Position numbers and translations under genes: made by a program
Assembly (NCBI GenBank): GCA_965226375.1
Contig: CBDDCX010000008.1
Coordinates: 896,001 to 960,000, forward strand
DNA: 64,000 bases
Direction of reading: 5' to 3'
DNA from: Longimicrobiales bacterium
GTDB taxonomy: Bacteria; Gemmatimonadota; Gemmatimonadetes; Longimicrobiales; Gaopeijiaceae
The notes under the pieces: generated by a model
Database searches by the model: none
Seen by the model: the letters and a program-made list of their open reading frames with translations, nothing else
Told to the model about the DNA's origin: nothing
In this document: in pieces, positions 1-64,000 of the stretch
How the letters are laid out: the number at the start of each line of letters is the position of its first letter
How positions within the stretch are numbered: the first letter of the stretch is position 1

Positions 1-100
1 CGAGGCAGGGGCTTTGTGGCGGCGTGCCCTCGAGATCAACCCCGAGAACCACGCGCTTCAGGCCAAGCTCGATCAGATCGGAGCGTCTGAAGGAGCGTGA
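1..100 (+). CDS. 3' end of a TPR-like protein (truncated by window edge)
   Basis: Frame from base 2 reads EAGALWRRALEINPENHALQAKLDQIGASEGA*; the 'ALEINP' pattern is TPR-like; TGA overlaps the next GTG. Confidence 0.6.
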   Translation, partial: EAGALWRRALEINPENHALQAKLDQIGASEGA

Positions 101-1056
101 TCTCCGGGATCCTGGTCCTACTTCTCGGGATCGGGCAGAATACGCCGACGCAGGATCTGGGCGGGAGTAGCCGGCTCCACGGAACGCGGGTCACCGTATC
201 CTTCATGGCGCCGGACTCGGGCAAGGCTGCACGCGTTCTGGAAGTTCTCGAAGCAGCACTCCCGTTGCCGGGACTGCCACCGGCGGTGCCTACTGGTGTT
301 CTCCTTCACCTGGCGCCTGACGAGGCCGCGTTCGAGCAACTTACGGGAGGTAGGGCTCCCGACTGGGGAGCCGGGGTCGCTCTTCCGGCTCAAGCGACCA
401 TCGTCATGCCCGCCTATGTGTCGGCGCGCGGCCGTGGGTGGAGTGACAACAAGGTCCTCCGCCACGAGTGGGCACACATCGGGTTGCACCAATACCTGGA
501 GGGGCTCCGGATTCCTCGCTGGTTCTCCGAGGGCTATGCCCAGTGGGCCAGCGGAGGGTGGGACTGGTCCGAAGGCTGGAAACTCAGGGTCGCCTTGGCA
601 AGGGATCGAAACCCCCTGGACTCACTCGATCTCTCGTGGCCACGTGACCAGGCGCGTGCCCGGACGGCCTATCTGCTCTCTGCTACGACCATCGAGTATC
701 TGGTGGTCCAGAGCAGCCCCAGGGCGCTGGAGGTGCTGCTCGCGAGGTGGAAGGAAGAGGGCAACTTCGAGAGGGCGTTCCGATCCACTTTTGGCGTGAC
801 CTCGGCTCAGTTCGAGGAGGACTGGCGGCGTTACGTGAAGGACCGATATGGCTGGGTCTTCGTGCTGTCACACTCTGCCGTGTTCTGGATGTTCCTGAGC
901 CTGGCCCTAGCCGCCATGGTGGGGGTCCGCCGCCGAGCCCGTCGAGAACGGCTGGCCCGCTTGAGGGCCCTCGATGCCCCCGACGAGCCCAGCTTCTGGC
1001 TCGAAGACCCTTCTCGCACGGGCCCACCGGGACCCGACCCGGACGGGTCGGAGTAA
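97..1056 (+). CDS. Peptidase MA-like zinc metallopeptidase with signal peptide and C-terminal TM helix
   Basis: HEXXH motif (LRHEWAH) followed by PRWFSEGYA; hydrophobic N- and C-terminal segments. Confidence 0.8.
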   Translation: MISGILVLLLGIGQNTPTQDLGGSSRLHGTRVTVSFMAPDSGKAARVLEVLEAALPLPGLPPAVPTGVLLHLAPDEAAFEQLTGGRAPDWGAGVALPAQATIVMPAYVSARGRGWSDNKVLRHEWAHIGLHQYLEGLRIPRWFSEGYAQWASGGWDWSEGWKLRVALARDRNPLDSLDLSWPRDQARARTAYLLSATTIEYLVVQSSPRALEVLLARWKEEGNFERAFRSTFGVTSAQFEEDWRRYVKDRYGWVFVLSHSAVFWMFLSLALAAMVGVRRRARRERLARLRALDAPDEPSFWLEDPSRTGPPGPDPDGSE

Positions 1057-1091
1057 GAGTAACCGACGTCTACCTGCATCAAAGAGGACCT

Positions 1092-2450
1092 TTGTCTCGT
1101 ATTCTGCTCGTCGACGACGACGCTGACACCCGCTCGGTCTTCCGGACCAAGCTCGAGCATTCGGGCCACGAGCTGGAGGAAGCTGAGAGTGCAGAGGCTG
1201 CGCTCGGCAAGGTCAAGTCGTTCGATCCCGCGGTTGTCATCACCGACGTACGGATGGACGGGATGACGGGCTTGGAGCTCCTCAACAGGCTCCGGGAGTC
1301 CATGGCGAGCGTCGACGTCATCGTCATGACCGGCCACGACTCTATGAGCTCGGCCGTAGAGGCCATGAAGTCCGGCGCGTTCGACTATTTGGTAAAGCCC
1401 GTGGGCCTGAAGGAGCTCGAGTCGGTGGTAGAGCGCTGCTTGAGCGAGCAGGAGTTGATCCGCGCGTCGGCAGAGGATCCGGAACCCGAGATCGAGGAGG
1501 AGGACGAGGGGACCAGCACCGTGGTGGGTCGTGACCCACGGATGATCGATATCTACAAGATGATCGGTGTCCTGTCCCGAAACCGCACCACCGTGCTCGT
1601 GCGGGGTGAGACCGGCACGGGTAAGGAGATGGTCGCCCGCGCTATCCACGACCATTCGCTCCACGCGGCGGAGCCGTTCATCGCGGTGAACTGTACGGCC
1701 CTCACAGACACCCTGCTGGAGTCTGAGCTTTTCGGGCACGCCCGCGGTGCGTTCACCGGGGCGATCGCGAACAAGAAGGGGTACTTCGAGCTGGCGGGGC
1801 GGGGAACCATCTTCTTGGACGAGATCGGCGACACCTCGCCCGACTTCCAGTCGAAGCTTCTCCGGGTGCTTCAGGAGAGGCAGTTCTATCCCGTCGGAGG
1901 TGAACAGCCGAAGCGGACGGAGGCTCGGGTGGTCGCCGCGACTCACCAGCCCATGGAGGAACTGGTATCAGAAGGCGGGTTTCGGGAGGACCTCTACTTC
2001 CGGCTGCGCGTCGTCGAGCTCGAAGTGCCCAGCCTCAGAGCGCGAAAGGGCGACATCGCTCTTCTGGCCAACCATCTGCTCGGCAGAATCCGCCGCGAAA
2101 CGGGCAGTGACGTTCGACGGATCTCGGAAGCGGCGATGGCGGAGCTGCTAGCCCACGACTGGCCGGGAAATGTACGTGAGCTCGAGAACGCCCTCACGAG
2201 GGGGGCCATCGTCGCGCGTGGACCGGTGATTGCACCGGAGCATCTGGCCCTCGGGCTGTCGGGCGACGGTCGCCGGCCGAAGGCGCAGCCGGCGCCCGCC
2301 AGGGAGGGTGACATGACCCTGGACGGTGCTATCGAGCACCAAGTTCGCCGAGTGCTACAGAGCACGGGCGGAAACAAGACCGAGGCGGCGGCGCTACTCG
2401 GGATCTCTCGCTCACGCCTCGCTCGTTATGTGGAACGCTTCGACCTTTAG
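1092..2450 (+). CDS. NtrC-family sigma-54-dependent response regulator (REC-AAA+-HTH)
   Basis: ILLVDDD receiver, GETGTGKE Walker A, ESELFGH and GAFTGA, WPGNVRELEN, Fis-type HTH; TTG start at 1092 after AGAGGA. Confidence 0.93.
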   Translation: MSRILLVDDDADTRSVFRTKLEHSGHELEEAESAEAALGKVKSFDPAVVITDVRMDGMTGLELLNRLRESMASVDVIVMTGHDSMSSAVEAMKSGAFDYLVKPVGLKELESVVERCLSEQELIRASAEDPEPEIEEEDEGTSTVVGRDPRMIDIYKMIGVLSRNRTTVLVRGETGTGKEMVARAIHDHSLHAAEPFIAVNCTALTDTLLESELFGHARGAFTGAIANKKGYFELAGRGTIFLDEIGDTSPDFQSKLLRVLQERQFYPVGGEQPKRTEARVVAATHQPMEELVSEGGFREDLYFRLRVVELEVPSLRARKGDIALLANHLLGRIRRETGSDVRRISEAAMAELLAHDWPGNVRELENALTRGAIVARGPVIAPEHLALGLSGDGRRPKAQPAPAREGDMTLDGAIEHQVRRVLQSTGGNKTEAAALLGISRSRLARYVERFDL

Positions 2451-2508
2451 AAAACTCCGTACCCAGCGTCGGTTGACCCGGGGATCCGGTTAAAATAGGA
2501 TCTTGGCC

Positions 2509-2712
2509 ATGGCCAAGAAGAAAGATACCAAATCAGGCGCAGCACAAACGGCGTCGCTTCAGTTCTCGCGAATCAATCTCGCGTTCGGAGTCGGGGCGTT
2601 GCTCACCATTACGCTCGGGTACTGGCTGCTCGCTCAGGGATCCATCACGATGGCGCCGATCCTTCTGGTGGTGGGCTACGTGTTCCTCGTACCGCTGGCC
2701 ATCATCCTGTAA
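2509..2712 (+). CDS. Small two-TM membrane protein (DUF3098-like)
   Basis: Basic N-terminus, two hydrophobic helices, 'SITMAPILLVVGY' segment. Confidence 0.65.
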   Translation: MAKKKDTKSGAAQTASLQFSRINLAFGVGALLTITLGYWLLAQGSITMAPILLVVGYVFLVPLAIIL

Positions 2713-2789
2713 AGGTCCGACCCCTCGGGGTCGAGCGCTCCCCCGCGTCGGCCTCGATGATCCCGACGTCGTGACTGGCAGGTACACCT

Positions 2790-4145
2790 TCAAGCCGGTT
2801 TCGTGAGCACCCGTGCCTGCGTGAACTGCCGGTGTCCATCCTTGGACTTGTGGAAGCCGTAGCCGCTCTGCCGTGCCCCGACCCACGGCGTCCCTGCCGC
2901 ACCGCTGGCCGCCCTGTTGATCCCGATCATGCCTGCGGTGAGTTGGCGCGCTACCCCGGCCGTGCGCTCGTCGTCCTCACCGAACACGACCGCGCCCAAC
3001 CCAAAGGGGGTGGCGTTGGCCCTCTCGATCGCGTCTTCCTCTGAGGCCACACGGGTCACGCACGCAACCGGACCGAACGTCTCGTCCTTGGCAATCGCCA
3101 TCTCCTCTGTCACACCCGTGAGAATGGTGGGCGTGACAAAGTTGTCGTGATGGCCGGAGCCGCCCGACAGGACGGTGGCCCCCTCACCGACCGCTCGATC
3201 GAGCTGTTCGAGTACATGATCCTTCTGCTGGGCGTTGACCATCGGACCCACCTGGACACCCTCGTCCAAGCCGTCGCCCTGCTTCATGGCCTCACCCGCT
3301 ACCACCAGGAGCGACTCGAAGCGATCCGCCACCGACTCCGGTACGAATATCCTCTCTGTGCTCACACAGACCTGACCGGCGTTCCGAAAACTGTTCCACG
3401 CCGCGAACTTGGCTGCCTTCTCGAGATCGGCGCTCTCCAGAATCACCAGGGGATCCTTGCCGCCGAGCTCCAGGATCACGCGTTTCAGCTCGCCGCTGGC
3501 TGCCCTGAGAATGTGTTTCCCCGTCTCTCGGGAACCCGTGAAAGCGATGAGGTCGACGTCACTCTCGACGAGCCGTTTGCCCTGATCGTCCGCTCCGTGG
3601 ACCACCTGTAGAACGTCGGGCGGGAGTGCCGAGTTCAGCACGTCAGCGTACGCCTGACCGCACAGGGGCGTCTCCTCCGACGGCTTGAGGATCACCGTGT
3701 TCCCGGCGGCCAACGCCGGAAGCACCATCCAATGAGGCATCGACATCGGGAAGTTCCAGGGCGTGATAGCTGCACACACGCCGAGGGCGTCGTGATATAC
3801 AGTGGAGTGGTTCCGACCGTCATCGAAGATCTCTGGAGCGAGAGCCTCACCGATTTCCTCCAATTCCTCCGTCACGAACGCCAAGGACTTGGCCTCTCCC
3901 ACCCCCTCGGCCAGCGGTTTCCCCATCTCCTCCGTGATGAGCCGGCCTAGGTCGTCAGCCCGCTCGGCGAACGTCTCAGAAGCTTTCGATAGGAGTCGGG
4001 CCCGCTCCTCGTGGCCCATCGCCTCCCAGGCCGGCTGGGCTGACCGTGCACGGTCCACGATGGCCGGGATATCGTCGGGAGATGTGACGAGGACTTCGCC
4101 GACCAGTGTACCGTCGGCCGGGTTGAAAGACTTCAGAGTGTCCAT
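2790..4145 (-). CDS. Aldehyde dehydrogenase family protein
   Basis: ITPWNFP, KPSE, FTGS, LELGGKDP, GQVC, ETFGP motifs; start placed at MDTLKSFNPA. Confidence 0.92.
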   Translation of the reverse strand: MDTLKSFNPADGTLVGEVLVTSPDDIPAIVDRARSAQPAWEAMGHEERARLLSKASETFAERADDLGRLITEEMGKPLAEGVGEAKSLAFVTEELEEIGEALAPEIFDDGRNHSTVYHDALGVCAAITPWNFPMSMPHWMVLPALAAGNTVILKPSEETPLCGQAYADVLNSALPPDVLQVVHGADDQGKRLVESDVDLIAFTGSRETGKHILRAASGELKRVILELGGKDPLVILESADLEKAAKFAAWNSFRNAGQVCVSTERIFVPESVADRFESLLVVAGEAMKQGDGLDEGVQVGPMVNAQQKDHVLEQLDRAVGEGATVLSGGSGHHDNFVTPTILTGVTEEMAIAKDETFGPVACVTRVASEEDAIERANATPFGLGAVVFGEDDERTAGVARQLTAGMIGINRAASGAAGTPWVGARQSGYGFHKSKDGHRQFTQARVLTKPA

Positions 4146-4563
4146 AACCGTTCTCGATTGGTGTTCTCTGGATCGTTTCCGAACCGGAAGATGGGCTCGG
4201 GAACGGCTGGACGCTACGCGTACCGCGATGGTGTCCGCGTCGCCTGCCTCCCCCGGGACGGCGGGTGTAGGGTCTGGACACGGCCGCCGACCTTCCAGGG
4301 CAAAGCCAGTGCTGCGTATGGAGGCCTGCTGGCTAATGGAGGCACCATGGCGATAAGCGCTCCGGGCAGGACGCCACGTGGTGGCTGGTCCGCCAAGCAC
4401 GACCAGCAGGCGCGGAACGCGGGGTACGCTTGCTGGACCGGGTGGATAGCCGCCATCCAGAAGGACGAAGACCGGAAGATCTGCGGGGCCAGAGCGCACA
4501 GCACGCAGTCGCTCGGTGGTTACGATTTCGGTGCTATTGGTGTTGATAGGGTCGTGACCGACG

Positions 4564-5511
4564 CTACTGCACGGTGAAGCCGTACGTGGCGCGCAGTGCG
4601 CCGTTGGTATAGACCTCGATCGCCCAGCTTCCGGGCGTCCCCGCGGTCAGTGAGCGGTTCCAGAACCAGTACGAGTGCCGCCACGTCTGCTGGAAGGTCG
4701 TGCCCACATCGTGAACGACGACGTCGCCGTCGTCGAGGATCAAGACTCGGATCACATCGCCTGTCGTCCCTCCCGCCATCGATAAGCCCACGCCGATCGT
4801 ACCGCCGGCGGCCACCGTCGTCGCGTTCGGCGGCGGGTCCTTGAGCTCGTCGACACCGCCGATGGCCCCCTCCTTCACGTTCAAGTCCATGAAGTCGAGC
4901 GGGGCGTCGTAGGTCGGTGGGGCGGCGAACAGCTCCTCGAGGAAAGGGTCGATCACGGTGCCACCCTCATCGCGCAGCTCGAGGTGCAGGTGGGGCGCCG
5001 TCGAGCATCCCGAGCTTCCCACCACGCCGAGCGCATCTCCCGCGCTGACCTGCTGACCGATGGTGACGACGATCGAGCTCTGCTTGAGGTGACCATAGGT
5101 CATCGTGGACCCGTCGTCGTGGCGGACGTCGACGAAGTTCGCCGTCCCTACGCAGGAGGTGTTGCGATCGGGCTGGCCATCACGGAGAGAAGCCACCTCA
5201 CCCGCATGGGCCGCGACGATCTGATGGCCACTGTCCATCCAACGGAAGTTCGGCACATCGATGTCGACGCCGGGGCGACCATTGTAGCTCTTCCCCCCGC
5301 CACGGTAGTCAAGCACGCCGGCACCGGTGTCGAGGTCGACGTAGTTGTTGATGACCCAGTCTGCCCCGTCCTCGCCGGCGACCGGCCACTGGAGCACGAG
5401 CGGATCCGAGTCATTCGGGCCCGTGCCGTCGGAGCTGCAGGCGGAAAGACCGAGAACGACGAATAGCCCCAGCGCTCGGGCGGGCGCGTGGTTCTGTGAG
5501 GGCATCGGCAT
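4564..5511 (-). CDS. M23-family peptidase-like lipoprotein (first Zn ligand His appears as Arg)
   Basis: Lipobox LSAC; YGHL and GSSGCSTAPHLHLE motifs; HxxxD motif reads RPGVD. Confidence 0.8.
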   Translation of the reverse strand: MPMPSQNHAPARALGLFVVLGLSACSSDGTGPNDSDPLVLQWPVAGEDGADWVINNYVDLDTGAGVLDYRGGGKSYNGRPGVDIDVPNFRWMDSGHQIVAAHAGEVASLRDGQPDRNTSCVGTANFVDVRHDDGSTMTYGHLKQSSIVVTIGQQVSAGDALGVVGSSGCSTAPHLHLELRDEGGTVIDPFLEELFAAPPTYDAPLDFMDLNVKEGAIGGVDELKDPPPNATTVAAGGTIGVGLSMAGGTTGDVIRVLILDDGDVVVHDVGTTFQQTWRHSYWFWNRSLTAGTPGSWAIEVYTNGALRATYGFTVQ

Positions 5512-5641
5512 CGTGAAGCGGTGTGGTCGGTGGAAGAGTAGCTCGGGGGGTGCCGAGCGATCCACGACCCAAGTGCGCTCCGGCGGGCTCAATACATTAT
5601 GACGGGCCGTTATCTACGAATCCCGAGCCGCGGGAGTCCCC

Positions 5642-5830
5642 ATGATCGATCGACGCCGCTTCATCGGAACCACGGCCCTCGGCAGCGCGGGCCTCGCCCT
5701 CGGTCCGGCGGCTTGTGCACCCGCTGGACGGGACGCCTGACTACAGAATCGAGGCCATGAGGCTGTCCACTGGAGAACGGAAGGTGCTGACGCCGGGGGT
5801 CAAGTCGTACGTGACACCCATGGGACATCT
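5642..5830 (+). pseudogene. Fragment mosaic: Tat signal peptide remnant joined to a beta-propeller-like fragment
   Basis: MIDRRRFIGTTALGSAGLALGPAAC stops at 5740; overlapping frame reads DYRIEAMRLSTGERKVLTPG...GHL. Confidence 0.5.
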
Positions 5831-6018
5831 GTGCTGGGGGGTGGGCTTTGGTGGGCGTGGTGCAGGACATCTACACCCAGGCGGACGACGAGACTACCTT
5901 GCAGGTTGTGTTGGACGCCGGGCAGCTGCGGGATGCACAGTGAATACCAACCCCAAGGGGTTGGGGGCGTCAGAGGCCACAGTGCTTTCGTGGCTTAGCT
6001 GCACGGCGAAAGACCCAC

Positions 6019-6093
6019 GGGCGGTTAGCTCAGTTGGTTCAGAGCGCCTGGTTTACACCCAGGAGGTCACTGGTTCGAATCCAGTACCGCCCA
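6019..6093 (+). tRNA. tRNA-Val (anticodon TAC), CCA not encoded
   Basis: Acceptor GGGCGGT/ACCGCCC, D arm TAGCTCAG, anticodon stem CCTGG/CCAGG with TAC at 6054-6056, T loop GGTTCGAATCC. Confidence 0.97.
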
Positions 6094-6461
6094 TTGCCGG
6101 AAGGTCAGGAATCAAGCGACTTCTGGGGGAGACAGCCTCCTCCCGCTCTCCACCTCCTTTCCCCATTGCATCCCGTTGCATCCCGCCGGAGGATTGTCGG
6201 GGAGAGGTCCGTTTCGGAAGCGGGCAACCCTGGTGGCAGGCCGCTGGCCAAGCCGTCCGGGAACCGACCCCAGTAGCAACCCCACCGCATGACAAACCCT
6301 CGTAGGCCTCGGGTCTTCGTGTTCCGGTTGCCCGCCTAATAGCCAGGCGGTCTGTTCAGGTTAGGCTGGGGAATGTTGCTGGGATGAGCCCAGGCTTGCG
6401 CCTCGTGGTGCCGGGAAGCCATTTGGTTTCACGGACGGTTGGCTCGGAGTCGTCACCTGGG

Positions 6462-7788
6462 GGTCAAGTCCCGAGTTGTGTGTAAAAGTGAGAGGAAGCT
6501 CCTCGATGCTTCGGTTAGGCTGCCTTGGCGACCTCCTTGGGTTCGAGAAGCGTGAGATCGAGGTAGCGGCGTTCGCTCCAGACCGCAGTAGTCTTCAGAG
6601 CAACCGCGGTGATGAGGCGGAGCGCACTGGCTCGGTCGGGGAAGGCGCCGGCGCTCCGGATCCGACGCTTGATCTCGGTGTGCAGGCGCTCGAGGCTGTT
6701 CGTGGTGCGTAGCCTGGCCCAGTGGGGCTCGGGGAACGCGTAGAACTGGGTGGCGGCCGTGAAGCCCCGCTCGAGCACCTTCATTGCCTCGGGGAGCTCC
6801 TCTTGCCAGCGCGTCGTGATCTCGGCCAGGCGCTTCTTCGCCTCAGCGAGCCCGGGGGCCCGGAAGACGGCGGCAACCTCGCGCGCCACACGCTTGCGCA
6901 GGCGATGCGGGACCTTGGCCAGCACGTTGCGTTGCAGGTGCACGGTGCAGCGCTGACGGCGCACCTCAGGCAGGAAGCGGCGCACCGCAGCTGCCAGGCC
7001 CGCGTGCTTGTCGGCGATCACCAGTTCGACGCCGCTGAGACCTCGCTCCAGGAGCTGCTCGAGGAGCTCCGACCAACTGTCCTCTGACTCCTCAGGGCCT
7101 AGCGTGATGGCCAGGAGCCGGCGGTGACCGTCCGGATCCACCGCGTAGGCCACGAGCGCGCTCACGTTCTCGACCTTCCTGGCCCAGCGCGCATCGAGGA
7201 ACGTCGCGTCCAGATACAGATAGGGGTGAGGCCCCTCGATGGGTGCGCTCCGCAGCGCTTCTACAGCCCCATCGAGCCGCTTCGCGACCCGGCTTACCGT
7301 CGAGCGTCCCACGCGCTCACCCAGCAGTGCTTCAGTCACGTCGCCCATCTTGCGCTGCGACACACCGCTCACGTAGGCCTCCACCATCATCTCGTCCACT
7401 TCTTCACTCCTGCGCCGGTAGCGGCCCATCACGTCGGCGGGCGAGCCGCCTTCCCGGCTGCGCGGCACCATCACGTCGATCTGACCCAAGCTCGTGAGCA
7501 GGCGCCTGAGGTACGTGCCGTTCCTGTGGTCCTTCCGGCTGCCGACCCGCTCGAAACGACGCGCTCCGACCATCGCTTTCAACTCCTCCTCCAGCACCAT
7601 CTCGAGCGTAACACGAATCGCGCCCTGAAACAACGACTTCAAATCCTGCCGTAACTCTTCTTGCGTGGCCCGCTCAACTTCAACCATCTTTTCCATGAGG
7701 AAGCTCCTTTCCGGTTCCGGACCTGCTGGCGCAGGCCCGGACTCCCCGGGTTCGTGTCATGATGAACATTCACAAGGAGCTTCCTCTC
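6462..7788 (-). mobile_element. IS256-family insertion sequence (upstream end incomplete)
   Basis: End GGTCAAGTCCCGAGTTGTGTGTAAAAGTGAGAGG resembles IS256 termini; only 13 bp of inverted match at 7776-7788; no target duplication seen. Confidence 0.82.
6515..7696 (-). CDS. IS256-family (Mutator-type) transposase
   Basis: RNGTYLR, YLYLDA, IADKHAGL, QRCTVHLQRN, RTTNSLERLHTEIKRR. Confidence 0.95.
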   Translation of the reverse strand: MEKMVEVERATQEELRQDLKSLFQGAIRVTLEMVLEEELKAMVGARRFERVGSRKDHRNGTYLRRLLTSLGQIDVMVPRSREGGSPADVMGRYRRRSEEVDEMMVEAYVSGVSQRKMGDVTEALLGERVGRSTVSRVAKRLDGAVEALRSAPIEGPHPYLYLDATFLDARWARKVENVSALVAYAVDPDGHRRLLAITLGPEESEDSWSELLEQLLERGLSGVELVIADKHAGLAAAVRRFLPEVRRQRCTVHLQRNVLAKVPHRLRKRVAREVAAVFRAPGLAEAKKRLAEITTRWQEELPEAMKVLERGFTAATQFYAFPEPHWARLRTTNSLERLHTEIKRRIRSAGAFPDRASALRLITAVALKTTAVWSERRYLDLTLLEPKEVAKAA

Positions 7789-7816
7789 TTTTTCCCGGGC
7801 TGTCCACCCTCCCCGG

Positions 7817-7869
7817 ACAGCGCACCTGATGGTTAACACAAGTGTGCCAGCTGATGGTTAACAGATTGG
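7817..7869 (-). mobile_element. Solo right end of the IS481-family element
   Basis: 53-bp exact reverse complement of 12891-12943. Confidence 0.88.
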
Positions 7870-7930
7870 CTCGCGTTCTTCGCTTGCGCTCAGCATCTTT
7901 GGCGCGCAGCAGAATCGCAATCCGGTAGAT
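7869..7930 (+). repeat. attC-like site, 3' half
   Basis: 54/62 identical to 17044-17105; ends GGTAGAT (one change from GTTRRRY) just before a gene. Confidence 0.65.
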
Positions 7931-7947
7931 GGCCCAATGGACTTCAG

Positions 7948-8346
7948 ATGACAGCCAAACCGTCGATTCGCACCTTGGTTCTAATCAGCGCGTCGCTGTA
8001 TGCCGCATTCTGCTCCCTCCCCTTCCTCCATCCCGCCCTAAGGAGGGTCCTCGGTGAGCCGGCTGACGTGGCGCAGATGTCAGCATTTTTCTGGCCGTAT
8101 CCGCTCTTCCTTAGTCTGTTGAAAGGCCTGGAGGGAAGTACAGCTACCTGGCTATTGGTAGATTTACTGGGTCTCGGAGCGGTCGTGCTTGGCTCGGCGT
8201 ATGCGTTCAGAAAACTCCGCGCCCTCGACGTCAAGCAGTGGTTCTTATACGCTGTCGCTCCGCTGATTTGGTATCTCCCGCTGCTGGGGGTTCAATTGGT
8301 CGCGTTTGGCATAGCCTTTATTCTGGGCATGGATATCGGCGAGTAG
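7948..8346 (+). CDS. Hypothetical membrane protein (cassette-like)
   Basis: 132 aa, three hydrophobic segments, visibly lower GC than the backbone, starts 17 bp after the attC-like end. Confidence 0.7.
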   Translation: MTAKPSIRTLVLISASLYAAFCSLPFLHPALRRVLGEPADVAQMSAFFWPYPLFLSLLKGLEGSTATWLLVDLLGLGAVVLGSAYAFRKLRALDVKQWFLYAVAPLIWYLPLLGVQLVAFGIAFILGMDIGE

Positions 8347-8614
8347 GTGGGTGAGCAGGGCTCCGAGGTGGTGGCCCGCGTGCAGGAGCTGGAGGAACGC
8401 CTAAGGGTGGCTTACGGTGATTTCTAAACAGCTGCTGTCGCGGTGAGCAAGCTATCACCGCCCGTCTAAGCGACGAGAGCCTTCCGGCCTACCCAGGATA
8501 CCGAATAAACCCCGAAGAAGCTCAGAACGTGAATACAAGCGTCCAACGGTCTTCTGCTTGCGCCTACCGGACCGCTCTCGGATGTTGACCACGGCCTGAT
8601 CCCGGAGTGCGCCC

Positions 8615-9688
8615 GTGTCCGATTCCGTCGCTCGTCTGAACGCTGTCCTTGGTCGCGTCGCCTCTCTCATCTTTCCGGCTACCGTGCTGAGCCTGGCCCT
8701 CGCAAGCTGCTCAGGCTCGCCATCCGGCTCCACGGTGCTGACGGCCGACATGCCGCTGCATCTGGAGCAACACCTAGACGCTGCCACCATCGTCGGCTCC
8801 GAAGTGCCGGTGGACGCTCCGACCGTTATGGAGTGGCACTTCGACGAGCCGCAGGAAGACTGGTAGCCGGCGGTGCCGTGGAACCCTACGAACGAGCCAG
8901 TCGAGGTCACGCAGCTCGAGGACGCGGTTCGTGTCACGCTGACGGACGGTACGAGGAATCCGAACGGCTTGCCGAGGGGCGGCATCGTTTGAGACGTGCC
9001 CGATTGGGCCTACGAGGATCTGGCGCACCTCGTGGTGCGTGCTCGCACGTCCGATGATGTCAGGAACATCGTGATCAACTTCAACCGACGCGAAGGGAGC
9101 GGGACGGATACGGACTTCCCCATGCCATTCGCTCACCGAGGCGAAACGGTCCCTGTTGTAAGCGACGGTACGGTGCAGACCTACCGGCTGCGGCTGGATT
9201 TCTTTGGGTGGCGCCCACGACCTGAGGGATCGATCCGGCAGCTCGCCCTGTGGTTCGATCCCAGCGATCTGGCCAGCATCGACATCCTTTCCATTACACT
9301 GACCACGAAGGTGGCCAACTACGCCGAGACGGGCGCCGCCTCGCGCACGGAAATCCGCAACCGGATTCATCGGCAGGCTCTGTATACCCACACGCCGGGC
9401 AGCGTAGAGTATCGGGTGAAGGTCCCGGAAGGTGGTCGGCTGTTCTACCGCAATGGAGCCGACGAGTTGGTGGCTGCACAGGTCACTACAGGTCCAACGT
9501 TCACGGTGGGCCAGCAAGAGGTGCTGTTTTCCCTCGCCGGGTACTATTCCGGCAGGGGTCATCCTCAATACGACGTGACGCCCGACGATCAGCGATTCGT
9601 GATGCTGAGGTTCGGGGATGAGGAGAACGCCGAACTCGTCTTGGTCCTGAACTTCTTCGAGGAGTTGAAGGAGCGGGTGCCGAATTGA
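8615..9688 (+). pseudogene. Chimeric pseudogene: N-terminus of a sulfatase-like lipoprotein fused in frame to a Ser/Thr-kinase-type beta-propeller tail
   Basis: Paralog of the 10660 gene with in-frame TAG (8864) and TGA (8990); switches near 9440 to FYRNG...YDVTPDDQRFVM...LNFFEELKERVPN. Confidence 0.8.
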
Positions 9689-9734
9689 ACCGTCAGGTCC
9701 CTTGGCTGCGCGTCTTCGTGGAAGGCGTGGTGAT
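9653..9734 (+). repeat. 82-bp exact direct repeat, copy 1 (connector spanning a stop/start overlap)
   Basis: Identical to 15017-15098. Confidence 0.92.
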
Positions 9735-10401
9735 CGTCGGCTCAATCCTGCTGGCGTTCGGACTTCAGGCGTGGTGGGACGGCGTTCAGGCGCGTGCTAC
9801 GGAGCGGAGCTACCTGCTCTCGCTCGGCGAAGAGTTCAGGCAGGCGCGTCCCCAACCAATGCGCGAACGGTCCCTTCGCTACGTCGCAGCCCTCATTGAC
9901 CAAACGCAAGGCGAACGGCTTGATGAGCCCGACTCCTTGTACCGTTGGACCACAGGGCTGTCGCAGCAGATCGAGTTCGATCCACCGCGCGCTGTGTTTG
10001 ACGATTTGGTGTCAGCGGGAGCGACGCAACTGATACGATCAGACAGCCTCCGACGGGCATTCGCTCGCTACTCGTCCCGGTTGGCTGCGTTGCGGTACGC
10101 TGACGCCCAGGCCTGGGCAACATGGGAGCAGAGAATCCAGCCATTCCTCGAGGGTCGAGTCCCACGATTGGAGCGTCTCCGAAACGGCGGGTTCGGGGCT
10201 GCCCCAGACCTTGGCGTCCCATTCGGGCCCTCGCGCCATGCGGCGCAGTGGGAGGAGGTGCTGCGCAGCGCTGGCTTCGAGGACATGCTCGTCGAAAGAT
10301 GGATGCGCCTTCGGCTCGCTAAGCGTCGCTATGACGACATAGTCGAACTCTCCGAGGAAACCCTCCGCTTGATCGCCAAGGAATTGGAGGACCTTGGATA
10401 G
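9685..10401 (+). CDS. DUF6090-like membrane-anchored helical protein
   Basis: N-terminal EGVVIVGSILLAFG TM anchor; DLVSAGATQLIRSDSLR motif; TTG overlaps the upstream TGA. Confidence 0.75.
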   Translation: MNRQVPWLRVFVEGVVIVGSILLAFGLQAWWDGVQARATERSYLLSLGEEFRQARPQPMRERSLRYVAALIDQTQGERLDEPDSLYRWTTGLSQQIEFDPPRAVFDDLVSAGATQLIRSDSLRRAFARYSSRLAALRYADAQAWATWEQRIQPFLEGRVPRLERLRNGGFGAAPDLGVPFGPSRHAAQWEEVLRSAGFEDMLVERWMRLRLAKRRYDDIVELSEETLRLIAKELEDLG

Positions 10402-11160
10402 CCACACGAGCGTGCACCTTGAGATCAAGTTTGAAGTGCAACACGCAAGGGGTTCATGGTCACAGGTCGCGGACCCGATAACGCCCGTCTAAGCGACGAG
10501 AGCCTCCACCCTACCCCTGATACCGAATAAACCCCGAAGACGCTCAGAACGCGAATACAGGCCCCTAGACGGCTTCTTGCGAGGTCAGCGAGAAGTTGAG
10601 CTTGCGCTTCCCGACCTGCGGATAGGATGTTGAGCGGGTCTGATTGTGGAGGTGTGCCTGTGTCCGATCTCGTCGCTCGTCTGAACGCTGTCCTTGGTCG
10701 CGCCGCCTCTCGAATCTTCCCGGTTACGGTGTTGAGCCTGGCCCTCGTGAGCTGCTCACGCTCGCCATCCGGCTCCACGGTGCTGACGGTCGACATGCCG
10801 TTGCATCTGGAGCAGCACCTAGACGCTGCCACCATCGTGGGCTCCGAAGTACCGGAGGACGTTCCGACCGTTATGGAGTGGCACTTCGACGAGCCCCAAG
10901 AAGATTGGAAGCCGGTGGTCCCGTGGAACCCAACGCACGATCCGGTCGAGATCACCCAGCTCGACGACGCGCTGCGAGTCACGTTTACGGACGGTACGAG
11001 GAATCAGTACGGCGGGCTGGATGGCGGCCTGGTTCTGGAGGTGCCCGATTGGAACTACGAGGATCTGGCTCATCTCGTGGTGCGTGCTCGCACCGCCGAT
11101 GATGTCGGGGGCTTCAGGCTCGCCTTCAATCGACGTGAAGGGCCTGGGAGGGAGACACGC

Positions 11161-12946
11161 GGTACAGCCTACCCTGATCCTTTACACAATGGCCTACACT
11201 GATGGTTGACAGGTTCCTATCAACCAGGGTTCTGCAACAAGGAGAGCCCGATGGACTGGAACCGGTCGACCATGTACGAGCAAAGAGTACGCTTCATCCT
11301 CGAAGTGCAACAACGGACGTTCAGTTTCGCCGAGTCCTGTAGGCGCTACGGTATTAGCAGGACCGCGGGATACACCTGGTGGAATCGCTTCCGCGCAGAG
11401 GGATTCGAGGGACTTCAAGAGCGATCGCGCCGACCCCATCACTGCCCGCACGCCGTGGAGGAGCCGATCGTCGAACACGTCGTCGACCTGCGTCAGCGCT
11501 ACGGTATGGGGATCACGCAAGATCCGTAAACTCACGAGCTGAGAAGTTTGGCTCGGCCCCAGTTCGCAGGACGATCGATCGCATCTTCGAGCGTCACGAC
11601 CAGGGAAAAGTGACATCTACAGCCGCTACGTCGTGGGATGGATGGTGGCGGCGGGAGACGGCCTCCAGCAGAGCTGCCTGAAGCATGGCGTCCAGCCCCG
11701 GGTCCTGGCACTCGGATCGGGGAGCTCCAATGACGAGCCAATGCAGCTCAACTTCTCGCTGACCTCGGCGTGACCCGCTCGTTGAGCCGGCCTCAGGTGT
11801 CGGATGACAACCCGTTTTGAGTTCAAAACCTTGAAGTACCATCCCTCGTTTCCCGGACGGTCGGGGATCAGGGCCAAGCCAAGACGTTCTGTCGATCGTT
11901 CTTCCGCTGGAGCACCGCCATGGCGGCATCTCGCTAACCCCCGAGCAGGTCCACTTCGGGAACGCCGATCAGGTCATTGCCGGCAGGAAATCCGTGCTCC
12001 GCGAAGCATGGGCCGCTCATCCCGAACGCTTCGTCGCCGAAGCCCAAACCGCTCCCGGAGGCCGTCTTCATCAATCCTCCCATCCCTTCCCTCACCACAC
12101 AGGACATTGCTCTCTAATTAATCCCGTAGAGTGTCCCATTGTCGTTGACAATGCGGTCTGGACCGTCGACTTCAAAGGGCAGTTCAAGATGCGCAACGGT
12201 CGCTACTGCTACCCCCTCACGATCCAGGACGGCTTCAGCCGGTTCCTGCTCGAGTGCACAGGGCTGTATTCCACGTCGATCGAGCTCGCCAAGCCTGTGT
12301 TCATCAGGACTTTCCGCGAGTTCGGTCTGCCCGCCGTCATCCGCTCCGACAATGGTACGCCCTTCGCTTCCATCGGCCTCGCTCGCCTCACACGCCTGAG
12401 TGCCTGGTGGATCCGCCTCGGTATCCGTCCTGAGACCATCGAGCCGGGTAAGCCGCAGCAGAACGGCCGACACGAACGCATGCACAGGACCCTCAAGCGT
12501 GAAGCCACTCGCCCGCCCAAGGCCAACCTCAGTGCCCAGCAGCGCCACTTCAACGACTTCCGCCACACATTCAATCACATCCGCCCCCACGAGGCGCTCG
12601 ACGACGCTACTCCCCATTCCGTCTACCGATCGGCTCTTAGAGCCTACCCCGACGTCCTTCCGCCCATCGAGTACCCTGAGCACTTCGAGGTCCGTAAGGT
12701 CTCTACAAACGGAGCCATCCGCTGGCACTCGCGTTGGATCAACATCAGTTCGGCTCTGGGCAACGAGTTCATCGGGCTCGAACCCATCGGCCCCGCTCTG
12801 TGGCAGGTCTACTTCGGTCCCACTACCCTCGGGTGGTTTGACGAAGAACTCTTCGTCATTTTCGACACCCACGGTAACACAGGACGTAACCCAATCTGTT
12901 AACCATCAGCTGGCACACTTGTGTTAACCATCAGGTGCGCTGTTCA
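11161..12946 (+). mobile_element. IS481-family element, disrupted
   Basis: Imperfect inverted ends, each with two TGAT..TT.ACA units; flanking CGC/CACGC direct repeat; HTH N-terminus from ATG 11251 (frameshifts near 11506 and 11537); rve core WTVDFKG, SDNGTPF, NGRHERMHRTLK, RPHEAL to 12902. Confidence 0.9.
11611..12150 (+). mobile_element. Degraded IS3-family integrase fragment nested in IS481
   Basis: Pieces DIYSRYVVGWMVA, SDRGAPM, LLADLGVTRSLSRPQVSDDNPF, FKTLKYHPSFPGR, AAHPERFV across several frameshifts; end-like GTGTCCCATTGTCGTTGACA. Confidence 0.8.
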
Positions 12947-15016
12947 CGCTTCCGCCAGTACTTCGAGTACGATGGCGAGCCGGTCACTGTTGTAAGTGAC
13001 GGTACGGTGCAGACCTACCGGGCGCGGCTGGATTACTTTAGGGCTTCTCCACCGGAGGACCGATTCGGCAGATTGCCCTGTGGTTCAACCCCCGCGATCT
13101 GGCCAGCATCGACATCCTTTCCATCACACTGGTCCCGAAGGTGGCCAACTATGCCGACGCGGGTGCGGCCTCGCGCACGGAAATCCGCAACCGGGTCTAT
13201 CGGCAGGCTGTGTATACGCACACGCCGGGGCGCGTGGAGTATCGGGTAAAGATCCCTGAAGGTGGCCGTCTCGACTTCGCGATGGGTGTCTTGCGTGAGG
13301 ATGTGCCCGTGACCTTTCGGGTCACGGCGACCGCCGACGGTGCCGAAGGCAGTGAACCGACCACGCTGTTTGAGGAGCACTACGCGGCAAAGGAGACCTG
13401 GGGCCAGCGTTCGGTGGATCTGACCGACCTTGCCGGCCAGACGGTGACGCTCGGCCTCGAGGCCGATTCGGAAGCCGAAGGGCGGGTCGCTTTGTGGGGA
13501 GCGCCTACCGTGACGGGCGGCGGCCAGTCGTCTCTTCCCAACGTCGTCTTCTACGTCTTCGACGGCGGCGCAGCGGACTACATGAGCGTGTACGGCTACA
13601 ACCGTCGCACGACCCCGGCCCTGGAGCGGCTGGCCCAGGAGGGCGTCGTGTTCGAGCGAGCGTATAGCAATTCCAGTTGGACACTGCCCTCGCCCGCCTC
13701 GTTCATGACTTCCCTACAGACAGTGTGACGGGGGGCTTGCTCGGCACCAACGTGAACCCGATACCGGCCGAGGCCGTGACCATGGCCGAGCACGTACACC
13801 GGGCCGGCTACCAGACGGCGGTGTTCACGGGGAACCCCAACGCCGGGACTCTGAGCGATCTCCAGCGTGGGGTCGATCTGTTCCGGGAGGACTGGGAGGA
13901 CTTCTCGTACTTCGGTGGGAATAATCACAGGGAGTCCTCGACGTACCTGCACGAGGGATTCTGGAGCTGGCGGGAGGACTATCCCAGCCAGCCGTTTTGG
14001 GCGCACTTCCAGACGACTGACACGCATGAGGATTTCCCCGCCGTGGCTCCGTTTTCGGGGCTTTTTGTGAGTCCGGATCAGCTGGCGACGTGGCGCGTGT
14101 GGCAAGACTCCCTGGAGTCACTGGGCAACCACGGCGTCTACTCCGGGGCATGGGAGAAGTCTGGGCTGGACCGCGTGAAGTTCTTTGCCATGCACCAGGG
14201 CCTCTACGACGAAACCATGGCCCACAACGACTACCAGCTCGGGCGGCTGGTCGAACGTCTCAAGGCCTCAGGCGAATGGGAAAACACGTTGCTGATCATC
14301 GGGGGCGATCACAGCATTGAAGCGGCCATGGACGACATGGGCGTCGCGATCCAAGACTCGCTTCCTCCCCAATGGAGCCGGCCGATGTTCCGGCCCACGA
14401 TCTCCAGGGTGCCTCTCATGTTTGTGTGGCCGGGTCACATCGAGGGAGGACAGCGGATAGCCCCTCCCGTATCGATGATCGACGTACTCCCCACCCTGCT
14501 CGACCTACTGGGGCTCCCCCCTGCCGAGATCGCACAGGGACAGTCGCTGGCTCCTCTGATGATGGGTCGAGAGGGATGGGAGCTGCGCCCGGTAATCTTC
14601 GACGAGTTCTACTCAGATGCCCAGAACGGAGAAGTGTCGGGCGTTATTGAGGTGGTGGATGGCCGCTGGGAGTGCGACGCTGGAGAGTGTCATGGCCGCT
14701 GGGGTGCGATGGAGATCAATGGGGGGAACCCCGGAGAGAACGAGGGGGAGTGGAAGCGCCCCTCCCCGCTGCTGCTCTACGACCTGTGGAACGATCCGAT
14801 GGCGCTGTGGAGCCTGCACGAGGAACGGCCGGATCTGGTTGAGAAATACACTGCCTTTCTGGAACATCAGTTTGAGGCTCACATGGCCCTGTCTCAGTAC
14901 TTCACACGATCCGGCGATGTTGCGTTGACGCCGGAGCAACTACAGACGCTCCGCACGCTGGGCTACATCCGATGAAGAGGACCGTGAGTGCTGGCGGAGT
15001 CTGCCTCGTCCAGAAT

Positions 15017-15098
15017 TTCTTCGAGGAGTTGAAGGAGCGGGTGCCGAATTGAACCGTCAGGTCCCTTGGCTGCGCGTCTTCGTGGAAGGCGTGGTGAT
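15017..15098 (+). repeat. 82-bp exact direct repeat, copy 2
   Basis: Identical to 9653-9734. Confidence 0.92.
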
Positions 15099-15765
15099 TG
15101 TTGGGTCGATTCTGATGGCGTTCGGGATTGAGGCTTGGTGGGACGGTCAACAGCTTCGGCGGGATGAAGCTCAGGCGCTCGGGGACCTGCATACCGAGTT
15201 TGCAGCCAACCTCGACGGGATTGAGCGTATCACGCGGAGGCACCGAACTCTGATCTCAGCGGGGACCCAGCTCCTTGCTATGACTAGGGACCGTGATGCG
15301 ACCCCACCACGCCCTCAATTGGATACTCTTCTCTTCGCGTCCTTCGTGGACTACACGACCTACGACCCACAATCCGCTGCGCTGAGCGACCTCATCTCCT
15401 CGGGGCGACTAGGCCTGATCAGCGACGACACGCTCCGTATGGCCCTGGCCGACTGGCCAGCCGCGGTCGAGGACTTCATCGAGGAGGAGCGGCTGGTGGT
15501 CCGGCTTGTTGAGTCCTCTCTGCTACCCTACGTAACGGCGCGTGCAGCCACTGTTGACCTTTACCGTGCCTCCCGCGAAGCGTACGGATCATTCGCGCCG
15601 GGTCAACGCGATTCTGACCTCGCCGCGCTACTGGGTGCTCCGGAGTTTGAGAGTCATGTAGCCAATCGAGTTGCTCATGAGAGCCGCGCCCTCTACGAGC
15701 TTGAGATCATCCTCCGGCCACAAGTGGATATGATCCTGGAGCGGTTGGTGAGGGCCACTCGCTAA
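15049..15765 (+). CDS. DUF6090-like membrane-anchored helical protein
   Basis: Same N-terminus as the 9685 gene; DLISSGRLGLISDDTLR motif; stop lies within CGCTAAC. Confidence 0.78.
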   Translation: MNRQVPWLRVFVEGVVIVGSILMAFGIEAWWDGQQLRRDEAQALGDLHTEFAANLDGIERITRRHRTLISAGTQLLAMTRDRDATPPRPQLDTLLFASFVDYTTYDPQSAALSDLISSGRLGLISDDTLRMALADWPAAVEDFIEEERLVVRLVESSLLPYVTARAATVDLYRASREAYGSFAPGQRDSDLAALLGAPEFESHVANRVAHESRALYELEIILRPQVDMILERLVRATR

Positions 15766-15771
15766 CGTAGG

Positions 15772-15891
15772 TGAACAGCGCACCTGATGGTTGACACAAT
15801 GGTGCCAGCTGATGGTTAACAGATTGGGTTACGTCCTGTGTTACCGTGGGTGTCGAAAATGACGAAGAGTTCTTCGTCAAACCACCCGAGG
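15772..15891 (-). mobile_element. Solo right-end fragment of the IS481-family element
   Basis: Reverse complement of 12827-12946 with 3 differences. Confidence 0.9.
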
Positions 15892-16092
15892 CCGTGATCG
15901 ATTTCTTGATGCGGATGGGTCCCGCCACGAGCTGACCCGTGTTGCTCACGATGGCGATCACTGAATACGTTGCGTGTGCATCGATTCCTGCGACAAACAT
16001 GGCTGGCCTCCTTGGGTTGGGTGCCGCAGGTCCTTGAACAAGCCCAGCGTAACGCCCCGCTCGAGTGAGGTCAGCCCTTCGCCTTATAAGAT
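15892..16092 (-). mobile_element. IS110-family left end and transposase N-terminal fragment
   Basis: AAGGAGG RBS, ATG at 16000, MFVAGIDAHATYSVIAIVSNTGQLV (GID start of the RuvC-like domain); end reads ATCTTATAAGG. Confidence 0.72.
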
Positions 16093-16113
16093 CAGAATCG
16101 CAATTCGTTCGAG
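16093..16113 (+). repeat. attC-like site, 3' terminal piece
   Basis: CAGAATCGCAATTCGTTCGAG, 19/21 identical to 17085-17105. Confidence 0.6.
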
Positions 16114-16129
16114 CGCACTGGAGCTGAGG

Positions 16130-16741
16130 TTGTCAGAAGCGAGTTCGGGGATTCCGTTCAGAAGGGCCATCTTCGAGGGTGCGGTCATCCTCGTCCTCAT
16201 ACTCCTGATCGGAGTGTCATGGGGGTGCTCGTCTGATGCCACGGGACCACCGGACGCGCCGGTCGGCGGCGGCGAGGAAACGCCACTGCATGGTCCAGAG
16301 AACCCTGCCCTAGTCGGCGACACGCTAACCCTCTCGAATATCACCGGACTGCGCGGCGGTAACCGGGCTACCATCCGTCTCACGTACCTTGGTCATGTCG
16401 CGGGCGCCGCGGCGCTGGACACGGTGATGGCGGCCAACCAATTCAACGAAGAGCCACCGGCGGGCTTCGAGTATCTACTGGGCCGCTTTTGGGTGGAAAT
16501 CGTCCAGTTGGCCGACCCGGGTATCGCGTTCCGTATGTGGGACGGACACTGGGAATCCGTGTCGGGGGCAGGGGTGATCCATGAACAGCCACTATTTGGA
16601 GTCTGCTGTCTTGAGGAAGTGCTTGATGGGGAGGGGTTCAGGGGCAGGTCATGGGAGGGGTGGGTGCCGTTCTTTGTCTTGCCATCTGACGAAGGAGTGC
16701 TAGGCACCTACCAGCGACTGGTCTGGTTCAAACTGCGTTGA
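16130..16741 (+). CDS. Hypothetical lipoprotein-like protein (DUF4352-like Ig fold possible)
   Basis: TTG start after GGAG; hydrophobic segment then WGC; 'NQFNEEPPAGFEYL' and 'EGWVPF' segments. Confidence 0.6.
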   Translation: MSEASSGIPFRRAIFEGAVILVLILLIGVSWGCSSDATGPPDAPVGGGEETPLHGPENPALVGDTLTLSNITGLRGGNRATIRLTYLGHVAGAAALDTVMAANQFNEEPPAGFEYLLGRFWVEIVQLADPGIAFRMWDGHWESVSGAGVIHEQPLFGVCCLEEVLDGEGFRGRSWEGWVPFFVLPSDEGVLGTYQRLVWFKLR

Positions 16742-16996
16742 AGGCGAGGGGACTACATGACCGCCCTTCTCATTGAGCAAAGCGAGGTTCTTCTCACAGA
16801 TCTAGACAGTCTCCTCGTGGATCTTGATAGGGCCATGGCACGATAGGCCATGTGCGATCGGCGCTCCCAGGGGCTCGTGTCTCTGATTGAGCGTGTCATC
16901 TTTGAAGACGCCTTTCGTTCAGCCCGTTATCGTCAACAGTTCGACATGGCGACGGACTTGATCACCCTTCTCCAGGGGGAAACTGCGCACGGTTCA

Positions 16997-17105
16997 GCCT
17001 AACACCATCACGAAGGACCGGGTCAAGTAGTCCTGAGCATCCCGCTCGCGCGTTTCGCTTGCGGTCACCATCTTAGGCGCGCAGCAGAATCGCAATCCGT
17101 TAGAG
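16997..17105 (+). repeat. attC-like site (R'' GCCTAAC to R' GTTAGAG), left arm apparently partly deleted
   Basis: RYYYAAC overlaps the TAA of the upstream ORF; GTTAG end 23 bp before the next ATG; 109 bp long. Confidence 0.68.
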
Positions 17106-17128
17106 AGCCGCTGCCTGATGGAAGTGCC

Positions 17129-17632
17129 ATGAGCCAAACGCCCGAGAGTCGTCGGTGGAGAAAGCTGGTCGGAGAAGGGCTCCTCATCGTCTTCAGCATT
17201 CTCCTGGCATTTGGGATCGAGGCGGGGTGGAGCCAACGAGGCGAACGCCAGGCCGAGGTCGAGGCTCTGCAAGGGCTAAGTGACGACTTCGTCGAGAGCC
17301 TGGAACGACTCACATCGGTCGGGTCAGACCACGTCGAGGTGCGAGACGCTTCGGTCCGGCTGCTCGCGATGACGGGGCCTGACGCCGACCAGACCGTGTC
17401 CGACCTGGTCATGGACACCTTGGTTATGGCGTTGATCGCCTACCCTAAGGTGTTTCCCGTTACCGCCACGTATGACGCTCTGATCGCTTCCGGCCGAATC
17501 CAACTCCTCGAGAGTGCAGCACTGCGTCGAGAGTTGGCGCGCTGGGCGACGGCGGTCGTAGACCTCCGGGAGGAGGAGCGAGATGCGTTCAGATAAATGG
17601 ACGAACGTCTGCTGCCCTATCTGTTCGATCAG
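17129..17632 (+). pseudogene. DUF6090-like protein, premature TAA and truncated
   Basis: EGLLIVFSILLAFG anchor, ALIASGRIQLLESAALR; TAA at 17594 followed in frame by MDERLLPYL (compare ESSLLPYV in the paralog). Confidence 0.75.
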
Positions 17633-17737
17633 CTCCTGCGTCCGCATCTCTAGGTGGAAGTGAACTTCTTTGTCCACATCCTCACCGATGGGAAGATCAC
17701 CGACATCGGGCCGATCGGAATGGAAACGCCGGTGCAT
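17621..17737 (-). pseudogene. N-terminal stub of a PadR-associated ABC permease (permease prefix domain)
   Basis: EDVDKEVHFHLEMRTQELI motif, then runs into the antisense strand of the 17129 gene. Confidence 0.75.
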
Positions 17738-18069
17738 GGTGCGCCGTCCGTGGCGTGGAGAACCCGGGACATGGCCTCGACGTAACGCCCCCAGTCGCGT
17801 AATTCACGCTCGAGGTGGCCGCGGCCGCCCTTGGTAAGCGTATAGAATTTCGCCTCGCGGCCCGTATCGGTGAGCCCCCACTTGGTTTTCACCAGGTCCT
17901 TCTTCTCGAGCCGTCTCAGCGCCGGGTAGAGCGCTCCCTCTTCCACGGTGAACACGTCTCGAGTGCGGAGTCGAATCGCTTTGGAGATGCCGTATCCATG
18001 TAGGGCCTCCCAACTCAACGTCTTCAGGATGAGCACATCCAGGGTTCCCTTGATCAGCTCCACACGCAT
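17650..18069 (-). CDS. PadR-family transcriptional regulator
   Basis: GTLDVLILKTL, HGYGI, EEGALYPALRRLE, AKFYTLT; the C-terminal 28 or so residues look like stop read-through. Confidence 0.9.
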   Translation of the reverse strand: MRVELIKGTLDVLILKTLSWEALHGYGISKAIRLRTRDVFTVEEGALYPALRRLEKKDLVKTKWGLTDTGREAKFYTLTKGGRGHLERELRDWGRYVEAMSRVLHATDGAPCTGVSIPIGPMSVIFPSVRMWTKKFTST

Positions 18070-18247
18070 ACTCCCGGTTGGCTTCACCCTCTGCACATCG
18101 GGTAAAGATCTTATGCATAAGAATCATAGGGGTCTGTCCAGTAGAGATAGACGGGAAAACACGCCCAAAGGTTGCAGCGGGATTGCGTCTCACGGTTGGA
18201 CAGGGGAGTGTACTAGCTTCCGAAGTGCCGAAATTGAGGAGGTGGTC

Positions 18248-19072
18248 ATGCGTGGTTCATCGGTTTGTGTCGCGGCCTTGATGGTGCTTATGGGTTGTCA
18301 TGCACCCACCGGTCAGCCGGATTTTTCGGCTGTCTTCGACGGGTCGGGTGGGCGCTGGGTCGACCTCAGCTACGCGTACTCGCAGGAGACGATCTATTGG
18401 CCGACGGCGGATGGATTCCAACTGGAGGAAGTGGCTTACGGCGAGACGGAGGCCGGGTATTTCTACAGTTCCTACAACGTCTCGACCGCTGAGCATGGCG
18501 GCACACATCTGGACGCCCCCATCCACTTCTTTCGCGGCGGTATGGCTACGGACGAGATCCCTCTGAATCGGCTGATCGCTCCGGCCGTCGTGGTGGACGT
18601 GTCTTCCCAGGCGACCCCCGACTATCTGATCTCCACCGGCGATCTGGAGGCGTGGGAGGCCGAGCACGGCCGGATTCCCGACGGCTCCATACTGCTCCTC
18701 CGGACCGGATGGGGTGAGCGTTGGCCCGACCGTTTGCGCTATCTGGGTACGGAGCGAACGGGTCCCGACGCGGTGCCCGAACTCCACTTTCCCGGAATCC
18801 ACCCGGATGCGGCCCGTTGGATCACCGAGCAGCGTGAGGTCGCTGCGGTGGGTATCGACACGCCCAGCATCGACTATGGACAATCCACGGGCTTCGAGAC
18901 GCACGTGATTCTCTACGGCTCCAACACTCCTGGCTTCGAGAACGTAGCCAACCTGGGTGCGGTCCCCGAGACAGGGGCCTTTGTAGTCGCCCTTCCCATG
19001 AAGATCGCCGGTGGCAGCGGTGGCCCGCTACGTATTGTGGCGTTCGTTCCCTCCGCTTCGGACGGATCGTGA
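18248..19072 (+). CDS. Cyclase family (kynurenine formamidase-like) metallohydrolase, lipoprotein
   Basis: HGGTHLDAP, GIDTPSID, GGSGGPLRI; lipobox LMGC; GAGGAGG RBS. Confidence 0.88.
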   Translation: MRGSSVCVAALMVLMGCHAPTGQPDFSAVFDGSGGRWVDLSYAYSQETIYWPTADGFQLEEVAYGETEAGYFYSSYNVSTAEHGGTHLDAPIHFFRGGMATDEIPLNRLIAPAVVVDVSSQATPDYLISTGDLEAWEAEHGRIPDGSILLLRTGWGERWPDRLRYLGTERTGPDAVPELHFPGIHPDAARWITEQREVAAVGIDTPSIDYGQSTGFETHVILYGSNTPGFENVANLGAVPETGAFVVALPMKIAGGSGGPLRIVAFVPSASDGS

Positions 19073-19115
19073 TCTATCTTCAGGAGCAACGCACGCTACC
19101 GAAGGAGCTTACAAC

Positions 19116-19964
19116 GTGATCTCGCCGGGGAAGGGCCTGTCTCAAGTTCGTATCTCCCGGCTCGTCGATGGACGCCTTCTTGAACGCAAAGACGTCGTCG
19201 CCGTCGAGGAGCCTTTGGAGATTCGCGTGGAGTACACACGCGACGGGACTCGACAGATGTCGGCGATCTCCGTGACCATGCGTACCCCTGGGAGTGACTT
19301 CGAACTGGCCGCCGGTTTCCTGTCGGGCGAGCGAATTTTGCACCACCGAGACCAGATATCGGGAATCAACTATTGCCAAGGGGACGAGCCTCAGACGTAC
19401 AACATCGTTCAGGTCAGCCTGCGTCCGGAGACACCGTTCGATCCCGAGTCGCTCTCCAGGAACTTCTACATGACCTCGAGTTGTGGAGTATGTGGCAAGG
19501 CCTCCCTGGAAGCGGTGGAGGTCGGGGGATGTGAGCGTCTGCCCGACGAGGGACTGAAGGTGCCTGCCGAGGTGCTCACCGGTTTGCCAGAGATCCTACG
19601 GGCCGAGCAGGGCCTCTTCGACCGTACCGGGGGGATTCATGCCGCCGGGCGTTTCGACGAAACGGGGCGGCTAGTGTCCCTCAAAGAAGACGTCGGCCGG
19701 CACAACGCCGTCGACAAGATCGTCGGCGAGGCGTTCCTCGCGGGAGAGCTGCCTCTGGCCCGAACCGTCCTCGCGGTCTCGGGCCGTTCTTCCTTCGAGA
19801 TCATGCAGAAGGCCGTGGCAGCGGGCATTCCAATCGTCGCGGCGGTCGGTGCTCCGTCCAGCTTGGCCGTGGAGTTCGCACACAATTTCAACATGACCCT
19901 CCTCGGCTTCACTCGGGCAGAGGGCTTCAACATCTATGCGGGCTCGGAGCGTGTTGCGGGGTGA
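19116..19964 (+). CDS. fdhD: Formate dehydrogenase accessory sulfurtransferase
   Basis: EEPLEI, MRTPG, SSCGVCG, EDVGRHNAVDK, APSSLAV. Confidence 0.93.
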   Translation: MISPGKGLSQVRISRLVDGRLLERKDVVAVEEPLEIRVEYTRDGTRQMSAISVTMRTPGSDFELAAGFLSGERILHHRDQISGINYCQGDEPQTYNIVQVSLRPETPFDPESLSRNFYMTSSCGVCGKASLEAVEVGGCERLPDEGLKVPAEVLTGLPEILRAEQGLFDRTGGIHAAGRFDETGRLVSLKEDVGRHNAVDKIVGEAFLAGELPLARTVLAVSGRSSFEIMQKAVAAGIPIVAAVGAPSSLAVEFAHNFNMTLLGFTRAEGFNIYAGSERVAG

Positions 19965-20587
19965 GCGAGGCTGACGAGCTCTTCGGCGTCGTCCTAGCGG
20001 GAGGTGCGAGTCGCCGGTTCGGTCGTTCGAAAGCATTGGCCGAGATAGGCGGGGCGCCGTTGGCCGGACGGAGCGTGGACGCGTTGCGCTCGGCCGGCCT
20101 TCCCGTAGGCATCGTCAGCGCGGACGAGTCGGTCGGGACGACGCTGGGTGTTCCTTCGCGCCCGGACATCGAGCCGGGATTGGGCCCCCTGGGTGGTCTT
20201 TGGACCGCCCTGGAATGGGCGTGTGAGCGAGGCGAATCTGCGGTCTTTCTCCTCGGGTGTGACATGCCCCTGGTCAGCGCTGAGGTGATTCGGCTGATCA
20301 TCGGTCGGGCGGGACAGGCGCTCGCCGTGGCTCCGGTGGGTGCAGGCGGCCTCCAGCCGCTGTGCGCGCTCTACCGAACGGCCTGCCTACCGGAGGTCGA
20401 GAGGAGGATTCGCTCAGACGATCGCTCTCTACACGGGTTCCTTGCGGCCATGCAGGCTGAGCAGGTGAGTGAGCGCGAAGTCGCTGCCCTCGCGGACCCC
20501 GAGACGGTCTTCTGGAACGTCAACACCGAGGCCGACGGGGAGCGGGCGGCAGAGTTGCTCGCGGCGAATCCAAGGATCGGGCGATGA
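19961..20587 (+). CDS. mobA: Molybdenum cofactor guanylyltransferase
   Basis: VLAGGASRRFG..KAL, GPLGG, CDMP, NVNT. Confidence 0.9.
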   Translation: MSEADELFGVVLAGGASRRFGRSKALAEIGGAPLAGRSVDALRSAGLPVGIVSADESVGTTLGVPSRPDIEPGLGPLGGLWTALEWACERGESAVFLLGCDMPLVSAEVIRLIIGRAGQALAVAPVGAGGLQPLCALYRTACLPEVERRIRSDDRSLHGFLAAMQAEQVSEREVAALADPETVFWNVNTEADGERAAELLAANPRIGR

Positions 20588-21165
20588 CGGAGCGTCGACC
20601 CGAAGCCTCAGTTCAGCCGACGGGGGTTCAGCCGCCGGGGGTTCAGCCGCCCGTTGTGAGCGTGATCGGCTTCAAGGACAGCGGCAAGACCTCGGTGGCC
20701 GTCGGACTGGTCGCGGCGCTGGAACGACGCGGGCGCAGGGTCATGGTCGTCAAACACGGCCACGGCTTCACGATCGACACACCCGGTACCGACTCATGGC
20801 GACTCCGCCACGAGGGTCGGGCAGCCCGTGTGGTGCTGGCCGGTCCCGACGACCTGGTGGTGATGGGGGAGTGGGGGCCCGAGGGTGAACCCCCACTCGA
20901 AGAGGTGGTGAGCCGTTTCGTTTCCGATGCCGAGATCGTCGTGGTGGAAGGCTACAAGGAGGCTTCCGTTCCCAAGATCGAGGTTCACCGGCCCGAAGCG
21001 CATCCCCGGCCTATCTACCGTGCCGATGGAGATGGGGCGGAGTTCTACTTGGCCCTGGTGACCGACGCGGTCGGCCTCGAGTTACCGATCCCCGTGCTGG
21101 ACTTGAATGCGCCGGACCTATCTGAGCGTCTGGCCGACCTGGTAGAAGCTTCTCTGCTCGCTTAG
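20584..21165 (+). CDS. mobB: Molybdopterin-guanine dinucleotide biosynthesis protein B
   Basis: GFKDSGKT, VKHGH, DSWR, VEGYK; 15-bp tandem repeat (VQPTG/VQPPG) at the N-terminus. Confidence 0.9.
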   Translation: MTERRPEASVQPTGVQPPGVQPPVVSVIGFKDSGKTSVAVGLVAALERRGRRVMVVKHGHGFTIDTPGTDSWRLRHEGRAARVVLAGPDDLVVMGEWGPEGEPPLEEVVSRFVSDAEIVVVEGYKEASVPKIEVHRPEAHPRPIYRADGDGAEFYLALVTDAVGLELPIPVLDLNAPDLSERLADLVEASLLA

Positions 21166-21194
21166 AGTCGGGCCGAAACACCTCTGACAGAACA

Positions 21195-22268
21195 CTAGGC
21201 CATCGGGCGCGACCCGATGTCAGGGTGCGCCAGCATGAAGTCCACCAAGCGGGGGAGGTATTCGTCGAACCGGGGGGGTCGTAGACCGCTCCCCTCCAGA
21301 GCCTTTTCGGTGGACGCGGTCTAGTAGAGCGTGGGGTGCGTGAAGTAACCCAGGGCTCCGGACGGAATGCCGGTCCAGCGTTTGACCCCGGGCACCCGGA
21401 GGGTTGCCCAGTCCGCCAACCGGTGGGGAAGGCGCACTCGCACAATTCGTCGGTCGGTGAGACGCCCCATGAGGTCGATCACTTCGTGAGCAGTGTATGG
21501 AGCAGGATCCGCAAGATGAAACGTGCTCCCCAGGGTGTCTGGTCGGGCGGACAGGTAGTCGATGGCCTTCGTGACGAAGTCTCGAGGTACGAAGTTGACC
21601 CGCGCCCCGCCGCCGCCCAGAACGGGCACAAGGGCGATTTTTCTCTGCCTCAAGATCAGCCTCAGCACGAAGTAGGGTCCGTCATACTTTTGGGTCGCTC
21701 CCGAGTCGGAATCTCCGACCACGGATGCCGGTCGGTAAATAGTCACAGGACCTCCGCCAACGGCCCACGCGCGCACCGCATCTTCCGCCATGAACTTGGA
21801 TTCTTCGTAGACGTTGTTGAAGGACTGGCCGACGTCTAGGTCCGCCTCATGGAACACTCCGGGGTGCCTGCCACTCACATAACACGTGCTCACGTAGTTC
21901 GCGCGTCGTAGGTTCGTGCATTCGTCCAAGAGCCGGAGCACGTTTCGCGTGCCCGTGACGTTGACCGAGAGGGCCCGGCTCCGTGGCATATCGAGATCGT
22001 AGATCGCTGCTAGGTGAAAAGCGTGATCCACGGAGACGAGCCATTGGGGTGAGCCGAGCCCGAGACCGGGTCGGGTGATGTCTCCCTCGACCAATTGGAC
22101 GCGCTCAGAGATCTCCGGGCCGAGTTCTTGCAAAGCACGTTGGGCCGCGGGGCTGAACGCAGGTTGGAAAAGACAGTGGGCCCGGGCCTCGATATGCCGG
22201 GTCAGAAGTCGCGACAGAAGCTTGCTTCCCAGGAATCCGGGGAACCCGGTGAAGAGGATATGCTCCAT
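21195..22268 (-). pseudogene. Extended SDR (NAD_binding_4 / male-sterility type) with internal TAG
   Basis: TGFPGFLG, HLAAIYD, YEESK, YRPASVVG; frame continues 41 codons past TAG at 21321-21323. Confidence 0.8.
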
Positions 22269-22330
22269 GAGTCGAAGGATATCCCGTAGTGCGTGCTCGG
22301 GCACCAGGTGGCAACGGCAGAGGAGCGTCG

Positions 22331-24127
22331 ATGCCCTCTAGCGGCGAGCCACGGGTAGGCCGGTCCGGATGGATACTCTCCTTGGGAGTGTCCTTTGTGG
22401 CGCTGCTGTCCCTCGCCTTGATGCCGTGGTTTCTCGAGCGGCAGCAGGCCGACCTCGCCCGAGATATAGACGTCTTCTCCGAGGCACGGCCACTCATCCC
22501 CGAGATCGCCCTCTCCCACTCCAATCAGATGATGCGTGTGGAGCAGTACGTGGCCTCGGGCGACTCGACGTTCCTGGGACTTTACCGCGAGGACCTCGAA
22601 AAGGAAGCCTTGCGACTGGATGAGCTGGAGCAGGTGATCGGCGAGATGCCGTCCGCGTTCTCCTACCTGAGGGAGCTCACTCAGCTCGAGATGCGGATCA
22701 GCGATTGGCAAGTGCTGCACGCACCTCTCATGGAAGGTGGAGTGATCGGCATTAGTCCCGAGGAATTCGGAGAGAGATTGGGGGACGATCGGGCGCGCTA
22801 TGAAGCCGTGCGCTCTGACACCCGGGCGTTCGAAGACCGCCTGATCCGTGACGCGGCATCGGCATCGATACGGTGGGATCGGCAGGCTCTCATCCAGCTC
22901 TGGGTCACCGTCGGCACCATCGCCCTGGCGGTCGTGGGAGCGCTAGCGATGGGCATGGTGGGCTACCGGCTGCAAGAGCTGGTTCAGAACGAGACCCGGC
23001 GACGCCAGGAGACGGTGGCGGCCCGTCGCGGACTCCGTGCGGTCCTAGGAGGGACCGGTGATGTGCTCGTGGGTCTCGATCTGGATGGCCGTTGCACGTT
23101 TCTGAACGAGGCCGGCGCCGAGCTGTTGGGATATTCTCCCAGAGAACTACGGGGTCAGTTGGTCCATCCACTGATCCATCATACGCGACCCGACGGCACC
23201 CCTCACCCGGCAGACGAATGCCCCGTGCGCACGTCGCTCGCAACCGGTGAGACGATCCGTGTTCTCGACGATGTCGTCTGGCGCAAGGACGGGTCCTCGT
23301 TCCCTGTACAACTCAGCGTGAGCCCGATGAAGGATGGCCTCGAGGTTGGAGGCGTCGTGTTGACCGTCACCGACATGACGGAGATGCGCGAGGCTGAGCA
23401 GGCGTTGCGCGCGGCCGTCCGGGCCCGAGACGAAGTCCTGGCCGTGGTCTCGCACGATCTGAGGAACCCCGTGGGAACGATCGCCGCCGCCGCCGAGCTT
23501 TTGGCCGATGTCCCGCTACCGGCCGAGGCGCGCAGCGAGCACCTCGAAATCATCCACCGGGCCGCGCACCGTATCAACCGCCTGATCCAAGATCTCCTGG
23601 ATGTCGCTCAGATCGAAGCGGGGCAACTCTCCGTTTGGCAGAAGCCCGTGGAGACTGGTGAGATGCTCGACGAGGCCGTTGCGTCGGCGCGGGCACGGGC
23701 GGATGAAGAAGCCGTGCGCCTACGTGCCGAGATCGAGCCGGGGCTCCCGCAAGTGGAAGCGGATCGTGATCGGATCCTCCAGGTAATGTCGAACCTTATC
23801 GTGAACGCTCTGAAGTTCACCCCGGAGGGCGGGGACGTGATCGTCACGGCTTCGGGTTCCGATGGAGGGGTGCTTGTGGCGGTGAGCGATACGGGCCCCG
23901 GGATCGAGACCGAGATGCGCGAGCACCTGTTCGACCGTTTCTGGAAGGGCCATCGCACCGCTGGAGGGGGTGCCGGCCTAGGCCTCGCGATCGTGGAGGG
24001 TATCCTGGCGGCCCACGGTACCCGAGTTCAGGTCGAGACCGAGGTAGGGGAGGGGAGCAGGTTCTCCTTCGTGCTACCGCTCCTGAACCCGAGTGCCTCA
24101 CAGGAGTTGCGCACCACCGAGGCGTAG
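22331..24127 (+). CDS. Membrane PAS-domain sensor histidine kinase
   Basis: Two TM helices, PAS/PAC, SHDLRNP H-box, NALKFT, DTGPGI, GLGLAI. Confidence 0.92.
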   Translation: MPSSGEPRVGRSGWILSLGVSFVALLSLALMPWFLERQQADLARDIDVFSEARPLIPEIALSHSNQMMRVEQYVASGDSTFLGLYREDLEKEALRLDELEQVIGEMPSAFSYLRELTQLEMRISDWQVLHAPLMEGGVIGISPEEFGERLGDDRARYEAVRSDTRAFEDRLIRDAASASIRWDRQALIQLWVTVGTIALAVVGALAMGMVGYRLQELVQNETRRRQETVAARRGLRAVLGGTGDVLVGLDLDGRCTFLNEAGAELLGYSPRELRGQLVHPLIHHTRPDGTPHPADECPVRTSLATGETIRVLDDVVWRKDGSSFPVQLSVSPMKDGLEVGGVVLTVTDMTEMREAEQALRAAVRARDEVLAVVSHDLRNPVGTIAAAAELLADVPLPAEARSEHLEIIHRAAHRINRLIQDLLDVAQIEAGQLSVWQKPVETGEMLDEAVASARARADEEAVRLRAEIEPGLPQVEADRDRILQVMSNLIVNALKFTPEGGDVIVTASGSDGGVLVAVSDTGPGIETEMREHLFDRFWKGHRTAGGGAGLGLAIVEGILAAHGTRVQVETEVGEGSRFSFVLPLLNPSASQELRTTEA

Positions 24128-25194
24128 TCCGGGTCCAGAGTCAGTCGAACGTCATCACCGGCCGTATAGGGCTGGTTGGTCGGCAGCTGCACGGTGAGCG
24201 TCCGGTGCCCGCCAGCGCTGGTGGGAATCTCCACTTCGGCCTCTACGTTGCTTCCCGTAAAGGTCGTGGATGTGATCTTACCGTGGAGCATCCCGTGCTC
24301 AGAAGGCTCGAAGCCCTCGGGCCTTACGGCGACCATCACCGGCGCACCGTCCGGTAGGCCGGAACGGTCGACGCGACAAAAGGACCCGAAGTCGGTAAGC
24401 ACACACCCGTCGACGCCCTGAATCAGGCCCTTCAACAGGTTGGTCCGACCCACGAAGGTCGCCACGAAGATGGACTCCGGATGCTTGTAGATCTCCTGCG
24501 GGGTCCCGATCTGCTCCATACGCCCCTGGTTCATGACCGCGACCCGATCCGAGATGGCCAGAGCGTCCCGCTGGTCATGGCTCACGAGCACACAGGTGAT
24601 GCCGGCGGCGCGGAGGCTCCCCACGACCTCGTCCCGCACGTTGTCGCGCAGGTGGGCATCGAGATTGCTGAAGGGCTCATCCATGAGCACGACGACGGGC
24701 TCCGGGGCGATGGCTCTCGCCAGAGCAACGCGCTGCTGCTGTCCGCCGGAAAGCTCGTGCGGATACCGGTCGAAATGATGGGATAGGTCCAGGAGTCGGA
24801 GCACGTCACGAGCACGTTGGGGCCGGTCGGACGCGCGACGGCCGTGCAGTCCGAACATGACGTTGTCTCCCACGGTGAGGTGGGGAAAGAGCGCATAATC
24901 CTGAAAGACCATTCCGACGCCGCGATTCTCCGGCGGGACCCAACAGCCGTTGCCCGACACTGACCGGTCGAGAATCCTGACCTCGCCCTGGTCGGGCGCC
25001 TCGAAGCCCGCGATGAGCCGGAGTGTGGTCGTCTTTCCACATCCGCTCGGGCCCAGGAGCGTGAGAATCTCGCCTTGGCGTACGTCTATCGACACATCGA
25101 CCAGGGCCTTGACGGGGCCCGGCCAATATCGCTTGCTCACGTTGTTGAGGTCGATGACCGGCATGGTGCGATCGCGGTTGAGAATCGTTTTCAA
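24028..25194 (-). CDS. ABC transporter ATP-binding protein (FbpC/PotA-like, TOBE domain)
   Basis: GPSGCGKTT, VFQDYALFPH, LSGGQQQR, DEPFSNLD; start may be ATG at 25164. Confidence 0.9.
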   Translation of the reverse strand: MKTILNRDRTMPVIDLNNVSKRYWPGPVKALVDVSIDVRQGEILTLLGPSGCGKTTTLRLIAGFEAPDQGEVRILDRSVSGNGCWVPPENRGVGMVFQDYALFPHLTVGDNVMFGLHGRRASDRPQRARDVLRLLDLSHHFDRYPHELSGGQQQRVALARAIAPEPVVVLMDEPFSNLDAHLRDNVRDEVVGSLRAAGITCVLVSHDQRDALAISDRVAVMNQGRMEQIGTPQEIYKHPESIFVATFVGRTNLLKGLIQGVDGCVLTDFGSFCRVDRSGLPDGAPVMVAVRPEGFEPSEHGMLHGKITSTTFTGSNVEAEVEIPTSAGGHRTLTVQLPTNQPYTAGDDVRLTLDPDYASVVRNSCEALGFRSGSTKENLLPSPTSVST

Positions 25195-25301
25195 CTCCTA
25201 TCGATGGTAGCGGATCTGGGGCGGGAGTTCAACGAGGCGGCGCCAGAAGTGTGCGTGCGCTCTCGACCGGATCGGGCCCGTGGCTACCGGATTCACCCCG
25301 C

Positions 25302-26972
25302 TCAGTGCGAGGGAACTTCGTGCTCGGCGGCCAGGGTGTGGTAGTCCTCTAGTTCTTGCGTCCTACGGTCCACACTCCACTCGAGCTCTGCGGCCATGAT
25401 GTCAGCCGCGGCTTCGGCCGCCGCGAGCCCGAAGTTCTCGCTGAACAGAAGCAGGGCCGCCCGTCGGTCCATAAAGTCCGTGAGCGTCCGGGCCATCTCA
25501 TTGGTCACCGCGTTCCGGGCCTCGGCTCTGATCGCAGGTACGTCTGGATGAAGCGGCCTCAGCCATGATGGGTCATCGACCGCCAAGGCGATGAAGTCGT
25601 CCAGCTGTCTGCCGTAGAGCCAGCAGAGGCGCTCGACGGTCGCCGGCGCGACGCCCATTTCCGCAAGGCTCCGACCACGGGCCGCGTGGAACGCCTGCAT
25701 CCCCTCGGGTCCCACTTCCGCCCCTGGGAGCGGCACGGTCGCGGTACGCTCCGGCAGCCCCGGGGCCGGGCCCAGCTCGGCGTCGGCAATCGCAAGAATC
25801 CTGTGAGCCATAGTCCGGTACGTGGTGAGCTTGCCACCCGCGATGCTGATCAACCCGGGAGGCGAGTGCCACACCGCGTCCTCGCGTGAGGTGTTGCGCG
25901 TGCTCTTTCCTTTCTCCCGGATGAGAGGCCTCACGCCAGCCCATGTCGCCAGCACGTCGTCCCCGGTGAGGTGCTGGTCGGGGAAGCAATCCTGGACCAT
26001 ACCGAGAACCTCGTTCACGTCGGCGCTCGTGGCGCGCGGCTGGTCCAACGGGCCGTCGTACTCCGTGTCTGTCGTACCCACGTAGACGTAGTTCAAGCGC
26101 CGCATGGCGAGTCCGCGCTTGCCGTTGGTGGCCCGAAGGAACGTCGCCCCAGATATGGGAAGTCGATCGGCACGAAGCAGAATGTGGATGCCCTTGCTGG
26201 GAACGAGCGGGTGCTGGGTCTCGATCCCTCCCGCGGTCAGCACCTCCTCGCACCACACCCCGGTGGCGTTCACGGTCACGCGGGCCGAAACGTTCACGAC
26301 CGTGCCTTCCAGCGTGTCCGTCACCTGGCACCCCATCACCCGGCCATCCTTCATCTTCAGTGGGCCGGCCCGGGCGTGATTGACGACCAGTGCTCCGTAC
26401 TGGGCGGCGGACTGCGCGTTCTCCAGGGTGAGGCGGGCGTCGTCGGTGATGTACTCGAGATAGCGTACCCCTCCTTTGAGTCGCTCCCGGAGTCCGGGAA
26501 GCTGCTGGCGCACCTCTTCGGGAGAGAGGTTGGTGTGCTTGTCTTTTCCGTCGGTGCTTGCCAGGTAGTCGAAGACGGCCAGCCCGGCTCGGATCTTCAT
26601 GAGACTCTCGCCCTCAAAGACCGGATACATGAACGCCAGGGGGTGCACGAGATGCGGGGCGATGGTGCGGAGAACTTCCCGCTCCTGTGCCGCCTCTTTC
26701 ACGAGAAGGAAGTGTCCGTACTCCAGATAGCGCACCCCTCCGTGCACGATCTTCGAGGAGCGACTCGAAGTTCCGAACCCGAAGTCCTCTTTCTCTACGA
26801 GCCCGACCTTCCAACCCCGCAGTGCCGCATCACGAGCGATTCCACAGCCGGTGATGCCACCGCCGATGATCAGAAGATCGAGGCGCTCTCGGCCCAGATT
26901 GACGAGGGCCTCCCGACGTCCTGAAGAGCCGGAAAAGGGGGAGGAGGACATCAGGCGATGATCGTCAGGCAC
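25302..26972 (-). CDS. glpD: FAD-dependent glycerol-3-phosphate dehydrogenase
   Basis: IIGGGITG, GTSSRSSKIVHGGVRYL, DDARL, GVRPL, GGKLTTYR. Confidence 0.9.
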   Translation of the reverse strand: MPDDHRLMSSSPFSGSSGRREALVNLGRERLDLLIIGGGITGCGIARDAALRGWKVGLVEKEDFGFGTSSRSSKIVHGGVRYLEYGHFLLVKEAAQEREVLRTIAPHLVHPLAFMYPVFEGESLMKIRAGLAVFDYLASTDGKDKHTNLSPEEVRQQLPGLRERLKGGVRYLEYITDDARLTLENAQSAAQYGALVVNHARAGPLKMKDGRVMGCQVTDTLEGTVVNVSARVTVNATGVWCEEVLTAGGIETQHPLVPSKGIHILLRADRLPISGATFLRATNGKRGLAMRRLNYVYVGTTDTEYDGPLDQPRATSADVNEVLGMVQDCFPDQHLTGDDVLATWAGVRPLIREKGKSTRNTSREDAVWHSPPGLISIAGGKLTTYRTMAHRILAIADAELGPAPGLPERTATVPLPGAEVGPEGMQAFHAARGRSLAEMGVAPATVERLCWLYGRQLDDFIALAVDDPSWLRPLHPDVPAIRAEARNAVTNEMARTLTDFMDRRAALLLFSENFGLAAAEAAADIMAAELEWSVDRRTQELEDYHTLAAEHEVPSH

Positions 26973-27777
26973 CGGCCCAGGCGAGGAGTGTCTCGACCTG
27001 GTCCGTCGTGAAACGTGTGACTCCCCCGTCTGCCAGGCGGGTCGCCTCTGCCGGATCGTTGACCGTCCATACAGCCACGTCGATTCCGGCCTCTCTCGCC
27101 CGCGCGACGGTCGAAGGATCTTCGAGGGCCAGGTCGTGATTCAGGTCGAGGATGGCCCTCGGGTCGTCTTCGGCCCGCTCCAACCCCTCGTCGAAACGAT
27201 CCGCGGTGTCGACGATGAATCCGATGGCCAGGGCCGGCTCCTGGCCGCGAATACGATCCAAGATGTTCCAGTCCATACTGATAAAGGTAGTCAGTTCTAG
27301 CAGACCGGCCTCGCGCACCAGTCGGACCATGCGGTCCAGGTCCTCGAGCTCTCGGAACCCCTTTACCTCGGGATAGATGCGATCGACACGGCCCTTGAGC
27401 GCCTCCAGCGCCTCTGCCAGAGACGGTACCTTCTCTCCCGCGAACGCGGCCGAGAACCACTTGCCCGCGTCCATTGCCTGCAGTTGTCCCAGCGTTCGGC
27501 GTCGGACCGGCCCCACTCCGTTGGTGGTGCGGCCGAGGTTCACGTCGTGGAACAGTACCGGCGTCCCGCATAAGGCTACATGCAGGTCGAACTCGACGGC
27601 GCGGGCGCCGGCGGTCAGCGCCGCCTCGAGGGAAGCCAGGGTGTTCTCGGGTGCAACGGCGGAGTAGCCGCGGTGACCGATGATCTCGAGTCCAGGAGCC
27701 GCGCCGGCGTCTCCGGATTCTGGCCCTGCTGGTGCCTCTGAGCCTCTCGAATCAGGCTCGAAGGCACCTTCCAGCAT
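26965..27777 (-). CDS. Glycerophosphodiester phosphodiesterase
   Basis: IGHRG, PENTL, VEFD, HD, WTVND. Confidence 0.9.
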   Translation of the reverse strand: MLEGAFEPDSRGSEAPAGPESGDAGAAPGLEIIGHRGYSAVAPENTLASLEAALTAGARAVEFDLHVALCGTPVLFHDVNLGRTTNGVGPVRRRTLGQLQAMDAGKWFSAAFAGEKVPSLAEALEALKGRVDRIYPEVKGFRELEDLDRMVRLVREAGLLELTTFISMDWNILDRIRGQEPALAIGFIVDTADRFDEGLERAEDDPRAILDLNHDLALEDPSTVARAREAGIDVAVWTVNDPAEATRLADGGVTRFTTDQVETLLAWAGA

Positions 27778-27778
27778 G

Positions 27779-28129
27779 TTATTCTCCCGCGCCCCCGGAG
27801 GGCAACCGAGCCGGATCCTTCGGCGATGACCGTAACTCCTGTTGGAACTCGCCCATCTCTACCAGCCGATGGACGTTCGATTCGATGGACTCGATCTGCT
27901 GCTCCATGAGCGCCATTCTTCGCTCCAAAATGGACACGGCCTCATCACTGCCGCGCCCTTCGAAGAGGCGACTCAAGGCCTCCACAGTCGGCTTGAGTGC
28001 AACCCTGGCCGTGATCCCCAGCACCGGAATGAGCACGACGGCGATTCCCATGAAGACGGCCAGGAGCGCCGTCAGGTCAATGGGCATGATCGGTGGACCC
28101 TGGAGAAGGACCGGTGACGCGAATAGCAT
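27779..28129 (-). CDS. Small single-TM coiled-coil hypothetical protein
   Basis: TM helix followed by LERRMALMEQQIESIE coiled coil. Confidence 0.65.
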   Translation of the reverse strand: MLFASPVLLQGPPIMPIDLTALLAVFMGIAVVLIPVLGITARVALKPTVEALSRLFEGRGSDEAVSILERRMALMEQQIESIESNVHRLVEMGEFQQELRSSPKDPARLPSGGAGE

Positions 28130-28279
28130 GAGTGACCTCTACGCCGTACGAGTTATCATCAGCAGGTGTCGAATGGATGGACCTGGCTCACCGCCGACGC
28201 AAGGCGGTGGCGTTCCAACCCCCAGGGGGTGGGAGATGTCCAAGTGTTTGGAAGAGAAACCCCGAACCGGTAGTGAGAG

Positions 28280-28822
28280 TTGAGCAACTTGGCCGCGCGA
28301 GCCACGATGAAGGTTGAGGGTAACGACGTAACCTTGGCCGCGAACGGAGATCCGGCCGCTTTCGAGCGACTGTATCACACGAGCGTGTCCAGGATTCACA
28401 GCCTTGCTCGGCGGATGGCGGGGGACGATGTCGCGGATGATCTGACGCAGGAGGTCTTCATCCGTGCCTGGCAGAAATTACCGACGTTCAGAGGTGAATC
28501 GGCCTTCGGGACCTGGCTGCACCGGCTGCCGGTGAACTTGATCCTGACGCGGAGGGAGAGCCTCCGGAAGCGGGAGTCGAGGCAGGGCGGGGGGCAGGAA
28601 ATGCTGGAGCGCATGTCAGGGCGGCAGGGCATACCCGGATTCGGCCTGGATTTCGACAGGGCGGTCGGGGGGCTACCCGAGGGGGCGAGAGAGGTGTTCG
28701 TTCTCTACGACGTGGAAGGATACAGCCATCAGGAAATCGCGACGCGCATGGGGATCAGCACCGGGACCTCGAAGTCCCAACTCCACCGCGCTCGCATGAT
28801 GCTGCGGAAATTTTTGGATTGA
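28280..28822 (+). CDS. ECF sigma-70 factor
   Basis: DDLTQEVFIRAW, FRGESAFGTWL, region 4 EIA...GTSKSQLHRAR. Confidence 0.92.
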   Translation: MSNLAARATMKVEGNDVTLAANGDPAAFERLYHTSVSRIHSLARRMAGDDVADDLTQEVFIRAWQKLPTFRGESAFGTWLHRLPVNLILTRRESLRKRESRQGGGQEMLERMSGRQGIPGFGLDFDRAVGGLPEGAREVFVLYDVEGYSHQEIATRMGISTGTSKSQLHRARMMLRKFLD

Positions 28823-28869
28823 TGACGAAGGGGATCAGGGCACGGTAAGCCGACCCAAGGAAGAGACCC

Positions 28870-29580
28870 ATGACGGAAAAACATTACACCGACAGACTGT
28901 CGGATTATCTGAACGATGACTTGCCCGAGGCCGAGCGCCTGGAGGTCGAGGCTCACCTCTCCGGATGTGGGGAGTGCCGAGCGCTGCTCGAGGAGTTGCG
29001 GGCCGTGGTCGCCAGAGCCGGTGACCTAGAGGACTCTCTTCCGGAAAGCGACCTGTGGACGGGTATCGCTCAGGCCATCCGGACCGCGCCGCAGGAAGAC
29101 GACCAGGTCATCGACCTGTCTGCCCGGCTGGCGGGCTCGAATCCAGTTGAGGTCGATCGCCGGGTCAGGCTCACGGTGTCCCAGTTGGTTGCAGCGAGCG
29201 TCATCATGATGATGGCTTCGGGTGCCATGGCCTGGTCGCTACGGCCGGTCTCTCAAGGCCCCGGTTCCGTCGGTGATGTGCAGCCCGCCGTGGTGCTGCC
29301 GGCCTCGCTGGCCGACCGGCCGAGCCTGACCGGCTACACACAGGAGGTGGCACAGTTGGAGGCCCTCGTGGCCGAACATCGCGATGAGTTGGCTCCGAAT
29401 ACGGTGCGTATTCTCGAGAAGAACCTGGCCATAATCGACCGGGCCATCGAGGAGTCGAGCGTGGCGTTGGCCGCGGACCCGGGCAACGAGTACCTGCTCG
29501 AGCATCTGGGGCGCGCCTTTGAGCGAAAGGTCGACTACCTCCGAGATGCTTCTGACATCTCGGGTTGGGTGACGGGCTGA
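28870..29580 (+). CDS. Zinc-finger (zf-HC2) anti-sigma factor
   Basis: HLSGCGEC (HxxxCxxC), central TM; directly follows the sigma gene. Confidence 0.88.
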   Translation: MTEKHYTDRLSDYLNDDLPEAERLEVEAHLSGCGECRALLEELRAVVARAGDLEDSLPESDLWTGIAQAIRTAPQEDDQVIDLSARLAGSNPVEVDRRVRLTVSQLVAASVIMMMASGAMAWSLRPVSQGPGSVGDVQPAVVLPASLADRPSLTGYTQEVAQLEALVAEHRDELAPNTVRILEKNLAIIDRAIEESSVALAADPGNEYLLEHLGRAFERKVDYLRDASDISGWVTG

Positions 29581-30450
29581 GTGACGACCATGCTTACGGC
29601 GCTTATTGCGGGTTTTATGGCGGTCGCTCCGCCGCCGCCCGACACCACTTTGTCAGTCCGGCGTGGAGATGTGATCGTCATCGAAAACTTTTGGGGTGAC
29701 CTCGACGTACAGACGTGGGACCGGTCGGAGGTGAGCATCGAGTTCGAGGAGCGGCGCGGTGCTCCCATCGACATTGATCGCACGGGCGGCCGCATCGAGG
29801 TAAGGGCCTCTGATCGGAAGGGAAGGGATCGGCATCGGTCCTATGTGGTATCGGTGCCGGCCTGGCTCGATGTGGAGATTCGGGGGAGGGAGTTGAACGT
29901 GACGGTGGAAGGGCTCGAGGCAGCTCTCGAGGTGACGACCAGGGAGGGAGATATCTTCGTGCGAGATCACAGGGGCGAGGTGGTGGCAAGAACCCTCGAG
30001 GGCTACATGGAGGTGAGGCGGTCGAGCGGACGCTTCGACCTCACGTCGTTGGACGATGACGTGAGCCTCTACGACATCGAGGGAGAGGTTTATGTCGACG
30101 CCAATGACGGAGACATCGAGCTCGTGGACGTCGATGCGGAAACCGTGATTGCCAACACGGTGGACGGCCACATCGACTTTTCCGGGGTGGTGCACCCCGA
30201 CGGCGAGTACGAGCTGGTCACTCATGACGGTGACATCACGTTCGCGGTTCAGAGTGACGTGGAGGCCGACGTGTCGGTCGCCACCTACGACGGGGAGTTC
30301 GAGACGGACTTCCCGATCATGCTTCAAAGGCTCGAGAGCGGTAGAGAGTTGAGTTTCGCTTTGGGTGGAGGCGGGGCCCGGGTGCGACTGCAGGCATTCG
30401 ACGGGGCCATTCGTCTCAGGCATAACAACAGCCGTACACCCAACAGATGA
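29581..30450 (+). CDS. DUF4097 beta-strand repeat protein
   Basis: Signal peptide; repeated xTxxGDI units; C-terminal GGGGARVRL..DGAIRL. Confidence 0.8.
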   Translation: MTTMLTALIAGFMAVAPPPPDTTLSVRRGDVIVIENFWGDLDVQTWDRSEVSIEFEERRGAPIDIDRTGGRIEVRASDRKGRDRHRSYVVSVPAWLDVEIRGRELNVTVEGLEAALEVTTREGDIFVRDHRGEVVARTLEGYMEVRRSSGRFDLTSLDDDVSLYDIEGEVYVDANDGDIELVDVDAETVIANTVDGHIDFSGVVHPDGEYELVTHDGDITFAVQSDVEADVSVATYDGEFETDFPIMLQRLESGRELSFALGGGGARVRLQAFDGAIRLRHNNSRTPNR

Positions 30451-30506
30451 TTGAAGCGATGACAGTTGAAGCGATGACATTGAAGCGATGACGTTGAAGC
30501 GATGAC
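30451..30506 (+). repeat. Tandem repeat TTGAAGCGATGAC x4 (14-15 bp period)
   Basis: Exact copies at 30451, 30466, 30480, 30494. Confidence 0.95.
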
Positions 30507-30569
30507 ATTTGAACGGGGAGCGCCCGCCCTTCGGGTTGGCGCATGGCGAGAACGGGTCAAGGAGGAAGA

Positions 30570-31523
30570 ATGAAGGGTGTGAATCGGATGGCGGCTGTCG
30601 CCGCGATTGTGGCCGCGGGGGTACTCACCATTGCCCAGGCGCGGAGTGGGAACGCGATGTCGAGCGGATTGCTAGGCGGATCGAGGGTGGTAGCGCATAG
30701 GGCCGAGAGGGTTGTTATGGCCATCAGCAACAAGGTGGTTGGCTTCTTCGATGGTGACGAGGGCCGGCACGTCCATGTAGACGTCGACGTCAGGGCCCGG
30801 GACACTGGAGCCCAGCAGGTCGGCGACTTCACCTGGCACGGTGCCGCCTCGACAGGCGAGTCCATCGAGGTCAAGGGCGTGAACGGTGACGTGATCGCCG
30901 AGCTGGCCGATGGCTCGGAGATAGAGGTACGTGCCGAGAAGACCGCCCGACGGAGCGACCCGGACGACGTTCGCATCGAGGTCATCGAGCATTCCGGGGG
31001 GGTTACCCTGTGTGCGGTGTACCCGTCGTCGCGGGGAGAAGAAAACTCCTGCGAGCCGGGTTCCGGCGGTCGCAACAACGTCCGTAACAACGACGTGCAG
31101 GTGACCTTCTACGTGAAGGTGCCCGCAGGTGTGGAGTTCCGCGGTCGGACCGTGAACGGTGACGTCGAGGTGCGGGACCTCTCCTCCGACGTGAGCGCAC
31201 ATACGGTAAACGGCGACATCGAGATCGCCACCACGGGTTTTGCCGAAGCCAACACGGTCAACGGTTCCATCGAGGCGGCCATGGGCAGCTTCGACGTGGA
31301 GCGGGGTTTGAGCTTCTCCACGGTGAACGGGAGCATCTCACTCGACGTGCCCGACGATATCGACGCCGATGTCGACGCCAAGTGGGTCCACGGAAGCCTC
31401 GAGGCCGATCTCCCACTCAAGCTCGTGGGGCGCTTGTCCAAGCATGCGGCGCAGGGTGCTCTGGGCCAGGGCGGGCCGGAGCTGAACCTCAAGACCGTCA
31501 ACGGTTCGATCCACATTCATTAG
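30570..31523 (+). CDS. DUF4097 beta-strand repeat protein
   Basis: AAGGAGG RBS; repeated TVNGDV/TVNGSI units. Confidence 0.85.
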   Translation: MKGVNRMAAVAAIVAAGVLTIAQARSGNAMSSGLLGGSRVVAHRAERVVMAISNKVVGFFDGDEGRHVHVDVDVRARDTGAQQVGDFTWHGAASTGESIEVKGVNGDVIAELADGSEIEVRAEKTARRSDPDDVRIEVIEHSGGVTLCAVYPSSRGEENSCEPGSGGRNNVRNNDVQVTFYVKVPAGVEFRGRTVNGDVEVRDLSSDVSAHTVNGDIEIATTGFAEANTVNGSIEAAMGSFDVERGLSFSTVNGSISLDVPDDIDADVDAKWVHGSLEADLPLKLVGRLSKHAAQGALGQGGPELNLKTVNGSIHIH

Positions 31524-31548
31524 AAGGCTGTATGACTTCAACAGCCTC

Positions 31549-32652
31549 GTGAACCACAAGAGGATCAAGAGGATACTGGTGATGAACGATATGAAAACAA
31601 GAAGCGTGCTCCGTCGCTGGATGATGGCGGCTGCCGCTCTCCTGATCACGGCACCGGCGGCTGCCGGGCAGAGCTCTCAAGAGTTCCGCCTGTCGGGTCG
31701 AGATGTGGCCGTCTACAACCTGGCGGGCGAAGCTCGCATCGTCCGGGGACAGGGGTCTGACGTCGTGGTCCGGGTTACGAGCCTGGGTAGCGACGCGGGC
31801 CAACTCGACATCGAGGTTGGCCGTGTAGATGGAGCCGAGGCTTTACGTGTGATCTATCCCGAGGACCGGATCATCTATCCCGAGCTCGGGCGCGGATCGA
31901 GCAGCACCGTGCGGGTGAACCGTGACGGCACCTTTTACGGCGGAGGTCGTCGTGGAGGGGACCGGGTGGAGGTCCGAGGTTCCGGTCGTGGGCTGGAGGC
32001 CTACGCCGATCTCGAGATCGAAGTGCCGGCCGGAAAGGACTTCGCTCTGTACCTGGCCGTCGGTGCCACCGACATCCGCGGCGTAGAAGGCGACTTCATT
32101 ATCGATACCGGCTCGGGCCAGGTCACGGCGCAAGACATCGTGGGGTCGTTGAGCATCGATACCGGTTCGGGCCGAGTGTCCGTTCTCAGGGTCGACGGTG
32201 ATGTTCTGGTCGATACCGGGTCCGGGCGTGTCGAGATCGAGGATGTGCGGGGCGGCCAGATCAACGTGGATACGGGGTCGGGCGGCGTTACCGGCATGAA
32301 CCTGACGGCTGTGACGGTCCGGGTGGATACCAGGTCCGGGAGTATCGAGTTGGAGCAAGTGAGGTCGGAGGATGTCTATCTCGACACCGGCAGCGGTAGC
32401 ATTCGGGTGGAGTTGATGGAGGACGTGGAGAATCTGATGGTCGACACCGGATCCGGTTCCGTCACGGTGTGGATGCCCGAAGGAGTTGGCGCGGAGATCG
32501 AGATCGAGACAGGTAGTGGAGGCATCGACCTGGACTTCCCCGTGCAGATTCGGCGGGCGGGCCGGGATCATGTGCTCGGTACCATCGGAGATGGCCGGGG
32601 CCGGATAAACATCGACACCGGCTCCGGGAGTGTTCGGCTGGCTCGACGGTAG
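31549..32652 (+). CDS. DUF4097 beta-strand repeat protein
   Basis: Signal peptide; about nine DTGSG-type repeats; start uncertain (31549-31591). Confidence 0.85.
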   Translation: MNHKRIKRILVMNDMKTRSVLRRWMMAAAALLITAPAAAGQSSQEFRLSGRDVAVYNLAGEARIVRGQGSDVVVRVTSLGSDAGQLDIEVGRVDGAEALRVIYPEDRIIYPELGRGSSSTVRVNRDGTFYGGGRRGGDRVEVRGSGRGLEAYADLEIEVPAGKDFALYLAVGATDIRGVEGDFIIDTGSGQVTAQDIVGSLSIDTGSGRVSVLRVDGDVLVDTGSGRVEIEDVRGGQINVDTGSGGVTGMNLTAVTVRVDTRSGSIELEQVRSEDVYLDTGSGSIRVELMEDVENLMVDTGSGSVTVWMPEGVGAEIEIETGSGGIDLDFPVQIRRAGRDHVLGTIGDGRGRINIDTGSGSVRLARR

Positions 32653-32733
32653 GAGCGTCCCGACGGTGCGGTAGAGATCCTTCAAGGGGATCTCGGAGCG
32701 GTCCCAGCCCACGAGGCTGGGGCCGCTCTCGTG

Positions 32734-34830
32734 TCATGTCTCGGTGTCGGCCCGATCGCGACGCCGAACCCAGGGTTTCCAGCTCCGCTTGAGTTCCTTG
32801 GGAATGTCGATCCAGAAGGCGCTTCCCACAGATCGTCGATCCACTCCGGTCTCCCCTCCGATGCGCTCCATGCCCTTTCGGACGATCGCCAGGCCGATTC
32901 CAGTGCCGGGCCGCTCGGAGGATTGGTCGAGTCGCTCGAAGACCCCGAATATGCGTTCCTCCTGGCCCTCAGGAACGCCGATCCCGTTGTCCTCTACCCA
33001 GATGCGTACGCGCTCCTCGCGCTCCTCGCATCGGATGCCGATCTCTGGGGCACGTCCCTCGGGAACGAACTTGGCCCCGTTGGTCACCAGGTTCGCAAGG
33101 ATCTGGACCAGGATGGTCTTCTGCGCCATCACGGTCGGAAGCTCGTCTTCGACGGTGATCTCCGCGTCGGCCTCCTTCAGGGTCGGTCCCACCTGCTCCA
33201 GGACGGAGTCGATGACCTCCTTCAGATCGATGGACTGAAGCTCCAGAGCCTCGAAGCTGAGGCGGCTGTAGTCCAGGAGGTCAGAGATCAGGTCTTCAGC
33301 CCATGCACCTGAAACGATGATCCGCTCTGCGAAGTCCCGCGCATCCTTGTTCGCGTCTTCGCCCAGGGTCTCCATCAGGGCATGAGCGAAGCCGGTCATG
33401 GTGCGGAGTGGCGTGCGCAGGTCGTGTGAGATCGAGTACGCAAAGGCCTCGAGCTCGTCGTTGGCCTGCTGGAGCTGTCCGGCGAGGGTCCGGAACTCCG
33501 TCTCGCTCTGTCGCAGCGCCTCGGCGGCCCCGATCCGCTCCATGAGGCCGGCAATGGTATGCGCCAGACTGGTGGCAAGACGGGTTACCCATTGGTCCGG
33601 GTCCAAGGACTCCGTATGGGCCAGCGTAAGTGTGCCGACGACCTCGCCTCCGATCACCATGGGAAAGGCCATATAAGTCTGTACGCCAAGGTCGTGAAAG
33701 ACGTCAGCTCCATGACGCCTCTTGGAGCGAGCGTCTCGTTCGACTACCGGTTTACGCTTCTGTACGGCCACTCCCGACAGGGTCTTGTGGACGGGGATGA
33801 CGAGCGGCTCTCCGTCGTCGGGCCGGGGGATTCCCTTACTCGCTATTAAGACCATGGCGTCCCGCTCCGCGTCGTAGCGCTCGATGGCTACAATCGGACA
33901 GCCGGTGGCCCGGCTCACTTCCTCTAGAATATCGTCCAGAGCCTCTCCCAGGGTCTCGGCTGCGAGAGAGAGCTCCGATATGCGGTACAGGGTGGCGAGC
34001 TCTTCGTTTTGGGCGGCCAGTTCTTCCTGGGCTCGGTGCCGCTCCGTCACGTCCGATATGATGCCGTCGATGCGGCGCAGACTTCCGTCCTCGGCGAGAT
34101 GGGGCTTGAGCGTGGCTTCGACCCGACGCTCTTCTCCCTTGGGCGTTCGCGTCTGGTAACTGTGCGTGAAGGAATCACCCGCATCGACCTCAACCAAGAT
34201 CGACTCCGCGTCGGTGAGGGCGCCGGGGAAGAGAAACTCGTGCCACAGGTCAGAGTCCTCCAGAAGCTTCTCGGGCGCGACGCCGAGGACGTCCTCAGCA
34301 GCCGGCGACACCTGAATGAGGCGGTCCTCGGGGACGTCCACAGAGAAGAACACCCCGTCCAGACTCTCGAATAGGGTGCTCAACTCTCCGGTGGTGGCGA
34401 GGAGTGCGGCCTGGGTCGTCCTTCGCTCCGCCTGCGTCTGGACCCCACGCTCGGCCACGGCCAAGCGGATGTTCAGGAGGGCGATGTCCACGGGCTTGGC
34501 CACGTAGTCGTTGGCACCCGCCTCCAGCACCGACTCGAGGACGTCGGGTTCGTTCTTTCCGGTCACCACCAAAATGACGGGCTGGTCTCCACCGGGACTG
34601 TTTCGGATGCGCCGAGTGAGCTCTAGGCCGTCGATGCCAGGGAGGGCCAGGTCGAGGAGTACGAGCGGGGCCGGTTCTTCCCTATATGCGTCCCACGCGG
34701 CTTTTCCGTCTTCACAAGCCGCGACGATGTGACCACGGGAGCGGAGGATCTCGGAGAACAACCACCGTTCACCGGGATTATCTTCGACCAGCAAGACGCG
34801 AAGGGCTTCTCCGTTTGGCATGAACTCCAT
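32734..34830 (-). CDS. Cytoplasmic REC-PAS-GAF histidine kinase
   Basis: VLLVED receiver, PAS, GAF, FAYSISHDLRTP, DNGIG, GIGLAI. Confidence 0.9.
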   Translation of the reverse strand: MEFMPNGEALRVLLVEDNPGERWLFSEILRSRGHIVAACEDGKAAWDAYREEPAPLVLLDLALPGIDGLELTRRIRNSPGGDQPVILVVTGKNEPDVLESVLEAGANDYVAKPVDIALLNIRLAVAERGVQTQAERRTTQAALLATTGELSTLFESLDGVFFSVDVPEDRLIQVSPAAEDVLGVAPEKLLEDSDLWHEFLFPGALTDAESILVEVDAGDSFTHSYQTRTPKGEERRVEATLKPHLAEDGSLRRIDGIISDVTERHRAQEELAAQNEELATLYRISELSLAAETLGEALDDILEEVSRATGCPIVAIERYDAERDAMVLIASKGIPRPDDGEPLVIPVHKTLSGVAVQKRKPVVERDARSKRRHGADVFHDLGVQTYMAFPMVIGGEVVGTLTLAHTESLDPDQWVTRLATSLAHTIAGLMERIGAAEALRQSETEFRTLAGQLQQANDELEAFAYSISHDLRTPLRTMTGFAHALMETLGEDANKDARDFAERIIVSGAWAEDLISDLLDYSRLSFEALELQSIDLKEVIDSVLEQVGPTLKEADAEITVEDELPTVMAQKTILVQILANLVTNGAKFVPEGRAPEIGIRCEEREERVRIWVEDNGIGVPEGQEERIFGVFERLDQSSERPGTGIGLAIVRKGMERIGGETGVDRRSVGSAFWIDIPKELKRSWKPWVRRRDRADTET

Positions 34831-34904
34831 CGGCTGGGGGCGGACTACAGGTCGAGGAAGGTATGTTGCGTGTCTGGACGTGGCTACGAGGGGGCCGGCA
34901 ACGC

Positions 34905-35738
34905 TCAGTCTTCGCTGGCGCCCAGAGTGCCTCCCGCCCGAAGTCGGGCCACCCGTGCCAAGGCCATACCGGGCTCGAAGAAAGCGTCACCCGATATCTC
35001 CATGGCCTCTTGATAGGCACGGCGTGCCGTTTCCCAGTCGAACCTGTCTTCGGCCTCGACCCCTCGGAAGAACGCCGCCACTGCATCGGCCGGCACTCCA
35101 GACGGCGTGAAGGTTGTGGGAGCGGGATCGACGAGGGTGCTCGAGAGTGGGTCGGTCCAGGGCGGCGCACGCCCCATTTCCTGGAGCGTCGATATCGTGG
35201 AGCCGACGATGGTCCGGGCCAGGCTCGTCGGATCGATCCCTTGAGGGGTCGTGGTCCTCCAGGCCGACACCACCGCGCTGGGTTCGACATCGACGAGCCT
35301 CAGGTCGAGCGTGGCCGAATCGCCGGCTGCGATCCAGCTTCCCGCAAGCTGGAGCTCGGCTCCGGGAGATACACCAACGGACGGGGAGTTCGGGAGGGGC
35401 GGCAGGCCCTGTGTTTCTCGCTCCACTGCAGCCGTGAACTTCCTCCGCTCCACGAACTGTACATCACGGCGGCGAATCAAACCGGCGACCACGAGTTCTT
35501 GAAGCCCGACGGAGGGTGAGACAGCTGATGCGTCGGGCCGGGCGGCCCCGAGGAGGACCAGCCCGGTCACGGAGACACGGGCGGCGGCGGCAAGGGGTTG
35601 GGGTCGCGGCCGGTTCAGGCTGAGCCAGACGGACTCCGGCGCCACAGCGACAGATGAGGGTGGACCTCCGCCGGAGACACATGCGCCGGCTACTACAGTG
35701 GAGAGGAGAGCCACGGCACGAAGGCCGGGGATCGTCAC
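34905..35738 (-). CDS. Hypothetical lipoprotein (CsgG/TolB-N-like)
   Basis: Lipobox AGAC; FVERR and LRLVDVE segments; TPR-like tail; start uncertain. Confidence 0.6.
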   Translation of the reverse strand: MTIPGLRAVALLSTVVAGACVSGGGPPSSVAVAPESVWLSLNRPRPQPLAAAARVSVTGLVLLGAARPDASAVSPSVGLQELVVAGLIRRRDVQFVERRKFTAAVERETQGLPPLPNSPSVGVSPGAELQLAGSWIAAGDSATLDLRLVDVEPSAVVSAWRTTTPQGIDPTSLARTIVGSTISTLQEMGRAPPWTDPLSSTLVDPAPTTFTPSGVPADAVAAFFRGVEAEDRFDWETARRAYQEAMEISGDAFFEPGMALARVARLRAGGTLGASED

Positions 35739-35997
35739 GAGGCCGGTAGACGAGTGCCACGGATGCAAGATCAGGACTCCTGAGCATGGTAGGGATGTCC
35801 GTACGCCCCATTCAGAACATTGCCCGTGGCTCCCCTCAGATCCAGTGGTATTTTGCGGCGCCGATTCCCTTAAAGACACTCGGTCGCGTGAGGCCGCCGA
35901 CGCGGCCCTGGTCCGGCACCTTTGCGTTTCGTGGCGTGGCCGAGAAGAATACAGCATCACCACCGTCACCTGAGATGCCACGCCCGGAGATGGCTGA

Positions 35998-36459
35998 ATG
36001 TCTGATCCTGATCCTGATCCCTTCCGCTTCCGACTCCCCGTCGACGTGAGATTCCAGGACGTCGATGTCTACGGGCACGCACACCACTCCAGGGCGCTCA
36101 TCTACTTCGAAGAGGCCCGGTGGGCGTACTGGCGTGAGGTCGTGGGTACAAAGAGCATCGATGAGGTGAGCTATGTGATGTCAGAGGTGCAGGTTCGGTA
36201 CCACCGTCGCATTCTCTACCCGATGACCGTGGAGGTCTGTGCCCGGACGTCACAGCTCGCGGAAAAGCACTTCATCATGGAATACGAGGTCCGCTCACCC
36301 CCAGGAGAGATGCTGGTTTCCGGTAACAGCGTCCAGGTCATGTATGACTATGCGGCGCAGACATCCACCACGATTCCGGCGACGATTCGCTCGGCGCTGG
36401 AAGCGTGGGACGGACCGTTTCCCGAAGCCCGCTATCGACCGGACGACGACGAGATCTGA
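35998..36459 (+). CDS. Acyl-CoA thioesterase (4HBT/YbgC family)
   Basis: VRFQDVDVYGHAHH, YFEEAR. Confidence 0.88.
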   Translation: MSDPDPDPFRFRLPVDVRFQDVDVYGHAHHSRALIYFEEARWAYWREVVGTKSIDEVSYVMSEVQVRYHRRILYPMTVEVCARTSQLAEKHFIMEYEVRSPPGEMLVSGNSVQVMYDYAAQTSTTIPATIRSALEAWDGPFPEARYRPDDDEI

Positions 36460-36723
36460 CGGGATCGTGAACCGCGGAGGTTTGCGCATCGCCGGGTTAA
36501 GAAGTATGCACTCAGCACTGTGTAATCATGCGCTGTAACAATTTGGGCTGTGCGGCGGTATGAAACGAATGCCGCGTGTAAAGAAGGCGGTTGACCTCGC
36601 GGGCGCCCTGTATAGTTTCTATTGCTAAGCCTGCGAATACCGAGAGGCAGTAGTTCGCCAACGCTCCTGCGGAGCCCGAAGAGGGGACCGCCGGAGCCGA
36701 TGATTTAGGGATCTGATTCAGGA

Positions 36724-38478
36724 GTGAGGATGATGACAGGATGTCGCCGTCTGGGCGTGATCGCCGCCGTGCTATTCGCGTTGCCCATAACGGGTAGCAC
36801 GGCCATCGAAGCCCAGCAGACCGTGAGCAGTCGCTTCCGGGTTCTCATTCCTGACTTCCGCCCCATGAATGGGGAGAACAAAGGTTTCGGTGAGAAGCTG
36901 GCCGACAAACTCAGGGATCAGATCAGCGATCTGAATACTCATACGGCCGTGAGCGAAAAGGACATCAAGAACGCGCTCAAGCGGTTCGACCTGAAGATGG
37001 AAAACCTCACGTGCATCCAGGCTCGTCAGCTCGCGACGCGGAGCAACTACGAGGTCGTGTTGTGCGCCGAGTACACCGGTACCAAAGCGCGGTGGGAGAT
37101 CCAGAACATCAAGTTCGTGGACTCGAACACCGGCGAGGAGTTCAACGTCGACCCGGTTACGTCGGCCGACAAGATGGAGGAGCAGGCGGCCAGGCAGATT
37201 GTCGACCGCTTCACGCTCTTCGTCGAGCAGACTCGCGTCGCGGTGTTCTGTGTCGACTACGCCCAGAGCCAGCAGTGGGACAGCTCCCTCGAGAACTGTG
37301 ACCGTGCGCTCGAGCTGAACCCGAACGCGAACTCGGTACGCTACGCCCGTGCGAACGTGCTCCGTCAGACCGAGCGCTTCGACGAGTCCCTGGAAGAGGT
37401 CCAGCGCCTGTTGGAGCGCGATCCGTTCCACGAGAACGCCCTTCTGCTCGGTGGCTTCGTGGCCATCAACCTCGGCAACGAGGAGTTGGCCCGTGAGTAT
37501 TACCGCCAGTACCTGGAGCTCGACCCGACCAACGCCACCGTGCGTATGAGGGTTGCCTATGACTTGGCCCAGGAGGGTGACCCCCTCGGCGCCATGGAGC
37601 TCATCGATGAGGGCATCGCGATCGACTCGGACAACATCGACTACTACGAACAGGTCGGGAACTTCGCCTTCGCTGGTGCCGAGCGAGTCCGCAGTGAGGC
37701 TCAGGCCGACGGCGGAGACGGAATGACCCCCGAGGTCGCGGACCTCTACCGGAAGGCCATCGGCGCGTACGAGAGGGTGTTCGAGGCCAAGGGAGAGGAG
37801 ACCCTCGTCACGCAGTTGCGTAATGTCGCTGCGGCCCATCTCCAGTTGGGCGACGCTGCCGCGTCGGCCGAGTTCTCCAGCCGTGCGCTCGAGTCGCATC
37901 CGGAAGTGGCGTCTCTCTGGGACATCTATGCGAGGGCCCTGAAGGAGAACGGTCAGGTGGACGAGGCCGTAGCAGCCCTCAGCACCATCGAGGGCATCGA
38001 TCCTGATTGGCCCAACCTACATCTACGGATGGGGAACTGGTTGCTCGAGGTCGGTCAGGTCGACGACGCGTTGCCTGTGCTTCAGAAGGCCGTTGCGAGC
38101 GGCTCCACGGCGGATCAGGCGGCCAATATGATTTTCAGCCACGCTTACTCGCACTACATCCAGCCCACCGATAAGAATTACAGGCGGTTCATCGATTTGA
38201 TCGGCAGGGCCAAGCAGTTCGAGGTTACCACTCAGATCCGCGAGCAGTTCGACTTCTGGCACGCCTACAGCCTCTACTATCAAGGAATGGCGGTTGGCAC
38301 TCCGGAGACCCTCGCATCTGCAAACCGGTCGTTGCCTATGTTCCAGCAGGCAGTGATGCTCTTCCGTCGGTCGAAGCCGTATGCGGACCGGACTCCGTCG
38401 ATCAACTATCAGCAGTTCATCGAGGCCGCGGGCACGTACGTCGAGATCCAAGAAGCGATCATCAAGCGGGGCCGGTAG
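36724..38478 (+). CDS. Secreted TPR protein
   Basis: Signal peptide; repeated ALELNP/LELDP TPR units; very strong G/C-ending codon bias. Confidence 0.88.
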   Translation: MRMMTGCRRLGVIAAVLFALPITGSTAIEAQQTVSSRFRVLIPDFRPMNGENKGFGEKLADKLRDQISDLNTHTAVSEKDIKNALKRFDLKMENLTCIQARQLATRSNYEVVLCAEYTGTKARWEIQNIKFVDSNTGEEFNVDPVTSADKMEEQAARQIVDRFTLFVEQTRVAVFCVDYAQSQQWDSSLENCDRALELNPNANSVRYARANVLRQTERFDESLEEVQRLLERDPFHENALLLGGFVAINLGNEELAREYYRQYLELDPTNATVRMRVAYDLAQEGDPLGAMELIDEGIAIDSDNIDYYEQVGNFAFAGAERVRSEAQADGGDGMTPEVADLYRKAIGAYERVFEAKGEETLVTQLRNVAAAHLQLGDAAASAEFSSRALESHPEVASLWDIYARALKENGQVDEAVAALSTIEGIDPDWPNLHLRMGNWLLEVGQVDDALPVLQKAVASGSTADQAANMIFSHAYSHYIQPTDKNYRRFIDLIGRAKQFEVTTQIREQFDFWHAYSLYYQGMAVGTPETLASANRSLPMFQQAVMLFRRSKPYADRTPSINYQQFIEAAGTYVEIQEAIIKRGR

Positions 38479-38503
38479 GCTTCGCCGCCTAGAGTCGCGC
38501 AGG

Positions 38504-38544
38504 AGAGCGCCGCGGGGGATGCCCCCCGCGGCGCTCTTTTTTTT
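38504..38544 (+). terminator. Rho-independent terminator
   Basis: 15-bp stem AGAGCGCCGCGGGGG/CCCCCGCGGCGCTCT followed by a T run. Confidence 0.93.
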
Positions 38545-38847
38545 CTCCGGAATCGATGCTCCGATCAAGTCTGAATCTGCGGAGAATCTGACTTTCCAGA
38601 CGGTCGCTCGTCTCAGGCCGTCCGGCCGATCCGACCCTCGTAGCGGTCACACGGAGTAGCTGCGAGCGAGTGGGGAAGAGTGGGTAGGGCAGAGGATACT
38701 AAGAAACATTCCCAGAAACTTCCCGAATACGCTTCCGAGCCAAGGCTCGCTTCAGGACTCTAAGTCCTTGAGGGACAGCTGCTTGGGTATCTTCTGTCTG
38801 CGTGTCGACCCCAAAGAAAAACCGAAGACTATCCATCACAAAAAGGC

Positions 38848-38877
38848 TTGACTGTCCTCGAAGCCCGGTCGTATTAT
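38848..38877 (+). promoter_or_regulatory. Sigma-70-type promoter of the dcw operon
   Basis: TTGACT-N18-TATTAT upstream of mraZ. Confidence 0.7.
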
Positions 38878-38881
38878 TGCT

Positions 38882-38926
38882 CCAAGGGTTACTACTTTTC
38901 ACCACAGTTCCCCACAGAGTGCCACA
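38882..38926. promoter_or_regulatory. Probable MraZ operator (10-bp-phased CCAC/GTGG boxes)
   Basis: CCAC at 38902, 38912, 38922; degenerate CTAC at 38892 and CCAA at 38882. Confidence 0.75.
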
Positions 38927-38930
38927 TTAG

Positions 38931-39359
38931 ATGAGCTTTCTGGGCAGGTACGAGTACCAACTGGACCAGAAGGGGCGGGTCAGCCTGCCCTCGGCGTTTC
39001 GCCGGGAGGCTGAAGGCGACCGCTTCGTCCTGCTCCAGTGGAAGGCACCTGCCCTCACGCTCTTCCCCCGGCAGGCATGGGCCCAGACCCAGGAGAGATT
39101 GCTCACCTTCCGACGAAACCAGCCCGAGGCCTGGGGAGACGTGCTGGCCATCGCGGCGAGCGCTGTGGAGGTCAGCCCCGACAAGCAGGGACGGATTCTC
39201 ATTCCTGCGTGGTTGCAGGAGGCGGCGAGCCTGGGAGGAAGCGTTCTGCTCGTCGGCAACATCGACCGTGTGGAGCTCTGGAACCCGACGCGCTTCGATG
39301 AGGCGGTCCAGACGGGAACCGGGGAATTCGAGAAGTTCTCAAACCAGATCTTCGGGTGA
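38931..39359 (+). CDS. mraZ: Transcriptional regulator MraZ
   Basis: LDQKGRVSLP and DKQGRILIP duplicated motifs, VELW. Confidence 0.93.
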   Translation: MSFLGRYEYQLDQKGRVSLPSAFRREAEGDRFVLLQWKAPALTLFPRQAWAQTQERLLTFRRNQPEAWGDVLAIAASAVEVSPDKQGRILIPAWLQEAASLGGSVLLVGNIDRVELWNPTRFDEAVQTGTGEFEKFSNQIFG

Positions 39360-39362
39360 TTC

Positions 39363-40337
39363 GTGGCCCTTATCATGCGAGCCGCTGAAGCGGTCACCCA
39401 ACGGGCGGAGCATCGAGTGCGATATCACGAGCCGGTAATGGCGGCCGAGGTGTTGGAGCTGATGGGGCCGTCCGGATCAGGCCTCTACCTGGATGGCACC
39501 GTAGGCGGAGGTGGACATTCCCGCCTGCTGCTCGAGAAGTGCACCGAGTGCCGTGTCGTCGCGGTGGACCGCGATCCCGAGGCATTGGCTGCTTCAAAGG
39601 TTGCTCTGGCCCCGTTCGGTGGACGAGTCCGCTTCGTGCAGACGCGCTTCGATGAAGCGGTGGACGAGGCGGGTCTCCTCGAGCCCCTCGCCGGGGCGCT
39701 ACTCGACCTGGGTGTGAGCTCGCATCAACTCGACGCGGACGAGAGGGGTTTCACCTTCCGCCGTGACGTCGACCTGGACATGCGCATGGCGGGGGATGAA
39801 GAGGAGGTCCCGACCGCGGCCCAACTGCTGAACGAGGCCAACGAGGGGGACTTGGCCCGAATCTTCCATGAGTACGGAGAGGAGCCTCGGGCACGTCGGC
39901 TGGCTCGGGAGATCGTGAGCCGCCGGGGAGCGGCACCCTTCCGGACAAGCGACGACCTGGTAGCAGCCTACTCCAAAGCACTGGGACGGGCGCCCAAGGC
40001 TAAGGAGAAGGCAAGGATCTTCCAGGCATTGAGAATCGCAGTGAACAGTGAGTTGGAGGCATTGGAGCACGGTCTTACCAGGATCGGGGAGGCGCTGGCT
40101 TCCGGAGCGACCTTGGTCGTGATCTCATATCACTCGCTCGAGGATCGGCTGGTAAAGAACGCCTTCCGAGAGTGGAGCCGCTCCTGTGTGTGCCCGCCGG
40201 GTATTCCGCTGTGTACGTGCCGCGGAGAGCCTCTGGGCAAAAGCCTCACCCGTACCCCTCTTTGTCCGGGCGACATCGAGGTGGCTCGCAACCCAAGAGC
40301 CCGCAGCGCCCGCCTGAGGGCCTGGAGAAAATCGTGA
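39363..40337 (+). CDS. rsmH: 16S rRNA C1402 N4-methyltransferase
   Basis: DGTVGGGGHS, DLGVSSHQLD, FQALRIAVN, YHSLEDR, NPRARSA. Confidence 0.96.
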   Translation: MALIMRAAEAVTQRAEHRVRYHEPVMAAEVLELMGPSGSGLYLDGTVGGGGHSRLLLEKCTECRVVAVDRDPEALAASKVALAPFGGRVRFVQTRFDEAVDEAGLLEPLAGALLDLGVSSHQLDADERGFTFRRDVDLDMRMAGDEEEVPTAAQLLNEANEGDLARIFHEYGEEPRARRLAREIVSRRGAAPFRTSDDLVAAYSKALGRAPKAKEKARIFQALRIAVNSELEALEHGLTRIGEALASGATLVVISYHSLEDRLVKNAFREWSRSCVCPPGIPLCTCRGEPLGKSLTRTPLCPGDIEVARNPRARSARLRAWRKS

Positions 40338-40660
40338 GGCGACGTCGGCGGCAGCGCAGCTGTCAGCGCTCCTGTCAGCGCTCCTGGGGCGCACCCAGCC
40401 TCCTCGCGCTCGGATTCGCCGCTCTTCTGGCCTCTCTGAGCCTGGTGACGTGGCGCCAGAGTCGGGCATTCGAGGCCCTGGCGGCTCTGGACGAGGTACA
40501 GCGCGAACTGTCACTCGCAACCGCGGAGCAGACCGAGCTCCAGCGCCGCATCCAACGGCTCGAGAGCCGGACGCGTGTGTCGATCGTGGCGGTAGAGCGT
40601 CTGGGCATGCATCAGCCCGAGGCGTCTGAAATGGTGCTGCTCAGTGGGGGATCCCCATGA
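40334..40660 (+). CDS. ftsL: Cell division protein FtsL-like
   Basis: Between rsmH and ftsI; TM plus coiled coil, A.ERLGM. Confidence 0.75.
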   Translation: MRRRRRQRSCQRSCQRSWGAPSLLALGFAALLASLSLVTWRQSRAFEALAALDEVQRELSLATAEQTELQRRIQRLESRTRVSIVAVERLGMHQPEASEMVLLSGGSP

Positions 40661-42687
40661 GGCGTCGGCGTAAGCAGGCACGCTCCAGGGTGACGTTCCG
40701 TCGCCGGGTTCTCCTGACCGTGTGGCTCGTCGCGGGAGGCGTCGTGGTCGGACGCGCCTCACAGATTCAGGTTGCTCAAGGAGCCACCTGGAGGCAGCAG
40801 GCCGACCAACAACACCGCACCAGCGTTAAGGTACCGGCCCCTCGTGGGTCCGTCTTCGATCGTTCGGGGGTCGAGCTGGCACTTAGTCGGGAGACCTTCA
40901 AGGTAAGCGTGGCTCCGCACGAGATTCGCGATGTCGAGGCCGTGACTCGGCTCCTGGTAGAGACGTTGGGGCTCGACCCTGGCGTGGTGCGAGACGCCAC
41001 GACGTCGACGAGGCCGTGGCGGGTCCTGCCGAAGTCCTATCCTCCCTCGGTACGGGAAGCGCTGACGGATGTTCGCGGTCTCTATCTGGAGCGCGAGCAC
41101 CGTCGTTTCTACCCGCGCGGTGATTTGGCGCGCGCGCTCCTCGGTCTGGTGCGGGATGGCGAGGCGTACGGCGGAGTCGAGCAGGCCTTCGACGAGTCGC
41201 TTCGGGGCAGAGAGGGAAACGCCGTCTTGGCGCGTGATCCTCTCGGCCAGCCCATCCCGGGCGAGAGCGTTGTGCTCAAGCAACCCGAAGAGGGTGGTCA
41301 GGTCGTGCTCACCCTCGACGTGGATCTGCAGGAGATCGGCCGTAGAGCCCTCGCAGAGGCGGTTCAGGAGACCGAAGCCCATGGCGGAGACCTGGTCATC
41401 ACGGACCCTCGCACCGGGGACATCCTGGCCATGGTCTCCATAAGGGATGGGTCCACGAACGCACTGTCGGCGATCAACACCCCCTACGAGCCCGGTTCCA
41501 CCCTCAAGCCCTTCACGGTTGCCGGCCTGCTCCAGCACGATCTCGCGACCCTCGATGACAGCGTCGACACAGGGACCGGTCACTGGACCGTCGAAGGTCG
41601 GACCGTAAGCGATGTGCACCCCCAGGGTGGCGCCATGACCCTGGCCCACGCCCTCGAGATTTCCTCGAACGTGGGTGTGGCGAAGGCCGCGCAGGCCCTG
41701 TCTCCGGCCGTCCAGTACCAGACTCTGCGGGACTTCGGACTCGGGGCGCCGACCGGAGTGGGGTTGCCCGGCGAAAGCAGGGGAACGCTTCGACGCCCTG
41801 AGGACTGGAGTCGTCAGTCCCCGGTCTCTCTGGCCATCGGTTACGAGGTGTCCGTGACACCACTGCAGATGGCCATGGCGTACGGAGCTCTGGCCAACGG
41901 CGGCCGCCTCATGCAGCCCCGGCTCGTGAAGGAGGTTCGCGACGCCCAGGGCCGGACCGTGGAGCGTTTCGAGCCACGGATGGTTCGGCAGGTCGTATCG
42001 CCTGAAGTCACTCGCAAGATCGCGGAGGTGCTCGTCAACGTGGTGGAGGACGGTACCGGCACACGCGCGCGGCTCGGCACGTTCGCGGTGGCCGGAAAGA
42101 GCGGTACGAGTCGGGCGTGGTCCGACGGGGCCTATCAGTCGGGTGACTATTTCTCCTCGTTCGCAGGCTTCTTCCCGGCCGAGGATCCTCAGCTGGTGGT
42201 CCTGGTCAAGCTGGATCGGCCCAGCGGCGCGTACTACGGCGGGGCCACCGCCGCTCCCGTGACTCGGGCCACACTGCAGGCGATTCTTGCCGCTCAACAG
42301 ACACCGCTGGACCGCAACGCGTTGGCACGGGTCGCACGGGCTCAGGCGCTCCCGGCCGGGTCCGAGGCCGTGAGCTCGAACAGGGCGACATCACCCACAC
42401 GATTTGCGTCTCTTTCCCCGGTCGAGGATCCGGTACAGCTCCCCCGACTGGAGTGGGGAGCGGCCGTCCCGGCGGATCGGGCGACGGCCGGCACCGCAGG
42501 CATCAGTGTTCCGGATGTTACGGGATTGTCGGCCCGAGCCGCGGTCCGGCGGATGCACGAACTGGGTTTGCGTGTGCGTTGGGAAGGCTCCGGTCCTGTG
42601 ACCTTTGTGCGTCCCGCAGCAGGATCATGGCTATCGCCGGGAGACACTGTGAGCCTCTCATCGCGGGGACGGAGCGGAGATGGCTAG
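40657..42687 (+). CDS. ftsI: Penicillin-binding protein 3 with PASTA domain
   Basis: EPGSTLK, SSN, GKSGT; C-terminal VPDVTG. Confidence 0.92.
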   Translation: MRRRRKQARSRVTFRRRVLLTVWLVAGGVVVGRASQIQVAQGATWRQQADQQHRTSVKVPAPRGSVFDRSGVELALSRETFKVSVAPHEIRDVEAVTRLLVETLGLDPGVVRDATTSTRPWRVLPKSYPPSVREALTDVRGLYLEREHRRFYPRGDLARALLGLVRDGEAYGGVEQAFDESLRGREGNAVLARDPLGQPIPGESVVLKQPEEGGQVVLTLDVDLQEIGRRALAEAVQETEAHGGDLVITDPRTGDILAMVSIRDGSTNALSAINTPYEPGSTLKPFTVAGLLQHDLATLDDSVDTGTGHWTVEGRTVSDVHPQGGAMTLAHALEISSNVGVAKAAQALSPAVQYQTLRDFGLGAPTGVGLPGESRGTLRRPEDWSRQSPVSLAIGYEVSVTPLQMAMAYGALANGGRLMQPRLVKEVRDAQGRTVERFEPRMVRQVVSPEVTRKIAEVLVNVVEDGTGTRARLGTFAVAGKSGTSRAWSDGAYQSGDYFSSFAGFFPAEDPQLVVLVKLDRPSGAYYGGATAAPVTRATLQAILAAQQTPLDRNALARVARAQALPAGSEAVSSNRATSPTRFASLSPVEDPVQLPRLEWGAAVPADRATAGTAGISVPDVTGLSARAAVRRMHELGLRVRWEGSGPVTFVRPAAGSWLSPGDTVSLSSRGRSGDG

Positions 42688-44164
42688 CGCTCCCACTACC
42701 CTCGCGTCGGTCGCGCGAGTCCTCCGGACTGCGGGTCTCATCGATGAGCTCCATGGTCCGGAGGACGTCGCCGTTTCGGGAGTTACCCAAGACTCCCGGT
42801 CCGTGCAGGCCGGTGATCTGTTCCTTGCGTGGCATGGATCCGAGTGGGATGCCCACAACTTCGTGGCGCCAGCCGCACGAGCCGGGGCCGTAGCCGCTGT
42901 GGTAGAGCGCCACGTGCCGGAGGCCGAGATCCCTCAGCTGCAGGTGTCGGACGGACGACGTGCCGCCGCTCTGGCCGCCGACACGATTTTCGGATCTCCA
43001 TGGGAGCGGCTCTTCACTGTCGGGATTACCGGAACGAACGGGAAGACGACCACGGCGCTCATCACCCGTCATCTCCTTGAAGGCTCGGGATCGGCGGTCG
43101 CTGTCGGCACCCTCGGATTGGTGGACGCCGACGGTTCCGTGCGGGCCGGAACAGAGGGGCTCACGACCCCCGGGCCGGTCCAGCTGTCTCATTGGCTCAG
43201 CGGGCTGGTGGAAGAGGGGGTCGACTTCGTGGCCGTCGAGGCCTCTTCCCACGCGCTTGAGCAGAGACGGCTCGACGGCATGCGCTTCGATGCCGCCGTA
43301 TTCACCAACCTCTCTCAGGATCACCTGGACTATCACCCCGACATGGCGAGCTACCTCGGAGCCAAGTCTCACCTGCTGGACCTGGTCAAGGACGACGGTC
43401 TGACCGTCGTCAACGCCGACGCGGACGACTGGCGGTCGCTTCCCCTGGAGGGACGCCGCTCGTTGACCTACGGAGTGAACTCTTCTGCGGATCTGAGGGC
43501 CGAGGCCCTGGTACCTGAGCCGCACGGAACGCGGTTCCGCATCTCCCTGGCCGACCGAGGTGCAGAGGTGAACCTCCCGCTCCTCGGGCGCTTCAATGTC
43601 GAGAACTCGTTGGCCGCCGCGGGAGCGGGTACGGCGGCTGGTATGGATGTCGAGGCGATCGCCGCCCGGCTTGAAACGGTCCCGCAGGTTCCGGGGCGCC
43701 TCGAGATCGTGGCCAGGGAGCCGTTCTCCATCCTCATCGACTTTGCCCACACTGCCGAGGCGCTACGTAGCGTGCTGGCCACGCTCCGTCCGCTGGTATC
43801 CGGCCGGATCATCGTGGTCTTCGGTGCCGGCGGCGATCGGGATCGGGGCAAGCGGCCCGAGATGGGGGCCGTGGTCGCCCGGGGTGCCGACTTGGCCGTG
43901 GTCACGTCCGACAATCCGCGGACCGAGGATCCCGAGTCGATCATCGACCAAGTCATCGCGGGGATGGCGGGTTCTCGTCATGAGCGCCAGGCCGACCGGC
44001 GGGAGGCCATCCGCATGGCTCTTGCCGAGGCTCGTGACGGAGACCTGGTCCTTCTCGCCGGCAAAGGCCACGAGAGCTATCAGGTGATCGGTACCGAGAG
44101 CCGTCCCTTCGATGAGCGTCGCGTGGTCCAGGAGAGCCTGGCCGAGCTCGGAGGAGCGGCATGA
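42680..44164 (+). CDS. murE: UDP-MurNAc-tripeptide synthetase (mDAP ligase)
   Basis: GITGTNGKTT, EASSH, DHLDYH, SDNPR, GKGHE. Confidence 0.95.
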   Translation: MASAPTTLASVARVLRTAGLIDELHGPEDVAVSGVTQDSRSVQAGDLFLAWHGSEWDAHNFVAPAARAGAVAAVVERHVPEAEIPQLQVSDGRRAAALAADTIFGSPWERLFTVGITGTNGKTTTALITRHLLEGSGSAVAVGTLGLVDADGSVRAGTEGLTTPGPVQLSHWLSGLVEEGVDFVAVEASSHALEQRRLDGMRFDAAVFTNLSQDHLDYHPDMASYLGAKSHLLDLVKDDGLTVVNADADDWRSLPLEGRRSLTYGVNSSADLRAEALVPEPHGTRFRISLADRGAEVNLPLLGRFNVENSLAAAGAGTAAGMDVEAIAARLETVPQVPGRLEIVAREPFSILIDFAHTAEALRSVLATLRPLVSGRIIVVFGAGGDRDRGKRPEMGAVVARGADLAVVTSDNPRTEDPESIIDQVIAGMAGSRHERQADRREAIRMALAEARDGDLVLLAGKGHESYQVIGTESRPFDERRVVQESLAELGGAA

Positions 44165-45600
44165 CGCGCGGCTTCGCTTGGACCGATGGTCATGTCAGGG
44201 CTGCACTGGGCCTGTCCGCGGTCGACGCCACGAACCCCGGCCTCGCGTCCGGCGCGGACGATGGCACCCTTCGCTTCGAAGGCGTGTCGACGGATAGCCG
44301 GACGGCTCGCGAGGGCGATCTGTTCGTGGCGCTGGAAGGCGAGAACTTCGACGGTCACGAATACGTGATCGCCGCTCTGGAGCGCGGTGCACGAGGAGCG
44401 GTCGTCTCACGGGACATCGAGGTGGCGGGTGATGCTCCGTTCTATCCCGTCGACGACACCCTACACGCGTTGGGCCGGTTGGCAGGCTATCGCCGCGCAC
44501 GCCTCAGCGCTGCCGTTGTCGGCATCACGGGATCATCCGGCAAGACCGCAACCAAGGATCTCACGGCCGCAGCGGTCGAGGGGTCGCGTAAACTTCACGC
44601 TACACGTGGGAACTTCAACAACCGTGTGGGATTGCCTCTCACGTTGCTCGACGCGCCCGACGATGTGGAGGTCGTGGTGTTGGAGATGGGTACCAATGAA
44701 CCCGGTGAGATCCGTGCCCTCACGGAGATCGCCGGACCTGAGATCGGTGTCGTCACAACCATCTCCGAGACGCACATCGAGAAGCTGGAGTCGTTGGAGG
44801 GTGTGCTCAACGAGAAGCTGGACCTGCTCCGGGGACTCCCCCAGGACGGGAAGGCGGTTGTGGGTGACGAGCCGTTGATCCTGCCAGACGGAGCACGGCG
44901 AGTGCGCCCGCGGGTCCGGGTGGCCGGGTGGGGTGACCGGGCGGACCCGGCCCTCCAGCCGGACGCCGCGACCATGGATGACCAGGGCCGCTGGAGCTTC
45001 CTGTGGCACGGAGAGCCCGTTCGGCTGCAGGTGCCGGGCCGACACTCGGTCGTCAACGCCATTTTCGCACTGACAGTGGCGGACATGCTGGACATCCCGG
45101 CAGCGGAAGCGGCCAGGGGAGTCGGCACCGTCGAGGTTGGCTCCATGCGCGGTGAGACCCGACAGCTTGGTGGACTGACCCTGCTCCTGGACTGCTACAA
45201 CGCGAATCCGCAGAGCACCCGGGCCGCGTTGGACCTGCTCTTGGCCATCGAGCCCCAGCGCCCAAAGGTGGCTTTTCTGGGAAGCATGTTGGAGCTGGGA
45301 AGCCGCAGCGAGGAAATCCACGCGGCCCTTCTCGCCGAGGCCGCGACCATGAAGCTGGATCTGCTGGTGGCTACGGGCGATTTCGCCGATGCCGCGGAGC
45401 GGATGACGTCTACGCTCGGCGACTCCGCGTCGATCGCCGTCTTGGATCCGATCGACGCGTATAGGGAGCTCAAGGGCCGGCTGAACGGCAACGAAGTGGT
45501 CCTTATCAAGGCGTCGCGGGGATTCGCCCTGGAGCGAGTGATTCCGGAGTTCGAGCGGGACTTCGGCGCTGCGGTTCTGCAAGGCGGGACGGAGGCCTGA
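44161..45600 (+). CDS. murF: UDP-MurNAc-tripeptide--D-Ala-D-Ala ligase
   Basis: TGSSGKT, NFNNRVG, DCYNANP, MLELG, KASRG. Confidence 0.95.
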   Translation: MTRGFAWTDGHVRAALGLSAVDATNPGLASGADDGTLRFEGVSTDSRTAREGDLFVALEGENFDGHEYVIAALERGARGAVVSRDIEVAGDAPFYPVDDTLHALGRLAGYRRARLSAAVVGITGSSGKTATKDLTAAAVEGSRKLHATRGNFNNRVGLPLTLLDAPDDVEVVVLEMGTNEPGEIRALTEIAGPEIGVVTTISETHIEKLESLEGVLNEKLDLLRGLPQDGKAVVGDEPLILPDGARRVRPRVRVAGWGDRADPALQPDAATMDDQGRWSFLWHGEPVRLQVPGRHSVVNAIFALTVADMLDIPAAEAARGVGTVEVGSMRGETRQLGGLTLLLDCYNANPQSTRAALDLLLAIEPQRPKVAFLGSMLELGSRSEEIHAALLAEAATMKLDLLVATGDFADAAERMTSTLGDSASIAVLDPIDAYRELKGRLNGNEVVLIKASRGFALERVIPEFERDFGAAVLQGGTEA

Positions 45601-46706
45601 TGCTCTATCATCTGCTTCCCGGCCTGGCAGACGTCCACATCGTCTTCAACCTCTTCCGCTTCATCACGTTCAGAGCGGCCGGCGCTCTGGTCACGTCGCT
45701 GGTACTCGCCTTCCTGCTGGGGCCCGTGACCATTCGAGCCCTCACACGGCTTCGGGTCGGTCAGGTCGTCCGTGCCGAAGGTCCGGCGACTCACCTCAGC
45801 AAGGCCGGGACGCCGACCATGGGTGGTGTCTTGATCATCGTGGCTACGGCTCTCTCCACTTTGCTCTGGGCCGATCTCACGAACTGGTACACGGTGCTGG
45901 CGCTCCTGACACTGGTGTCGATGGGTGGCATCGGCTTCATGGACGACTACCTGAAAGTGGTCCAGGGTCGCACCGCCGGCCTCGTGGCCTGCTACAAGAT
46001 GATGGGCCAGTGGGCCTTCGGTCTGGGTCTCGGGCTGTTCCTGCTGTTGAACCCGATCTCTCCGGTGGATCCGAATCGGACGATGTTGCCGTTCTTCTCG
46101 GATCTCTCGCTCGTCTTTGCTCCGTGGGCCTATGTGATCTTCGTCGCTTTCGTGATCTCGGGAAGCTCCAACGCGGTGAACATCACGGACGGCCTCGACG
46201 GCCTCGCCGCAGGATTGACGGCCATCGCCGCCGCCACCTTCGGGATCTTTGCATACCTCCTGGGCCGGGTCGACAGCTCCGCCTACCTGGGTCTGTTCTA
46301 CCTCCCCGGGGCGGGCGAGCTCACCATCCTGGCCCTTGGGCTCACGGGGGGATGTCTGGGCTTCCTGTGGTACAACGGCCACCCGGCCGAGGTCTTCATG
46401 GGCGACACGGGGTCGTTGGCGCTAGGCGGTGTGATCGGCGCCATGGCGATCCTGCTCAAGGCCGAATTCCTCCTCGTAATCGTGGGCGCCGTCTTCGTAG
46501 TCGAAGCCGTCTCGGTAATGCTCCAGGTCGGCTACTTCCGACACACATCACGCAAGTACGGCACGGGGAGGCGGCTCTTCAGGATGGCTCCGCTCCACCA
46601 CCACTTCGAGCAGTTGGGCTGGCCCGAGAGCAAGGTGGTCGTGCGGTTTTGGATCATGGGTATCCTGTCGGCCATGGTCGCCTTCAGCGCCCTCAAGATC
46701 AGGTGA
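45600..46706 (+). CDS. mraY: Phospho-MurNAc-pentapeptide transferase
   Basis: KAGTPTMGG, DDY, NITDGLDGL, FMGDTGS, MAPLHHHFE. Confidence 0.97.
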   Translation: MLYHLLPGLADVHIVFNLFRFITFRAAGALVTSLVLAFLLGPVTIRALTRLRVGQVVRAEGPATHLSKAGTPTMGGVLIIVATALSTLLWADLTNWYTVLALLTLVSMGGIGFMDDYLKVVQGRTAGLVACYKMMGQWAFGLGLGLFLLLNPISPVDPNRTMLPFFSDLSLVFAPWAYVIFVAFVISGSSNAVNITDGLDGLAAGLTAIAAATFGIFAYLLGRVDSSAYLGLFYLPGAGELTILALGLTGGCLGFLWYNGHPAEVFMGDTGSLALGGVIGAMAILLKAEFLLVIVGAVFVVEAVSVMLQVGYFRHTSRKYGTGRRLFRMAPLHHHFEQLGWPESKVVVRFWIMGILSAMVAFSALKIR

Positions 46707-48103
46707 GGAACGGAACGTTGGACAGCTTGGTCGGCGAGCACATCGCCGTGGTGGGTCTGGCCGCGTCTGGAAGGGCAGCGGCTCGTCTGGCACTCGAAAA
46801 GGGAGGTAGTGTTCATGTCTCGGATTTGCGCAGCGACGCCGCAGCTCATGCTCGTGGAGACGAGCTCAGAAGTCTCGGTGTCGAGGTCGATCTCGGTATG
46901 CACCCCGTCGATCGAATCATCGCGGCGAGCACGGTCGTGGTCAGCCCTGGAATCCCCCCGGATGCTCCAGTGCTCAGAGAGCTCAAGGAGCGGGGCGTAC
47001 GATGGATCTCTGAGCCTGAGTTCGCCTTTCGCTTCTTCGATGGTCCACTGATCGTCGTGACTGGAACGAACGGCAAGACCACGACCGCGGCCCTGGTGGC
47101 ACACCTGCTCGAGAGTGATGGGCAGGATGTGGCTCTCGGCGGCAACATCGGCCAGGCGTTCGGACCTGCGGCCTCGGAGTTGGCGCTTCGTGACCGTGGC
47201 CCGGCGTGGTACGTGGTGGAGATGAGCTCGTTCCAGCTCGCGGGTATCGATCGGTTGCGCCCCGACATCGGGGTGATCACCAACCTGGCTCCGGACCACC
47301 TGGACCGGTACGGGTCCGTGGAGGACTACTACGCGGACAAGGCCAACCTCTTCCTCAACGCCGACGAGGACAGCCGCTGGGTGCTCAACGCCGACGACCC
47401 GGCTGTTCAAGACCTGGCCGGCGACGCACCGGGAGACCGCTACCTCTTCAGCACGCAGAAAACCGGCGTCCGAGGGGCGTACCTCGATCGAGGCGACCTG
47501 ACTCTGGAGATGGTGCCTGGCCAGAAAGAGACTCTGATTCCGGTCGATCGTCTCGGACTGCTGGGCTCCCACAATGTCGAAAACGCTCTGGCGGCTGCCA
47601 CGGTTGCCAGCCTGGCCCAGGCCTCCACGGCCGCCATCCAACGAGGTTTGGCTAGCGCCCGTTCCCTGCCACACCGTACTGAACAGGTGGCGGAGGGGAA
47701 GGGGATACGCTGGATCAACGACTCCAAGGCCACCAACGTGGCGGCCGCCGGCCGCGCGATCACCAGCCTGGAGGGGCCCCTCATTGTGCTGCTGGGTGGC
47801 AAAGACAAGGACGAGGACTTCTCTCCCCTCGCCTCGGCCCTGGTGGAGGTCGATGCACGCGTCTTAGCGTATGGCGAGGCCGGCCCCCGGATCGAGCAGG
47901 CCCTCACGGAGCAGGTGCAGGTCAAACTGATCGACGCCGACTTCGATCGGGTGATCGAGGCCGCAGCAGGCGCTGCGAGACCTGGGGACGTGGTGCTCCT
48001 CTCTCCGGCCTGCTCGAGCTTCGACATGTTCGAGAACTACGAAGAGCGTGGAGAGCGGTTCACCGAATTGGCTCGAGCCCATGCGACCGAGGGGGTCGGC
48101 TGA
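46703..48103 (+). CDS. murD: UDP-MurNAc-L-Ala--D-Glu ligase
   Basis: TGTNGKTT, EMSSFQL, NDSKATN, LSPACSSFD. Confidence 0.95.
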   Translation: MRNGTLDSLVGEHIAVVGLAASGRAAARLALEKGGSVHVSDLRSDAAAHARGDELRSLGVEVDLGMHPVDRIIAASTVVVSPGIPPDAPVLRELKERGVRWISEPEFAFRFFDGPLIVVTGTNGKTTTAALVAHLLESDGQDVALGGNIGQAFGPAASELALRDRGPAWYVVEMSSFQLAGIDRLRPDIGVITNLAPDHLDRYGSVEDYYADKANLFLNADEDSRWVLNADDPAVQDLAGDAPGDRYLFSTQKTGVRGAYLDRGDLTLEMVPGQKETLIPVDRLGLLGSHNVENALAAATVASLAQASTAAIQRGLASARSLPHRTEQVAEGKGIRWINDSKATNVAAAGRAITSLEGPLIVLLGGKDKDEDFSPLASALVEVDARVLAYGEAGPRIEQALTEQVQVKLIDADFDRVIEAAAGAARPGDVVLLSPACSSFDMFENYEERGERFTELARAHATEGVG

Positions 48104-49287
48104 TGGTCCGCCCCGTCGACGTCGCTCCGTCCGGACCGCTGGCGTTGCCGATTACGGGGTTGGGAAGAGGGTGGGAGCCCGCCGCCATCATGACGCTCAC
48201 CGTCGTCCTCCTGTCGTTGGGGTTGGTCACGCTCTATTCGGCCAGCGCGTTTCTCGCGCAGCGTCAGATGTTGCCGGACTACTACTACGTCATGCGGCAG
48301 GCCACGGGCGCCGCGATCGGCCTGAGCGCGTTGGGCCTCTGTGCATGGCTCCCGCATGATCTGTGGGAACGACTGGCGTGGCCCATGATCGTGGTGGCCT
48401 GGATTCTGTTGGTCATCCTTGTGCTTCCCGGTACCGAAGCAATCGCGCCCGAGATCAACGGAGCCCGTCGGTGGCTTCGGGTCGGCGTGACCCTCCAGCC
48501 CTCCGAGCTCGCCAAGATGGCGGTTCTCGTGTGGACGGCATCGCTGGCGGTCCGCAAGCAGGGTCACTTTCAGAGCCTGAAGCGGGGCCTGGTCCCCTTC
48601 CTCGTGGTCTGGGGGGCCGTCATGCTGCCCGTTGCCCTCGAGCCCGATCTCTCGACTGCGCTGGTGATCGGGATGCTGGGGTGTGTGGTCGTGTACGCCG
48701 CTGGGGCGCGGGTGGCCCACTTCGCGTTTCTCGGGCTGCTCGCGGCCCCGTTGATTTGGCGACAGCTCGCCGTGTCGTTTCGGGCCGAGCGTATCATGGC
48801 GTTCCTCGACCCCTCGGCGGACCCGGCCGGCGCCGGCTTCCAGGTGCACCAGTCGCTTCTCGCTCTCGGGTCCGGCGGGATCACCGGGGTAGGCTTCGGT
48901 CAGGGACGCCAGAAGCTCGGCTTTCTGCCCGAGGCCCACAACGACTTCATCTTCGCCATGATCGGCGAGGAGTGGGGGCTGGCCGGGGTGATCGTCACCG
49001 TAGTCCTATACATGCTCCTGGTTTTGGTGGGCTACCGCGTCGCCGCTCGGGCTCCGGACCTCTTCGGTCAGCTTCTCGCCACGGGAATCACCAGCATGAT
49101 CACCCTACAGGCGATTCTGCACATGTCGGTCGGGTTGAGTTTGGTCCCACCCACCGGCCTGGCTCTCCCGTTGGTCTCATATGGACGATCGAACCTGCTG
49201 GTCACCCTGGCGGCTCTGGGGATCCTCATGAGTATCTCTCGAGCCTGCGAACGCCCTCTCCCAGCCGTGAGGAGGGCCCGTGCATGA
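48103..49287 (+). CDS. ftsW: Peptidoglycan glycosyltransferase FtsW
   Basis: GARRW, QPSELAK, LPEAHNDFIFA, LPLVSYG. Confidence 0.95.
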   Translation: MVRPVDVAPSGPLALPITGLGRGWEPAAIMTLTVVLLSLGLVTLYSASAFLAQRQMLPDYYYVMRQATGAAIGLSALGLCAWLPHDLWERLAWPMIVVAWILLVILVLPGTEAIAPEINGARRWLRVGVTLQPSELAKMAVLVWTASLAVRKQGHFQSLKRGLVPFLVVWGAVMLPVALEPDLSTALVIGMLGCVVVYAAGARVAHFAFLGLLAAPLIWRQLAVSFRAERIMAFLDPSADPAGAGFQVHQSLLALGSGGITGVGFGQGRQKLGFLPEAHNDFIFAMIGEEWGLAGVIVTVVLYMLLVLVGYRVAARAPDLFGQLLATGITSMITLQAILHMSVGLSLVPPTGLALPLVSYGRSNLLVTLAALGILMSISRACERPLPAVRRARA

Positions 49288-50434
49288 GGGTTCCGTTGCG
49301 GTCTTCGCGGGTGGTGGCACCGGTGGACACCTCTATCCAGCCCTCGCGTTGGCCGACGAGCTCGTCCGCCAGCGGCCTGGCATTCGTCCGTACTTTCTCG
49401 GCGCTCGGAGGGGGCTCGAAGCTCGAGTGCTTCCGGAGCGGCAGTTGGAACACCGTCTCCTTCCGGTCCGTGGGCTCGGCCGGGGCCAGGTGCTGTCCAA
49501 CCTGGGTGTGCCGTGGTCCCTGGTGCGGTCTGTCGCCATCGCCTTCGGTCTCCTTCGGCGTCTCCGGCCGGAGCTTGTCGTGGTGACCGGCGGATACGCC
49601 GGTGCGCCCGCGGGATTGGCCGCTGCCTTGTCCGGGATTCCCCTGGTCCTCCAGGAGCAAAACGCCTGGCCCGGCGCTACCACCCGCCTGCTCTCGCGTT
49701 GGGCGGCTCAGGTGCACCTGGCGTTTCCGGAGGCTGTGCCGCACTTCCCGTCACGCGCCCAGGACGCCATTCACCTGTCCGGGTGTCCGATTCGGCCGCT
49801 TCCGGATCAACCCCCCGAGCGGCGCGCCATGTGCGATCATTTCGGTCTCGACCCGGAGCTCAAGATCCTACTCGTGGTCGGGGGCAGTCAGGGCTCCGTC
49901 GCCCTCAATGATCTCGTTCAGGCCGCCGTCCTGACGATGACCGGTGACGGCTTTGGCATCGACGGATGGCAGTTGCTGTGGGCTACCGGCCCAGGGAACC
50001 ATGCCGGCGTGGAAGAGGCGCTGTCCGCGATGGCCGGCCCGGCCAGAGTGCGCGCCGTGCCCTACATCGAGGATATTCCGTCCGCGCTGAGCATCACGGA
50101 CCTGGCCTTGAGTCGGGCAGGTGCCATGACCACGGCCGAGCTTCTGGCGTGGGGCGTACCGGCCATCCTGGTCCCCCTTCCGACTGCCGCCGCCAACCAC
50201 CAGGCAGTCAACGCCCAGGCCTTGTACGAGTCCGGCGCGGCGGTCCATCTGCCCCAGGGGGATCTCACCGCCGAGGTGCTGTGGCGCACGGTGGTGGACT
50301 TGGCGAGTGACGAAGATCGCCTCGAACACATGGGCCAGGCGGCCCGCACGCGGAGCCGTCCCACGGCCACGGAGGCCATTGTCACCGAGATGATCCGCCT
50401 TCTCCCCGGACCCCGGGGGAGGGTCCCGGCATAA
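49280..50434 (+). CDS. murG: Lipid II GlcNAc transferase
   Basis: GGGTGGHLYP, EQNA, GGSQGS, SRAGAMT. Confidence 0.95.
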   Translation: MHEGSVAVFAGGGTGGHLYPALALADELVRQRPGIRPYFLGARRGLEARVLPERQLEHRLLPVRGLGRGQVLSNLGVPWSLVRSVAIAFGLLRRLRPELVVVTGGYAGAPAGLAAALSGIPLVLQEQNAWPGATTRLLSRWAAQVHLAFPEAVPHFPSRAQDAIHLSGCPIRPLPDQPPERRAMCDHFGLDPELKILLVVGGSQGSVALNDLVQAAVLTMTGDGFGIDGWQLLWATGPGNHAGVEEALSAMAGPARVRAVPYIEDIPSALSITDLALSRAGAMTTAELLAWGVPAILVPLPTAAANHQAVNAQALYESGAAVHLPQGDLTAEVLWRTVVDLASDEDRLEHMGQAARTRSRPTATEAIVTEMIRLLPGPRGRVPA

Positions 50435-51861
50435 TGGCTATCGAGCGGGCGTCCAATGCCCTAAGTGGCGACGATCTGCGGCGGCTGGCCCTCGAGGGAC
50501 ATGTGCACTTCATGGGTGTTGGCGGTGCCGGCATGTGTGCGCTGGCGGAGCTCTTTGCCCGGGAAGGGGGCCGAGTCACGGGCTGTGATCTTCGTCCCGG
50601 GGCCAGCACGGAACGCCTACGAGCGATGGACGTGACCGTCCATGAGGGGCACGGGCCGGAGCACGTCGAGGGGGCGGGCGCCTTGGTGGTGAGCGTTGCC
50701 GTACCCGCTGATCATCCCGAGATCCTCGAGGCTCGCAGCCGTGGAATCCCGGTGCTGAAGAGGGCCGAGGCTCTCGGCCGGTGGGTGAACCAAGGTAGGG
50801 TCCTTGCCGTTGCGGGTACCCACGGCAAGACGTCCACCACCGCCATGGCTACACAGATTCTCACGGAGGCGGGGCTGGACCCCACCGGGTTCGTGGGCGG
50901 TCGTGTACCCGGGTGGAACGGCAATCTGCGGCCGGGCGGCGACCTGTATGTGGTCGAGGCGGACGAGTACGATCGCTCCTTCCTCGAGCTCGAGCCCACG
51001 GTGGCTGTGGTGACCAACGTCGAGGCCGATCACCTCGACACGTACGGTGGGTTCGACGCGGTCATGGCGGCGTTCTACGAGTTCCTCGAGGCTCTCCCGG
51101 ACGACGGTCGCGTAATGATCTGTGGTGACGATCATGGAGCGAGTCGACTCCTGGCCGGGCTCAATGGCGTCGGCTACACCTACGGCACGGCAGCCGGGTC
51201 GCAGCTGCGCGCCGTGGACATACAAGCAGGCCCCGCCGGCATGGACTTCGGGATCGTCGAAGACGGTATCGATCGAGGGTCGTTCAGCCTTCCGGCGCCC
51301 GGTGTGCACAACTTGCGGAACGCCTTGGGCGCCGCCGGCGCAGCCCGCTGCTTCGGGGCGGAATGGGTTGATGTCCGGCGGGGGCTGGTGGCGTACAAAG
51401 GCGTGGATCGCCGCTTCCAGACCCTGGGCCTGGTAAATGAAATCCTGTTAGTGGACGACTACGCACACCACCCGTCCGAGATCTCGGCCACCCTCGAGGC
51501 CGCCCGGGAGGCCCACCCCGATCGCAGATTGGTTGCCGTCTTCCAGCCGCACCTCTTCAGTCGGACGCGGGACTTCGCGGATGACTTCGGACGGGCGCTG
51601 GCCGGAGCCGACGTCGTCTGGGTCACGGACGTCTTCCCGGCTCGCGAGGCGCCCATCGCGGGCGTATCAGGCGAGTTGGTGTCGGACGCCGTCGAGCGCG
51701 CCGGGGGTGGTGTGCGTTATCACCCGGAGCTGGAATCCCTCGCAGAAGCCGTGGCCGCGGATCTGGTGCCGGGGGATCTCCTGTTGACCATGGGAGCCGG
51801 TTCGGTCGAAATCGTGGCCCCCCGCGTACTCGCACTCCTCGAGGCGGTGCGTCGTGCGTAG
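50434..51861 (+). CDS. murC: UDP-MurNAc--L-Ala ligase
   Basis: GVGGAGM, GTHGKTST, EADEYD, DDYAHHP, FQPH. Confidence 0.96.
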   Translation: MAIERASNALSGDDLRRLALEGHVHFMGVGGAGMCALAELFAREGGRVTGCDLRPGASTERLRAMDVTVHEGHGPEHVEGAGALVVSVAVPADHPEILEARSRGIPVLKRAEALGRWVNQGRVLAVAGTHGKTSTTAMATQILTEAGLDPTGFVGGRVPGWNGNLRPGGDLYVVEADEYDRSFLELEPTVAVVTNVEADHLDTYGGFDAVMAAFYEFLEALPDDGRVMICGDDHGASRLLAGLNGVGYTYGTAAGSQLRAVDIQAGPAGMDFGIVEDGIDRGSFSLPAPGVHNLRNALGAAGAARCFGAEWVDVRRGLVAYKGVDRRFQTLGLVNEILLVDDYAHHPSEISATLEAAREAHPDRRLVAVFQPHLFSRTRDFADDFGRALAGADVVWVTDVFPAREAPIAGVSGELVSDAVERAGGGVRYHPELESLAEAVAADLVPGDLLLTMGAGSVEIVAPRVLALLEAVRRA

Positions 51862-52615
51862 GCTCCTCCGCGCCGGGCGCTGGCTCTCGGTGGCCGGTGG
51901 CGTGGCACTCGCGGCCGCGTGGCTTCCCGACGCGCTCGCGGAGCTCGAGTACTTCCGGGCGACCGAATTCAGAGTTGTCGGGGTTCGAATCGTCGACGTG
52001 GACGAGATCATCGAGACGGCCGCCATCCCGGGGTACGCGAGCGTTTTCGATGCTGCGGATTCATGGGAGCGCCGCCTCGAGCGTCACCCGCTCATCCGCC
52101 GCGCTGAGATCACGCGAGATCTCCCGGCGACCTTGATCGTCACGGTAGAGGAGAGGGTTCCCGTCGCCTTTGTCGCGAACACTCTTCTCGACCCCGTGGA
52201 CCGGGATGGACAGGTGCTGCCTCTGGACCCGAGTGAGCATCGGCTGGATCTGCCCCTTCTTCGTGCGGATCTGGGCGCAACGGAGCTCACCAGGTCACAA
52301 CTGCGCATTCTGGCTCTGGAGGTCGAACGCCTCACGGCCGACGATCCGTCGTTCATGGCTGCCGTGTCCGAGATCGCACTCGACGACAAGGGCGATGCGA
52401 CGGTCATCGTGGACGGGAACATGCGAGTCCGATTCCGCCCGCCGCTGTCCCATCGCCGGCTACAGGATGGACTCGCGGCCCTGGAAGACGCCGGCCGGCG
52501 TCGACCGAACCAACGAGCGACCATCGTGGATCTTCGATATGCCGACCAGGTGGTGGTCTCCTATCGGCGCTCCGGTACACTCGCTGCCGACCAAACTCTT
52601 GGGACGGGTAACTAG
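51854..52615 (+). CDS. ftsQ: Cell division protein FtsQ/DivIB
   Basis: TM, POTRA (P.TL.V.VEERVP), C-terminal DLRY; sits before ftsA. Confidence 0.85.
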   Translation: MRRLLRAGRWLSVAGGVALAAAWLPDALAELEYFRATEFRVVGVRIVDVDEIIETAAIPGYASVFDAADSWERRLERHPLIRRAEITRDLPATLIVTVEERVPVAFVANTLLDPVDRDGQVLPLDPSEHRLDLPLLRADLGATELTRSQLRILALEVERLTADDPSFMAAVSEIALDDKGDATVIVDGNMRVRFRPPLSHRRLQDGLAALEDAGRRRPNQRATIVDLRYADQVVVSYRRSGTLAADQTLGTGN

Positions 52616-53845
52616 ATGCACTCCATCCTCATCGCCGGTGTCGACCTGGGGACGACGAAGACCTGCGCGGTCATCGCCGAAGTCCACGAGGATCCGTTCA
52701 TGCGGCGCGAACTGAAGATTCTCGGGGTGGGACAAGCCAAGAGCACGGGCATGCGCCAGGTCGTCACCCATATCGAGGAGACCACGGAGTCCGTCAAAGC
52801 CGCCCTCGAAGAGGCCGAGCTCATGGCCGGCGTGAACGTCGATCGGGTCTACGTCGGCATCAGCGGCGAGCACATCAAGGCCATGACGTCTCCAGGAGTC
52901 GTCGCCGTCACCGAAGACGAGGTATCGCGCTTCGACCTACAGCGCGTCCACGAGGTGGCTCGGGCCGTAGCCCATCCGCCGGATCGGGAACTGCTCCACG
53001 CCATCCCGCAGGACTACATCGTGGACCACCAGCGGGGCATCAAGGATCCTATCGGCATGGTGGGCACGCGCCTCGAGGCTGAGGTCTACCTGGTGACCGG
53101 CTCCTCTTCTGCCGCCGAGAACATCAGGAAGTCGGTGCAGCGGGCCGGTTATCGGGTTCAGGAACTGGTTCTCGAGCCGCTGGCCGCGGCGCGATCGGTG
53201 CTGACCGAGGACGAGAAGGAAGTCGGTGTGGCCATGGTAGACATGGGCGCCTGCACCACGGATCTGGCGGCCTATTACGACGGAGAGATCCATCACGTGG
53301 CCGTGCTTCCCATGGGTGGGATCACGGTGACGAACGACCTGGTCCGGGGGCTCTCGATTCCGTTCGCCGAGGCCAAGAAGGCCAAGGAGCACTTTGCCGT
53401 CGCCTTCGCCCAGATGGTGGACCCCCAGGAAACCGTTGAGGTGCCGGGACCGAGCCCGGGGCAGAAACGGCATGTGGCACGGGAGCTTATCGCCCACGTG
53501 GTGGAGCAGCGCCTCGACGAGATGTTCGGCCTTGTCCAGGGCGAGCTGGATCGACACGGGCTGCTCAACAAGCTGGGCGCCGGAATCGTGCTGACGGGCG
53601 GCGCCTCGGCGCTGTACGGGACAGCGGAGCTGGCTCGGCAGGTGTTCGCCGCCCCAGTTCGGTGTGGTGCGCCCGGAGAGGGTCTGGGTGGGCTAGCCGA
53701 CTCAGTGGGCCGACCGAGGTTCGCCACTGCCGCCGGCCTGGTCCTGTACGGGGCCGACCGCTTCGAACAGACGGGAGAGGGCGCGTCCACGCTTACGTCC
53801 GGCCTGGTCTCAAAGGTCGGCTCGTGGCTCAGGGAATTCTTTTAG
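52616..53845 (+). CDS. ftsA: Cell division protein FtsA
   Basis: GVDLGTTK, VDMGACTT, VLTGG, C-terminal amphipathic WLREFF. Confidence 0.95.
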   Translation: MHSILIAGVDLGTTKTCAVIAEVHEDPFMRRELKILGVGQAKSTGMRQVVTHIEETTESVKAALEEAELMAGVNVDRVYVGISGEHIKAMTSPGVVAVTEDEVSRFDLQRVHEVARAVAHPPDRELLHAIPQDYIVDHQRGIKDPIGMVGTRLEAEVYLVTGSSSAAENIRKSVQRAGYRVQELVLEPLAAARSVLTEDEKEVGVAMVDMGACTTDLAAYYDGEIHHVAVLPMGGITVTNDLVRGLSIPFAEAKKAKEHFAVAFAQMVDPQETVEVPGPSPGQKRHVARELIAHVVEQRLDEMFGLVQGELDRHGLLNKLGAGIVLTGGASALYGTAELARQVFAAPVRCGAPGEGLGGLADSVGRPRFATAAGLVLYGADRFEQTGEGASTLTSGLVSKVGSWLREFF

Positions 53846-53888
53846 CAACGTGAACGAGCACAACCAACCCCCACGCGGGAGTTAGCAC

Positions 53889-55049
53889 ATGATGATTTTT
53901 GAATTCGAAGATACTCCGATCCAGAACGCCCGGATGAAGGTGGTCGGAGTCGGGGGAGCCGGCGGAAACGCCGTAAACCGGATGGTCGACGAGGACTTGG
54001 AGGGTGTCGAGTTCATCACGGCCAACACCGACGCCCAGGCTCTGAAGGGTTCCCGGGCCCAGGTGACCATGCAGTTGGGCAAGAAGCTGACCCGCGGGTT
54101 GGGGGCAGGGGCCCGACCGGAGATCGGCCGTCAGGCCGTCGCGGAGAGCGCCGACGAGGTACGTAAGGTCCTCGAGGGGGCGGATCTGGTCTTCATCACC
54201 GCCGGCATGGGCGGAGGAACCGGAACCGGCGCCGCGCCCATCATCGGTGAGATCGCTCGTGAGATGGGAGCGCTCACCATCGGGATCGTGACCAAGCCGT
54301 TCTCCTTCGAGGGCAAGAAGCGCGAGCGGCAGGCGGACCAGGGACTCGCCGAACTGCGTCGGACCGTCGACACGATGATCTGCGTCCCCAACGACCGCCT
54401 CATGTCGGTGGTACCCAAGGGCACGTCGTTCCGAGACGCGCTGAAGAAGGCGGACGAAGTCCTCCTCCACGCCACGCAGGGCATCAGCGACCTGATCCGT
54501 GTCTCTGGAGAGGTGAACGTCGACTTCGCGGACGTGCGCACCATCATGGCATGCCGTGGACCCGCCCTGATGGGGTCCGGGTTCGGCGAGGGAGACAACC
54601 GCGCCCAGGAAGCGGCTCAGGAAGCCGTCTCCTCACCGTTGTTGGACAACGTGTCCATCAACGGCGCCCAAGGAGTGTTGATCAACATCACCGGGGGCAT
54701 GGATCTCGCCATTGACGAGGTCCACCAGATATCGACTATTATTCAAGAAGAGGCCGGCGACGAGGCGGAGATCATTTTCGGTGCGGTGCACGACCCGTCG
54801 TTGGAGGGCAAGATCCGGGTCACGGTCATCGCGACGGGCTTCGACGATGTGATCCGTCCGGACTTCGGCAGGCAGAGTTCAAGACAGGCTCAGCCACAAC
54901 GGCACGTGATCGAGCAGCCGCTGCAGGTGGCCGTCGGTGGCAGCCCGGCGGGGGTGGTACCACTACCCCGGCTTCCGGAGCGGGTCGTAACGCGGGAGCA
55001 GATCGGAGAGCTGGACATTCCGACCTTCATCCGCCGGCAGATGGACTGA
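53889..55049 (+). CDS. ftsZ: Cell division protein FtsZ
   Basis: GVGGAGGNAVNRM, GMGGGTGTG, NVDFAD, LDIPTFIRR. Confidence 0.98.
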   Translation: MMIFEFEDTPIQNARMKVVGVGGAGGNAVNRMVDEDLEGVEFITANTDAQALKGSRAQVTMQLGKKLTRGLGAGARPEIGRQAVAESADEVRKVLEGADLVFITAGMGGGTGTGAAPIIGEIAREMGALTIGIVTKPFSFEGKKRERQADQGLAELRRTVDTMICVPNDRLMSVVPKGTSFRDALKKADEVLLHATQGISDLIRVSGEVNVDFADVRTIMACRGPALMGSGFGEGDNRAQEAAQEAVSSPLLDNVSINGAQGVLINITGGMDLAIDEVHQISTIIQEEAGDEAEIIFGAVHDPSLEGKIRVTVIATGFDDVIRPDFGRQSSRQAQPQRHVIEQPLQVAVGGSPAGVVPLPRLPERVVTREQIGELDIPTFIRRQMD

Positions 55050-55147
55050 GAATAGCGGCCCCTGGGGCCGCTGCAGGAATAGCGGGGGCCGCTGCAGGAA
55101 TAGCGGCCCTTCGGGCCGCTGCATGAAGAGCGGCTTCTGGCCGCAAC
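55050..55147. repeat. Tandem REP-like palindromic units x4
   Basis: GAATAGCGGCCC-n-GGGCCGCTGCAG and variants at 55050, 55077, 55098, 55125. Confidence 0.85.
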
Positions 55148-55171
55148 ACAATAGACCTAGGGCGGCAACCG

Positions 55172-56530
55172 GTGCGCGGTGAACGCGCCACGCGTTGTGC
55201 CGTAGCCATAGGGGATGAGGTGCGTTCGGGTTCAATTGTACCGCGGGTCGTCGGACTGGTGGGGCTCATGGCCCTGGGGGTCGGCCTCGTCCTGGTCAGA
55301 GGGGCAGAGGTGCCCACAGTGGCCCTCGTGGAGCCTATCTACGCCGCTCCGGCCGAGCGTGTGGAAGTACGCTCGCTCACGCAGGATCAGACGCTCGGCG
55401 ATCTCCTCTCGGGTGTCCTGGACGCCAACGCCCAGTACGGTCTGATCCTCGCCCTCCAGGAGCGGGCCAGCCCCCGCCGTATGCGCCCCGGAACCGAAGT
55501 GGCCTTCCGCTGGCTCCCGGGCGAATCCCCCACTCTACGAGCGGTCGACATCAAGATCAGCGCCGACGAGACGGTGCGCCTGGCCCCCACATCCTTTGGA
55601 TGGGACTCGGAGTTCATTGCAACTCCGGTCCTCACCGACACGGTCTGGGTGGCGGGAGAGATCCGGTCTTCCCTCTGGGAGTCGGTCTACGGCAATGAAG
55701 ACCTGGACGGCGTGGTTCTGGACGATCGGGCGGAGCTCATTTTGGAGCTGGAAAAGGTGTTCCAGTGGCAGGTCGACTTCCTGCGCCAGATTCGAACCGG
55801 AGACTTCTACCGCTTCGCCTTCGAGCGCGAGGTCCGGCCCGACGGCACCATGCGGACAGGACATGTCCTGTCCGCCGAGCTTGTGAATCGGGGGCGTAGC
55901 CTTCAAGCGCTCTGGTTCGACCCCAATGGCGACGGCAGCGGGACCTACTACGATCCGGAGGGGAACTCCGTGCGAAGGGCTTTCCTCAAGAGCCCCATCG
56001 CGTTGCGCTACCGCATTTCAAGCCGCTTCTCCAGCGACCGCCTCCACCCGATCCTCAGGACGTGGCGGGCGCATCGCGGCGTTGACTTCGCAGCCAACAC
56101 GGGAACACCGATCCGTGCGACCGGGAACGGCGTGATCACTCGACGGCGCAACGATGCGACGTACGGCAACGTGATCTACGTCGAGCACCCCAACGGATGG
56201 ACGACACGCTATGCCCACATGAGTCGCTTCGCCCCGGGATTCCGGGTCGGGACTCGGGTAGCGCAGGAGGATGTCATCGGCTACGTCGGTATGACCGGCC
56301 TGGCCAATGGCCCCCACCTCCACTACGAGATGCGCAGCCACGGTAATCCGAAGGATCCGTTGTCCGTGGATCTCCCTGCGGGTGATCCGGTGCCGACGGA
56401 CCAGTGGGACCTCTGGAAGGCCCGCAGTGGTGAGCGTCTCGCCCTGCTCGATCGGGTGCCGCTTCCGTGGGACGTCGACCTCGCCGTCAAGGTGGGTGAC
56501 GGTATCGAGTCTGACTCGGGAGCGCGGTGA
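55172..56530 (+). CDS. MepM-like M23 peptidoglycan endopeptidase
   Basis: HRGVDFA, YAHMS, GPHLHYE; N-terminal TM; true start may be slightly downstream. Confidence 0.9.
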   Translation: MRGERATRCAVAIGDEVRSGSIVPRVVGLVGLMALGVGLVLVRGAEVPTVALVEPIYAAPAERVEVRSLTQDQTLGDLLSGVLDANAQYGLILALQERASPRRMRPGTEVAFRWLPGESPTLRAVDIKISADETVRLAPTSFGWDSEFIATPVLTDTVWVAGEIRSSLWESVYGNEDLDGVVLDDRAELILELEKVFQWQVDFLRQIRTGDFYRFAFEREVRPDGTMRTGHVLSAELVNRGRSLQALWFDPNGDGSGTYYDPEGNSVRRAFLKSPIALRYRISSRFSSDRLHPILRTWRAHRGVDFAANTGTPIRATGNGVITRRRNDATYGNVIYVEHPNGWTTRYAHMSRFAPGFRVGTRVAQEDVIGYVGMTGLANGPHLHYEMRSHGNPKDPLSVDLPAGDPVPTDQWDLWKARSGERLALLDRVPLPWDVDLAVKVGDGIESDSGAR

Positions 56531-58500
56531 CCTTTTCCTGGCTCATCTTTGGAGCCCTGGCCGTTTCTGCCGCTGCGTTCGCCGCATGGGTCTACTATCG
56601 GCGGGAGCTCCCGATACCAGGCCGGAGGGTCCTGGGCAGCGCCCGGGGGCTCGTCCTCGTCCTGGTTCTCCTGCTTCTCTGGGACCCACGTCTGCCCGGC
56701 AGCCGCGCCGGTGCGTTCGGGGGGTCGGATCGTTGGGTACTCCTCGATGGTTCGGCCAGCATGGAGGCGGGTGGGCAGGGTGGGGAGGCTGCCTGGACGG
56801 TGGCATTGGCCAGGGCCCAGGAGCTCGCCGCCGAGGGTGCACGCGTCCTTCTGTTTGGAGGTACCCCTCGAGTGGTGCCTGCCGATTCCCTTGGCACTCT
56901 CGTACCGACGGAGGGGACTTCCCGACTGGCCCCTGCATTGGCACGCGTGGCGGAATCCGGCGCCGAGGTCGTGACGATCCTTTCGGATCTGCGGTTGGAC
57001 GATCCCATCGAGACCAACCTGACCGCCGAGCGCTTGCTCCTCGAGCTCCAGAGCGAGAGCGGGGAAGAGGGGATTCGAAACGTGGGTGTGTCTCGCTTCG
57101 AGTTACCGATTAGAGCCGAGTCCGGGGACACCCTCGTGGCCGAAGTGGCGGTCTTTGCCGAAGAGGCTGGAGGTGCCGATACGATCCGGCTTCAAGTATT
57201 CGAAGAAGATCGGCTCGTCGCTTCGAGACGAGTTGCGCCTGCGGCCTTCGGACGCCTGGCCACGGCTTCGATCGCTCTTCCCGCGCCTCGTGCGTCGGGG
57301 TGGATACGATATCGCCTTTCGGCAGAGTTGGACGGAGACGAGTTCTCCGGGGACGATACCAAGGCGGCCTACGTCGAGATCGACCCCGAGGAGGGCGGTC
57401 TGGTGCTGGTGTCTCTTCAGCCCGACTGGGAGCCACGCTTTTTGCTACCGGTGCTCTCTCAGGCGACGGGCCTCGACACTCGTGGCTTCCTGGCCATGGG
57501 CGACGCCCGATACTTGCGGCTCGGCTCGGGGGCCGATGCAGGTCGGTCATCCGATGAGGCGGAGGTTAGGCGTGCCGTTTCGGGGTCTGACTTTCTCGTC
57601 CTCCACGGAGTCGGGCGCAATGCGCCCACGTGGGTCTTGGAGGCCATGGCCGGGAGTGCCCGGCTCATGATCTTCCCCGCGGATCCGGGAGGGGCCGCTG
57701 CCGCAGGTGTGAGGGCCGGTCTTCCTCTGCCCGGGGAGTGGTACCCCATGCCGGACCTGCTGCCGTCCCCTCTGGCCGCTGGTCTGGCCGGGGCAGACCT
57801 GACGGGTCTGCCTCCCCTCACCAACGTACTTCCCAGAGTGGGACCGGAGTCCGGGACCGGGCCGTTGCCGATCCAGTTGCAGGGGCGCGGTGCGGCTGAG
57901 TCGGCCCTTGTCCTGCGGGAGGATCAGGGGAGGCGCCAGGCGGTGATGCTCGCCTCGGGATTCTGGCGATGGGCGTTTCGTGAGGGGGCGGACCGACAGG
58001 TCTACCGACGGCTGTGGGCGGGTGTGGTTGGGTGGCTCCTGACCTCTACACCGGTCGTGGAAGGAGCCGGGGTGCGGCCCGCCAGACGCGTTGTGAGTAC
58101 CTCGGAAGATCTGACCTGGAGCGCGCCGGGCATGATCGGTGACTCCATCACCCTGACCCTTTCGGCCGGGGACTCGGTGGTCATGGATACCACGGTGGTC
58201 GTGGACGGCACCGGAGAGGCACGCACTGGCAGGCTTCCTGCTGCGGAGTATACCTATCGAGCCACCGTTGTCGGCGACGGGGAAGAAGTCGGGAGCGGCC
58301 GCGTGGAATCCGAGCGACACAGCCTCGAGCTGCTCAGGAGACCGGCAGAGCTCACTGCAGGGGCCGTTGCCGGAAGCGGCAGTGGGGTACGTGGGAGGAG
58401 GCCCGGACGCCCCCTACGCACACATCCCTTCCCCTACGTGTTGATCTTGGTCCTCCTGTGTGCCGAGTGGATTGGCCGCCGGCAGTGGGGACTGCGTTAG
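56527..58500 (+). CDS. Membrane protein with vWA-like domain
   Basis: Two N-terminal TM helices, LLDGSASM, C-terminal EWIGRRQWGL. Confidence 0.72.
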   Translation: MTFSWLIFGALAVSAAAFAAWVYYRRELPIPGRRVLGSARGLVLVLVLLLLWDPRLPGSRAGAFGGSDRWVLLDGSASMEAGGQGGEAAWTVALARAQELAAEGARVLLFGGTPRVVPADSLGTLVPTEGTSRLAPALARVAESGAEVVTILSDLRLDDPIETNLTAERLLLELQSESGEEGIRNVGVSRFELPIRAESGDTLVAEVAVFAEEAGGADTIRLQVFEEDRLVASRRVAPAAFGRLATASIALPAPRASGWIRYRLSAELDGDEFSGDDTKAAYVEIDPEEGGLVLVSLQPDWEPRFLLPVLSQATGLDTRGFLAMGDARYLRLGSGADAGRSSDEAEVRRAVSGSDFLVLHGVGRNAPTWVLEAMAGSARLMIFPADPGGAAAAGVRAGLPLPGEWYPMPDLLPSPLAAGLAGADLTGLPPLTNVLPRVGPESGTGPLPIQLQGRGAAESALVLREDQGRRQAVMLASGFWRWAFREGADRQVYRRLWAGVVGWLLTSTPVVEGAGVRPARRVVSTSEDLTWSAPGMIGDSITLTLSAGDSVVMDTTVVVDGTGEARTGRLPAAEYTYRATVVGDGEEVGSGRVESERHSLELLRRPAELTAGAVAGSGSGVRGRRPGRPLRTHPFPYVLILVLLCAEWIGRRQWGLR

Positions 58501-58504
58501 CACA

Positions 58505-59428
58505 GTGGCTCGACTGTTCAAGCACAAGAAAGAGCGCAAGAAGGGACTCTGGCGAAGGGCGGTGGACCTTGCACTGACCGATGTCCGGGTGGCCGTCGGG
58601 GGGATGGACCACGAATCGCTGGAATCCCTCGAGGAGCGTCTGCTTGCGTCCGATTTCGGGGTCGATGCAACCATGCGCCTCGTGGACCACGTAGACGGGT
58701 TGGCCCGGCGGGGGAAGGTCAGGGGCGGCAATGCGTTGCGGGCGGCCCTCATGGACGAGATGTCACGGATCCTGGAGCCGGCTGGGGAGTCCTACCTCCA
58801 CGCCGCTGACGAAGGCCCCACGGTCTACCTGGTGGTCGGGGTCAACGGAGTGGGGAAGACGACCTCCGTGGCCAAGCTAGCCCACAGGATCAAGGAGGAG
58901 GGCAAGAGCGTGCTCGTGGCCGCCGCCGACACGTTTCGGGCGGGAGCGGTTGAGCAGCTTCGCCAATGGTCCGAGCGAATCGGGGTCGACTTCGTGGCGG
59001 GTCAGTCGGGCGGTGACCCGGCGGCTGTGGCTTTCGACGCCATCGAAGCGGCCGAGGCGAGAGGCATCGACGTGGTTCTGGTGGATACGGCGGGTCGGCT
59101 CCACACTCAAAGGGGTCTCATGGAGGAGTTGGTGAAGGTGGATCGTGTGGTCAGGCGCCGCTGTGAAGGGGCGCCGCACGAGTCCCTCATCGTCTTGGAT
59201 GCCACCGTGGGCCAGAATGCCGTTTCGCAGGTTCGTGCCTTCGGGGAAGCCGTCGACCTCACGGGCATCATCCTGGCCAAGCTGGACAGCAGCGCGCGGG
59301 GCGGCATCGTGCTCGGCTTGCAGCAGGAGTTCGGACTGCCAGTCAAGCTGGTGGGCGTGGGGGAGGGGATCGACGACATAGAGGCGTTCGATCCGGATGA
59401 CTTCGTCGAGGGGGTGTTCGAGGCGTGA
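58505..59428 (+). CDS. ftsY: SRP receptor FtsY (NG domain only)
   Basis: GVNGVGKTT, DTFRAGA, DTAGRL, KLDSSARGG. Confidence 0.96.
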   Translation: MARLFKHKKERKKGLWRRAVDLALTDVRVAVGGMDHESLESLEERLLASDFGVDATMRLVDHVDGLARRGKVRGGNALRAALMDEMSRILEPAGESYLHAADEGPTVYLVVGVNGVGKTTSVAKLAHRIKEEGKSVLVAAADTFRAGAVEQLRQWSERIGVDFVAGQSGGDPAAVAFDAIEAAEARGIDVVLVDTAGRLHTQRGLMEELVKVDRVVRRRCEGAPHESLIVLDATVGQNAVSQVRAFGEAVDLTGIILAKLDSSARGGIVLGLQQEFGLPVKLVGVGEGIDDIEAFDPDDFVEGVFEA

Positions 59429-61515
59429 GCTTCTTCAAACTGGGCCGCCCCGTCCAGTTTCTGAAGGGTGTCGGCCCGGTCCGAGCCGAGGCGCTGGGCC
59501 GCATGGGGATCGTTACGGCCAGGGATCTCTTGTACCACGTGCCCCGCCGTTACGACGATGCGTCTACGGTCCAGCCGATCGCGGATCTGGCTGTGGGAGA
59601 AGATGTTACGGCGGTGGGCCGCATCAGGTCCAAGGGCGTTCTCCCCACGCGGAAGGGTCTGCGGATCTTCCAGGCCGTTCTCCAGGACGACTCCGGGATG
59701 ATCACCTGCGCGTGGCCGGGTCAGCCCTGGCTGGAGAGAAAGCTGCAGGAGGGGGACCTGCTTCTCGTGACCGGTCCGGTCAAGTTCTTCCACGGACGGC
59801 AACTGCGTCCTCGGGAGTTTACCGTACTGGCACGTGATGCGGACGAATCCCCCGCTGAGGGTGGCCAAGGGCACGTCTTCGTGACGTATCCCGCGAGCGA
59901 AGAGGTGCCTCAGTGGGTGCTCCGGGGACTCTTCGAGAAGAACCTTGACGTACTCCTCGGGGAGGTCCCGGAAGAGGAATACTTGACGGCCGCCGACCTG
60001 GGCGGTCTGCGCTTGCCGGGGCTCGGAGAGGCGCTGGAGGTGCTCCACCGACCGGTGTCCTTGGCGAGCGTGGAGTCGGCCCGCCGCCGGCTGGCCTTCG
60101 ACGAGCTCTTTTTTCTTCAGCTGGTTCAGGCTCAGGTGCGGTATCAGGAGTCGGTCCAGGCGCCTGGGATCGTGTTCCAGCGTACGAACGAGCTCATCCG
60201 CCCCCTTCACGAGTCATTGGTGTTCGAACTCACCGACGCTCAGGCGCAGGTCCTCAAGGAGATCTACGTCGACATGGGGTCCAGCCATCGCATGAACCGC
60301 ATGCTCCAAGGCGACGTCGGGTCGGGAAAGACCATCGTTGCGCTCTTCGCCATGCTGCTGGCTGTGGAGGGGGGCCACCAGGCGGTACTCATGGCCCCCA
60401 CCGAGCTGCTGGCCGAGCAGCACACGAGAAAGCTGGGAGAGCTGGTGGAGCCGTTGGGTCTCGACGTCCATCTGCTCACCGGGAGACTGGGCGCTGGGGA
60501 GCGCAAGACGATATTGGCCGCGCTCGCGGGCGGGAGCGCCCGTCTCATCGTGGGCACTCATGCGCTGATTCAGGACGCCGTGGAATTCGCCGATCTGGGC
60601 CTGGTCGTGGTGGACGAGCAACACCGTTTCGGCGTGCGTCAGAGGATGGCGCTCCGCGATCGAGACGTGCCCCCCGACACGCTCATCATGTCGGCCACGC
60701 CGATCCCTCGGTCCCTGGCCATGGCCATGTACGGTGATCTGGACCTGTCGATTCTCGGCGAGATGCCACCGGGCCGGAAGCCGGTGGAGACGCTCCTCCG
60801 CTATCCGAGCAAGCGGGACGAGGTGTACCGGTTCCTCGAGTCCGAGCTCGAGGCGGGCCGGCAGGCCTATGTGGTCTATCCGCTCGTAGAGGAGTCCGAA
60901 AAGGTGGATCTGCGCTCGGCCACCGACGAGCACGAGCGCCTGTCCAGCAAGGTCTTCCCGGACCGGAGTGTCGGGTTGATACACGGGCAGCTTCCCAGTG
61001 ACGAGAAGGATCGGGTCATGCGGGCGTTCCTCGCCGGCGACGTGGACATTCTGGTAGCCACCACGGTGATCGAGGTGGGAATCGACGTTCCCAACGCGAG
61101 CGTCATGGTCGTCGAGCACGCCGAGCGCTTCGGCTTATCACAGCTCCACCAGCTCCGCGGCCGGGTCGGCCGAGGGCCCTCGAAGAGCTACTGCATCCTC
61201 GTCGCCGAACCGGGAGAGTTGGCGGCCGAGCGGCTGAAGGTCCTCAGGGATACGTCGGACGGTTTTGCGGTGGCTCAGGCGGACCTGCGCATCCGGGGGC
61301 AGGGCGATCTGTTCGGCGCCCAGCAGCACGGTCGCGACGCGATCCTCAGATTCGCCGACCTCTCGAGGGACGAGGGGCTGCTCGTGGAGGCTCAGACGCG
61401 GGCCCGTGCGCTTGTAGAAACCGACCCCGAGCTGGAGGGCGAGAGCGTGACTCGTATCCGCGGCCTCATGGACGATCGTTACGCGGAGCGGCTGAAGCTC
61501 TTCTCGGTCGGTTAG
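59425..61515 (+). CDS. recG: ATP-dependent DNA helicase RecG
   Basis: QGDVGSGKT, DEQHRFG, SATPIPR, QLHQLRGRVGRG. Confidence 0.97.
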   Translation: MSFFKLGRPVQFLKGVGPVRAEALGRMGIVTARDLLYHVPRRYDDASTVQPIADLAVGEDVTAVGRIRSKGVLPTRKGLRIFQAVLQDDSGMITCAWPGQPWLERKLQEGDLLLVTGPVKFFHGRQLRPREFTVLARDADESPAEGGQGHVFVTYPASEEVPQWVLRGLFEKNLDVLLGEVPEEEYLTAADLGGLRLPGLGEALEVLHRPVSLASVESARRRLAFDELFFLQLVQAQVRYQESVQAPGIVFQRTNELIRPLHESLVFELTDAQAQVLKEIYVDMGSSHRMNRMLQGDVGSGKTIVALFAMLLAVEGGHQAVLMAPTELLAEQHTRKLGELVEPLGLDVHLLTGRLGAGERKTILAALAGGSARLIVGTHALIQDAVEFADLGLVVVDEQHRFGVRQRMALRDRDVPPDTLIMSATPIPRSLAMAMYGDLDLSILGEMPPGRKPVETLLRYPSKRDEVYRFLESELEAGRQAYVVYPLVEESEKVDLRSATDEHERLSSKVFPDRSVGLIHGQLPSDEKDRVMRAFLAGDVDILVATTVIEVGIDVPNASVMVVEHAERFGLSQLHQLRGRVGRGPSKSYCILVAEPGELAAERLKVLRDTSDGFAVAQADLRIRGQGDLFGAQQHGRDAILRFADLSRDEGLLVEAQTRARALVETDPELEGESVTRIRGLMDDRYAERLKLFSVG

Positions 61516-61621
61516 GTCGGCTCGAGTCCCGCTCGCGTGTGTCTCCGTGGGCGGCGGTCGATTATCTTCGAGCTTCCAACACACCAACCTGCACACGTCA
61601 ACCCTTGGATATTCGAAGCAG

Positions 61622-62920
61622 ATGAGTCACGAGGCGATTACGGAGGTAGGCTCGTTACACGAGCACGTGGGAGAGATGGTAACGGTCCTCGGCTGGGCGG
61701 ACGCCACCCGAAGCCATGGCAAGGTGGGCTTCCTCGTACTACGTGACGGGACCGGGTTGGTACAGGGCGTCTTGCTCAAGAAGGATCTGTCCGAGGACAC
61801 GTGGGCGTTGCACGCGACCATCACCCAGGAGTCGACGGTCGCGCTCACCGGCGAGGTGCGGGAGGAGCCGCGTGCCCCGGGGGGATACGAAATCGGTGTG
61901 ACGGCCGTCGAATTGCTCGGGCTGTCGGAGGAATACCCGATTCAGCCCAAGGAACACGGTGTCGAGTTCCTACTGGACCATCGACACCTGTGGATCAGGT
62001 CCAGCCTGCAGCGGGCCGGCCTCCGAGTCCGTCACGAGATCGAGCACGCCATACACGCCTTCTTTTACAACCGCGACTTCGTCCGAATCGACACGCCGAT
62101 CCTTACGGGATCGATCGGGGAATCCGCGGGCACCCTGTTCGAGACCGACTACTTCGGCGAGTCCGCATATCTGGCCCAGACCGGCCAGCTCTACGTAGAA
62201 ACAGCGTGTCCCGCCTTCAAGAAGGTGTACTGCTTCGGCCCCACGTTCCGTGCCGAGAAGTCCAAGACGCGGAGGCACCTGACGGAGTTCTGGATGATCG
62301 AACCCGAGGTGGCATTCGCGGACTCGAACGACAACATGAGGCTCCAGGAGGAGTTCCTGTGCTACATCGTGGAGCGTGCGCTCGAGCGGTGTCAGGCGGA
62401 GTTGGAGATACTCGAACGGGATACGACCGAGCTCGAGACCGTTGCCTCTCCCTTCGCTCGGCTCTCCTATACCGACGCCATCGCGCTGCTCCAGGAGAAG
62501 GGAAGCGAGGTCGAATGGGGCGCCGACCTGGGCGCACCCGACGAGATGCTGCTGACCGAGCAGTTCGATCAACCCCTCTTCGTGTACGACTATCCCAAGG
62601 CGATCAAGGCGTTCTACATGAAGGAGAACCCGGACGACCCGCGGACCGTGCTGTCCAACGACCTGCTCGTGCGGGGGTACGGGGAGCTCATCGGCGGGAG
62701 CCAGCGGGAGGATGACCTGGATCGACTTCTGGCACGGATTCGCGAGGAGAAGCTTCCGGAGGAAGCGTACTCGTGGTACCTGGATCTGCGGCGGTACGGC
62801 ACGTTCGTGCATTCGGGGTTCGGTTTGGGGCTGGAGCGTACGGTGGCTTGGATCACGGGGCGGCATCACATACGAGAATTGATTCCGTTTCCGCGCATGA
62901 TGAATCGGTTGTCGCCTTGA
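61622..62920 (+). CDS. asnS: Asparagine--tRNA ligase
   Basis: LRDGTG, FRAEKSKTRRHLTEFW, GGSQRE, HSGFGLGLER. Confidence 0.95.
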   Translation: MSHEAITEVGSLHEHVGEMVTVLGWADATRSHGKVGFLVLRDGTGLVQGVLLKKDLSEDTWALHATITQESTVALTGEVREEPRAPGGYEIGVTAVELLGLSEEYPIQPKEHGVEFLLDHRHLWIRSSLQRAGLRVRHEIEHAIHAFFYNRDFVRIDTPILTGSIGESAGTLFETDYFGESAYLAQTGQLYVETACPAFKKVYCFGPTFRAEKSKTRRHLTEFWMIEPEVAFADSNDNMRLQEEFLCYIVERALERCQAELEILERDTTELETVASPFARLSYTDAIALLQEKGSEVEWGADLGAPDEMLLTEQFDQPLFVYDYPKAIKAFYMKENPDDPRTVLSNDLLVRGYGELIGGSQREDDLDRLLARIREEKLPEEAYSWYLDLRRYGTFVHSGFGLGLERTVAWITGRHHIRELIPFPRMMNRLSP

Positions 62921-62930
62921 CCTGCGGGGC

Positions 62931-63027
62931 GGGGGGCGCGGTGTCGCGCCGTCCCGGGGCGGCTGCTCCCCGAGGGCCCGGCCCCGCCTCCTGCAGATGC
63001 CCCGGGACGGCGCGACACCACACCCCC
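62931..63027 (-). repeat. Long hairpin element, copy A
   Basis: 21-bp perfect stem 62940-62960/62999-63019; core shared with 63209-63302 in inverted orientation. Confidence 0.85.
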
Positions 63028-63208
63028 GTACCAAGGTCGGGCTGTTCGAAGCGTTGGCATGCCGCTCGGAGACCGGGGTGGTCGGATGCCGCAGCCCGCG
63101 TCTGGGTGTTCGGGCGTTTGGCGTGGTAACACCATGAGCATCGCGAAAGCGGCAACCCGGCCGAGTATTCCCGCGCCAACGCCTAGGTCACCCACCCATG
63201 TCGTAGCA

Positions 63209-63302
63209 GGTGGCGCGTGAGGGTCGCTTCTCGGGGCATCTGCAGGCGGAAGGGCCGCGGGTGGGGAGCAGCCGCCCCGAGAAGCGACCCTCACGTGCCA
63301 CC
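63209..63302 (+). repeat. Long hairpin element, copy B
   Basis: 29-bp stem 63209-63237/63274-63302 with one G-T pair. Confidence 0.85.
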
Positions 63303-63311
63303 AACTAGCCC

Positions 63312-64000
63312 ATGAACAAACTCGTCCTTGATATGAAGGACAAGAGGCCCGTTTGGGCGCGACCCGACTGGTTCGTCCCGCATCTGCGTGAGGCCATGCC
63401 GGACGACTGGGAGATCGTGGTCATCGAGGAGGACGCGGACGGGTCTGGTGACGGGTCCAGTCGGGCCAGTGCGGGGGTGCTCGAGGCGGTGCGAGACGCG
63501 AGGGTCTATCTGGCGTTCGGTATTGCGGCCGAGGTGTTGACGGAGGGATGGGACCTCGAGTGGGTCCATACGGGTGCGGCGGGGGTGGGTAAGTCGTTGA
63601 CCCCTGAGATGCTTGCCAGCCCGGTCCGCTTCACGAACTCCGCGGGGATCCATGCGATTCCGATGGCGGAGACGGTGTTGGGAATGATCCTGTACTTTGC
63701 TCGCGGTCTCGACTTCGCGGTCGCCGGCATGGCCGAGGGAAGGTGGAGCACCGACTCGTACTACGAGGCGGCCTCGCCCATTCGGGAGCTGTCGGAGAGC
63801 GTGGTCGGGATCATCGGGGTCGGGGGGATCGGGCGGGAGATCGCGCTGCGGGCTTGTGCGTTCGGGGCGAGGGTCATCGGGCTACGGCGGAGCCCGGTGC
63901 AGGGCGGTGAGCGCCCGTCGTGGGCGGATGAAACGCGAGGTGGCGACATCCGGGTGGTGTCCGGTGAGGTCGGCTTCCAGGAGTTGCTGTCGGAGAGTGA
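63312..64000 (+). CDS. D-2-hydroxyacid dehydrogenase (runs off window)
   Basis: WVHTGAAGV, TNSAGIHAIPMAE, GIIGVGGIG read directly from ATG 63312. Confidence 0.9.
   Translation, partial: MNKLVLDMKDKRPVWARPDWFVPHLREAMPDDWEIVVIEEDADGSGDGSSRASAGVLEAVRDARVYLAFGIAAEVLTEGWDLEWVHTGAAGVGKSLTPEMLASPVRFTNSAGIHAIPMAETVLGMILYFARGLDFAVAGMAEGRWSTDSYYEAASPIRELSESVVGIIGVGGIGREIALRACAFGARVIGLRRSPVQGGERPSWADETRGGDIRVVSGEVGFQELLSES

Follow-up and report, generated by a model that had tools for sequence, protein, structure and literature searches.

What remains beside the tRNA-Val(TAC) gene of this Longimicrobiales bacterium, and do the same-strand repeats found there belong to an integron cassette array? The window, i.e., the whole stretch of 64,000 nucleotides analyzed, had received a preliminary description in which positions 7869–17105 formed a decayed array of attC sites without an integrase (CALIN-like). 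What remains there is a CALIN relic rather than a working CALIN. With good probability, four fragments of one attC family of about 100 bp lie beside tRNA-Val, two of them joined to ends of IS1111-type elements that likely found the sites with RNA guides; subsequent deletions are likely to have taken away the larger part of each element together with a portion of each site, and the cassettes are for this reason predicted to be immobile. The features are summarized in Table 1. As judged from the sequence, the region is composed of two one-cassette footprints (7869–8449 and 16093–17105) around 7.6 kb of IS and duplicated pseudogenes.

Table 1. Features of the tRNA-Val locus (positions of the window).
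Feature	Position	Strand	Remarks
tRNA-Val(TAC)	6019–6093	+	Left landmark of the variable locus
IS256/Mutator-family element	6462–7818	−	Several 100% identical genome copies; cuts adjacent IS481 end
IS481 right-end remnant, 53 bp	7817–7869	−	Fused to attC half; deletion junction bridged by independent contigs
attC right ~60% (loop, L′, and R′ with GGT in place of GTT)	7869–7930	+	Left arm lost; 37.6 bits
Cassette-like membrane-protein gene	7948–8427	+	Internal TAG 8344; final TAA inside R″-like motif
attC left-arm remnant (R″-like, shortened spacer, L″, stem, one extrahelical base)	8422–8449	+	Rest lost; 25.9 bits
Non-cassette stretch (repeated leader, duplicated frameshifted sulfatase/kinase fragments, IS)	8450–15765	+
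Two DUF6090-like genes	9685–10401, 15049–15765		Inside 8450–15765
IS481 copy with foreign IS fragment inside	11161–12946		Inside 8450–15765
IS481 right-end remnant	15772–15891	−
IS-A left end and first 32 codons (IS1111-type)	15905–16092	−	Antiparallel to cassettes, at attC L′ box
attC distal tail (L′, spacer, R′)	16093–16113	+	Beyond IS-A junction; 26.5 bits
Lipoprotein-like gene	16130–16741	+	Body 92% identical to non-cassette G002 gene; 5′ end differs
Short ORF	16757–17002	+	Internal TAG 16844; stop inside R″
attC R″ and next base	16997–17004	+	Up to IS-C insertion point
IS-C right-end remnant (IS1111-type)	17005–17036	−	Antiparallel, replacing attC left arm; clear match 17005–17027
attC right ~70%	17037–17105	+	Intact L′ and R′; 46.6 bits
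DUF6090-like cassette-type gene, truncated	17129–17653	+	Internal TAA 17594

The three right-arm copies reported earlier were borne out. A 17-mer of this arm occurs at 7910, 16093 and 17085 with at most two mismatches, the expected number being 0.00, and none of 100 shuffles reproduced the three sites. The copies at 7869–7930 and 17044–17105 are 86% identical over 66 nt, and the one at 16093 is a 21-nt tail only. The distance to the following start codon, previously given as 16–23 bp, was measured as 17 nt (ATG 7948), 16 nt (TTG 16130) and 23 nt (ATG 17129). R′ is damaged in two copies (GGTAGAT at 7924–7930 and GTTCGAG at 16107–16113). The three repeats are right-hand pieces of the attC family.

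Concerning the remaining pieces, profiles from relatives gave the tail at 16093–16113 a score well above the best control (16.4 bits), and the 19-mer at 8431–8449 scored higher with the left-arm profile than the best of 26 control 64-kb tiles (20.0 bits). The 12-mer at 8432 is by itself at chance level (0.89 expected, with 1 mismatch); it had been paired with the listed right arm, and it is actually the left arm of the next site. A model derived from relatives detected only two sites in the window, at 7869–7930 and 17037–17105, 9 kb apart. The window copies form no complete foldable hairpin, as left arms are unpaired or absent in the two model-detected copies and the others are single-arm fragments. 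The derivation of the copies from attC sites of a single family, on the same strand and with no copy intact, was stated correctly. The TAA was indeed present in the three left-end motifs quoted, but the ORFs ending at 8427 and 17002 are broken by internal TAG codons, and the CGCTAAC at 15760 is a heptamer that nothing further supports as an attC end; a pattern search for R″ at 15760 over 151 genomes gave hits in 13, no more than the reversed-pattern control. No attC fragment was found between 8449 and 16093 with either model or profile search. Four attI regions compared with the window gave no match, and the Rfam search returned the tRNA alone; a promoter scan of 7700–8700 was negative. An assembly artefact is unlikely because contigs of three separate studies (X1, X3 and X4) span 16093–17095 with 0–3 differences and contigs of two studies (X1 and X3) cover 7820–8142 with none; the X9 run left 15174–15590 uncovered and was uninformative.

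The identity of the family is given by intact members in relatives. The 21 intact sites of G002 and G011 align with a mean column identity of 75%. In them, R″ is followed by a spacer of 5 nt and by L″, which carries an extra base; another extra base stands 7 nt further along, and L′ and R′ come last. AAC and GTT are invariant in all 21, and the named attC structure pairs in 94.8% of cells (20–59% when slid); covariation in the hairpin is thin, with four pairs from related sequences. On the folded bottom strand the two unpaired bases, 7 nt apart, are C and A, and the L′–R′ spacer is 8–9 nt; in both respects the sites differ from the textbook attC site. In relatives, family sites form direct-repeat arrays at the 3′ ends of small ORFs, with a stop codon at R″ in 18 of 32 cases (17% at random) and a start codon after R′ in 17 of 28 (20% at random). 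The congener G002 carries, at the same tRNA-Val locus, four intact same-strand sites with no intI, and its first cassette is preceded by an A-rich GTTAG resembling attI; in congener G001 the locus lacks attC. In the genome under study, 26 family matches were found (none in the reversed genome), only three of them with both ends present. They are mostly solitary (four clusters within 4 kb); a start codon follows within 45 nt in 10 of the 13 R′-bearing copies (20% at random positions), and a stop codon falls at R″ in three of eight, a weak enrichment over the 17% at random. These counts come from a profile made from relatives only, because earlier profiles contained seeds from the genome itself; few sites came out of a de novo scan for attC that scored pairing strictly, and profiles were used instead. 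The family is thus shown, by sequence anatomy, to be attC, and it is arrayed intact in relatives, among them G002 at the tRNA-Val locus; its predicted function is recombination by IntI.

The absence of intI from the window, already described, was confirmed, as no IntI match was found there. The suggestion to look for an IntI-type recombinase elsewhere in the genome yielded a full-length intI on another contig (C4), its product being the sole over-cut-off match to TIGR02249 in the genome. It has the R-K-H-R-H-Y residues intact and the IntI-specific region, and its best PDB match is IntI4 (E 7e-54). Around this gene, no attC match better than E 0.4 was seen in the approximately 34 kb scanned. 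Among 20 related intI loci fetched, 14 had attC matches, all co-oriented and located 3′ of intI (one had also 5′ matches), and six were uninformative; a related-loci search with the IntI returned one distant locus. The intI genes of G002 and G011 are likewise co-oriented with their cassettes. These sequence data suggest co-oriented integrases as a rule across a whole bacterial family. The arrangement recalls the inverted-integrase integrons of Treponema and others, described (PMC4889954, PMC8352920) with intI on the same strand as the cassettes and the array at its 3′ end; here it is seen across one family, tentatively placed in Gemmatimonadota, in all 14 informative loci. A literature search, with most subscription papers outside its scope, found no paper on inverted integrons in Gemmatimonadota.

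Three IS1111-type elements, named here IS-A, IS-B and IS-C, interrupt sites of this family. In the window, IS-A joins L′ (16092/16093) and IS-C joins R″ (17004/17005), both antiparallel to the cassettes; full-length copies in relatives have these same junctions. IS-B, which is not in the window, interrupts the GTT of R′ in other parts of the genome, where all eight of its left ends lie at GTT; two of its five complete copies in the genome, and only those, lie in clear family attC sites, and in the G011 stretches fetched it cuts R′ in 9 of 23 attC matches. The window end of IS-A was matched in 7 of 60 family genomes. A full-length IS-A copy encodes a 345-aa IS110-family transposase (PF01548 and PF02371) and has subterminal repeats and a 3′ non-coding region of about 330 nt. 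IS-C, which matches annotated IS110 transposases, is found as a full copy of 1305 bp inside an attC site in G078; in G126, three junctions of its left end share that insertion point. IS-B has the same two transposase domains as IS-A and an inverted repeat that is short, about 6 nt by eye. The three transposases are only 21–31% identical pairwise, and the elements have distinct insertion points. The DEDD IS110 transposase was read from full-length relatives, the window keeping IS ends only. About five sites genome-wide bear scars of IS-A, -B or -C, and only two of the four window fragments do so: the fragment at 7869 is joined to IS481 instead, and the one at 8422 lacks any IS end. IS481 was considered as attC-specific and rejected, as its 13 left and 14 right ends lie mostly in unrelated flanks.

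All three elements have, at the sequence level, a long non-coding region 3′ of the transposase gene, subterminal inverted repeats and guide segments that match both target strands. The guides were read from relatives because the window keeps no IS non-coding guide region. For IS-A, the match between guides and their own flanks averaged 12.7 nt over the 13 loci that could be used out of 14, and in 9 of these it was at least 13 nt long. With other guides the average fell to 7.1 nt, and 2 of 138 pairs reached at least 12; the guide pair was reproduced in none of 20,000 shuffles. Four of the 13 loci matched their own guides poorly (6–8 nt), and some IS-A relatives aim at other palindromes. The first guide of IS-B varies with the target in four genomes, and for IS-C the guide evidence comes from few loci. 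A transposase-bound guide RNA is predicted for the three elements, its guide segments changing along with the target.

As for the genes of the footprints, ORF 7948–8427 had no homolog in 80 other family genomes, and none was found for the short ORF 16757–17002. The lipoprotein-like gene, with its differing 5′ end, is probably a chimera; it is probably not a cassette gene, because 16266–16764 is 92% identical to a congener gene without attC (G002). A reading of 16130–17002 as one DUF6090-like gene split by the lipoprotein was not supported (N-terminus, E 0.57; C-terminus, no match). For the DUF6090-like gene at 17129–17653, the homologs in G002 and G062 form complete cassettes. IS copies and chimeric genes abound in the genome, and the window itself is an ordinary decayed array.

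Could the region be a single continuous CALIN from 7869 to 17105, with every + strand gene a cassette? All attC fragments are on the same strand, the DUF6090-like genes at 9685 and 15049 have cassette homologs, and 9730–10310 resembles (66% identity) the gene that comes first among the cassettes of G002 at the tRNA-Val locus. Such continuity is improbable: the two model sites exceed the 4-kb clustering rule, the interval between 8449 and 16093 holds pseudogene and IS material, both DUF6090-like genes overlap a kinase-type 3′ end in a layout repeated genome-wide without attC, and neither the 15760 motif nor the lipoprotein body, with its non-cassette ortholog, adds a cassette. A piecemeal arrival of the fragments by IS-mediated rearrangement or repeat recombination, the integrase never having acted at the locus, is somewhat less improbable. 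It agrees with a genome so crowded with IS copies, with most of the 26 family copies being solitary and with the IS-A/attC-tail junction recurring alone at C7:102300; against it, the orthologous locus of G002 holds an intact array, all on one strand, that opens with an attI-like sequence, and 7869–8449 retains both cassette ends around one gene.

It had also been considered that the copies could turn out to be MITE or IS ends, lying away from cassette-like gene boundaries and not folding as attC. In its own genome the repeat is scattered, incomplete in most copies and associated with IS ends, and nonetheless its being a MITE, REP or IS end is hardly credible and already largely refuted: full-length members have the attC boxes, asymmetry and extrahelical bases, fold as attC, and lie between small ORFs about 0.6–0.8 kb apart at the closest and 3′ of intI. 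There are no target duplications. IS ends do sit inside the attC sites, but the repeat is broken by them and not made of them. In the preferred reading, that of four attC fragments later truncated by deletions, the cassettes would have been loaded by the co-oriented IntI of the lineage, acting either in trans or at a time when the cassettes were not yet separated from it; each element would have had its target selected, as for seekRNA, by a pair of short guide segments located in its 3′ non-coding region; and IS481/IS256 traffic and deletions would have erased the remainder, so that no bottom-strand hairpin could form and the genes would gather nonsense codons. Interrupted sites likely left the cassette genes stuck and decaying.

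Compared to known systems, the region resembles the CALINs described by Cury et al. (2016, PMC4889954) in that its attC sites have no intI close by, an IntI is encoded elsewhere in the genome, and IS lie in and around the array; it differs in having no intact site. Against the clustering rule given there (attC less than 4 kb apart), a pair is found only by counting fragments (7869/8422, 16093/16997). Conserved CALIN loci are reported in Xanthomonas (PMC12444791). With the IS1111-attC group (ISPst6, ISPa21, ISKpn4 and ISPa25), as described in PMC11187229 and PMC3001079, the common traits are an IS110-family transposase, a long 3′ non-coding region and antisense insertion in attC, and the two guide matches follow the order described for seekRNA elements (PMC11187229), top strand and then bottom strand. 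IS-C inserts near the attC 5′ end, in agreement with the description of that group in PMC3001079, from which the positions of IS-A (L′) and IS-B (R′) depart as it is worded. The group is presented as monophyletic with one insertion position, which sets it apart from three transposases at R″, L′ and the R′ GTT. Among the best plasmid matches listed for IS-A, IS-B and IS-C, the four named elements were absent, and other IS110 appeared at 24–35% identity (haloarchaea, Burkholderiales, rhizobia and others). Group IIC-attC introns (PMC3001079) are likewise described as parasites of the attC bottom strand, opposite to cassette transcription, but they are retroelements, and none was seen in the region. 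The same literature search found no paper that describes IS110-family elements inserted at the L′ or R′ box of attC sites.

CALINs, attC-targeting IS1111 elements and inverted integrases are thus already known, and three lineages splitting one attC were not found in the literature searched. Tentatively, three RNA-guided IS1111 lineages of independent origin may share out a single attC hairpin family, each of them occupying one functional box (R″, L′ or the crossover GTT of R′). Their guides would be naturally reprogrammed to the attC type of the host, and together the three lineages might be a main force making the inverted integrons of this bacterial lineage dead cassette graveyards; the crossover element, keeping GTT on both sides, might even be moved by IntI as cassette cargo. 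The findings suggest that attC scanners miss sites broken by such insertions. The series of natural guide-target pairs, with eight guide groups for IS-A and four for IS-B aimed at different attC boxes, makes it testable in which form, duplex or hairpin, attC is recognized by these recombinases, and in what way cassette arrays come to die.

The three right arms (the L′/R′ side of an attC site, whose boxes run R″, L″, L′, R′) reported in the preliminary description are present in the window, as are the start codons that follow them and the TAA-bearing motifs at left ends, the copy at 16093 being a tail of 21 nt only. Three matches against 0.00 expected from shuffles are not a chance result. The arm was detected in 9 of the 40 relatives searched. 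In G002, of the same genus, and G011, of the same family, it makes up the right part of a complete site of about 100 bp that forms direct-repeat arrays between small genes. In the 21 intact sites of these two genomes, a 5-nt spacer separates R″ from L″, which has one extra base; a second lies 7 nt further along, and a variable loop, L′ and R′ follow. Their bottom-strand structure is 94.8% paired, versus 20–59% when slid, and the hairpin shows four compensatory pairs, whose weight is limited by the kinship of the sequences. A covariance model built from 20 of these sites matched 59 of the 121 genomes of the family searched.

In the genome of the window, a profile made from the relatives gave 26 matches (reversed control, 0). 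A start codon lay within 45 nt after R′ in 10 of the 13 copies bearing this box (random, 20%), and a stop at R″ in only 3 of 8 (random, 17%). Judged by anatomy and context in the relatives and in this genome, the repeat family is attC; box anatomy, pairing and the arrays bear out the reading of the repeats as attC-derived and of one family. Just 3 of the 26 matches keep both ends: the family is mostly ruined here.

The covariance model finds only two attC sites in the window, to which the profiles add two fragments, the tail at 16093 and a left arm. The remains fall into two footprints separated by 7.6 kb of IS481 and duplicated sulfatase/kinase fragments. So, the proposed decayed attC material stands, as four fragments, but not the single array from 7869 to 17105; the motif noted at 8432 is retained, by profile, as a true left arm at 8431–8449.

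Remnants of attC sites and insertion elements in the window
Feature	Position	Strand	Remarks
attC site	7831-7930		Covariance model 37.6 bits; left arm unpaired
attC site	16997-17105		Covariance model 46.6 bits; left arm unpaired
Footprint 1	7869-7930; 7948-8427; 8422-8449		Right half; gene; left arm
Footprint 2	16093-16113; 16130-17002; 16997-17105		Tail; genes; site, then a broken DUF6090-like gene
IS-A left end	16092/16093 (junction)	opposite	32 transposase codons kept
IS-C right end	17004/17005 (junction)		Same R″ context precedes IS-C in relatives

Contigs from public runs of three studies bridge 16093–17095, and contigs from two studies cover 7820–8142, with few or no differences; therefore the broken layout is real. 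The ORFs that stop at 8427 and 17002 are each interrupted by an internal TAG. The homologs of the DUF6090-like gene are complete cassettes in G002 and in G062, another genome of the family. The heptamer CGCTAAC at 15760, taken earlier as a cassette end, was dropped, since profiles and pattern search add nothing to it and 105 of the 5596 long ORFs of the contig (1.9%) end likewise. The lipoprotein gene is probably not a cassette, because its body is 92% identical to a G002 gene without attC. In G002, the orthologous tRNA-Val locus carries four intact attC sites on one strand and lacks intI; its attI-like start lies behind another IS. At that of G001, another congener, attC is absent.

Other repeats were seen in the same region. 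A leader of about 100 bp (8459–8560 and 10482–10562; no Rfam match) has about a dozen genome copies ahead of kinase/sulfatase genes and lies directly 3′ of the last attC left-arm remnant in the window and in G002. DUF6090-like genes have a common N-terminus, which overlaps the C-terminal end of a kinase type (9631–9782 and 14995–15146), a graft recurring with different gene bodies on contigs C7 and C8 and in G002. Inside IS481, 11612–12150 is an internally deleted IS fragment of about 550 bp, which resembles a G002 element and is IS3-like on that basis; over 30 copies of it are nearly identical.

Concerning what broke the sites, the attC half at 7869 is fused to an IS481 end, itself cut by IS256; IS481 is not attC-specific. 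The other scars belong to IS1111-type (IS110-family) elements. Full-length relatives of IS-A have subterminal repeats and encode a 345-aa IS110-family transposase, with a non-coding region on its 3′ side. By eye, 8 of 14 such loci adjoin a clear attC at the same L′ point or no more than 3 nt away from it, one a probable attC and five other targets. A complete IS-C (1305 bp) lies inside an attC in G078, and junctions in G126 match. IS-B (1572 bp), found outside the window, has its left end at GTT in 8/8 cases; two of five complete copies are in clear family attC sites, and it interrupts 9 of the 23 attC matches of the fetched G011 stretches at R′. The three transposases are pairwise 21–31% identical. 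A single attC in G125 (L106) is interrupted twice, by IS-A at L′ and by IS-B at R′. A gene-less insert of about 70–100 bp, possibly a non-autonomous passenger, occupies the L′ box at L059:9367, L059:12227 and L056:15499 (G002, G011), with a similar start at G000:C8:1324846.

The non-coding regions of IS-A, IS-B and IS-C each hold a pair of short segments. The first is complementary to the right flank, and the second, read on the IS strand, has the sequence of the left flank, the order reported for seekRNA (PMC11187229). IS-A guides matched their own flanks over a mean of 12.7 nt (13 usable loci of 14, four fitting poorly) versus 7.1 nt in 138 mismatched pairs, and they vary along with the target, also where this is another type of attC (G084) or a non-attC palindrome. 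Target and first guide of IS-B change together across four genomes, and IS-C follows the same pattern at fewer loci. These segments would direct the elements to their targets, and RNA-guided targeting of attC is likely from such sequence comparisons. The IS-A and IS-C remnants of the window are without guide-bearing regions.

The search for an IntI-type recombinase returned a 349-aa IntI on contig C4, above the curated cut-off and with intact catalytic residues. Next on the same strand come a GTTAG site, A-rich, and a single gene; no attC match was found nearby. The window cassettes would have been loaded by this enzyme. IntI exceeds the cut-off in 38 of 151 genomes of the family. Among 20 loci fetched by contig position from the 35 outside G000 (the genome of the window), G002 and G011, 14 have attC matches, all co-oriented with and 3′ of intI, one additionally 5′; attC matches are absent at the other 6, three of them at contig ends. 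The phylum is probably Gemmatimonadota, although the evidence, the leading Atlas cluster of a single gene together with gene-family habits, is weak.

Further recombinase loci were noted. G000:C7:277614-278675 (-) (L002) encodes an IntI-like tyrosine recombinase without the IntI-specific region (profile 2–179 and 235–315 matched); 3′ of it, on the same strand, come small genes (an antitoxin/RelE-like pair and others), spaced by a different repeat ending GTTAG/GTTAT, then family attC. A unit of tyrosine recombinase and IS91-type Y2 transposase (L052:9144-11500, L055:7742-10100) lies at the attI GTT in both G011 copies read and has its own attC-like palindrome as end; G011 holds seven recombinase copies. 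The attI region stands alone, without intI and followed by cassette-type genes, at G000:C2:10754-10950 and L052:8817-9076. At G002:C3:1030300-1030600 (L050/L065), a tRNA-like gene directly precedes intI, which lies on its 3′ side; the 3′ end of the tRNA-like gene has a second copy nearby, an arrangement like that of island integration sites.

Taken as a whole, the preliminary observation is confirmed in the sequence and its interpretation partly supported. PMC4889954 describes CALINs, with the 4-kb rule that defines them, and inverted integrases, and integrons of Gemmatimonadota are listed in PMC8618304. The window resembles the relic of a CALIN in the way it works but, counted on intact sites, lacks two sites within 4 kb. 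The decayed cluster itself is ordinary. Antisense attC targeting near the 5′ end by IS1111 elements is covered by PMC3001079, PMC11187229 and a preprint, and IS110 guide-target covariation by PMC11208160. IS-C fits the position as worded in PMC3001079, whereas IS-A and IS-B do not, and named IS1111-attC elements are absent among the listed best plasmid matches of the three. No paper on L′ or R′ insertion was found among the article texts searched, largely open-access ones, so these positions are only provisionally new. What provisionally goes beyond the known kinds is the inverted layout, with co-oriented intI, across the family, together with what would be a box-specific, guide-tracking parasitism of attC sites by three IS lineages.

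Follow-up and report, generated by a model that had tools for sequence, protein, structure and literature searches.

Within a 64,000-nucleotide window of a Longimicrobiales genome (contig CBDDCX010000008.1, positions 896,001 to 960,000 of the forward strand), an 82-bp repeat spanning a stop and a start leads at its two occurrences into open reading frames that soon diverge, which raises the question of whether this connector is a recombination handle through which downstream gene bodies are swapped while translational coupling is kept. Pairwise comparison within the window gave exactly 82 identical bp between 9653-9734 and 15017-15098, including, as the initial annotation had it, the TTGA stop/start overlap and the synonymous sites (15 of 15 degenerate codons identical in codons 1-16), and both downstream ORFs do encode 238 aa. 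Similarity outruns the exact repeat (91% over 9644-9782 versus 15008-15146). In the connector, the 3' end of a Ser/Thr-kinase/PD40 gene runs into codons 1-16 of a DUF6090-like membrane-protein gene; the FFEELKERVPN* terminus, previously assigned to a sulfatase-like lipoprotein, is instead the C-terminus of the Pkinase+PD40 gene family. This junction likely does act as a recombination handle, the downstream body being swapped or, more often, lost.

The variable island harboring both copies begins at a tRNA-Val gene (6019..6093; all features lie on the + strand unless indicated), followed by an IS256/Mutator-family transposase (6515..7696, - strand; PF00872, E 4e-104) and an IS481-like end fragment joined to an attC-like right half site (7817..7925, the half site at 7869-7925). 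The first block opens with a repeated 5' leader (8459..8614), originally described as the shared upstream region, which also precedes kinase genes elsewhere in the genome, and continues with the 5' part of a sulfatase-lipoprotein pseudogene (8615..9441) without sulfatase domain, carrying in-frame stops at 8864 and 8990 and resembling the kinase N-terminus in its first ~14 codons. About 80 codons from the 3' end of a Ser/Thr kinase-PD40 gene (9442..9688) are fused in frame to this remnant near 9441; upstream of 9439, contigs of other sequencing runs diverge from the window sequence. Connector copy 1 (9653..9734), consisting of the kinase tail, the TTGA overlap and head codons 1-16, leads into DUF6090-like gene 1 (9685..10401, 238 aa), whose closest bodies have no connector head. 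Codons 9-17 form a 27-nt core (9709..9735) with synonymous sites conserved across genera. The second block contains another leader copy (10478..10659, 81% to the first block) and a sulfatase-lipoprotein gene with a kinase-like head (10660..14975; PF00884), which is interrupted by an IS481-family element (11161..12946, in which a multicopy IS fragment is nested at 11612-12150), frameshifted near 13728 and terminated at its own stop, 14975. A 26-codon mini-ORF with the kinase tail (14972..15052) overlaps the stop of the sulfatase gene (ATGA) at one end and the following start codon (TTGA) at the other, and connector copy 2 (15017..15098), the exact 82-bp repeat, leads into gene 2 (15049..15765, 238 aa). 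Further downstream are an IS481-like end fragment (15771..15891, - strand), a 109-bp attC-like site (16997..17105; RYYYAAC ... GTTAGAG), and a third family member (17129..17596), which has no connector head and is shortened by a stop codon. Overall, the island is rich in IS elements and pseudogenes. An Rfam scan returned the tRNA as its only match and none for the core hairpin, and no RNA run was listed among the public sequencing runs that cover a substantial share of the window.

An assembly chimera is an unlikely source of the repeat: single contigs of four independent public runs cover 9714-10442 and those of three cover about 15072-15798, all starting inside the connector and with 0-4 differences, and they join the core to each body, although none can bridge the repeat from end to end. 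The notion of a special two-block locus was not supported. Genome-wide search revealed seven near-full connector copies with different partners, plus several stubs, in this genome (G000), instead of only two with fixed partners, and connector-related DNA occurs in 39 of the 151 genomes searched in the family. G002, G011 and G013 denote other genomes compared below. In a second species, 86 of 86 bases are identical to the connector region, a match that is not decisive alone because another G000-G002 alignment also holds an exact run of 83 bp.

The body proteins are probably distant relatives of DUF6090 (PF19578), judging from profile comparison: gene 2 scores 13.6 bits, below the Pfam gathering cut-off of 23.5, 19 of 111 homologs match the profile at E<=0.1 (best 1.4e-4), and 15% of the Atlas neighbour cluster is DUF6090. 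Like DUF6090 they have ~230-240 aa, an N-terminal hydrophobic helix and a helical body, but they remain below the curated cut-off and possess a distinct head sequence. The predicted structure of gene 2 is all-helical, with the N-terminal hydrophobic helix and a four-helix-bundle-like body. Foldseek gave no match to the PDB at E<=0.001, and the best VIA-align match, at Z 12.6 (rmsd 2.4, 134 aligned), was to designed helical bundles and says nothing about function. Neither a toxin family nor a clear fold match was found for gene 2 in profile and structure searches, NCBIfam gave no match for the family, and a literature search gave none for DUF6090; titles and abstract openings, with most subscription journals outside coverage, held no description of a kinase/DUF6090-like junction.

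Comparison of synonymous sites inside and outside the connector, as the initial annotation had proposed, showed that the copies are far more alike in the connector than in the gene bodies. Across the seven G000 genes, 297 of 309 synonymous comparisons (96%) are identical in codons 1-16, against 135 of 240 (56%) in codons 17-33, where amino acid identity is 82%, and 31-40%, i.e., saturation, in the bodies. Between the two window genes, same-residue codon agreement drops to 4/12 in codons 17-33 and then to about 0.3 in the bodies, and the 82-bp identity is therefore far beyond codon bias. A GTC-CCT head allele is present in all seven G000 genes and all seven G002 heads, and in 0 of 141 matches from other genomes; this genus-specific allele sits on bodies only about 20-30% identical, i.e., on ancient paralogs.

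The bodies diverge beyond the head, as first noted, but they are not unrelated: genes 1 and 2 are distant paralogs, with 32% identity over residues 1-205 (E 7e-26). The body of gene 1 is 61% identical to L239 (G002) and 48% to L233 (G013), and despite this closeness the heads of L239 and L233 are only 58% identical in DNA. In the body tree, gene 1 groups with headless relatives (support 99/99), and a single clade of head-bearing bodies is rejected (p-AU 4.7e-58, for 15 of 26 rows, long or gappy ones being left out). Most bodies branch without support and the starred branches force two changes, so that only one graft is firmly shown; the tree being unrooted, L239 and L233 could instead have lost the head. 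At C7:230708, another G000 copy lies downstream of the same sulfatase (80.5% nt) and its connector is identical at 81/82 positions, followed by a body only 21% identical, and downstream junctions of single origin are paired with two to four head alleles and several tail alleles. Given a body tree discordant with the heads and the same sulfatase with a different body, heads were homogenised and bodies exchanged. A conserved anchor is thus joined to a variable part of discordant ancestry, as in C-terminal exchange of the polymorphic-toxin type. No exchange between strains at one locus was caught in the public-run contigs, which cannot span the repeat.

Hence, body exchange at or just behind the junction stands, on the evidence of the discordant body tree, the genus-specific head allele, the sulfatase shared by different bodies and the multi-allele downstream junctions, whereas a dedicated site-specific mechanism and swapping as the usual outcome found no support. 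The latter lacks it because 125 of the 145 distinct matches elsewhere, a few of them misfiled, were filed as breaking at codons 17-30, in a set whose search pattern demanded an intact core and in which earlier breaks are therefore invisible. Most connector copies elsewhere are stubs with clustered breakpoints at codons 17-19; these truncated copies keep the head and lose the body, and several contain frameshifts or stops. In sets anchored on the kinase, remnants also stop short of a complete core, and many of the stubs that kinase heads likewise leave have no sharp endpoint, as general deletion decay would produce. Translational coupling is retained in full-length genes because the stop/start overlap falls inside the shared stretch, but for newly joined downstream genes it does not rise above control frames: 13 of 73 clusters in the real frame versus 12 and 10 in the controls, a weak test with imperfect controls and a +1 frame contaminated by internal GTGA.

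The explanation we consider most probable is that a multicopy kinase/DUF6090-like gene pair has its conserved junction in the connector, which serves in decaying cassette arrays as a homology handle of the RecA type. Heads would become homogenised through exchange between two of them, or in the transmembrane-coding stretch just behind, and the same event would supply a kinase or sulfatase with a new downstream body. Where exchange is one-sided, or where ordinary deletion acts, the body would be lost and the remaining stub would stop right behind the core; and a constraint at the nucleotide level on the 27-nt core, perhaps through an mRNA hairpin, may keep the handle from drifting. We infer the RecA dependence, the one-sided joining and the constraint on the core from these patterns. 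The handle is 55-100 nt long, above the minimum of 25-35 bp for RecA exchange given in the accessible part of PMC6382021, and the homology-facilitated illegitimate recombination described there, with a homologous anchor and a non-homologous join, would yield head-plus-unrelated junctions. Alternatively, the repeat might stem from a simple duplication of recent date, from protein-level conservation or from an assembly artefact, in line with the conservation of both kinase C-terminus and head at the protein level and with an island full of IS elements and pseudogenes. This is largely refuted, and very improbable, given that codons 17-33 combine high protein conservation with low synonymous identity, that the bodies are saturated, that the core is linked to each body in independent runs and that a second species has 86 of 86 identical bases.

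A possible, if rather doubtful, alternative is that the core is a selected cis element (an mRNA hairpin that shields the 3' end of the kinase transcript or tunes re-initiation, or a protein-binding palindrome), deletion bias eroding its neighbours up to the core edge and recombination being incidental. In its favour, a synonymous plateau extends across genera over codons 9-17 (homozygosity 0.78-1.0 versus 0.22-0.74 from codon usage), based on sequences that come partly from DNA searches and are biased toward conserved heads, and the rarer GAA codon is kept within it in 29 of 33 cases. Codons 9-15 (9709-9729) are predicted to form a hairpin with a 9-bp stem, paired in 95.6% of cells, breaks cluster 7-12 nt behind this stem, and G011 (one contig) keeps at least nine heads, with no body found by the gene-2 query. 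However, the folding energy of the core is not above that of shuffles (z -0.39), 12-21 of 500 shuffles reach the scores, and only one double change was found, in a gene without connector, the columns being under constraint from the protein. Several stubs are frameshifted or stop-bearing, and a cis element leaves both the genus-specific allele on ancient paralogs and the mosaic gene 1 unexplained. A bolder proposal, which appears unlikely, is that a family of Gemmatimonadota keeps, by nucleotide-level selection, a short exchange hotspot that carries a hairpin and spans the stop of the kinase gene and the start of its partner. Such a hotspot would be an integrase-independent platform for gene capture and shuffling within arrays of the integron type, where membrane Ser/Thr kinases would acquire interchangeable four-helix-bundle partners and new multi-gene cassettes would be built. 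It is more improbable still that the core is a site-specific hotspot for the genome's integron integrase, another recombinase or a retroelement, capturing genes behind kinases. IntI is above cut-off in G000, G002 and G011, intact attC-type sites follow family genes in the G002 array at the same locus, and junctions concentrate just behind the hairpin, but their positions are scattered over about 2-12 nt and do not fall on one base.

The island next to tRNA-Val looks like a decayed array of attC-type cassettes. A CALIN element has two or more attC sites on the same strand and no neighbouring integrase. The window holds one full-length hybrid site (16997-17105), with a right arm matching intact G002 sites and a divergent left arm, and one right half (7869-7925); its island has no neighbouring integrase, the only TIGR02249 match over cut-off in G000 being on contig C4. 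The G002 array contains three 100-bp attC-type sites, two of which fold end to end. The locus resembles attC-type cassette arrays in these sites, in the integrase located elsewhere in the genome, in the IS inside the array and in gene content that varies at one locus between two species; it differs in the decayed or hybrid state of the window sites and in the place of the connector, within cassettes and not at their borders. Several other candidates were rejected. By inspection, the connector lacks the RYYYAAC/GTTRRRY boxes of an attC and forms two small hairpins only (z +0.3); no Y1/HUH transposase (PF01797) for HUH/RAYT cleavage was found in G000, which is 90% complete; no core word near the break ranks near the top of the genome-wide over-represented 7-8-mers, as a Chi-like site might; and group II(C) introns lie behind terminator-like hairpins in six of the seven copies examined and at the connector in none. 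The RT-to-3' part of the intron matched none of the loci compared. ComEC and DprA, which fit the homology-handle explanation, are present, but they are also common in control genomes (10-11 of 14).

Among known systems, CdiA-CT and Rhs are C-terminal exchange systems of the tpsC kind. In tpsA/tpsC exchange of Neisseria meningitidis, as covered in the accessible part of PMC3848433, homologous exchange likewise uses conserved sequence that precedes a hypervariable domain, with crossovers in short shared stretches across the homology region, not at one base, and donor DNA that is possibly external. Compared with that account, the present handle straddles the stop/start of two genes, and almost all of the downstream gene is exchanged; neither toxin-immunity pairs nor silent orphan cassettes were seen, and the copies are dispersed over many islands, mostly as stubs. 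The pilE/pilS conversion outlined in the same part of PMC3848433 shares a constant N-terminal hydrophobic segment, a variable C-terminal part and homology-driven exchange, but it differs from our case, where there is no single expression locus, promoterless silent array or pilin fold, and where bodies are complete and only 20-30% identical. VARTIG of Thermococcales, according to the accessible part of PMC8416519, is also a computationally detected module of unknown function whose variable part has recombined and whose downstream genes vary; it is an archaeal Ig-domain protein with a variable C-terminal domain, in contrast to the bacterial kinase-partner junction with synonymous-site homogenisation described here.

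Most copies look like decay products, which tempers the significance of the connector. In known toxin and pilin exchange the anchor is within one gene, whereas here it spans two genes, is homogenised genus-wide and lies inside attC-type arrays. Connector exchange would be an integrase-independent route for changing cassette contents and bears on the origin of multi-gene cassettes. The connector also draws attention to a large, unstudied protein family, helical, membrane-anchored, variable and often coupled to Ser/Thr kinases, in a phylum that is widespread and mostly uncultured.

The exact 82-bp repeat of the initial annotation is real: positions 9653-9734 and 15017-15098 are identical across all 82 bases, and the run is embedded in a 139-base stretch of 91% identity. 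Each copy of this connector (82 bp) carries the final 11 codons of the frame upstream, the overlap of a TGA stop with a TTG start, and the opening 16 codons of a gene for a 238-aa protein (gene 1, 9685..10401, and gene 2, 15049..15765, both on the forward strand), the encoded proteins being distant paralogs with 32% identity over residues 1-205. Contigs from independent public runs start within the connector and cross each body (the remainder of the gene behind the shared head) with almost no differences, which makes assembly chimerism at the joins, an outcome that the initial annotation had considered, unlikely; the repeat itself can be spanned by no contig of these runs. Nor are there only two copies: the genome (G000) contains seven near-full connectors and several stubs (heads without body), and relatives carry more, a wider distribution than first noted. 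In four metagenomes, summed contig depth over the core (9699-9740) was 1,500-12,800, versus 4-11 in the adjacent body; the core is common to abundant relatives, and these depths do not measure copy number.

The congeneric genome G002 matches the connector region at 86/86 bases, and a head-plus-tail query matched 39 of 151 genomes in the family when the best five candidates per genome were scored. A 37-base pattern was found at 28 genome loci, 27 of them in named genomes labelled Gemmatimonadota or Longimicrobiales, which would place the host there as well, and in at least 121 metagenome stretches; removal of five duplicates left 145 distinct matches among those listed.

Among the seven G000 genes, degenerate codons for the same residue agree in 297/309 cases over codons 1-16, in 135/240 over codons 17-33 (82% amino acid identity), and in 31-40% within the bodies. 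The head allele GTC-CCT is present in all seven G000 genes and all seven G002 heads seen, and in 0/141 matches from other genomes. Judging by their divergence, bodies only ~20-30% identical must predate the genus, which together with a genus-wide head allele implies concerted evolution. The gene 1 body groups (99/99) with those of loci L239 (G002, 61%) and L233 (genome G013, 48%), which have different heads and no kinase upstream, and a single clade of head-bearing bodies was rejected (p-AU 4.7e-58, 15-row subset of 26 rows). Since the body tree is unrooted and weak apart from the gene 1 grouping, firm support exists for a single graft or loss, and further events are likely. The G000 locus C7:230708 shares with block 2, the block of gene 2, its sulfatase (80.5% nucleotide identity) and 81/82 connector bases, and the bodies are 21% identical. 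Finally, single-origin downstream junctions pair with several head and tail alleles, as would be expected from crossovers in the core.

The most economical reading would be that repeated gene ends recombine by general homologous exchange, with stubs arising from one-sided joins or deletions; the connector is longer than the minimum of 25-35 bp quoted for exchange in PMC6382021. A cis-function of the core may help to keep the handle, because the synonymous plateau across genera spans codons 9-17 and coincides with a predicted 9-bp stem with weak covariation support, but such a function alone cannot account for the genus-specific head allele, the gene 1 body grouping or the divergent body at C7:230708. 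A site-specific route found no support, the junction positions being scattered over 2-12 bases. Tests of the connector as an attC site, for Chi-site involvement, for an HUH-type route and for group II intron targeting were negative. Retention of translational coupling with newly joined genes, as initially proposed, did not rise above controls. G000 carries seven group II intron copies (C6:336967, C8:98101, 975749, 1776129, 1814373, 1939566 and 2242451), with no differences over 1169 compared bases. Six of them were examined and lie directly behind terminator-like hairpins, the placement usual for class IIC introns, and the seven copies look recently active.

Within the 145 listed matches, the break fell at codons 17-19 in 89, at codons 20-30 in 36 and later in 7 (8 were too short, 5 were classed long, and at least five further bodies were misfiled), the 37-base pattern concealing earlier breaks. 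Clustering the breaks of the listed matches gave 58 groups, and 31 of these lie at codons 17-19. In a partial control of 93 head-covering BLAST rows, whose ranking is biased toward longer matches, 49 stopped at approximately codons 15-21, 3 before and 41 beyond (hand count), and some breaks in kinase-anchored sets precede the core edge. Contigs have loose ends at 9738-9746 in all four sequencing runs examined. On the upstream side, 114 matches were roughly classed as long kinase tail (36), short remnant (51) or none (27). Genome G011 keeps at least nine heads, and no body was found there with the gene 2 query. The commonest stub, a 23-codon ORF ending in GKLEN-stop or similar (L053, L056, L071, L162, ~35 more loci and G000 C7:233148), probably goes back to a single old deletion that has since spread, or else is a small peptide; the repeat 3' of it also lies 3' of a full-length gene in L135. 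In-frame fusions at L052, L087, L120, L169 and L033 join the head, as a rule including its hydrophobic helix, to unrelated proteins 185-500 residues long, whose signal peptides it apparently replaces.

The connector works in a fashion like tpsC-type or pilin-type exchange (PMC3848433) and recalls VARTIG (PMC8416519), but it belongs to neither: its handle reaches across two genes, neither a toxin nor a silent-cassette layout was seen, and loss of the body predominates among its copies.

The 5' half of the connector encodes the C-terminal end of a gene family present in multiple copies, in which intact members bear Pkinase and PD40 domains. The 3' half of the connector opens the genes of another family, with proteins of 230-240 aa; 201 homologs were found, and 111 of these were aligned. 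This second family matches DUF6090 only weakly and combines a constant N-terminus of ~31 residues with bodies that mostly share ~30% identity with gene 2. The predicted structure of gene 2 is all-helical (pLDDT 94) and resembles generic four-helix bundles; its hydrophobic head suggests a membrane anchor with the bundle outside. Literature searches returned no paper on DUF6090 or on the kinase-tail/head junction. The kinase 5' head occurs ~40 times in G000 (in the window at 8615-8656 and 10660-10701) behind a common leader, often as 10-30-codon stubs fused to unrelated ORFs, and is possibly a second handle or a promoter trap; two near-identical frames of ~494 codons, at C7:649533 and C7:666596, start with such a stub.

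The connector locus adjoins a tRNA-Val and an IS256 transposase. Block 1 consists of a leader and a sulfatase-lipoprotein remnant with two stops, to which the last 80 kinase codons are joined in frame near 9441. Because contigs of three other runs pass into other sequence upstream of 9439, the fusion is probably recent. Block 2 consists of a leader, a sulfatase gene interrupted by IS481, and a 26-codon mini-ORF bridging the sulfatase stop and gene 2. The ~14 initial codons of both sulfatase genes resemble the kinase N-terminus. attC-like sites are present at 7869-7925 (right half) and 16997-17105. An integron integrase is encoded on a different contig (C4, L001:1300-2490), and no attC of the window type was found beside it. 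By the definition in PMC4889954, the locus looks like a decayed CALIN. The corresponding G002 locus (L260, C3:1519000-1537000), recognized by shared flanking genes, has a longer array of different content, in which three 100-bp attC-type sites accompany tandem kinases, at least three family genes and, by eye, a likely toxin-antitoxin pair. Short tandem and inverted repeats also occur outside the connector locus, at 30451-30513, 55050-55139 and 62932-63314.

Follow-up and report, generated by a model that had tools for sequence, protein, structure and literature searches.

Durrant et al. reportedly described the bridge RNA of IS110 elements in 2024. In the same year the seekRNA of IS1111 and IS110 elements was described, with that of ISKpn4 and ISPst6 demonstrated, and in this account the IS1111 type is told from the IS110 type by its near-terminal repeats, its 3' non-coding region and the order of its guide segments (Siddiquee et al., 2024; PMC11187229). 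The closest described elements to those considered here form the IS1111-attC group (ISPa21, ISPst6 and ISKpn4; also ISPa25), whose members are found inside the attC sites of integrons. Integrons of Gemmatimonadota are listed in a review (PMC8618304), and in the text available to us from the literature on Gemmatimonadota integrons and attC sites, and on bridge RNA, attC and IS110, we found no description of the lineage presented below.

We propose that a stub within a 64,000-nucleotide stretch of a Longimicrobiales genome (the window, meaning the whole stretch of DNA that was analysed) is what is left of an RNA-guided IS1111-type insertion into the L' arm of an integron attC, which subsequently decayed by deletion to an inert piece fused to an IS481-like element, referred to here as ISx. 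We give this reading a probability of roughly 0.88. On the minus strand the sequence at 16092 begins ATCTTATAAGG..., with AAGGAGGCCAGCC-ATG following, and the plus-strand flank at 16093-16113 reads CAGAATCGCAATTCGTTCGAG (Table 1). A preliminary description of this DNA had placed the break in GCAG|CAGAAT, where the bar marks the junction, with the left end abutting the last 21 nt of an attC-like arm; this is exact, since two uninterrupted copies of the repeat in the window (7869-7934 and 17044-17109, about 66 nt) show the same join, reading ...GCGCAG|CAGAATCGCAAT and, over a wider span, ...GGCGCGCAG|CAGAATCGCAATCCG....

In a blastn comparison with two full-length elements found in other genomes, the stub shows 89-92% identity to their left ends along 189-190 nt (E 1e-66 and 1e-71). 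Its open reading frame has 36 codons, of which about 33 are still homologous to the transposase, and 29 of 34 residues (85%) are identical to the N-terminus (residues 1-34) of the 345-aa transposase P0002; a Pfam search with the 36-aa stub alone gave no match. In the alignment to full-length relatives the IS homology stops near 15903, thus of the span 15892-16092 originally assigned to the element the part down to 15903 stands and the remaining 11 bases are diverged filler. Because the homology ends at about 15903, and filler and a fragment of another IS follow, the 97-aa open reading frame at 15707-16000 is a chance fusion. That most of the element has been deleted, as was first supposed, is clear from the stub being the first 189 of about 1,458 bp. 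With the 3' 87% lost, and with it the catalytic domain and guide RNA, the window copy is dead, and the attC that it splits cannot fold, as the left arm of the site is gone.

Table 1. Coordinates of the stub, the attC relics and the ISx pieces within the window.
Feature	Position	Strand	Remarks
Second relic attC with empty target	7871-7934	plus	break 7909/7910; left part replaced by 53-nt ISx end fragment (7817-7870); 43.2 bits
Degenerate full-size ISx copy	11162-12947	plus	interrupts sulfatase-like gene; Pfam rve, rve_3; reference for fragments 7817-7870 and 15771-15891
Possible R''-like box CGCTAAC (15760-15766)	15760-15770	plus	overlaps stop codon of ORF 15049-15765; no canonical L'' arm after it; status uncertain
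ISx (IS481-like, rve integrase) right-end fragment, 121 nt	15771-15891	minus	98% inverted repeat with 12827-12947; terminus faces 15771, internal break fused to stub
Diverged filler at deletion junction, 11 bases	15892-15902	minus	in frame with stub ORF; partly alignable to transposase gene past a 7-nt gap
IS1111-type stub, positions 1-189 of ~1,458	15903-16092	minus	blastn and protein alignment
Start codon ATG of stub ORF	15998-16000	minus	open frame beginning MFVAGIDAHATYSVIAIVSNTGQLVAGPIRIKK follows
Stub leader, 92 nt	16001-16092	minus	begins ATCTTATAAGGCGAAGG, ends AAGGAGGCCAGCC
Inverted-repeat tip of stub	16076-16092	minus	
3' end of split attC	16093-16113	plus	L' half CAGAATCGC, spacer, R'-like box GTTCGAG (16107-16113)
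Relic attC with empty target GCGCAG|CAGAATCGC	17005-17105	plus	break 17084/17085; right ~70 nt canonical, left arm replaced; 44.5 bits

Full-length homologues, which the preliminary description had proposed as a check, are present in sister genomes and carry both DEDD_Tnp_IS110 and Transposase_20 domains; the relative encoding P0002, for instance, matches PF01548 (DEDD_Tnp_IS110) with 55 bits and PF02371 (Transposase_20) with 57 bits. They were read in several genera, measure 1,423-1,463 bp and have an open reading frame of 338-345 aa, and an intact element of the window's kind would have the 92-nt leader, a gene for a 345-aa DEDD recombinase and a 3' non-coding region of about 329 nt. Across ten relatives the leader is 66-121 nt long (mostly 91-97) and the 3' non-coding region 307-334 nt. 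The long non-coding region is therefore downstream of the transposase gene and not upstream of it, which in the window copy is the part deleted, and the inverted repeats, ATCTTATAAGGCGAAGG on the left versus ...CCTTCGCCTTATAGAT(G) on the right, are almost terminal. Together these two traits make the element IS1111-type and not IS110-type, so that the original IS110-family call survives in the recombinase domains of the relatives and gives way in the architecture. Beyond the repeats, the left extension comes to 0-4 bp and the right one to 1-3 bp, depending on how a shared TG is assigned; the extensions described for the IS1111 family are asymmetric, 7 (or 6) bp at the left end and 3 bp at the right end (PMC11187229). 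A circular intermediate with a junction promoter is a further trait of the family; here all nine right ends read have a conserved TTGAC, some 18 nt from the tip, and the abutted ends held no convincing -10 box to fit it.

Using a 174-aa relative as query against 151 genomes of the bacterial family (150 relatives plus the window's own), we obtained matches in 26 of the other genomes, and no protein match at E<=1e-10 in that of the window. The transposase family is common in metagenomes, where of 8,000 candidates scored at least 937 clusters reached E<=1e-20, and the 34 loci taken from species-representative genomes belong to MAGs labelled Gemmatimonadota, Longimicrobiales or Gemmatimonadales, apart from one labelled Deltaproteobacteria. 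In a collection of 72,556 plasmid records, 1,263 matched the transposase at E<=1e-3; the best match was 33% identical over most of the length (short local matches reach 36%), and neither Klebsiella nor Pseudomonas is among the ten most frequent matching genera listed. A PDB sequence search with the transposase gave no match at E<=0.001.

The leader of the stub was initially noted to hold an imperfect stem over the ribosome-binding site, and this is borne out both in the window and among relatives. The pairing of GGCTGACCTC with GAGGCCAGCC is complementary at nine of ten positions and falls within the minimum-energy fold, and an equivalent stem, joining the 5' part of the leader to the Shine-Dalgarno/ATG region, occurs in all ten lineages compared. 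Its 5' arm lies at nt 14-28 and its 3' arm ends 0-4 nt before the ATG, and the arms change together, with compensatory changes such as GATGGCCTCC/GGAGGCCATC and GTTGGCCTCC/GGAGGCCAAC. These stems were found by a direct search of arm against arm, MAFFT/RNAalifold not having aligned the Shine-Dalgarno stem arms. The folding energy of the whole leader is no better than that of shuffles (z -0.33), and in five of the ten lineages the longest perfect stem is only 5 bp, which is there no better than shuffles. A stem hiding the ribosome-binding site against read-through transcripts is a common device of insertion sequences, and the one seen here would likewise hide the site in such transcripts and repress translation.

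The nature of the target can be read from another genome of the same genus (G002). The window repeat corresponds to the 3' two-thirds of an attC of about 100 nt in that genome, where the repeat has 30 matches, many of them arrayed on the same strand at intervals of 0.6-0.8 kb. One such array (C3:1022197-1027260) is directly downstream of an integron integrase gene on the same strand (C3:1028977-1029906; 335 bits versus a TIGR02249 cut-off of 265), and this gene points towards the cassettes, the usual layout of an integron being an integrase gene divergent from them. A full site there comprises an R''-type box (e.g. GCCTAAC), AAGCGATTGCTGC..., ...GCAGCAGAATCGCAATCC and an R'-type box (e.g. GTTAGGC). 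We tested the box consensus RYYYAAC for R'' and GTTRRRY for R', and YTAAC...GTTA boxes are conserved in 16 of 16 aligned sites, TAAC and GTTA being invariant. In the consensus fold GCGATTGCT pairs with AGCAG..AATCG, leaving a 2-nt bulge, as the L''/L' stem; only one pair of the attC stem co-varies, because the sites are 86% alike. When each cassette start was compared with the reverse complement of its own R'' side, 11 of 12 consecutive site pairs agreed at 11 or more of 13 nt, the all-against-all mean being 8.5, and cassettes that circularise through attC are expected to have such cassette-specific complementarity between R'' and R'.

A covariance model built from the 16 sites gives complete sites 100-120 bits, and scores 95 and 61 bits on independent sites in two other genera. 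Applied to the window it returns two weak matches, which are the relics with an empty target in Table 1, and over the whole genome of the window it returns 14 scattered matches, none of them in a tight array. This genome does have an integron integrase, on contig 4 (309 bits); repeat-finding detected no attC-like repeats within about 18 kb on either side of it, and none of the 14 model matches is on that contig. The R' box beside the stub is off consensus, and only the R' side of the site is present there. A search for cassette-level complementarity in the window gave no partner for the three R' sides or the two R''-like boxes, and neither strand of 17000-17105 folded into an R''/L''-L'/R' hairpin or reached an energy better than that of shuffles. 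The earlier wording, attC-like, can thus be divided: the repeat belongs to a true attC family, as the same-genus genome makes plain, and the copies in the window are relics without a left arm. The open reading frames of the window are mostly without Pfam families, as cassette open reading frames usually are, and the window holds the relics of a cassette region. As no attC in the window is complete, it is from the relatives that the target appears to have been a working attC at the time of insertion.

Other interpretations of the window repeat, as the start of a minus-strand open reading frame (MVTASE...), as a Tn3-type terminal repeat or as the right end of the IS1111-type element itself, were dropped once the same-genus arrays showed a complete attC. 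We also considered whether a common left boundary, GCTCGCG, of three truncated attC sites hinted at a site-specific event and set this aside, the boundaries differing by about 4-12 nt.

On the cassette strand the element lies between GCAG and CAGAATCGC, in the L' arm, 15 nt 5' of the G|TT crossover and 14 nt before the GTT of R', with its transposase gene antisense to the cassettes. We examined 17 left ends, 16 of them parsed by script and one (L038) by eye. Twelve adjoin an attC arm: their flank, AAC-N4-8-GYGATKCTG(CTG), reads as the L'-R' arm of attC in reverse complement, and in every one of the twelve the left end faces R', in agreement with the orientation opposite to the cassettes that was first proposed. 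The break comes after ...TTCTG in nine and 3 nt further on, after ...CTGCTG, in three; two of the flanks (L003 and L007) are identical, so that these represent at most 11 independent attC events. In complete copies the other half of the attC, (G)CTGCGCG.CTAA.ATGGTGACCGCAAGCG..., is found beyond the right end, and in one same-genus copy (L016) two unexplained extra bases (AT) are present at the right junction. Of the 17 left ends, set against the expectation that homologues would share one attC position, 12 are on the same arm and in the same orientation, at two positions 3 nt apart, and five (L004, L014, L037, L038 and L039) are not.

These five left ends could reflect leaky specificity, and they could equally be sites that were rearranged. 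The site of L038 has about 13 nt around the junction in common with the attC target and is not itself attC-like, L037 has an attC half on its right side only, and L004 and L039 keep only the ...TTCTG(CTG) end. In L014 a second partial tail follows, which starts exactly after the element's own guide segment. Half-matched substrates are reported to suffice for recombination by IS621 (bioRxiv 10.64898/2026.08.31.748434), and by analogy half-match recombination is a possible explanation of left ends away from attC.

The genome of the window (8 contigs, 90% complete) holds further remnants of the element. A second stub, on contig 7, has the flank CAGAATCGCAATCCGTTG as at the window stub and retains the leader and three codons only; no tRNA or tmRNA was found near it. 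With two complete elements as blastn queries this genome yields left-end pieces only, covering IS positions 1-189, 1-100 and 57-82, and the element is extinct here. ISx has at least 14 copies of its right end in the genome. An intact arrangement should have about 75 nt of attC and 1.46 kb of IS between the CGCTAAC box and the attC tail beginning at 16093; the space is instead taken up by 121 nt of ISx, with its terminus pointing outward, and by 201 nt of stub. The junction of stub and ISx shows no informative microhomology and, as it is inside ISx and not at its terminus, is neither a transposition joint nor a homologous exchange. In our reconstruction an IS1111-type element of about 1.46 kb would have inserted in the L' arm of a clade-specific integron attC, and ISx would have landed near that attC's 5' end, either before or after the first event. 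One deletion of about 3 kb, reaching from inside ISx to about codon 36 of the stub, would then have removed the 5' two-thirds of the attC and, with the guide RNA gene, some 1.27 kb of the element.

It is also conceivable, though we regard it as unlikely, that the stub arrived already broken, together with the attC 3' end, in a rearranged cassette or via recombination between IS481-like copies. The region is indeed heavily rearranged, 10 kb of it containing an IS256-family element and three pieces of ISx besides a segmental duplication, and the absence of cassette-level R''/R' complementarity in the window would fit such an origin. However, the two stubs in this genome differ in truncation point and in upstream partner, which points to separate local decay events, and the internal position of the ISx junction speaks against a product of transposition or homologous exchange. 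Local decay of an element that had inserted into the attC is thus the reading we retain.

What directed the element to this position is suggested by the 3' non-coding region of the relatives. We aligned ten such regions, taken from lineages with transposases sharing 48-100% identity with P0002, and they follow a common plan: an outer helix of GGGG.G.GCTC with GAGC..CCCC, a 5' loop strand, an inner hairpin and a 3' loop strand ending in CTGAC. Three of the four pairs of the inner hairpin (GTCG/CGAC) change on both sides, and in the two-helix internal loop 98.5% of the cells are paired and four pairs show compensatory change; as controls, slid alignments pair at 30-52.5%, and none of 500 shuffles reaches the covariation score. 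The 5' loop strand is the complement of TG together with the right flank, and the 3' loop strand repeats the left flank through CTG plus the first bases of the left end. Guide loops had been suggested for the non-coding ends of full-length copies, and strands matching both sides of the break are indeed present in the 3' region of the relatives; the leader that remains in the window shows no guide because the guide region is 3' and was deleted from this copy.

In the ten copies the longest matches of the loop strands to their own flanks sum to 13-17 nt, with a mean of 14.8, whereas 76 cross-combinations between guide groups have a mean of 10.0 and a maximum of 14, a control that is raised because many targets share CTG-rich cores. 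A wider set of 34 loci, which overlaps the ten-copy set, includes 12 for which the script recovered no full open reading frame and 14 that were fully parsed; ten of these 14 have a bottom-strand match of at least 7 nt and a top-strand match of at least 8 nt, and the other four have weak top-strand matches of 3-5 nt. The attC lineage has the loop strands CGCGCAGCA and ATTCTG and occupies attC at ...TTCTG|. In a +3 lineage (L069) the loops are re-registered by 3 nt and the element sits in attC after ...CTGCTG|, with longest matches of 10 and 10 nt. L018 and L070, whose 3' strand is TTAAGCTG, are in another attC-like arm, ...CATTTAAGCTG|, and L019 and L040 are in both orientations of a palindrome. 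L021 is found at ...TCAGCTG|AAACGC... (longest matches 9 and 8 nt) and L075 at a further, different site (10 and 8 nt). Further 3' there is a second loop. Its 3' strand carries the sequence of the element's right end, ATAGATG or ATAGGTG, over 7 nt or more in 7 of 11 lineages, which fits a donor loop, and its 5' strand matches the left end poorly. An Rfam 15 scan of three full-length loci found no RNA family, the only hit being a chance snoRNA match (E 0.21). From the loop matches and their covariation we infer that the insertion was RNA-guided and that the predicted RNA would be made and bound by the recombinase.

An alternative route to the same position is recognition of a structure, the single-stranded attC in the hairpin form that the integron integrase also recognises, in place of a short linear sequence; the matches between loops and flanks would then be incidental. 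The target lies in the L' arm beside the bulged bases of the predicted attC stem, and ISKpn4 and ISPa11 are described in potentially folded targets (PMC11187229). Nevertheless, we consider recognition of the hairpin improbable. The L038 site is not attC-like and yet has the stretch around the junction in common with the attC target; relatives with other loops sit in loop-matching sequences, such as the palindrome ...GTTTCTG|CTGAAAC..., of which both orientations are occupied; and two guide variants occupy the same attC at points 3 nt apart, each matching the register of its own loop strands. We therefore continue with guidance by RNA as the preferred reading. That the left end was instead retained for a present function, such as driving transcription outward or supplying a regulatory RNA to the cassette open reading frame downstream, is very improbable, although it would account for the survival of left ends only. 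All three remnants here do come from the left end, and ISPa21 and ISPst6 were at one time suggested to have a putative outward promoter, but the remnants number only three, left-end queries in other genomes bias towards left ends, neither strand of 15600-16400 yielded a sigma-70-like promoter or a terminator, and the promoter activity of ISPa21 and ISPst6 is given as negative or not reported in the same source (PMC3001079).

The suggestion that this is an attC-targeting member of an under-studied lineage is favoured by the full-length relatives, the attC position and the guide loops alike, and apparently it represents a Gemmatimonadota lineage outside the known IS1111-attC group. More tentatively, a Gemmatimonadota radiation of IS1111-type elements may have turned to attC independently of the proteobacterial group. 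On this scenario, which we offer as speculative, it would use the L' arm, with loops re-registered in 3-nt steps along CAGCAG, and in sister lineages the loops would have switched to palindromic repeats and other attC families; left-end stubs, half-matched sites and the L014-type tail would be by-products of the recombinase working on half-matches, and elements of this kind would contribute to the erosion of chromosomal integrons, of which this genome is an example.

The mechanism is that published in 2024, and the finding adds breadth and no new principle. It indicates that RNA-guided attack of insertion sequences on attC is not confined to the clinical proteobacterial IS1111-attC elements, and extends to a distant Gemmatimonadota lineage and another attC position. 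The relatives amount to a natural series of guide reprogramming, in which the same attC is used at two registers and other guides go to a further attC-like target or to palindromic repeats. Design rules for IS1111-type guides could draw on this series. In the genome of the window, the stub is the mark of a decayed cassette region, and the IS481-like element is the active invader.

Compared with known integrons, the target family of the same-genus genome has the R''/R' boxes, the bulged L''/L' stem, the cassette spacing, the complementarity of the boxes and an adjacent integrase. The genome of the window differs from integron arrays in having its sites as scattered relics with no integrase beside them; a CALIN is a cluster of attC sites that lacks an integrase. 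As in the seekRNA and bridge RNA of IS1111 and IS110 elements, the guides are naturally reprogrammed between relatives, the RNA of the present lineage being a prediction. Like the IS1111-attC group, this lineage is IS1111-type and found inside integron attC, and it shares with that group a single orientation, antisense to the cassettes (PMC3001079). The predicted RNA also agrees in its order with the 3' seekRNA of ISKpn4 and ISPst6 and with what is described for IS1111 members, the top-strand match being 5' of the bottom-strand match (PMC11187229). The transposases of the IS1111-attC group form a monophyletic subset (PMC3001079), and indirectly, the transposase of this lineage is at most about 33% identical over most of its length to plasmid-borne homologues. 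Finally, members of the IS1111-attC group enter attC close to its 5' end (PMC3001079), whereas the insertions here are in the 3' arm of the site, L', and the hosts are MAGs labelled Gemmatimonadota.

Traces of the IS1111-type element persist elsewhere in the window's own genome, where two attC sites lie about 0.9 kb apart and enclose a 26-nt piece of the element's leader (IS positions 57-82), which is a third, almost erased, insertion of this element in the genome. At another relic attC the left part has been replaced by an internal fragment of the IS481-like element ISx that is broken some 720 nt away from that element's end, and, taken together with the two ISx fragments in the window, this gives three joints at which attC or IS relics meet internal points of ISx. 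The window fragment at 7817-7870, 53 nt long, seems to adjoin the end of an IS256-family element, of which the N-terminal part of the transposase is seen (Transposase_mut match, 96 bits), and thus three kinds of IS come together no more than 120 nt from a relic attC.

Locations of the features described (G000, the window's own genome, with contigs C7 and C8; G002, a genome of the same genus)
Feature	Location	Detail
attC pair	G000:C8:1936664-1937635	67 and 52 bits
IS leader fragment	G000:C8:1937006-1937031	between the attC pair
Relic attC with ISx fragment	G000:C8:978048-978141	
ISx fragments	window 7817-7870; 15771-15891	
IS256-family transposase	window 7300-7816	minus strand
Segmental duplication	window 8483-9782 + 10505-15146	five blocks, 79-89% identity
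ISx in second copy	window ~11162-12947	
Sulfatase-family ORF	window 13677-14975	
Hairpin-type repeats	window 55050-55133; 62932-63314	GC-rich
GTTCTATGAAAGAGAGTGTCAAGG... sites	G000:C7:273718-273805; G000:C8:2261487-2261585; L012 left flank	L012: other genus
L016	G002:C3, about 753823-757323	
L049	G002:C3:1021000-1031000	

The window also carries a segmental duplication, the first copy of which contains stop codons; the second is split by ISx and then runs on into the sulfatase-family ORF. Two sets of hairpin-type repeats, one a short tandem family of three GAATAGCGGCCCCTGGGGCCGCTGCAG-like copies and the other inverted repeats of 29-47 nt, both look like REP-type elements.

Among the full-length relatives, a complete element at L014 / L065 has a second partial tail directly after its right end. 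The tail starts at the base that follows the bottom-strand guide segment of the element itself (ACTGAGCC...), which looks like the outcome of one copy inserting into another's guide gene or recombining with it. At L016 the right end is separated from the attC flank by two additional bases, AT, with which the left end also begins, and the top-strand guide match is 6 nt with them versus 8 without.

After the attC R' box, a sequence of about 25 nt (GTTCTATGAAAGAGAGTGTCAAGG...) is common to two places in the window's genome and to another genus, perhaps as a cassette start that these sites share or as the boundary of an array. At L049 in the same-genus genome, the integron integrase gene lies upstream of the cassette array. 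In classical integrons the integrase gene and the cassettes are divergent, whereas here the gene points the same way as the array.
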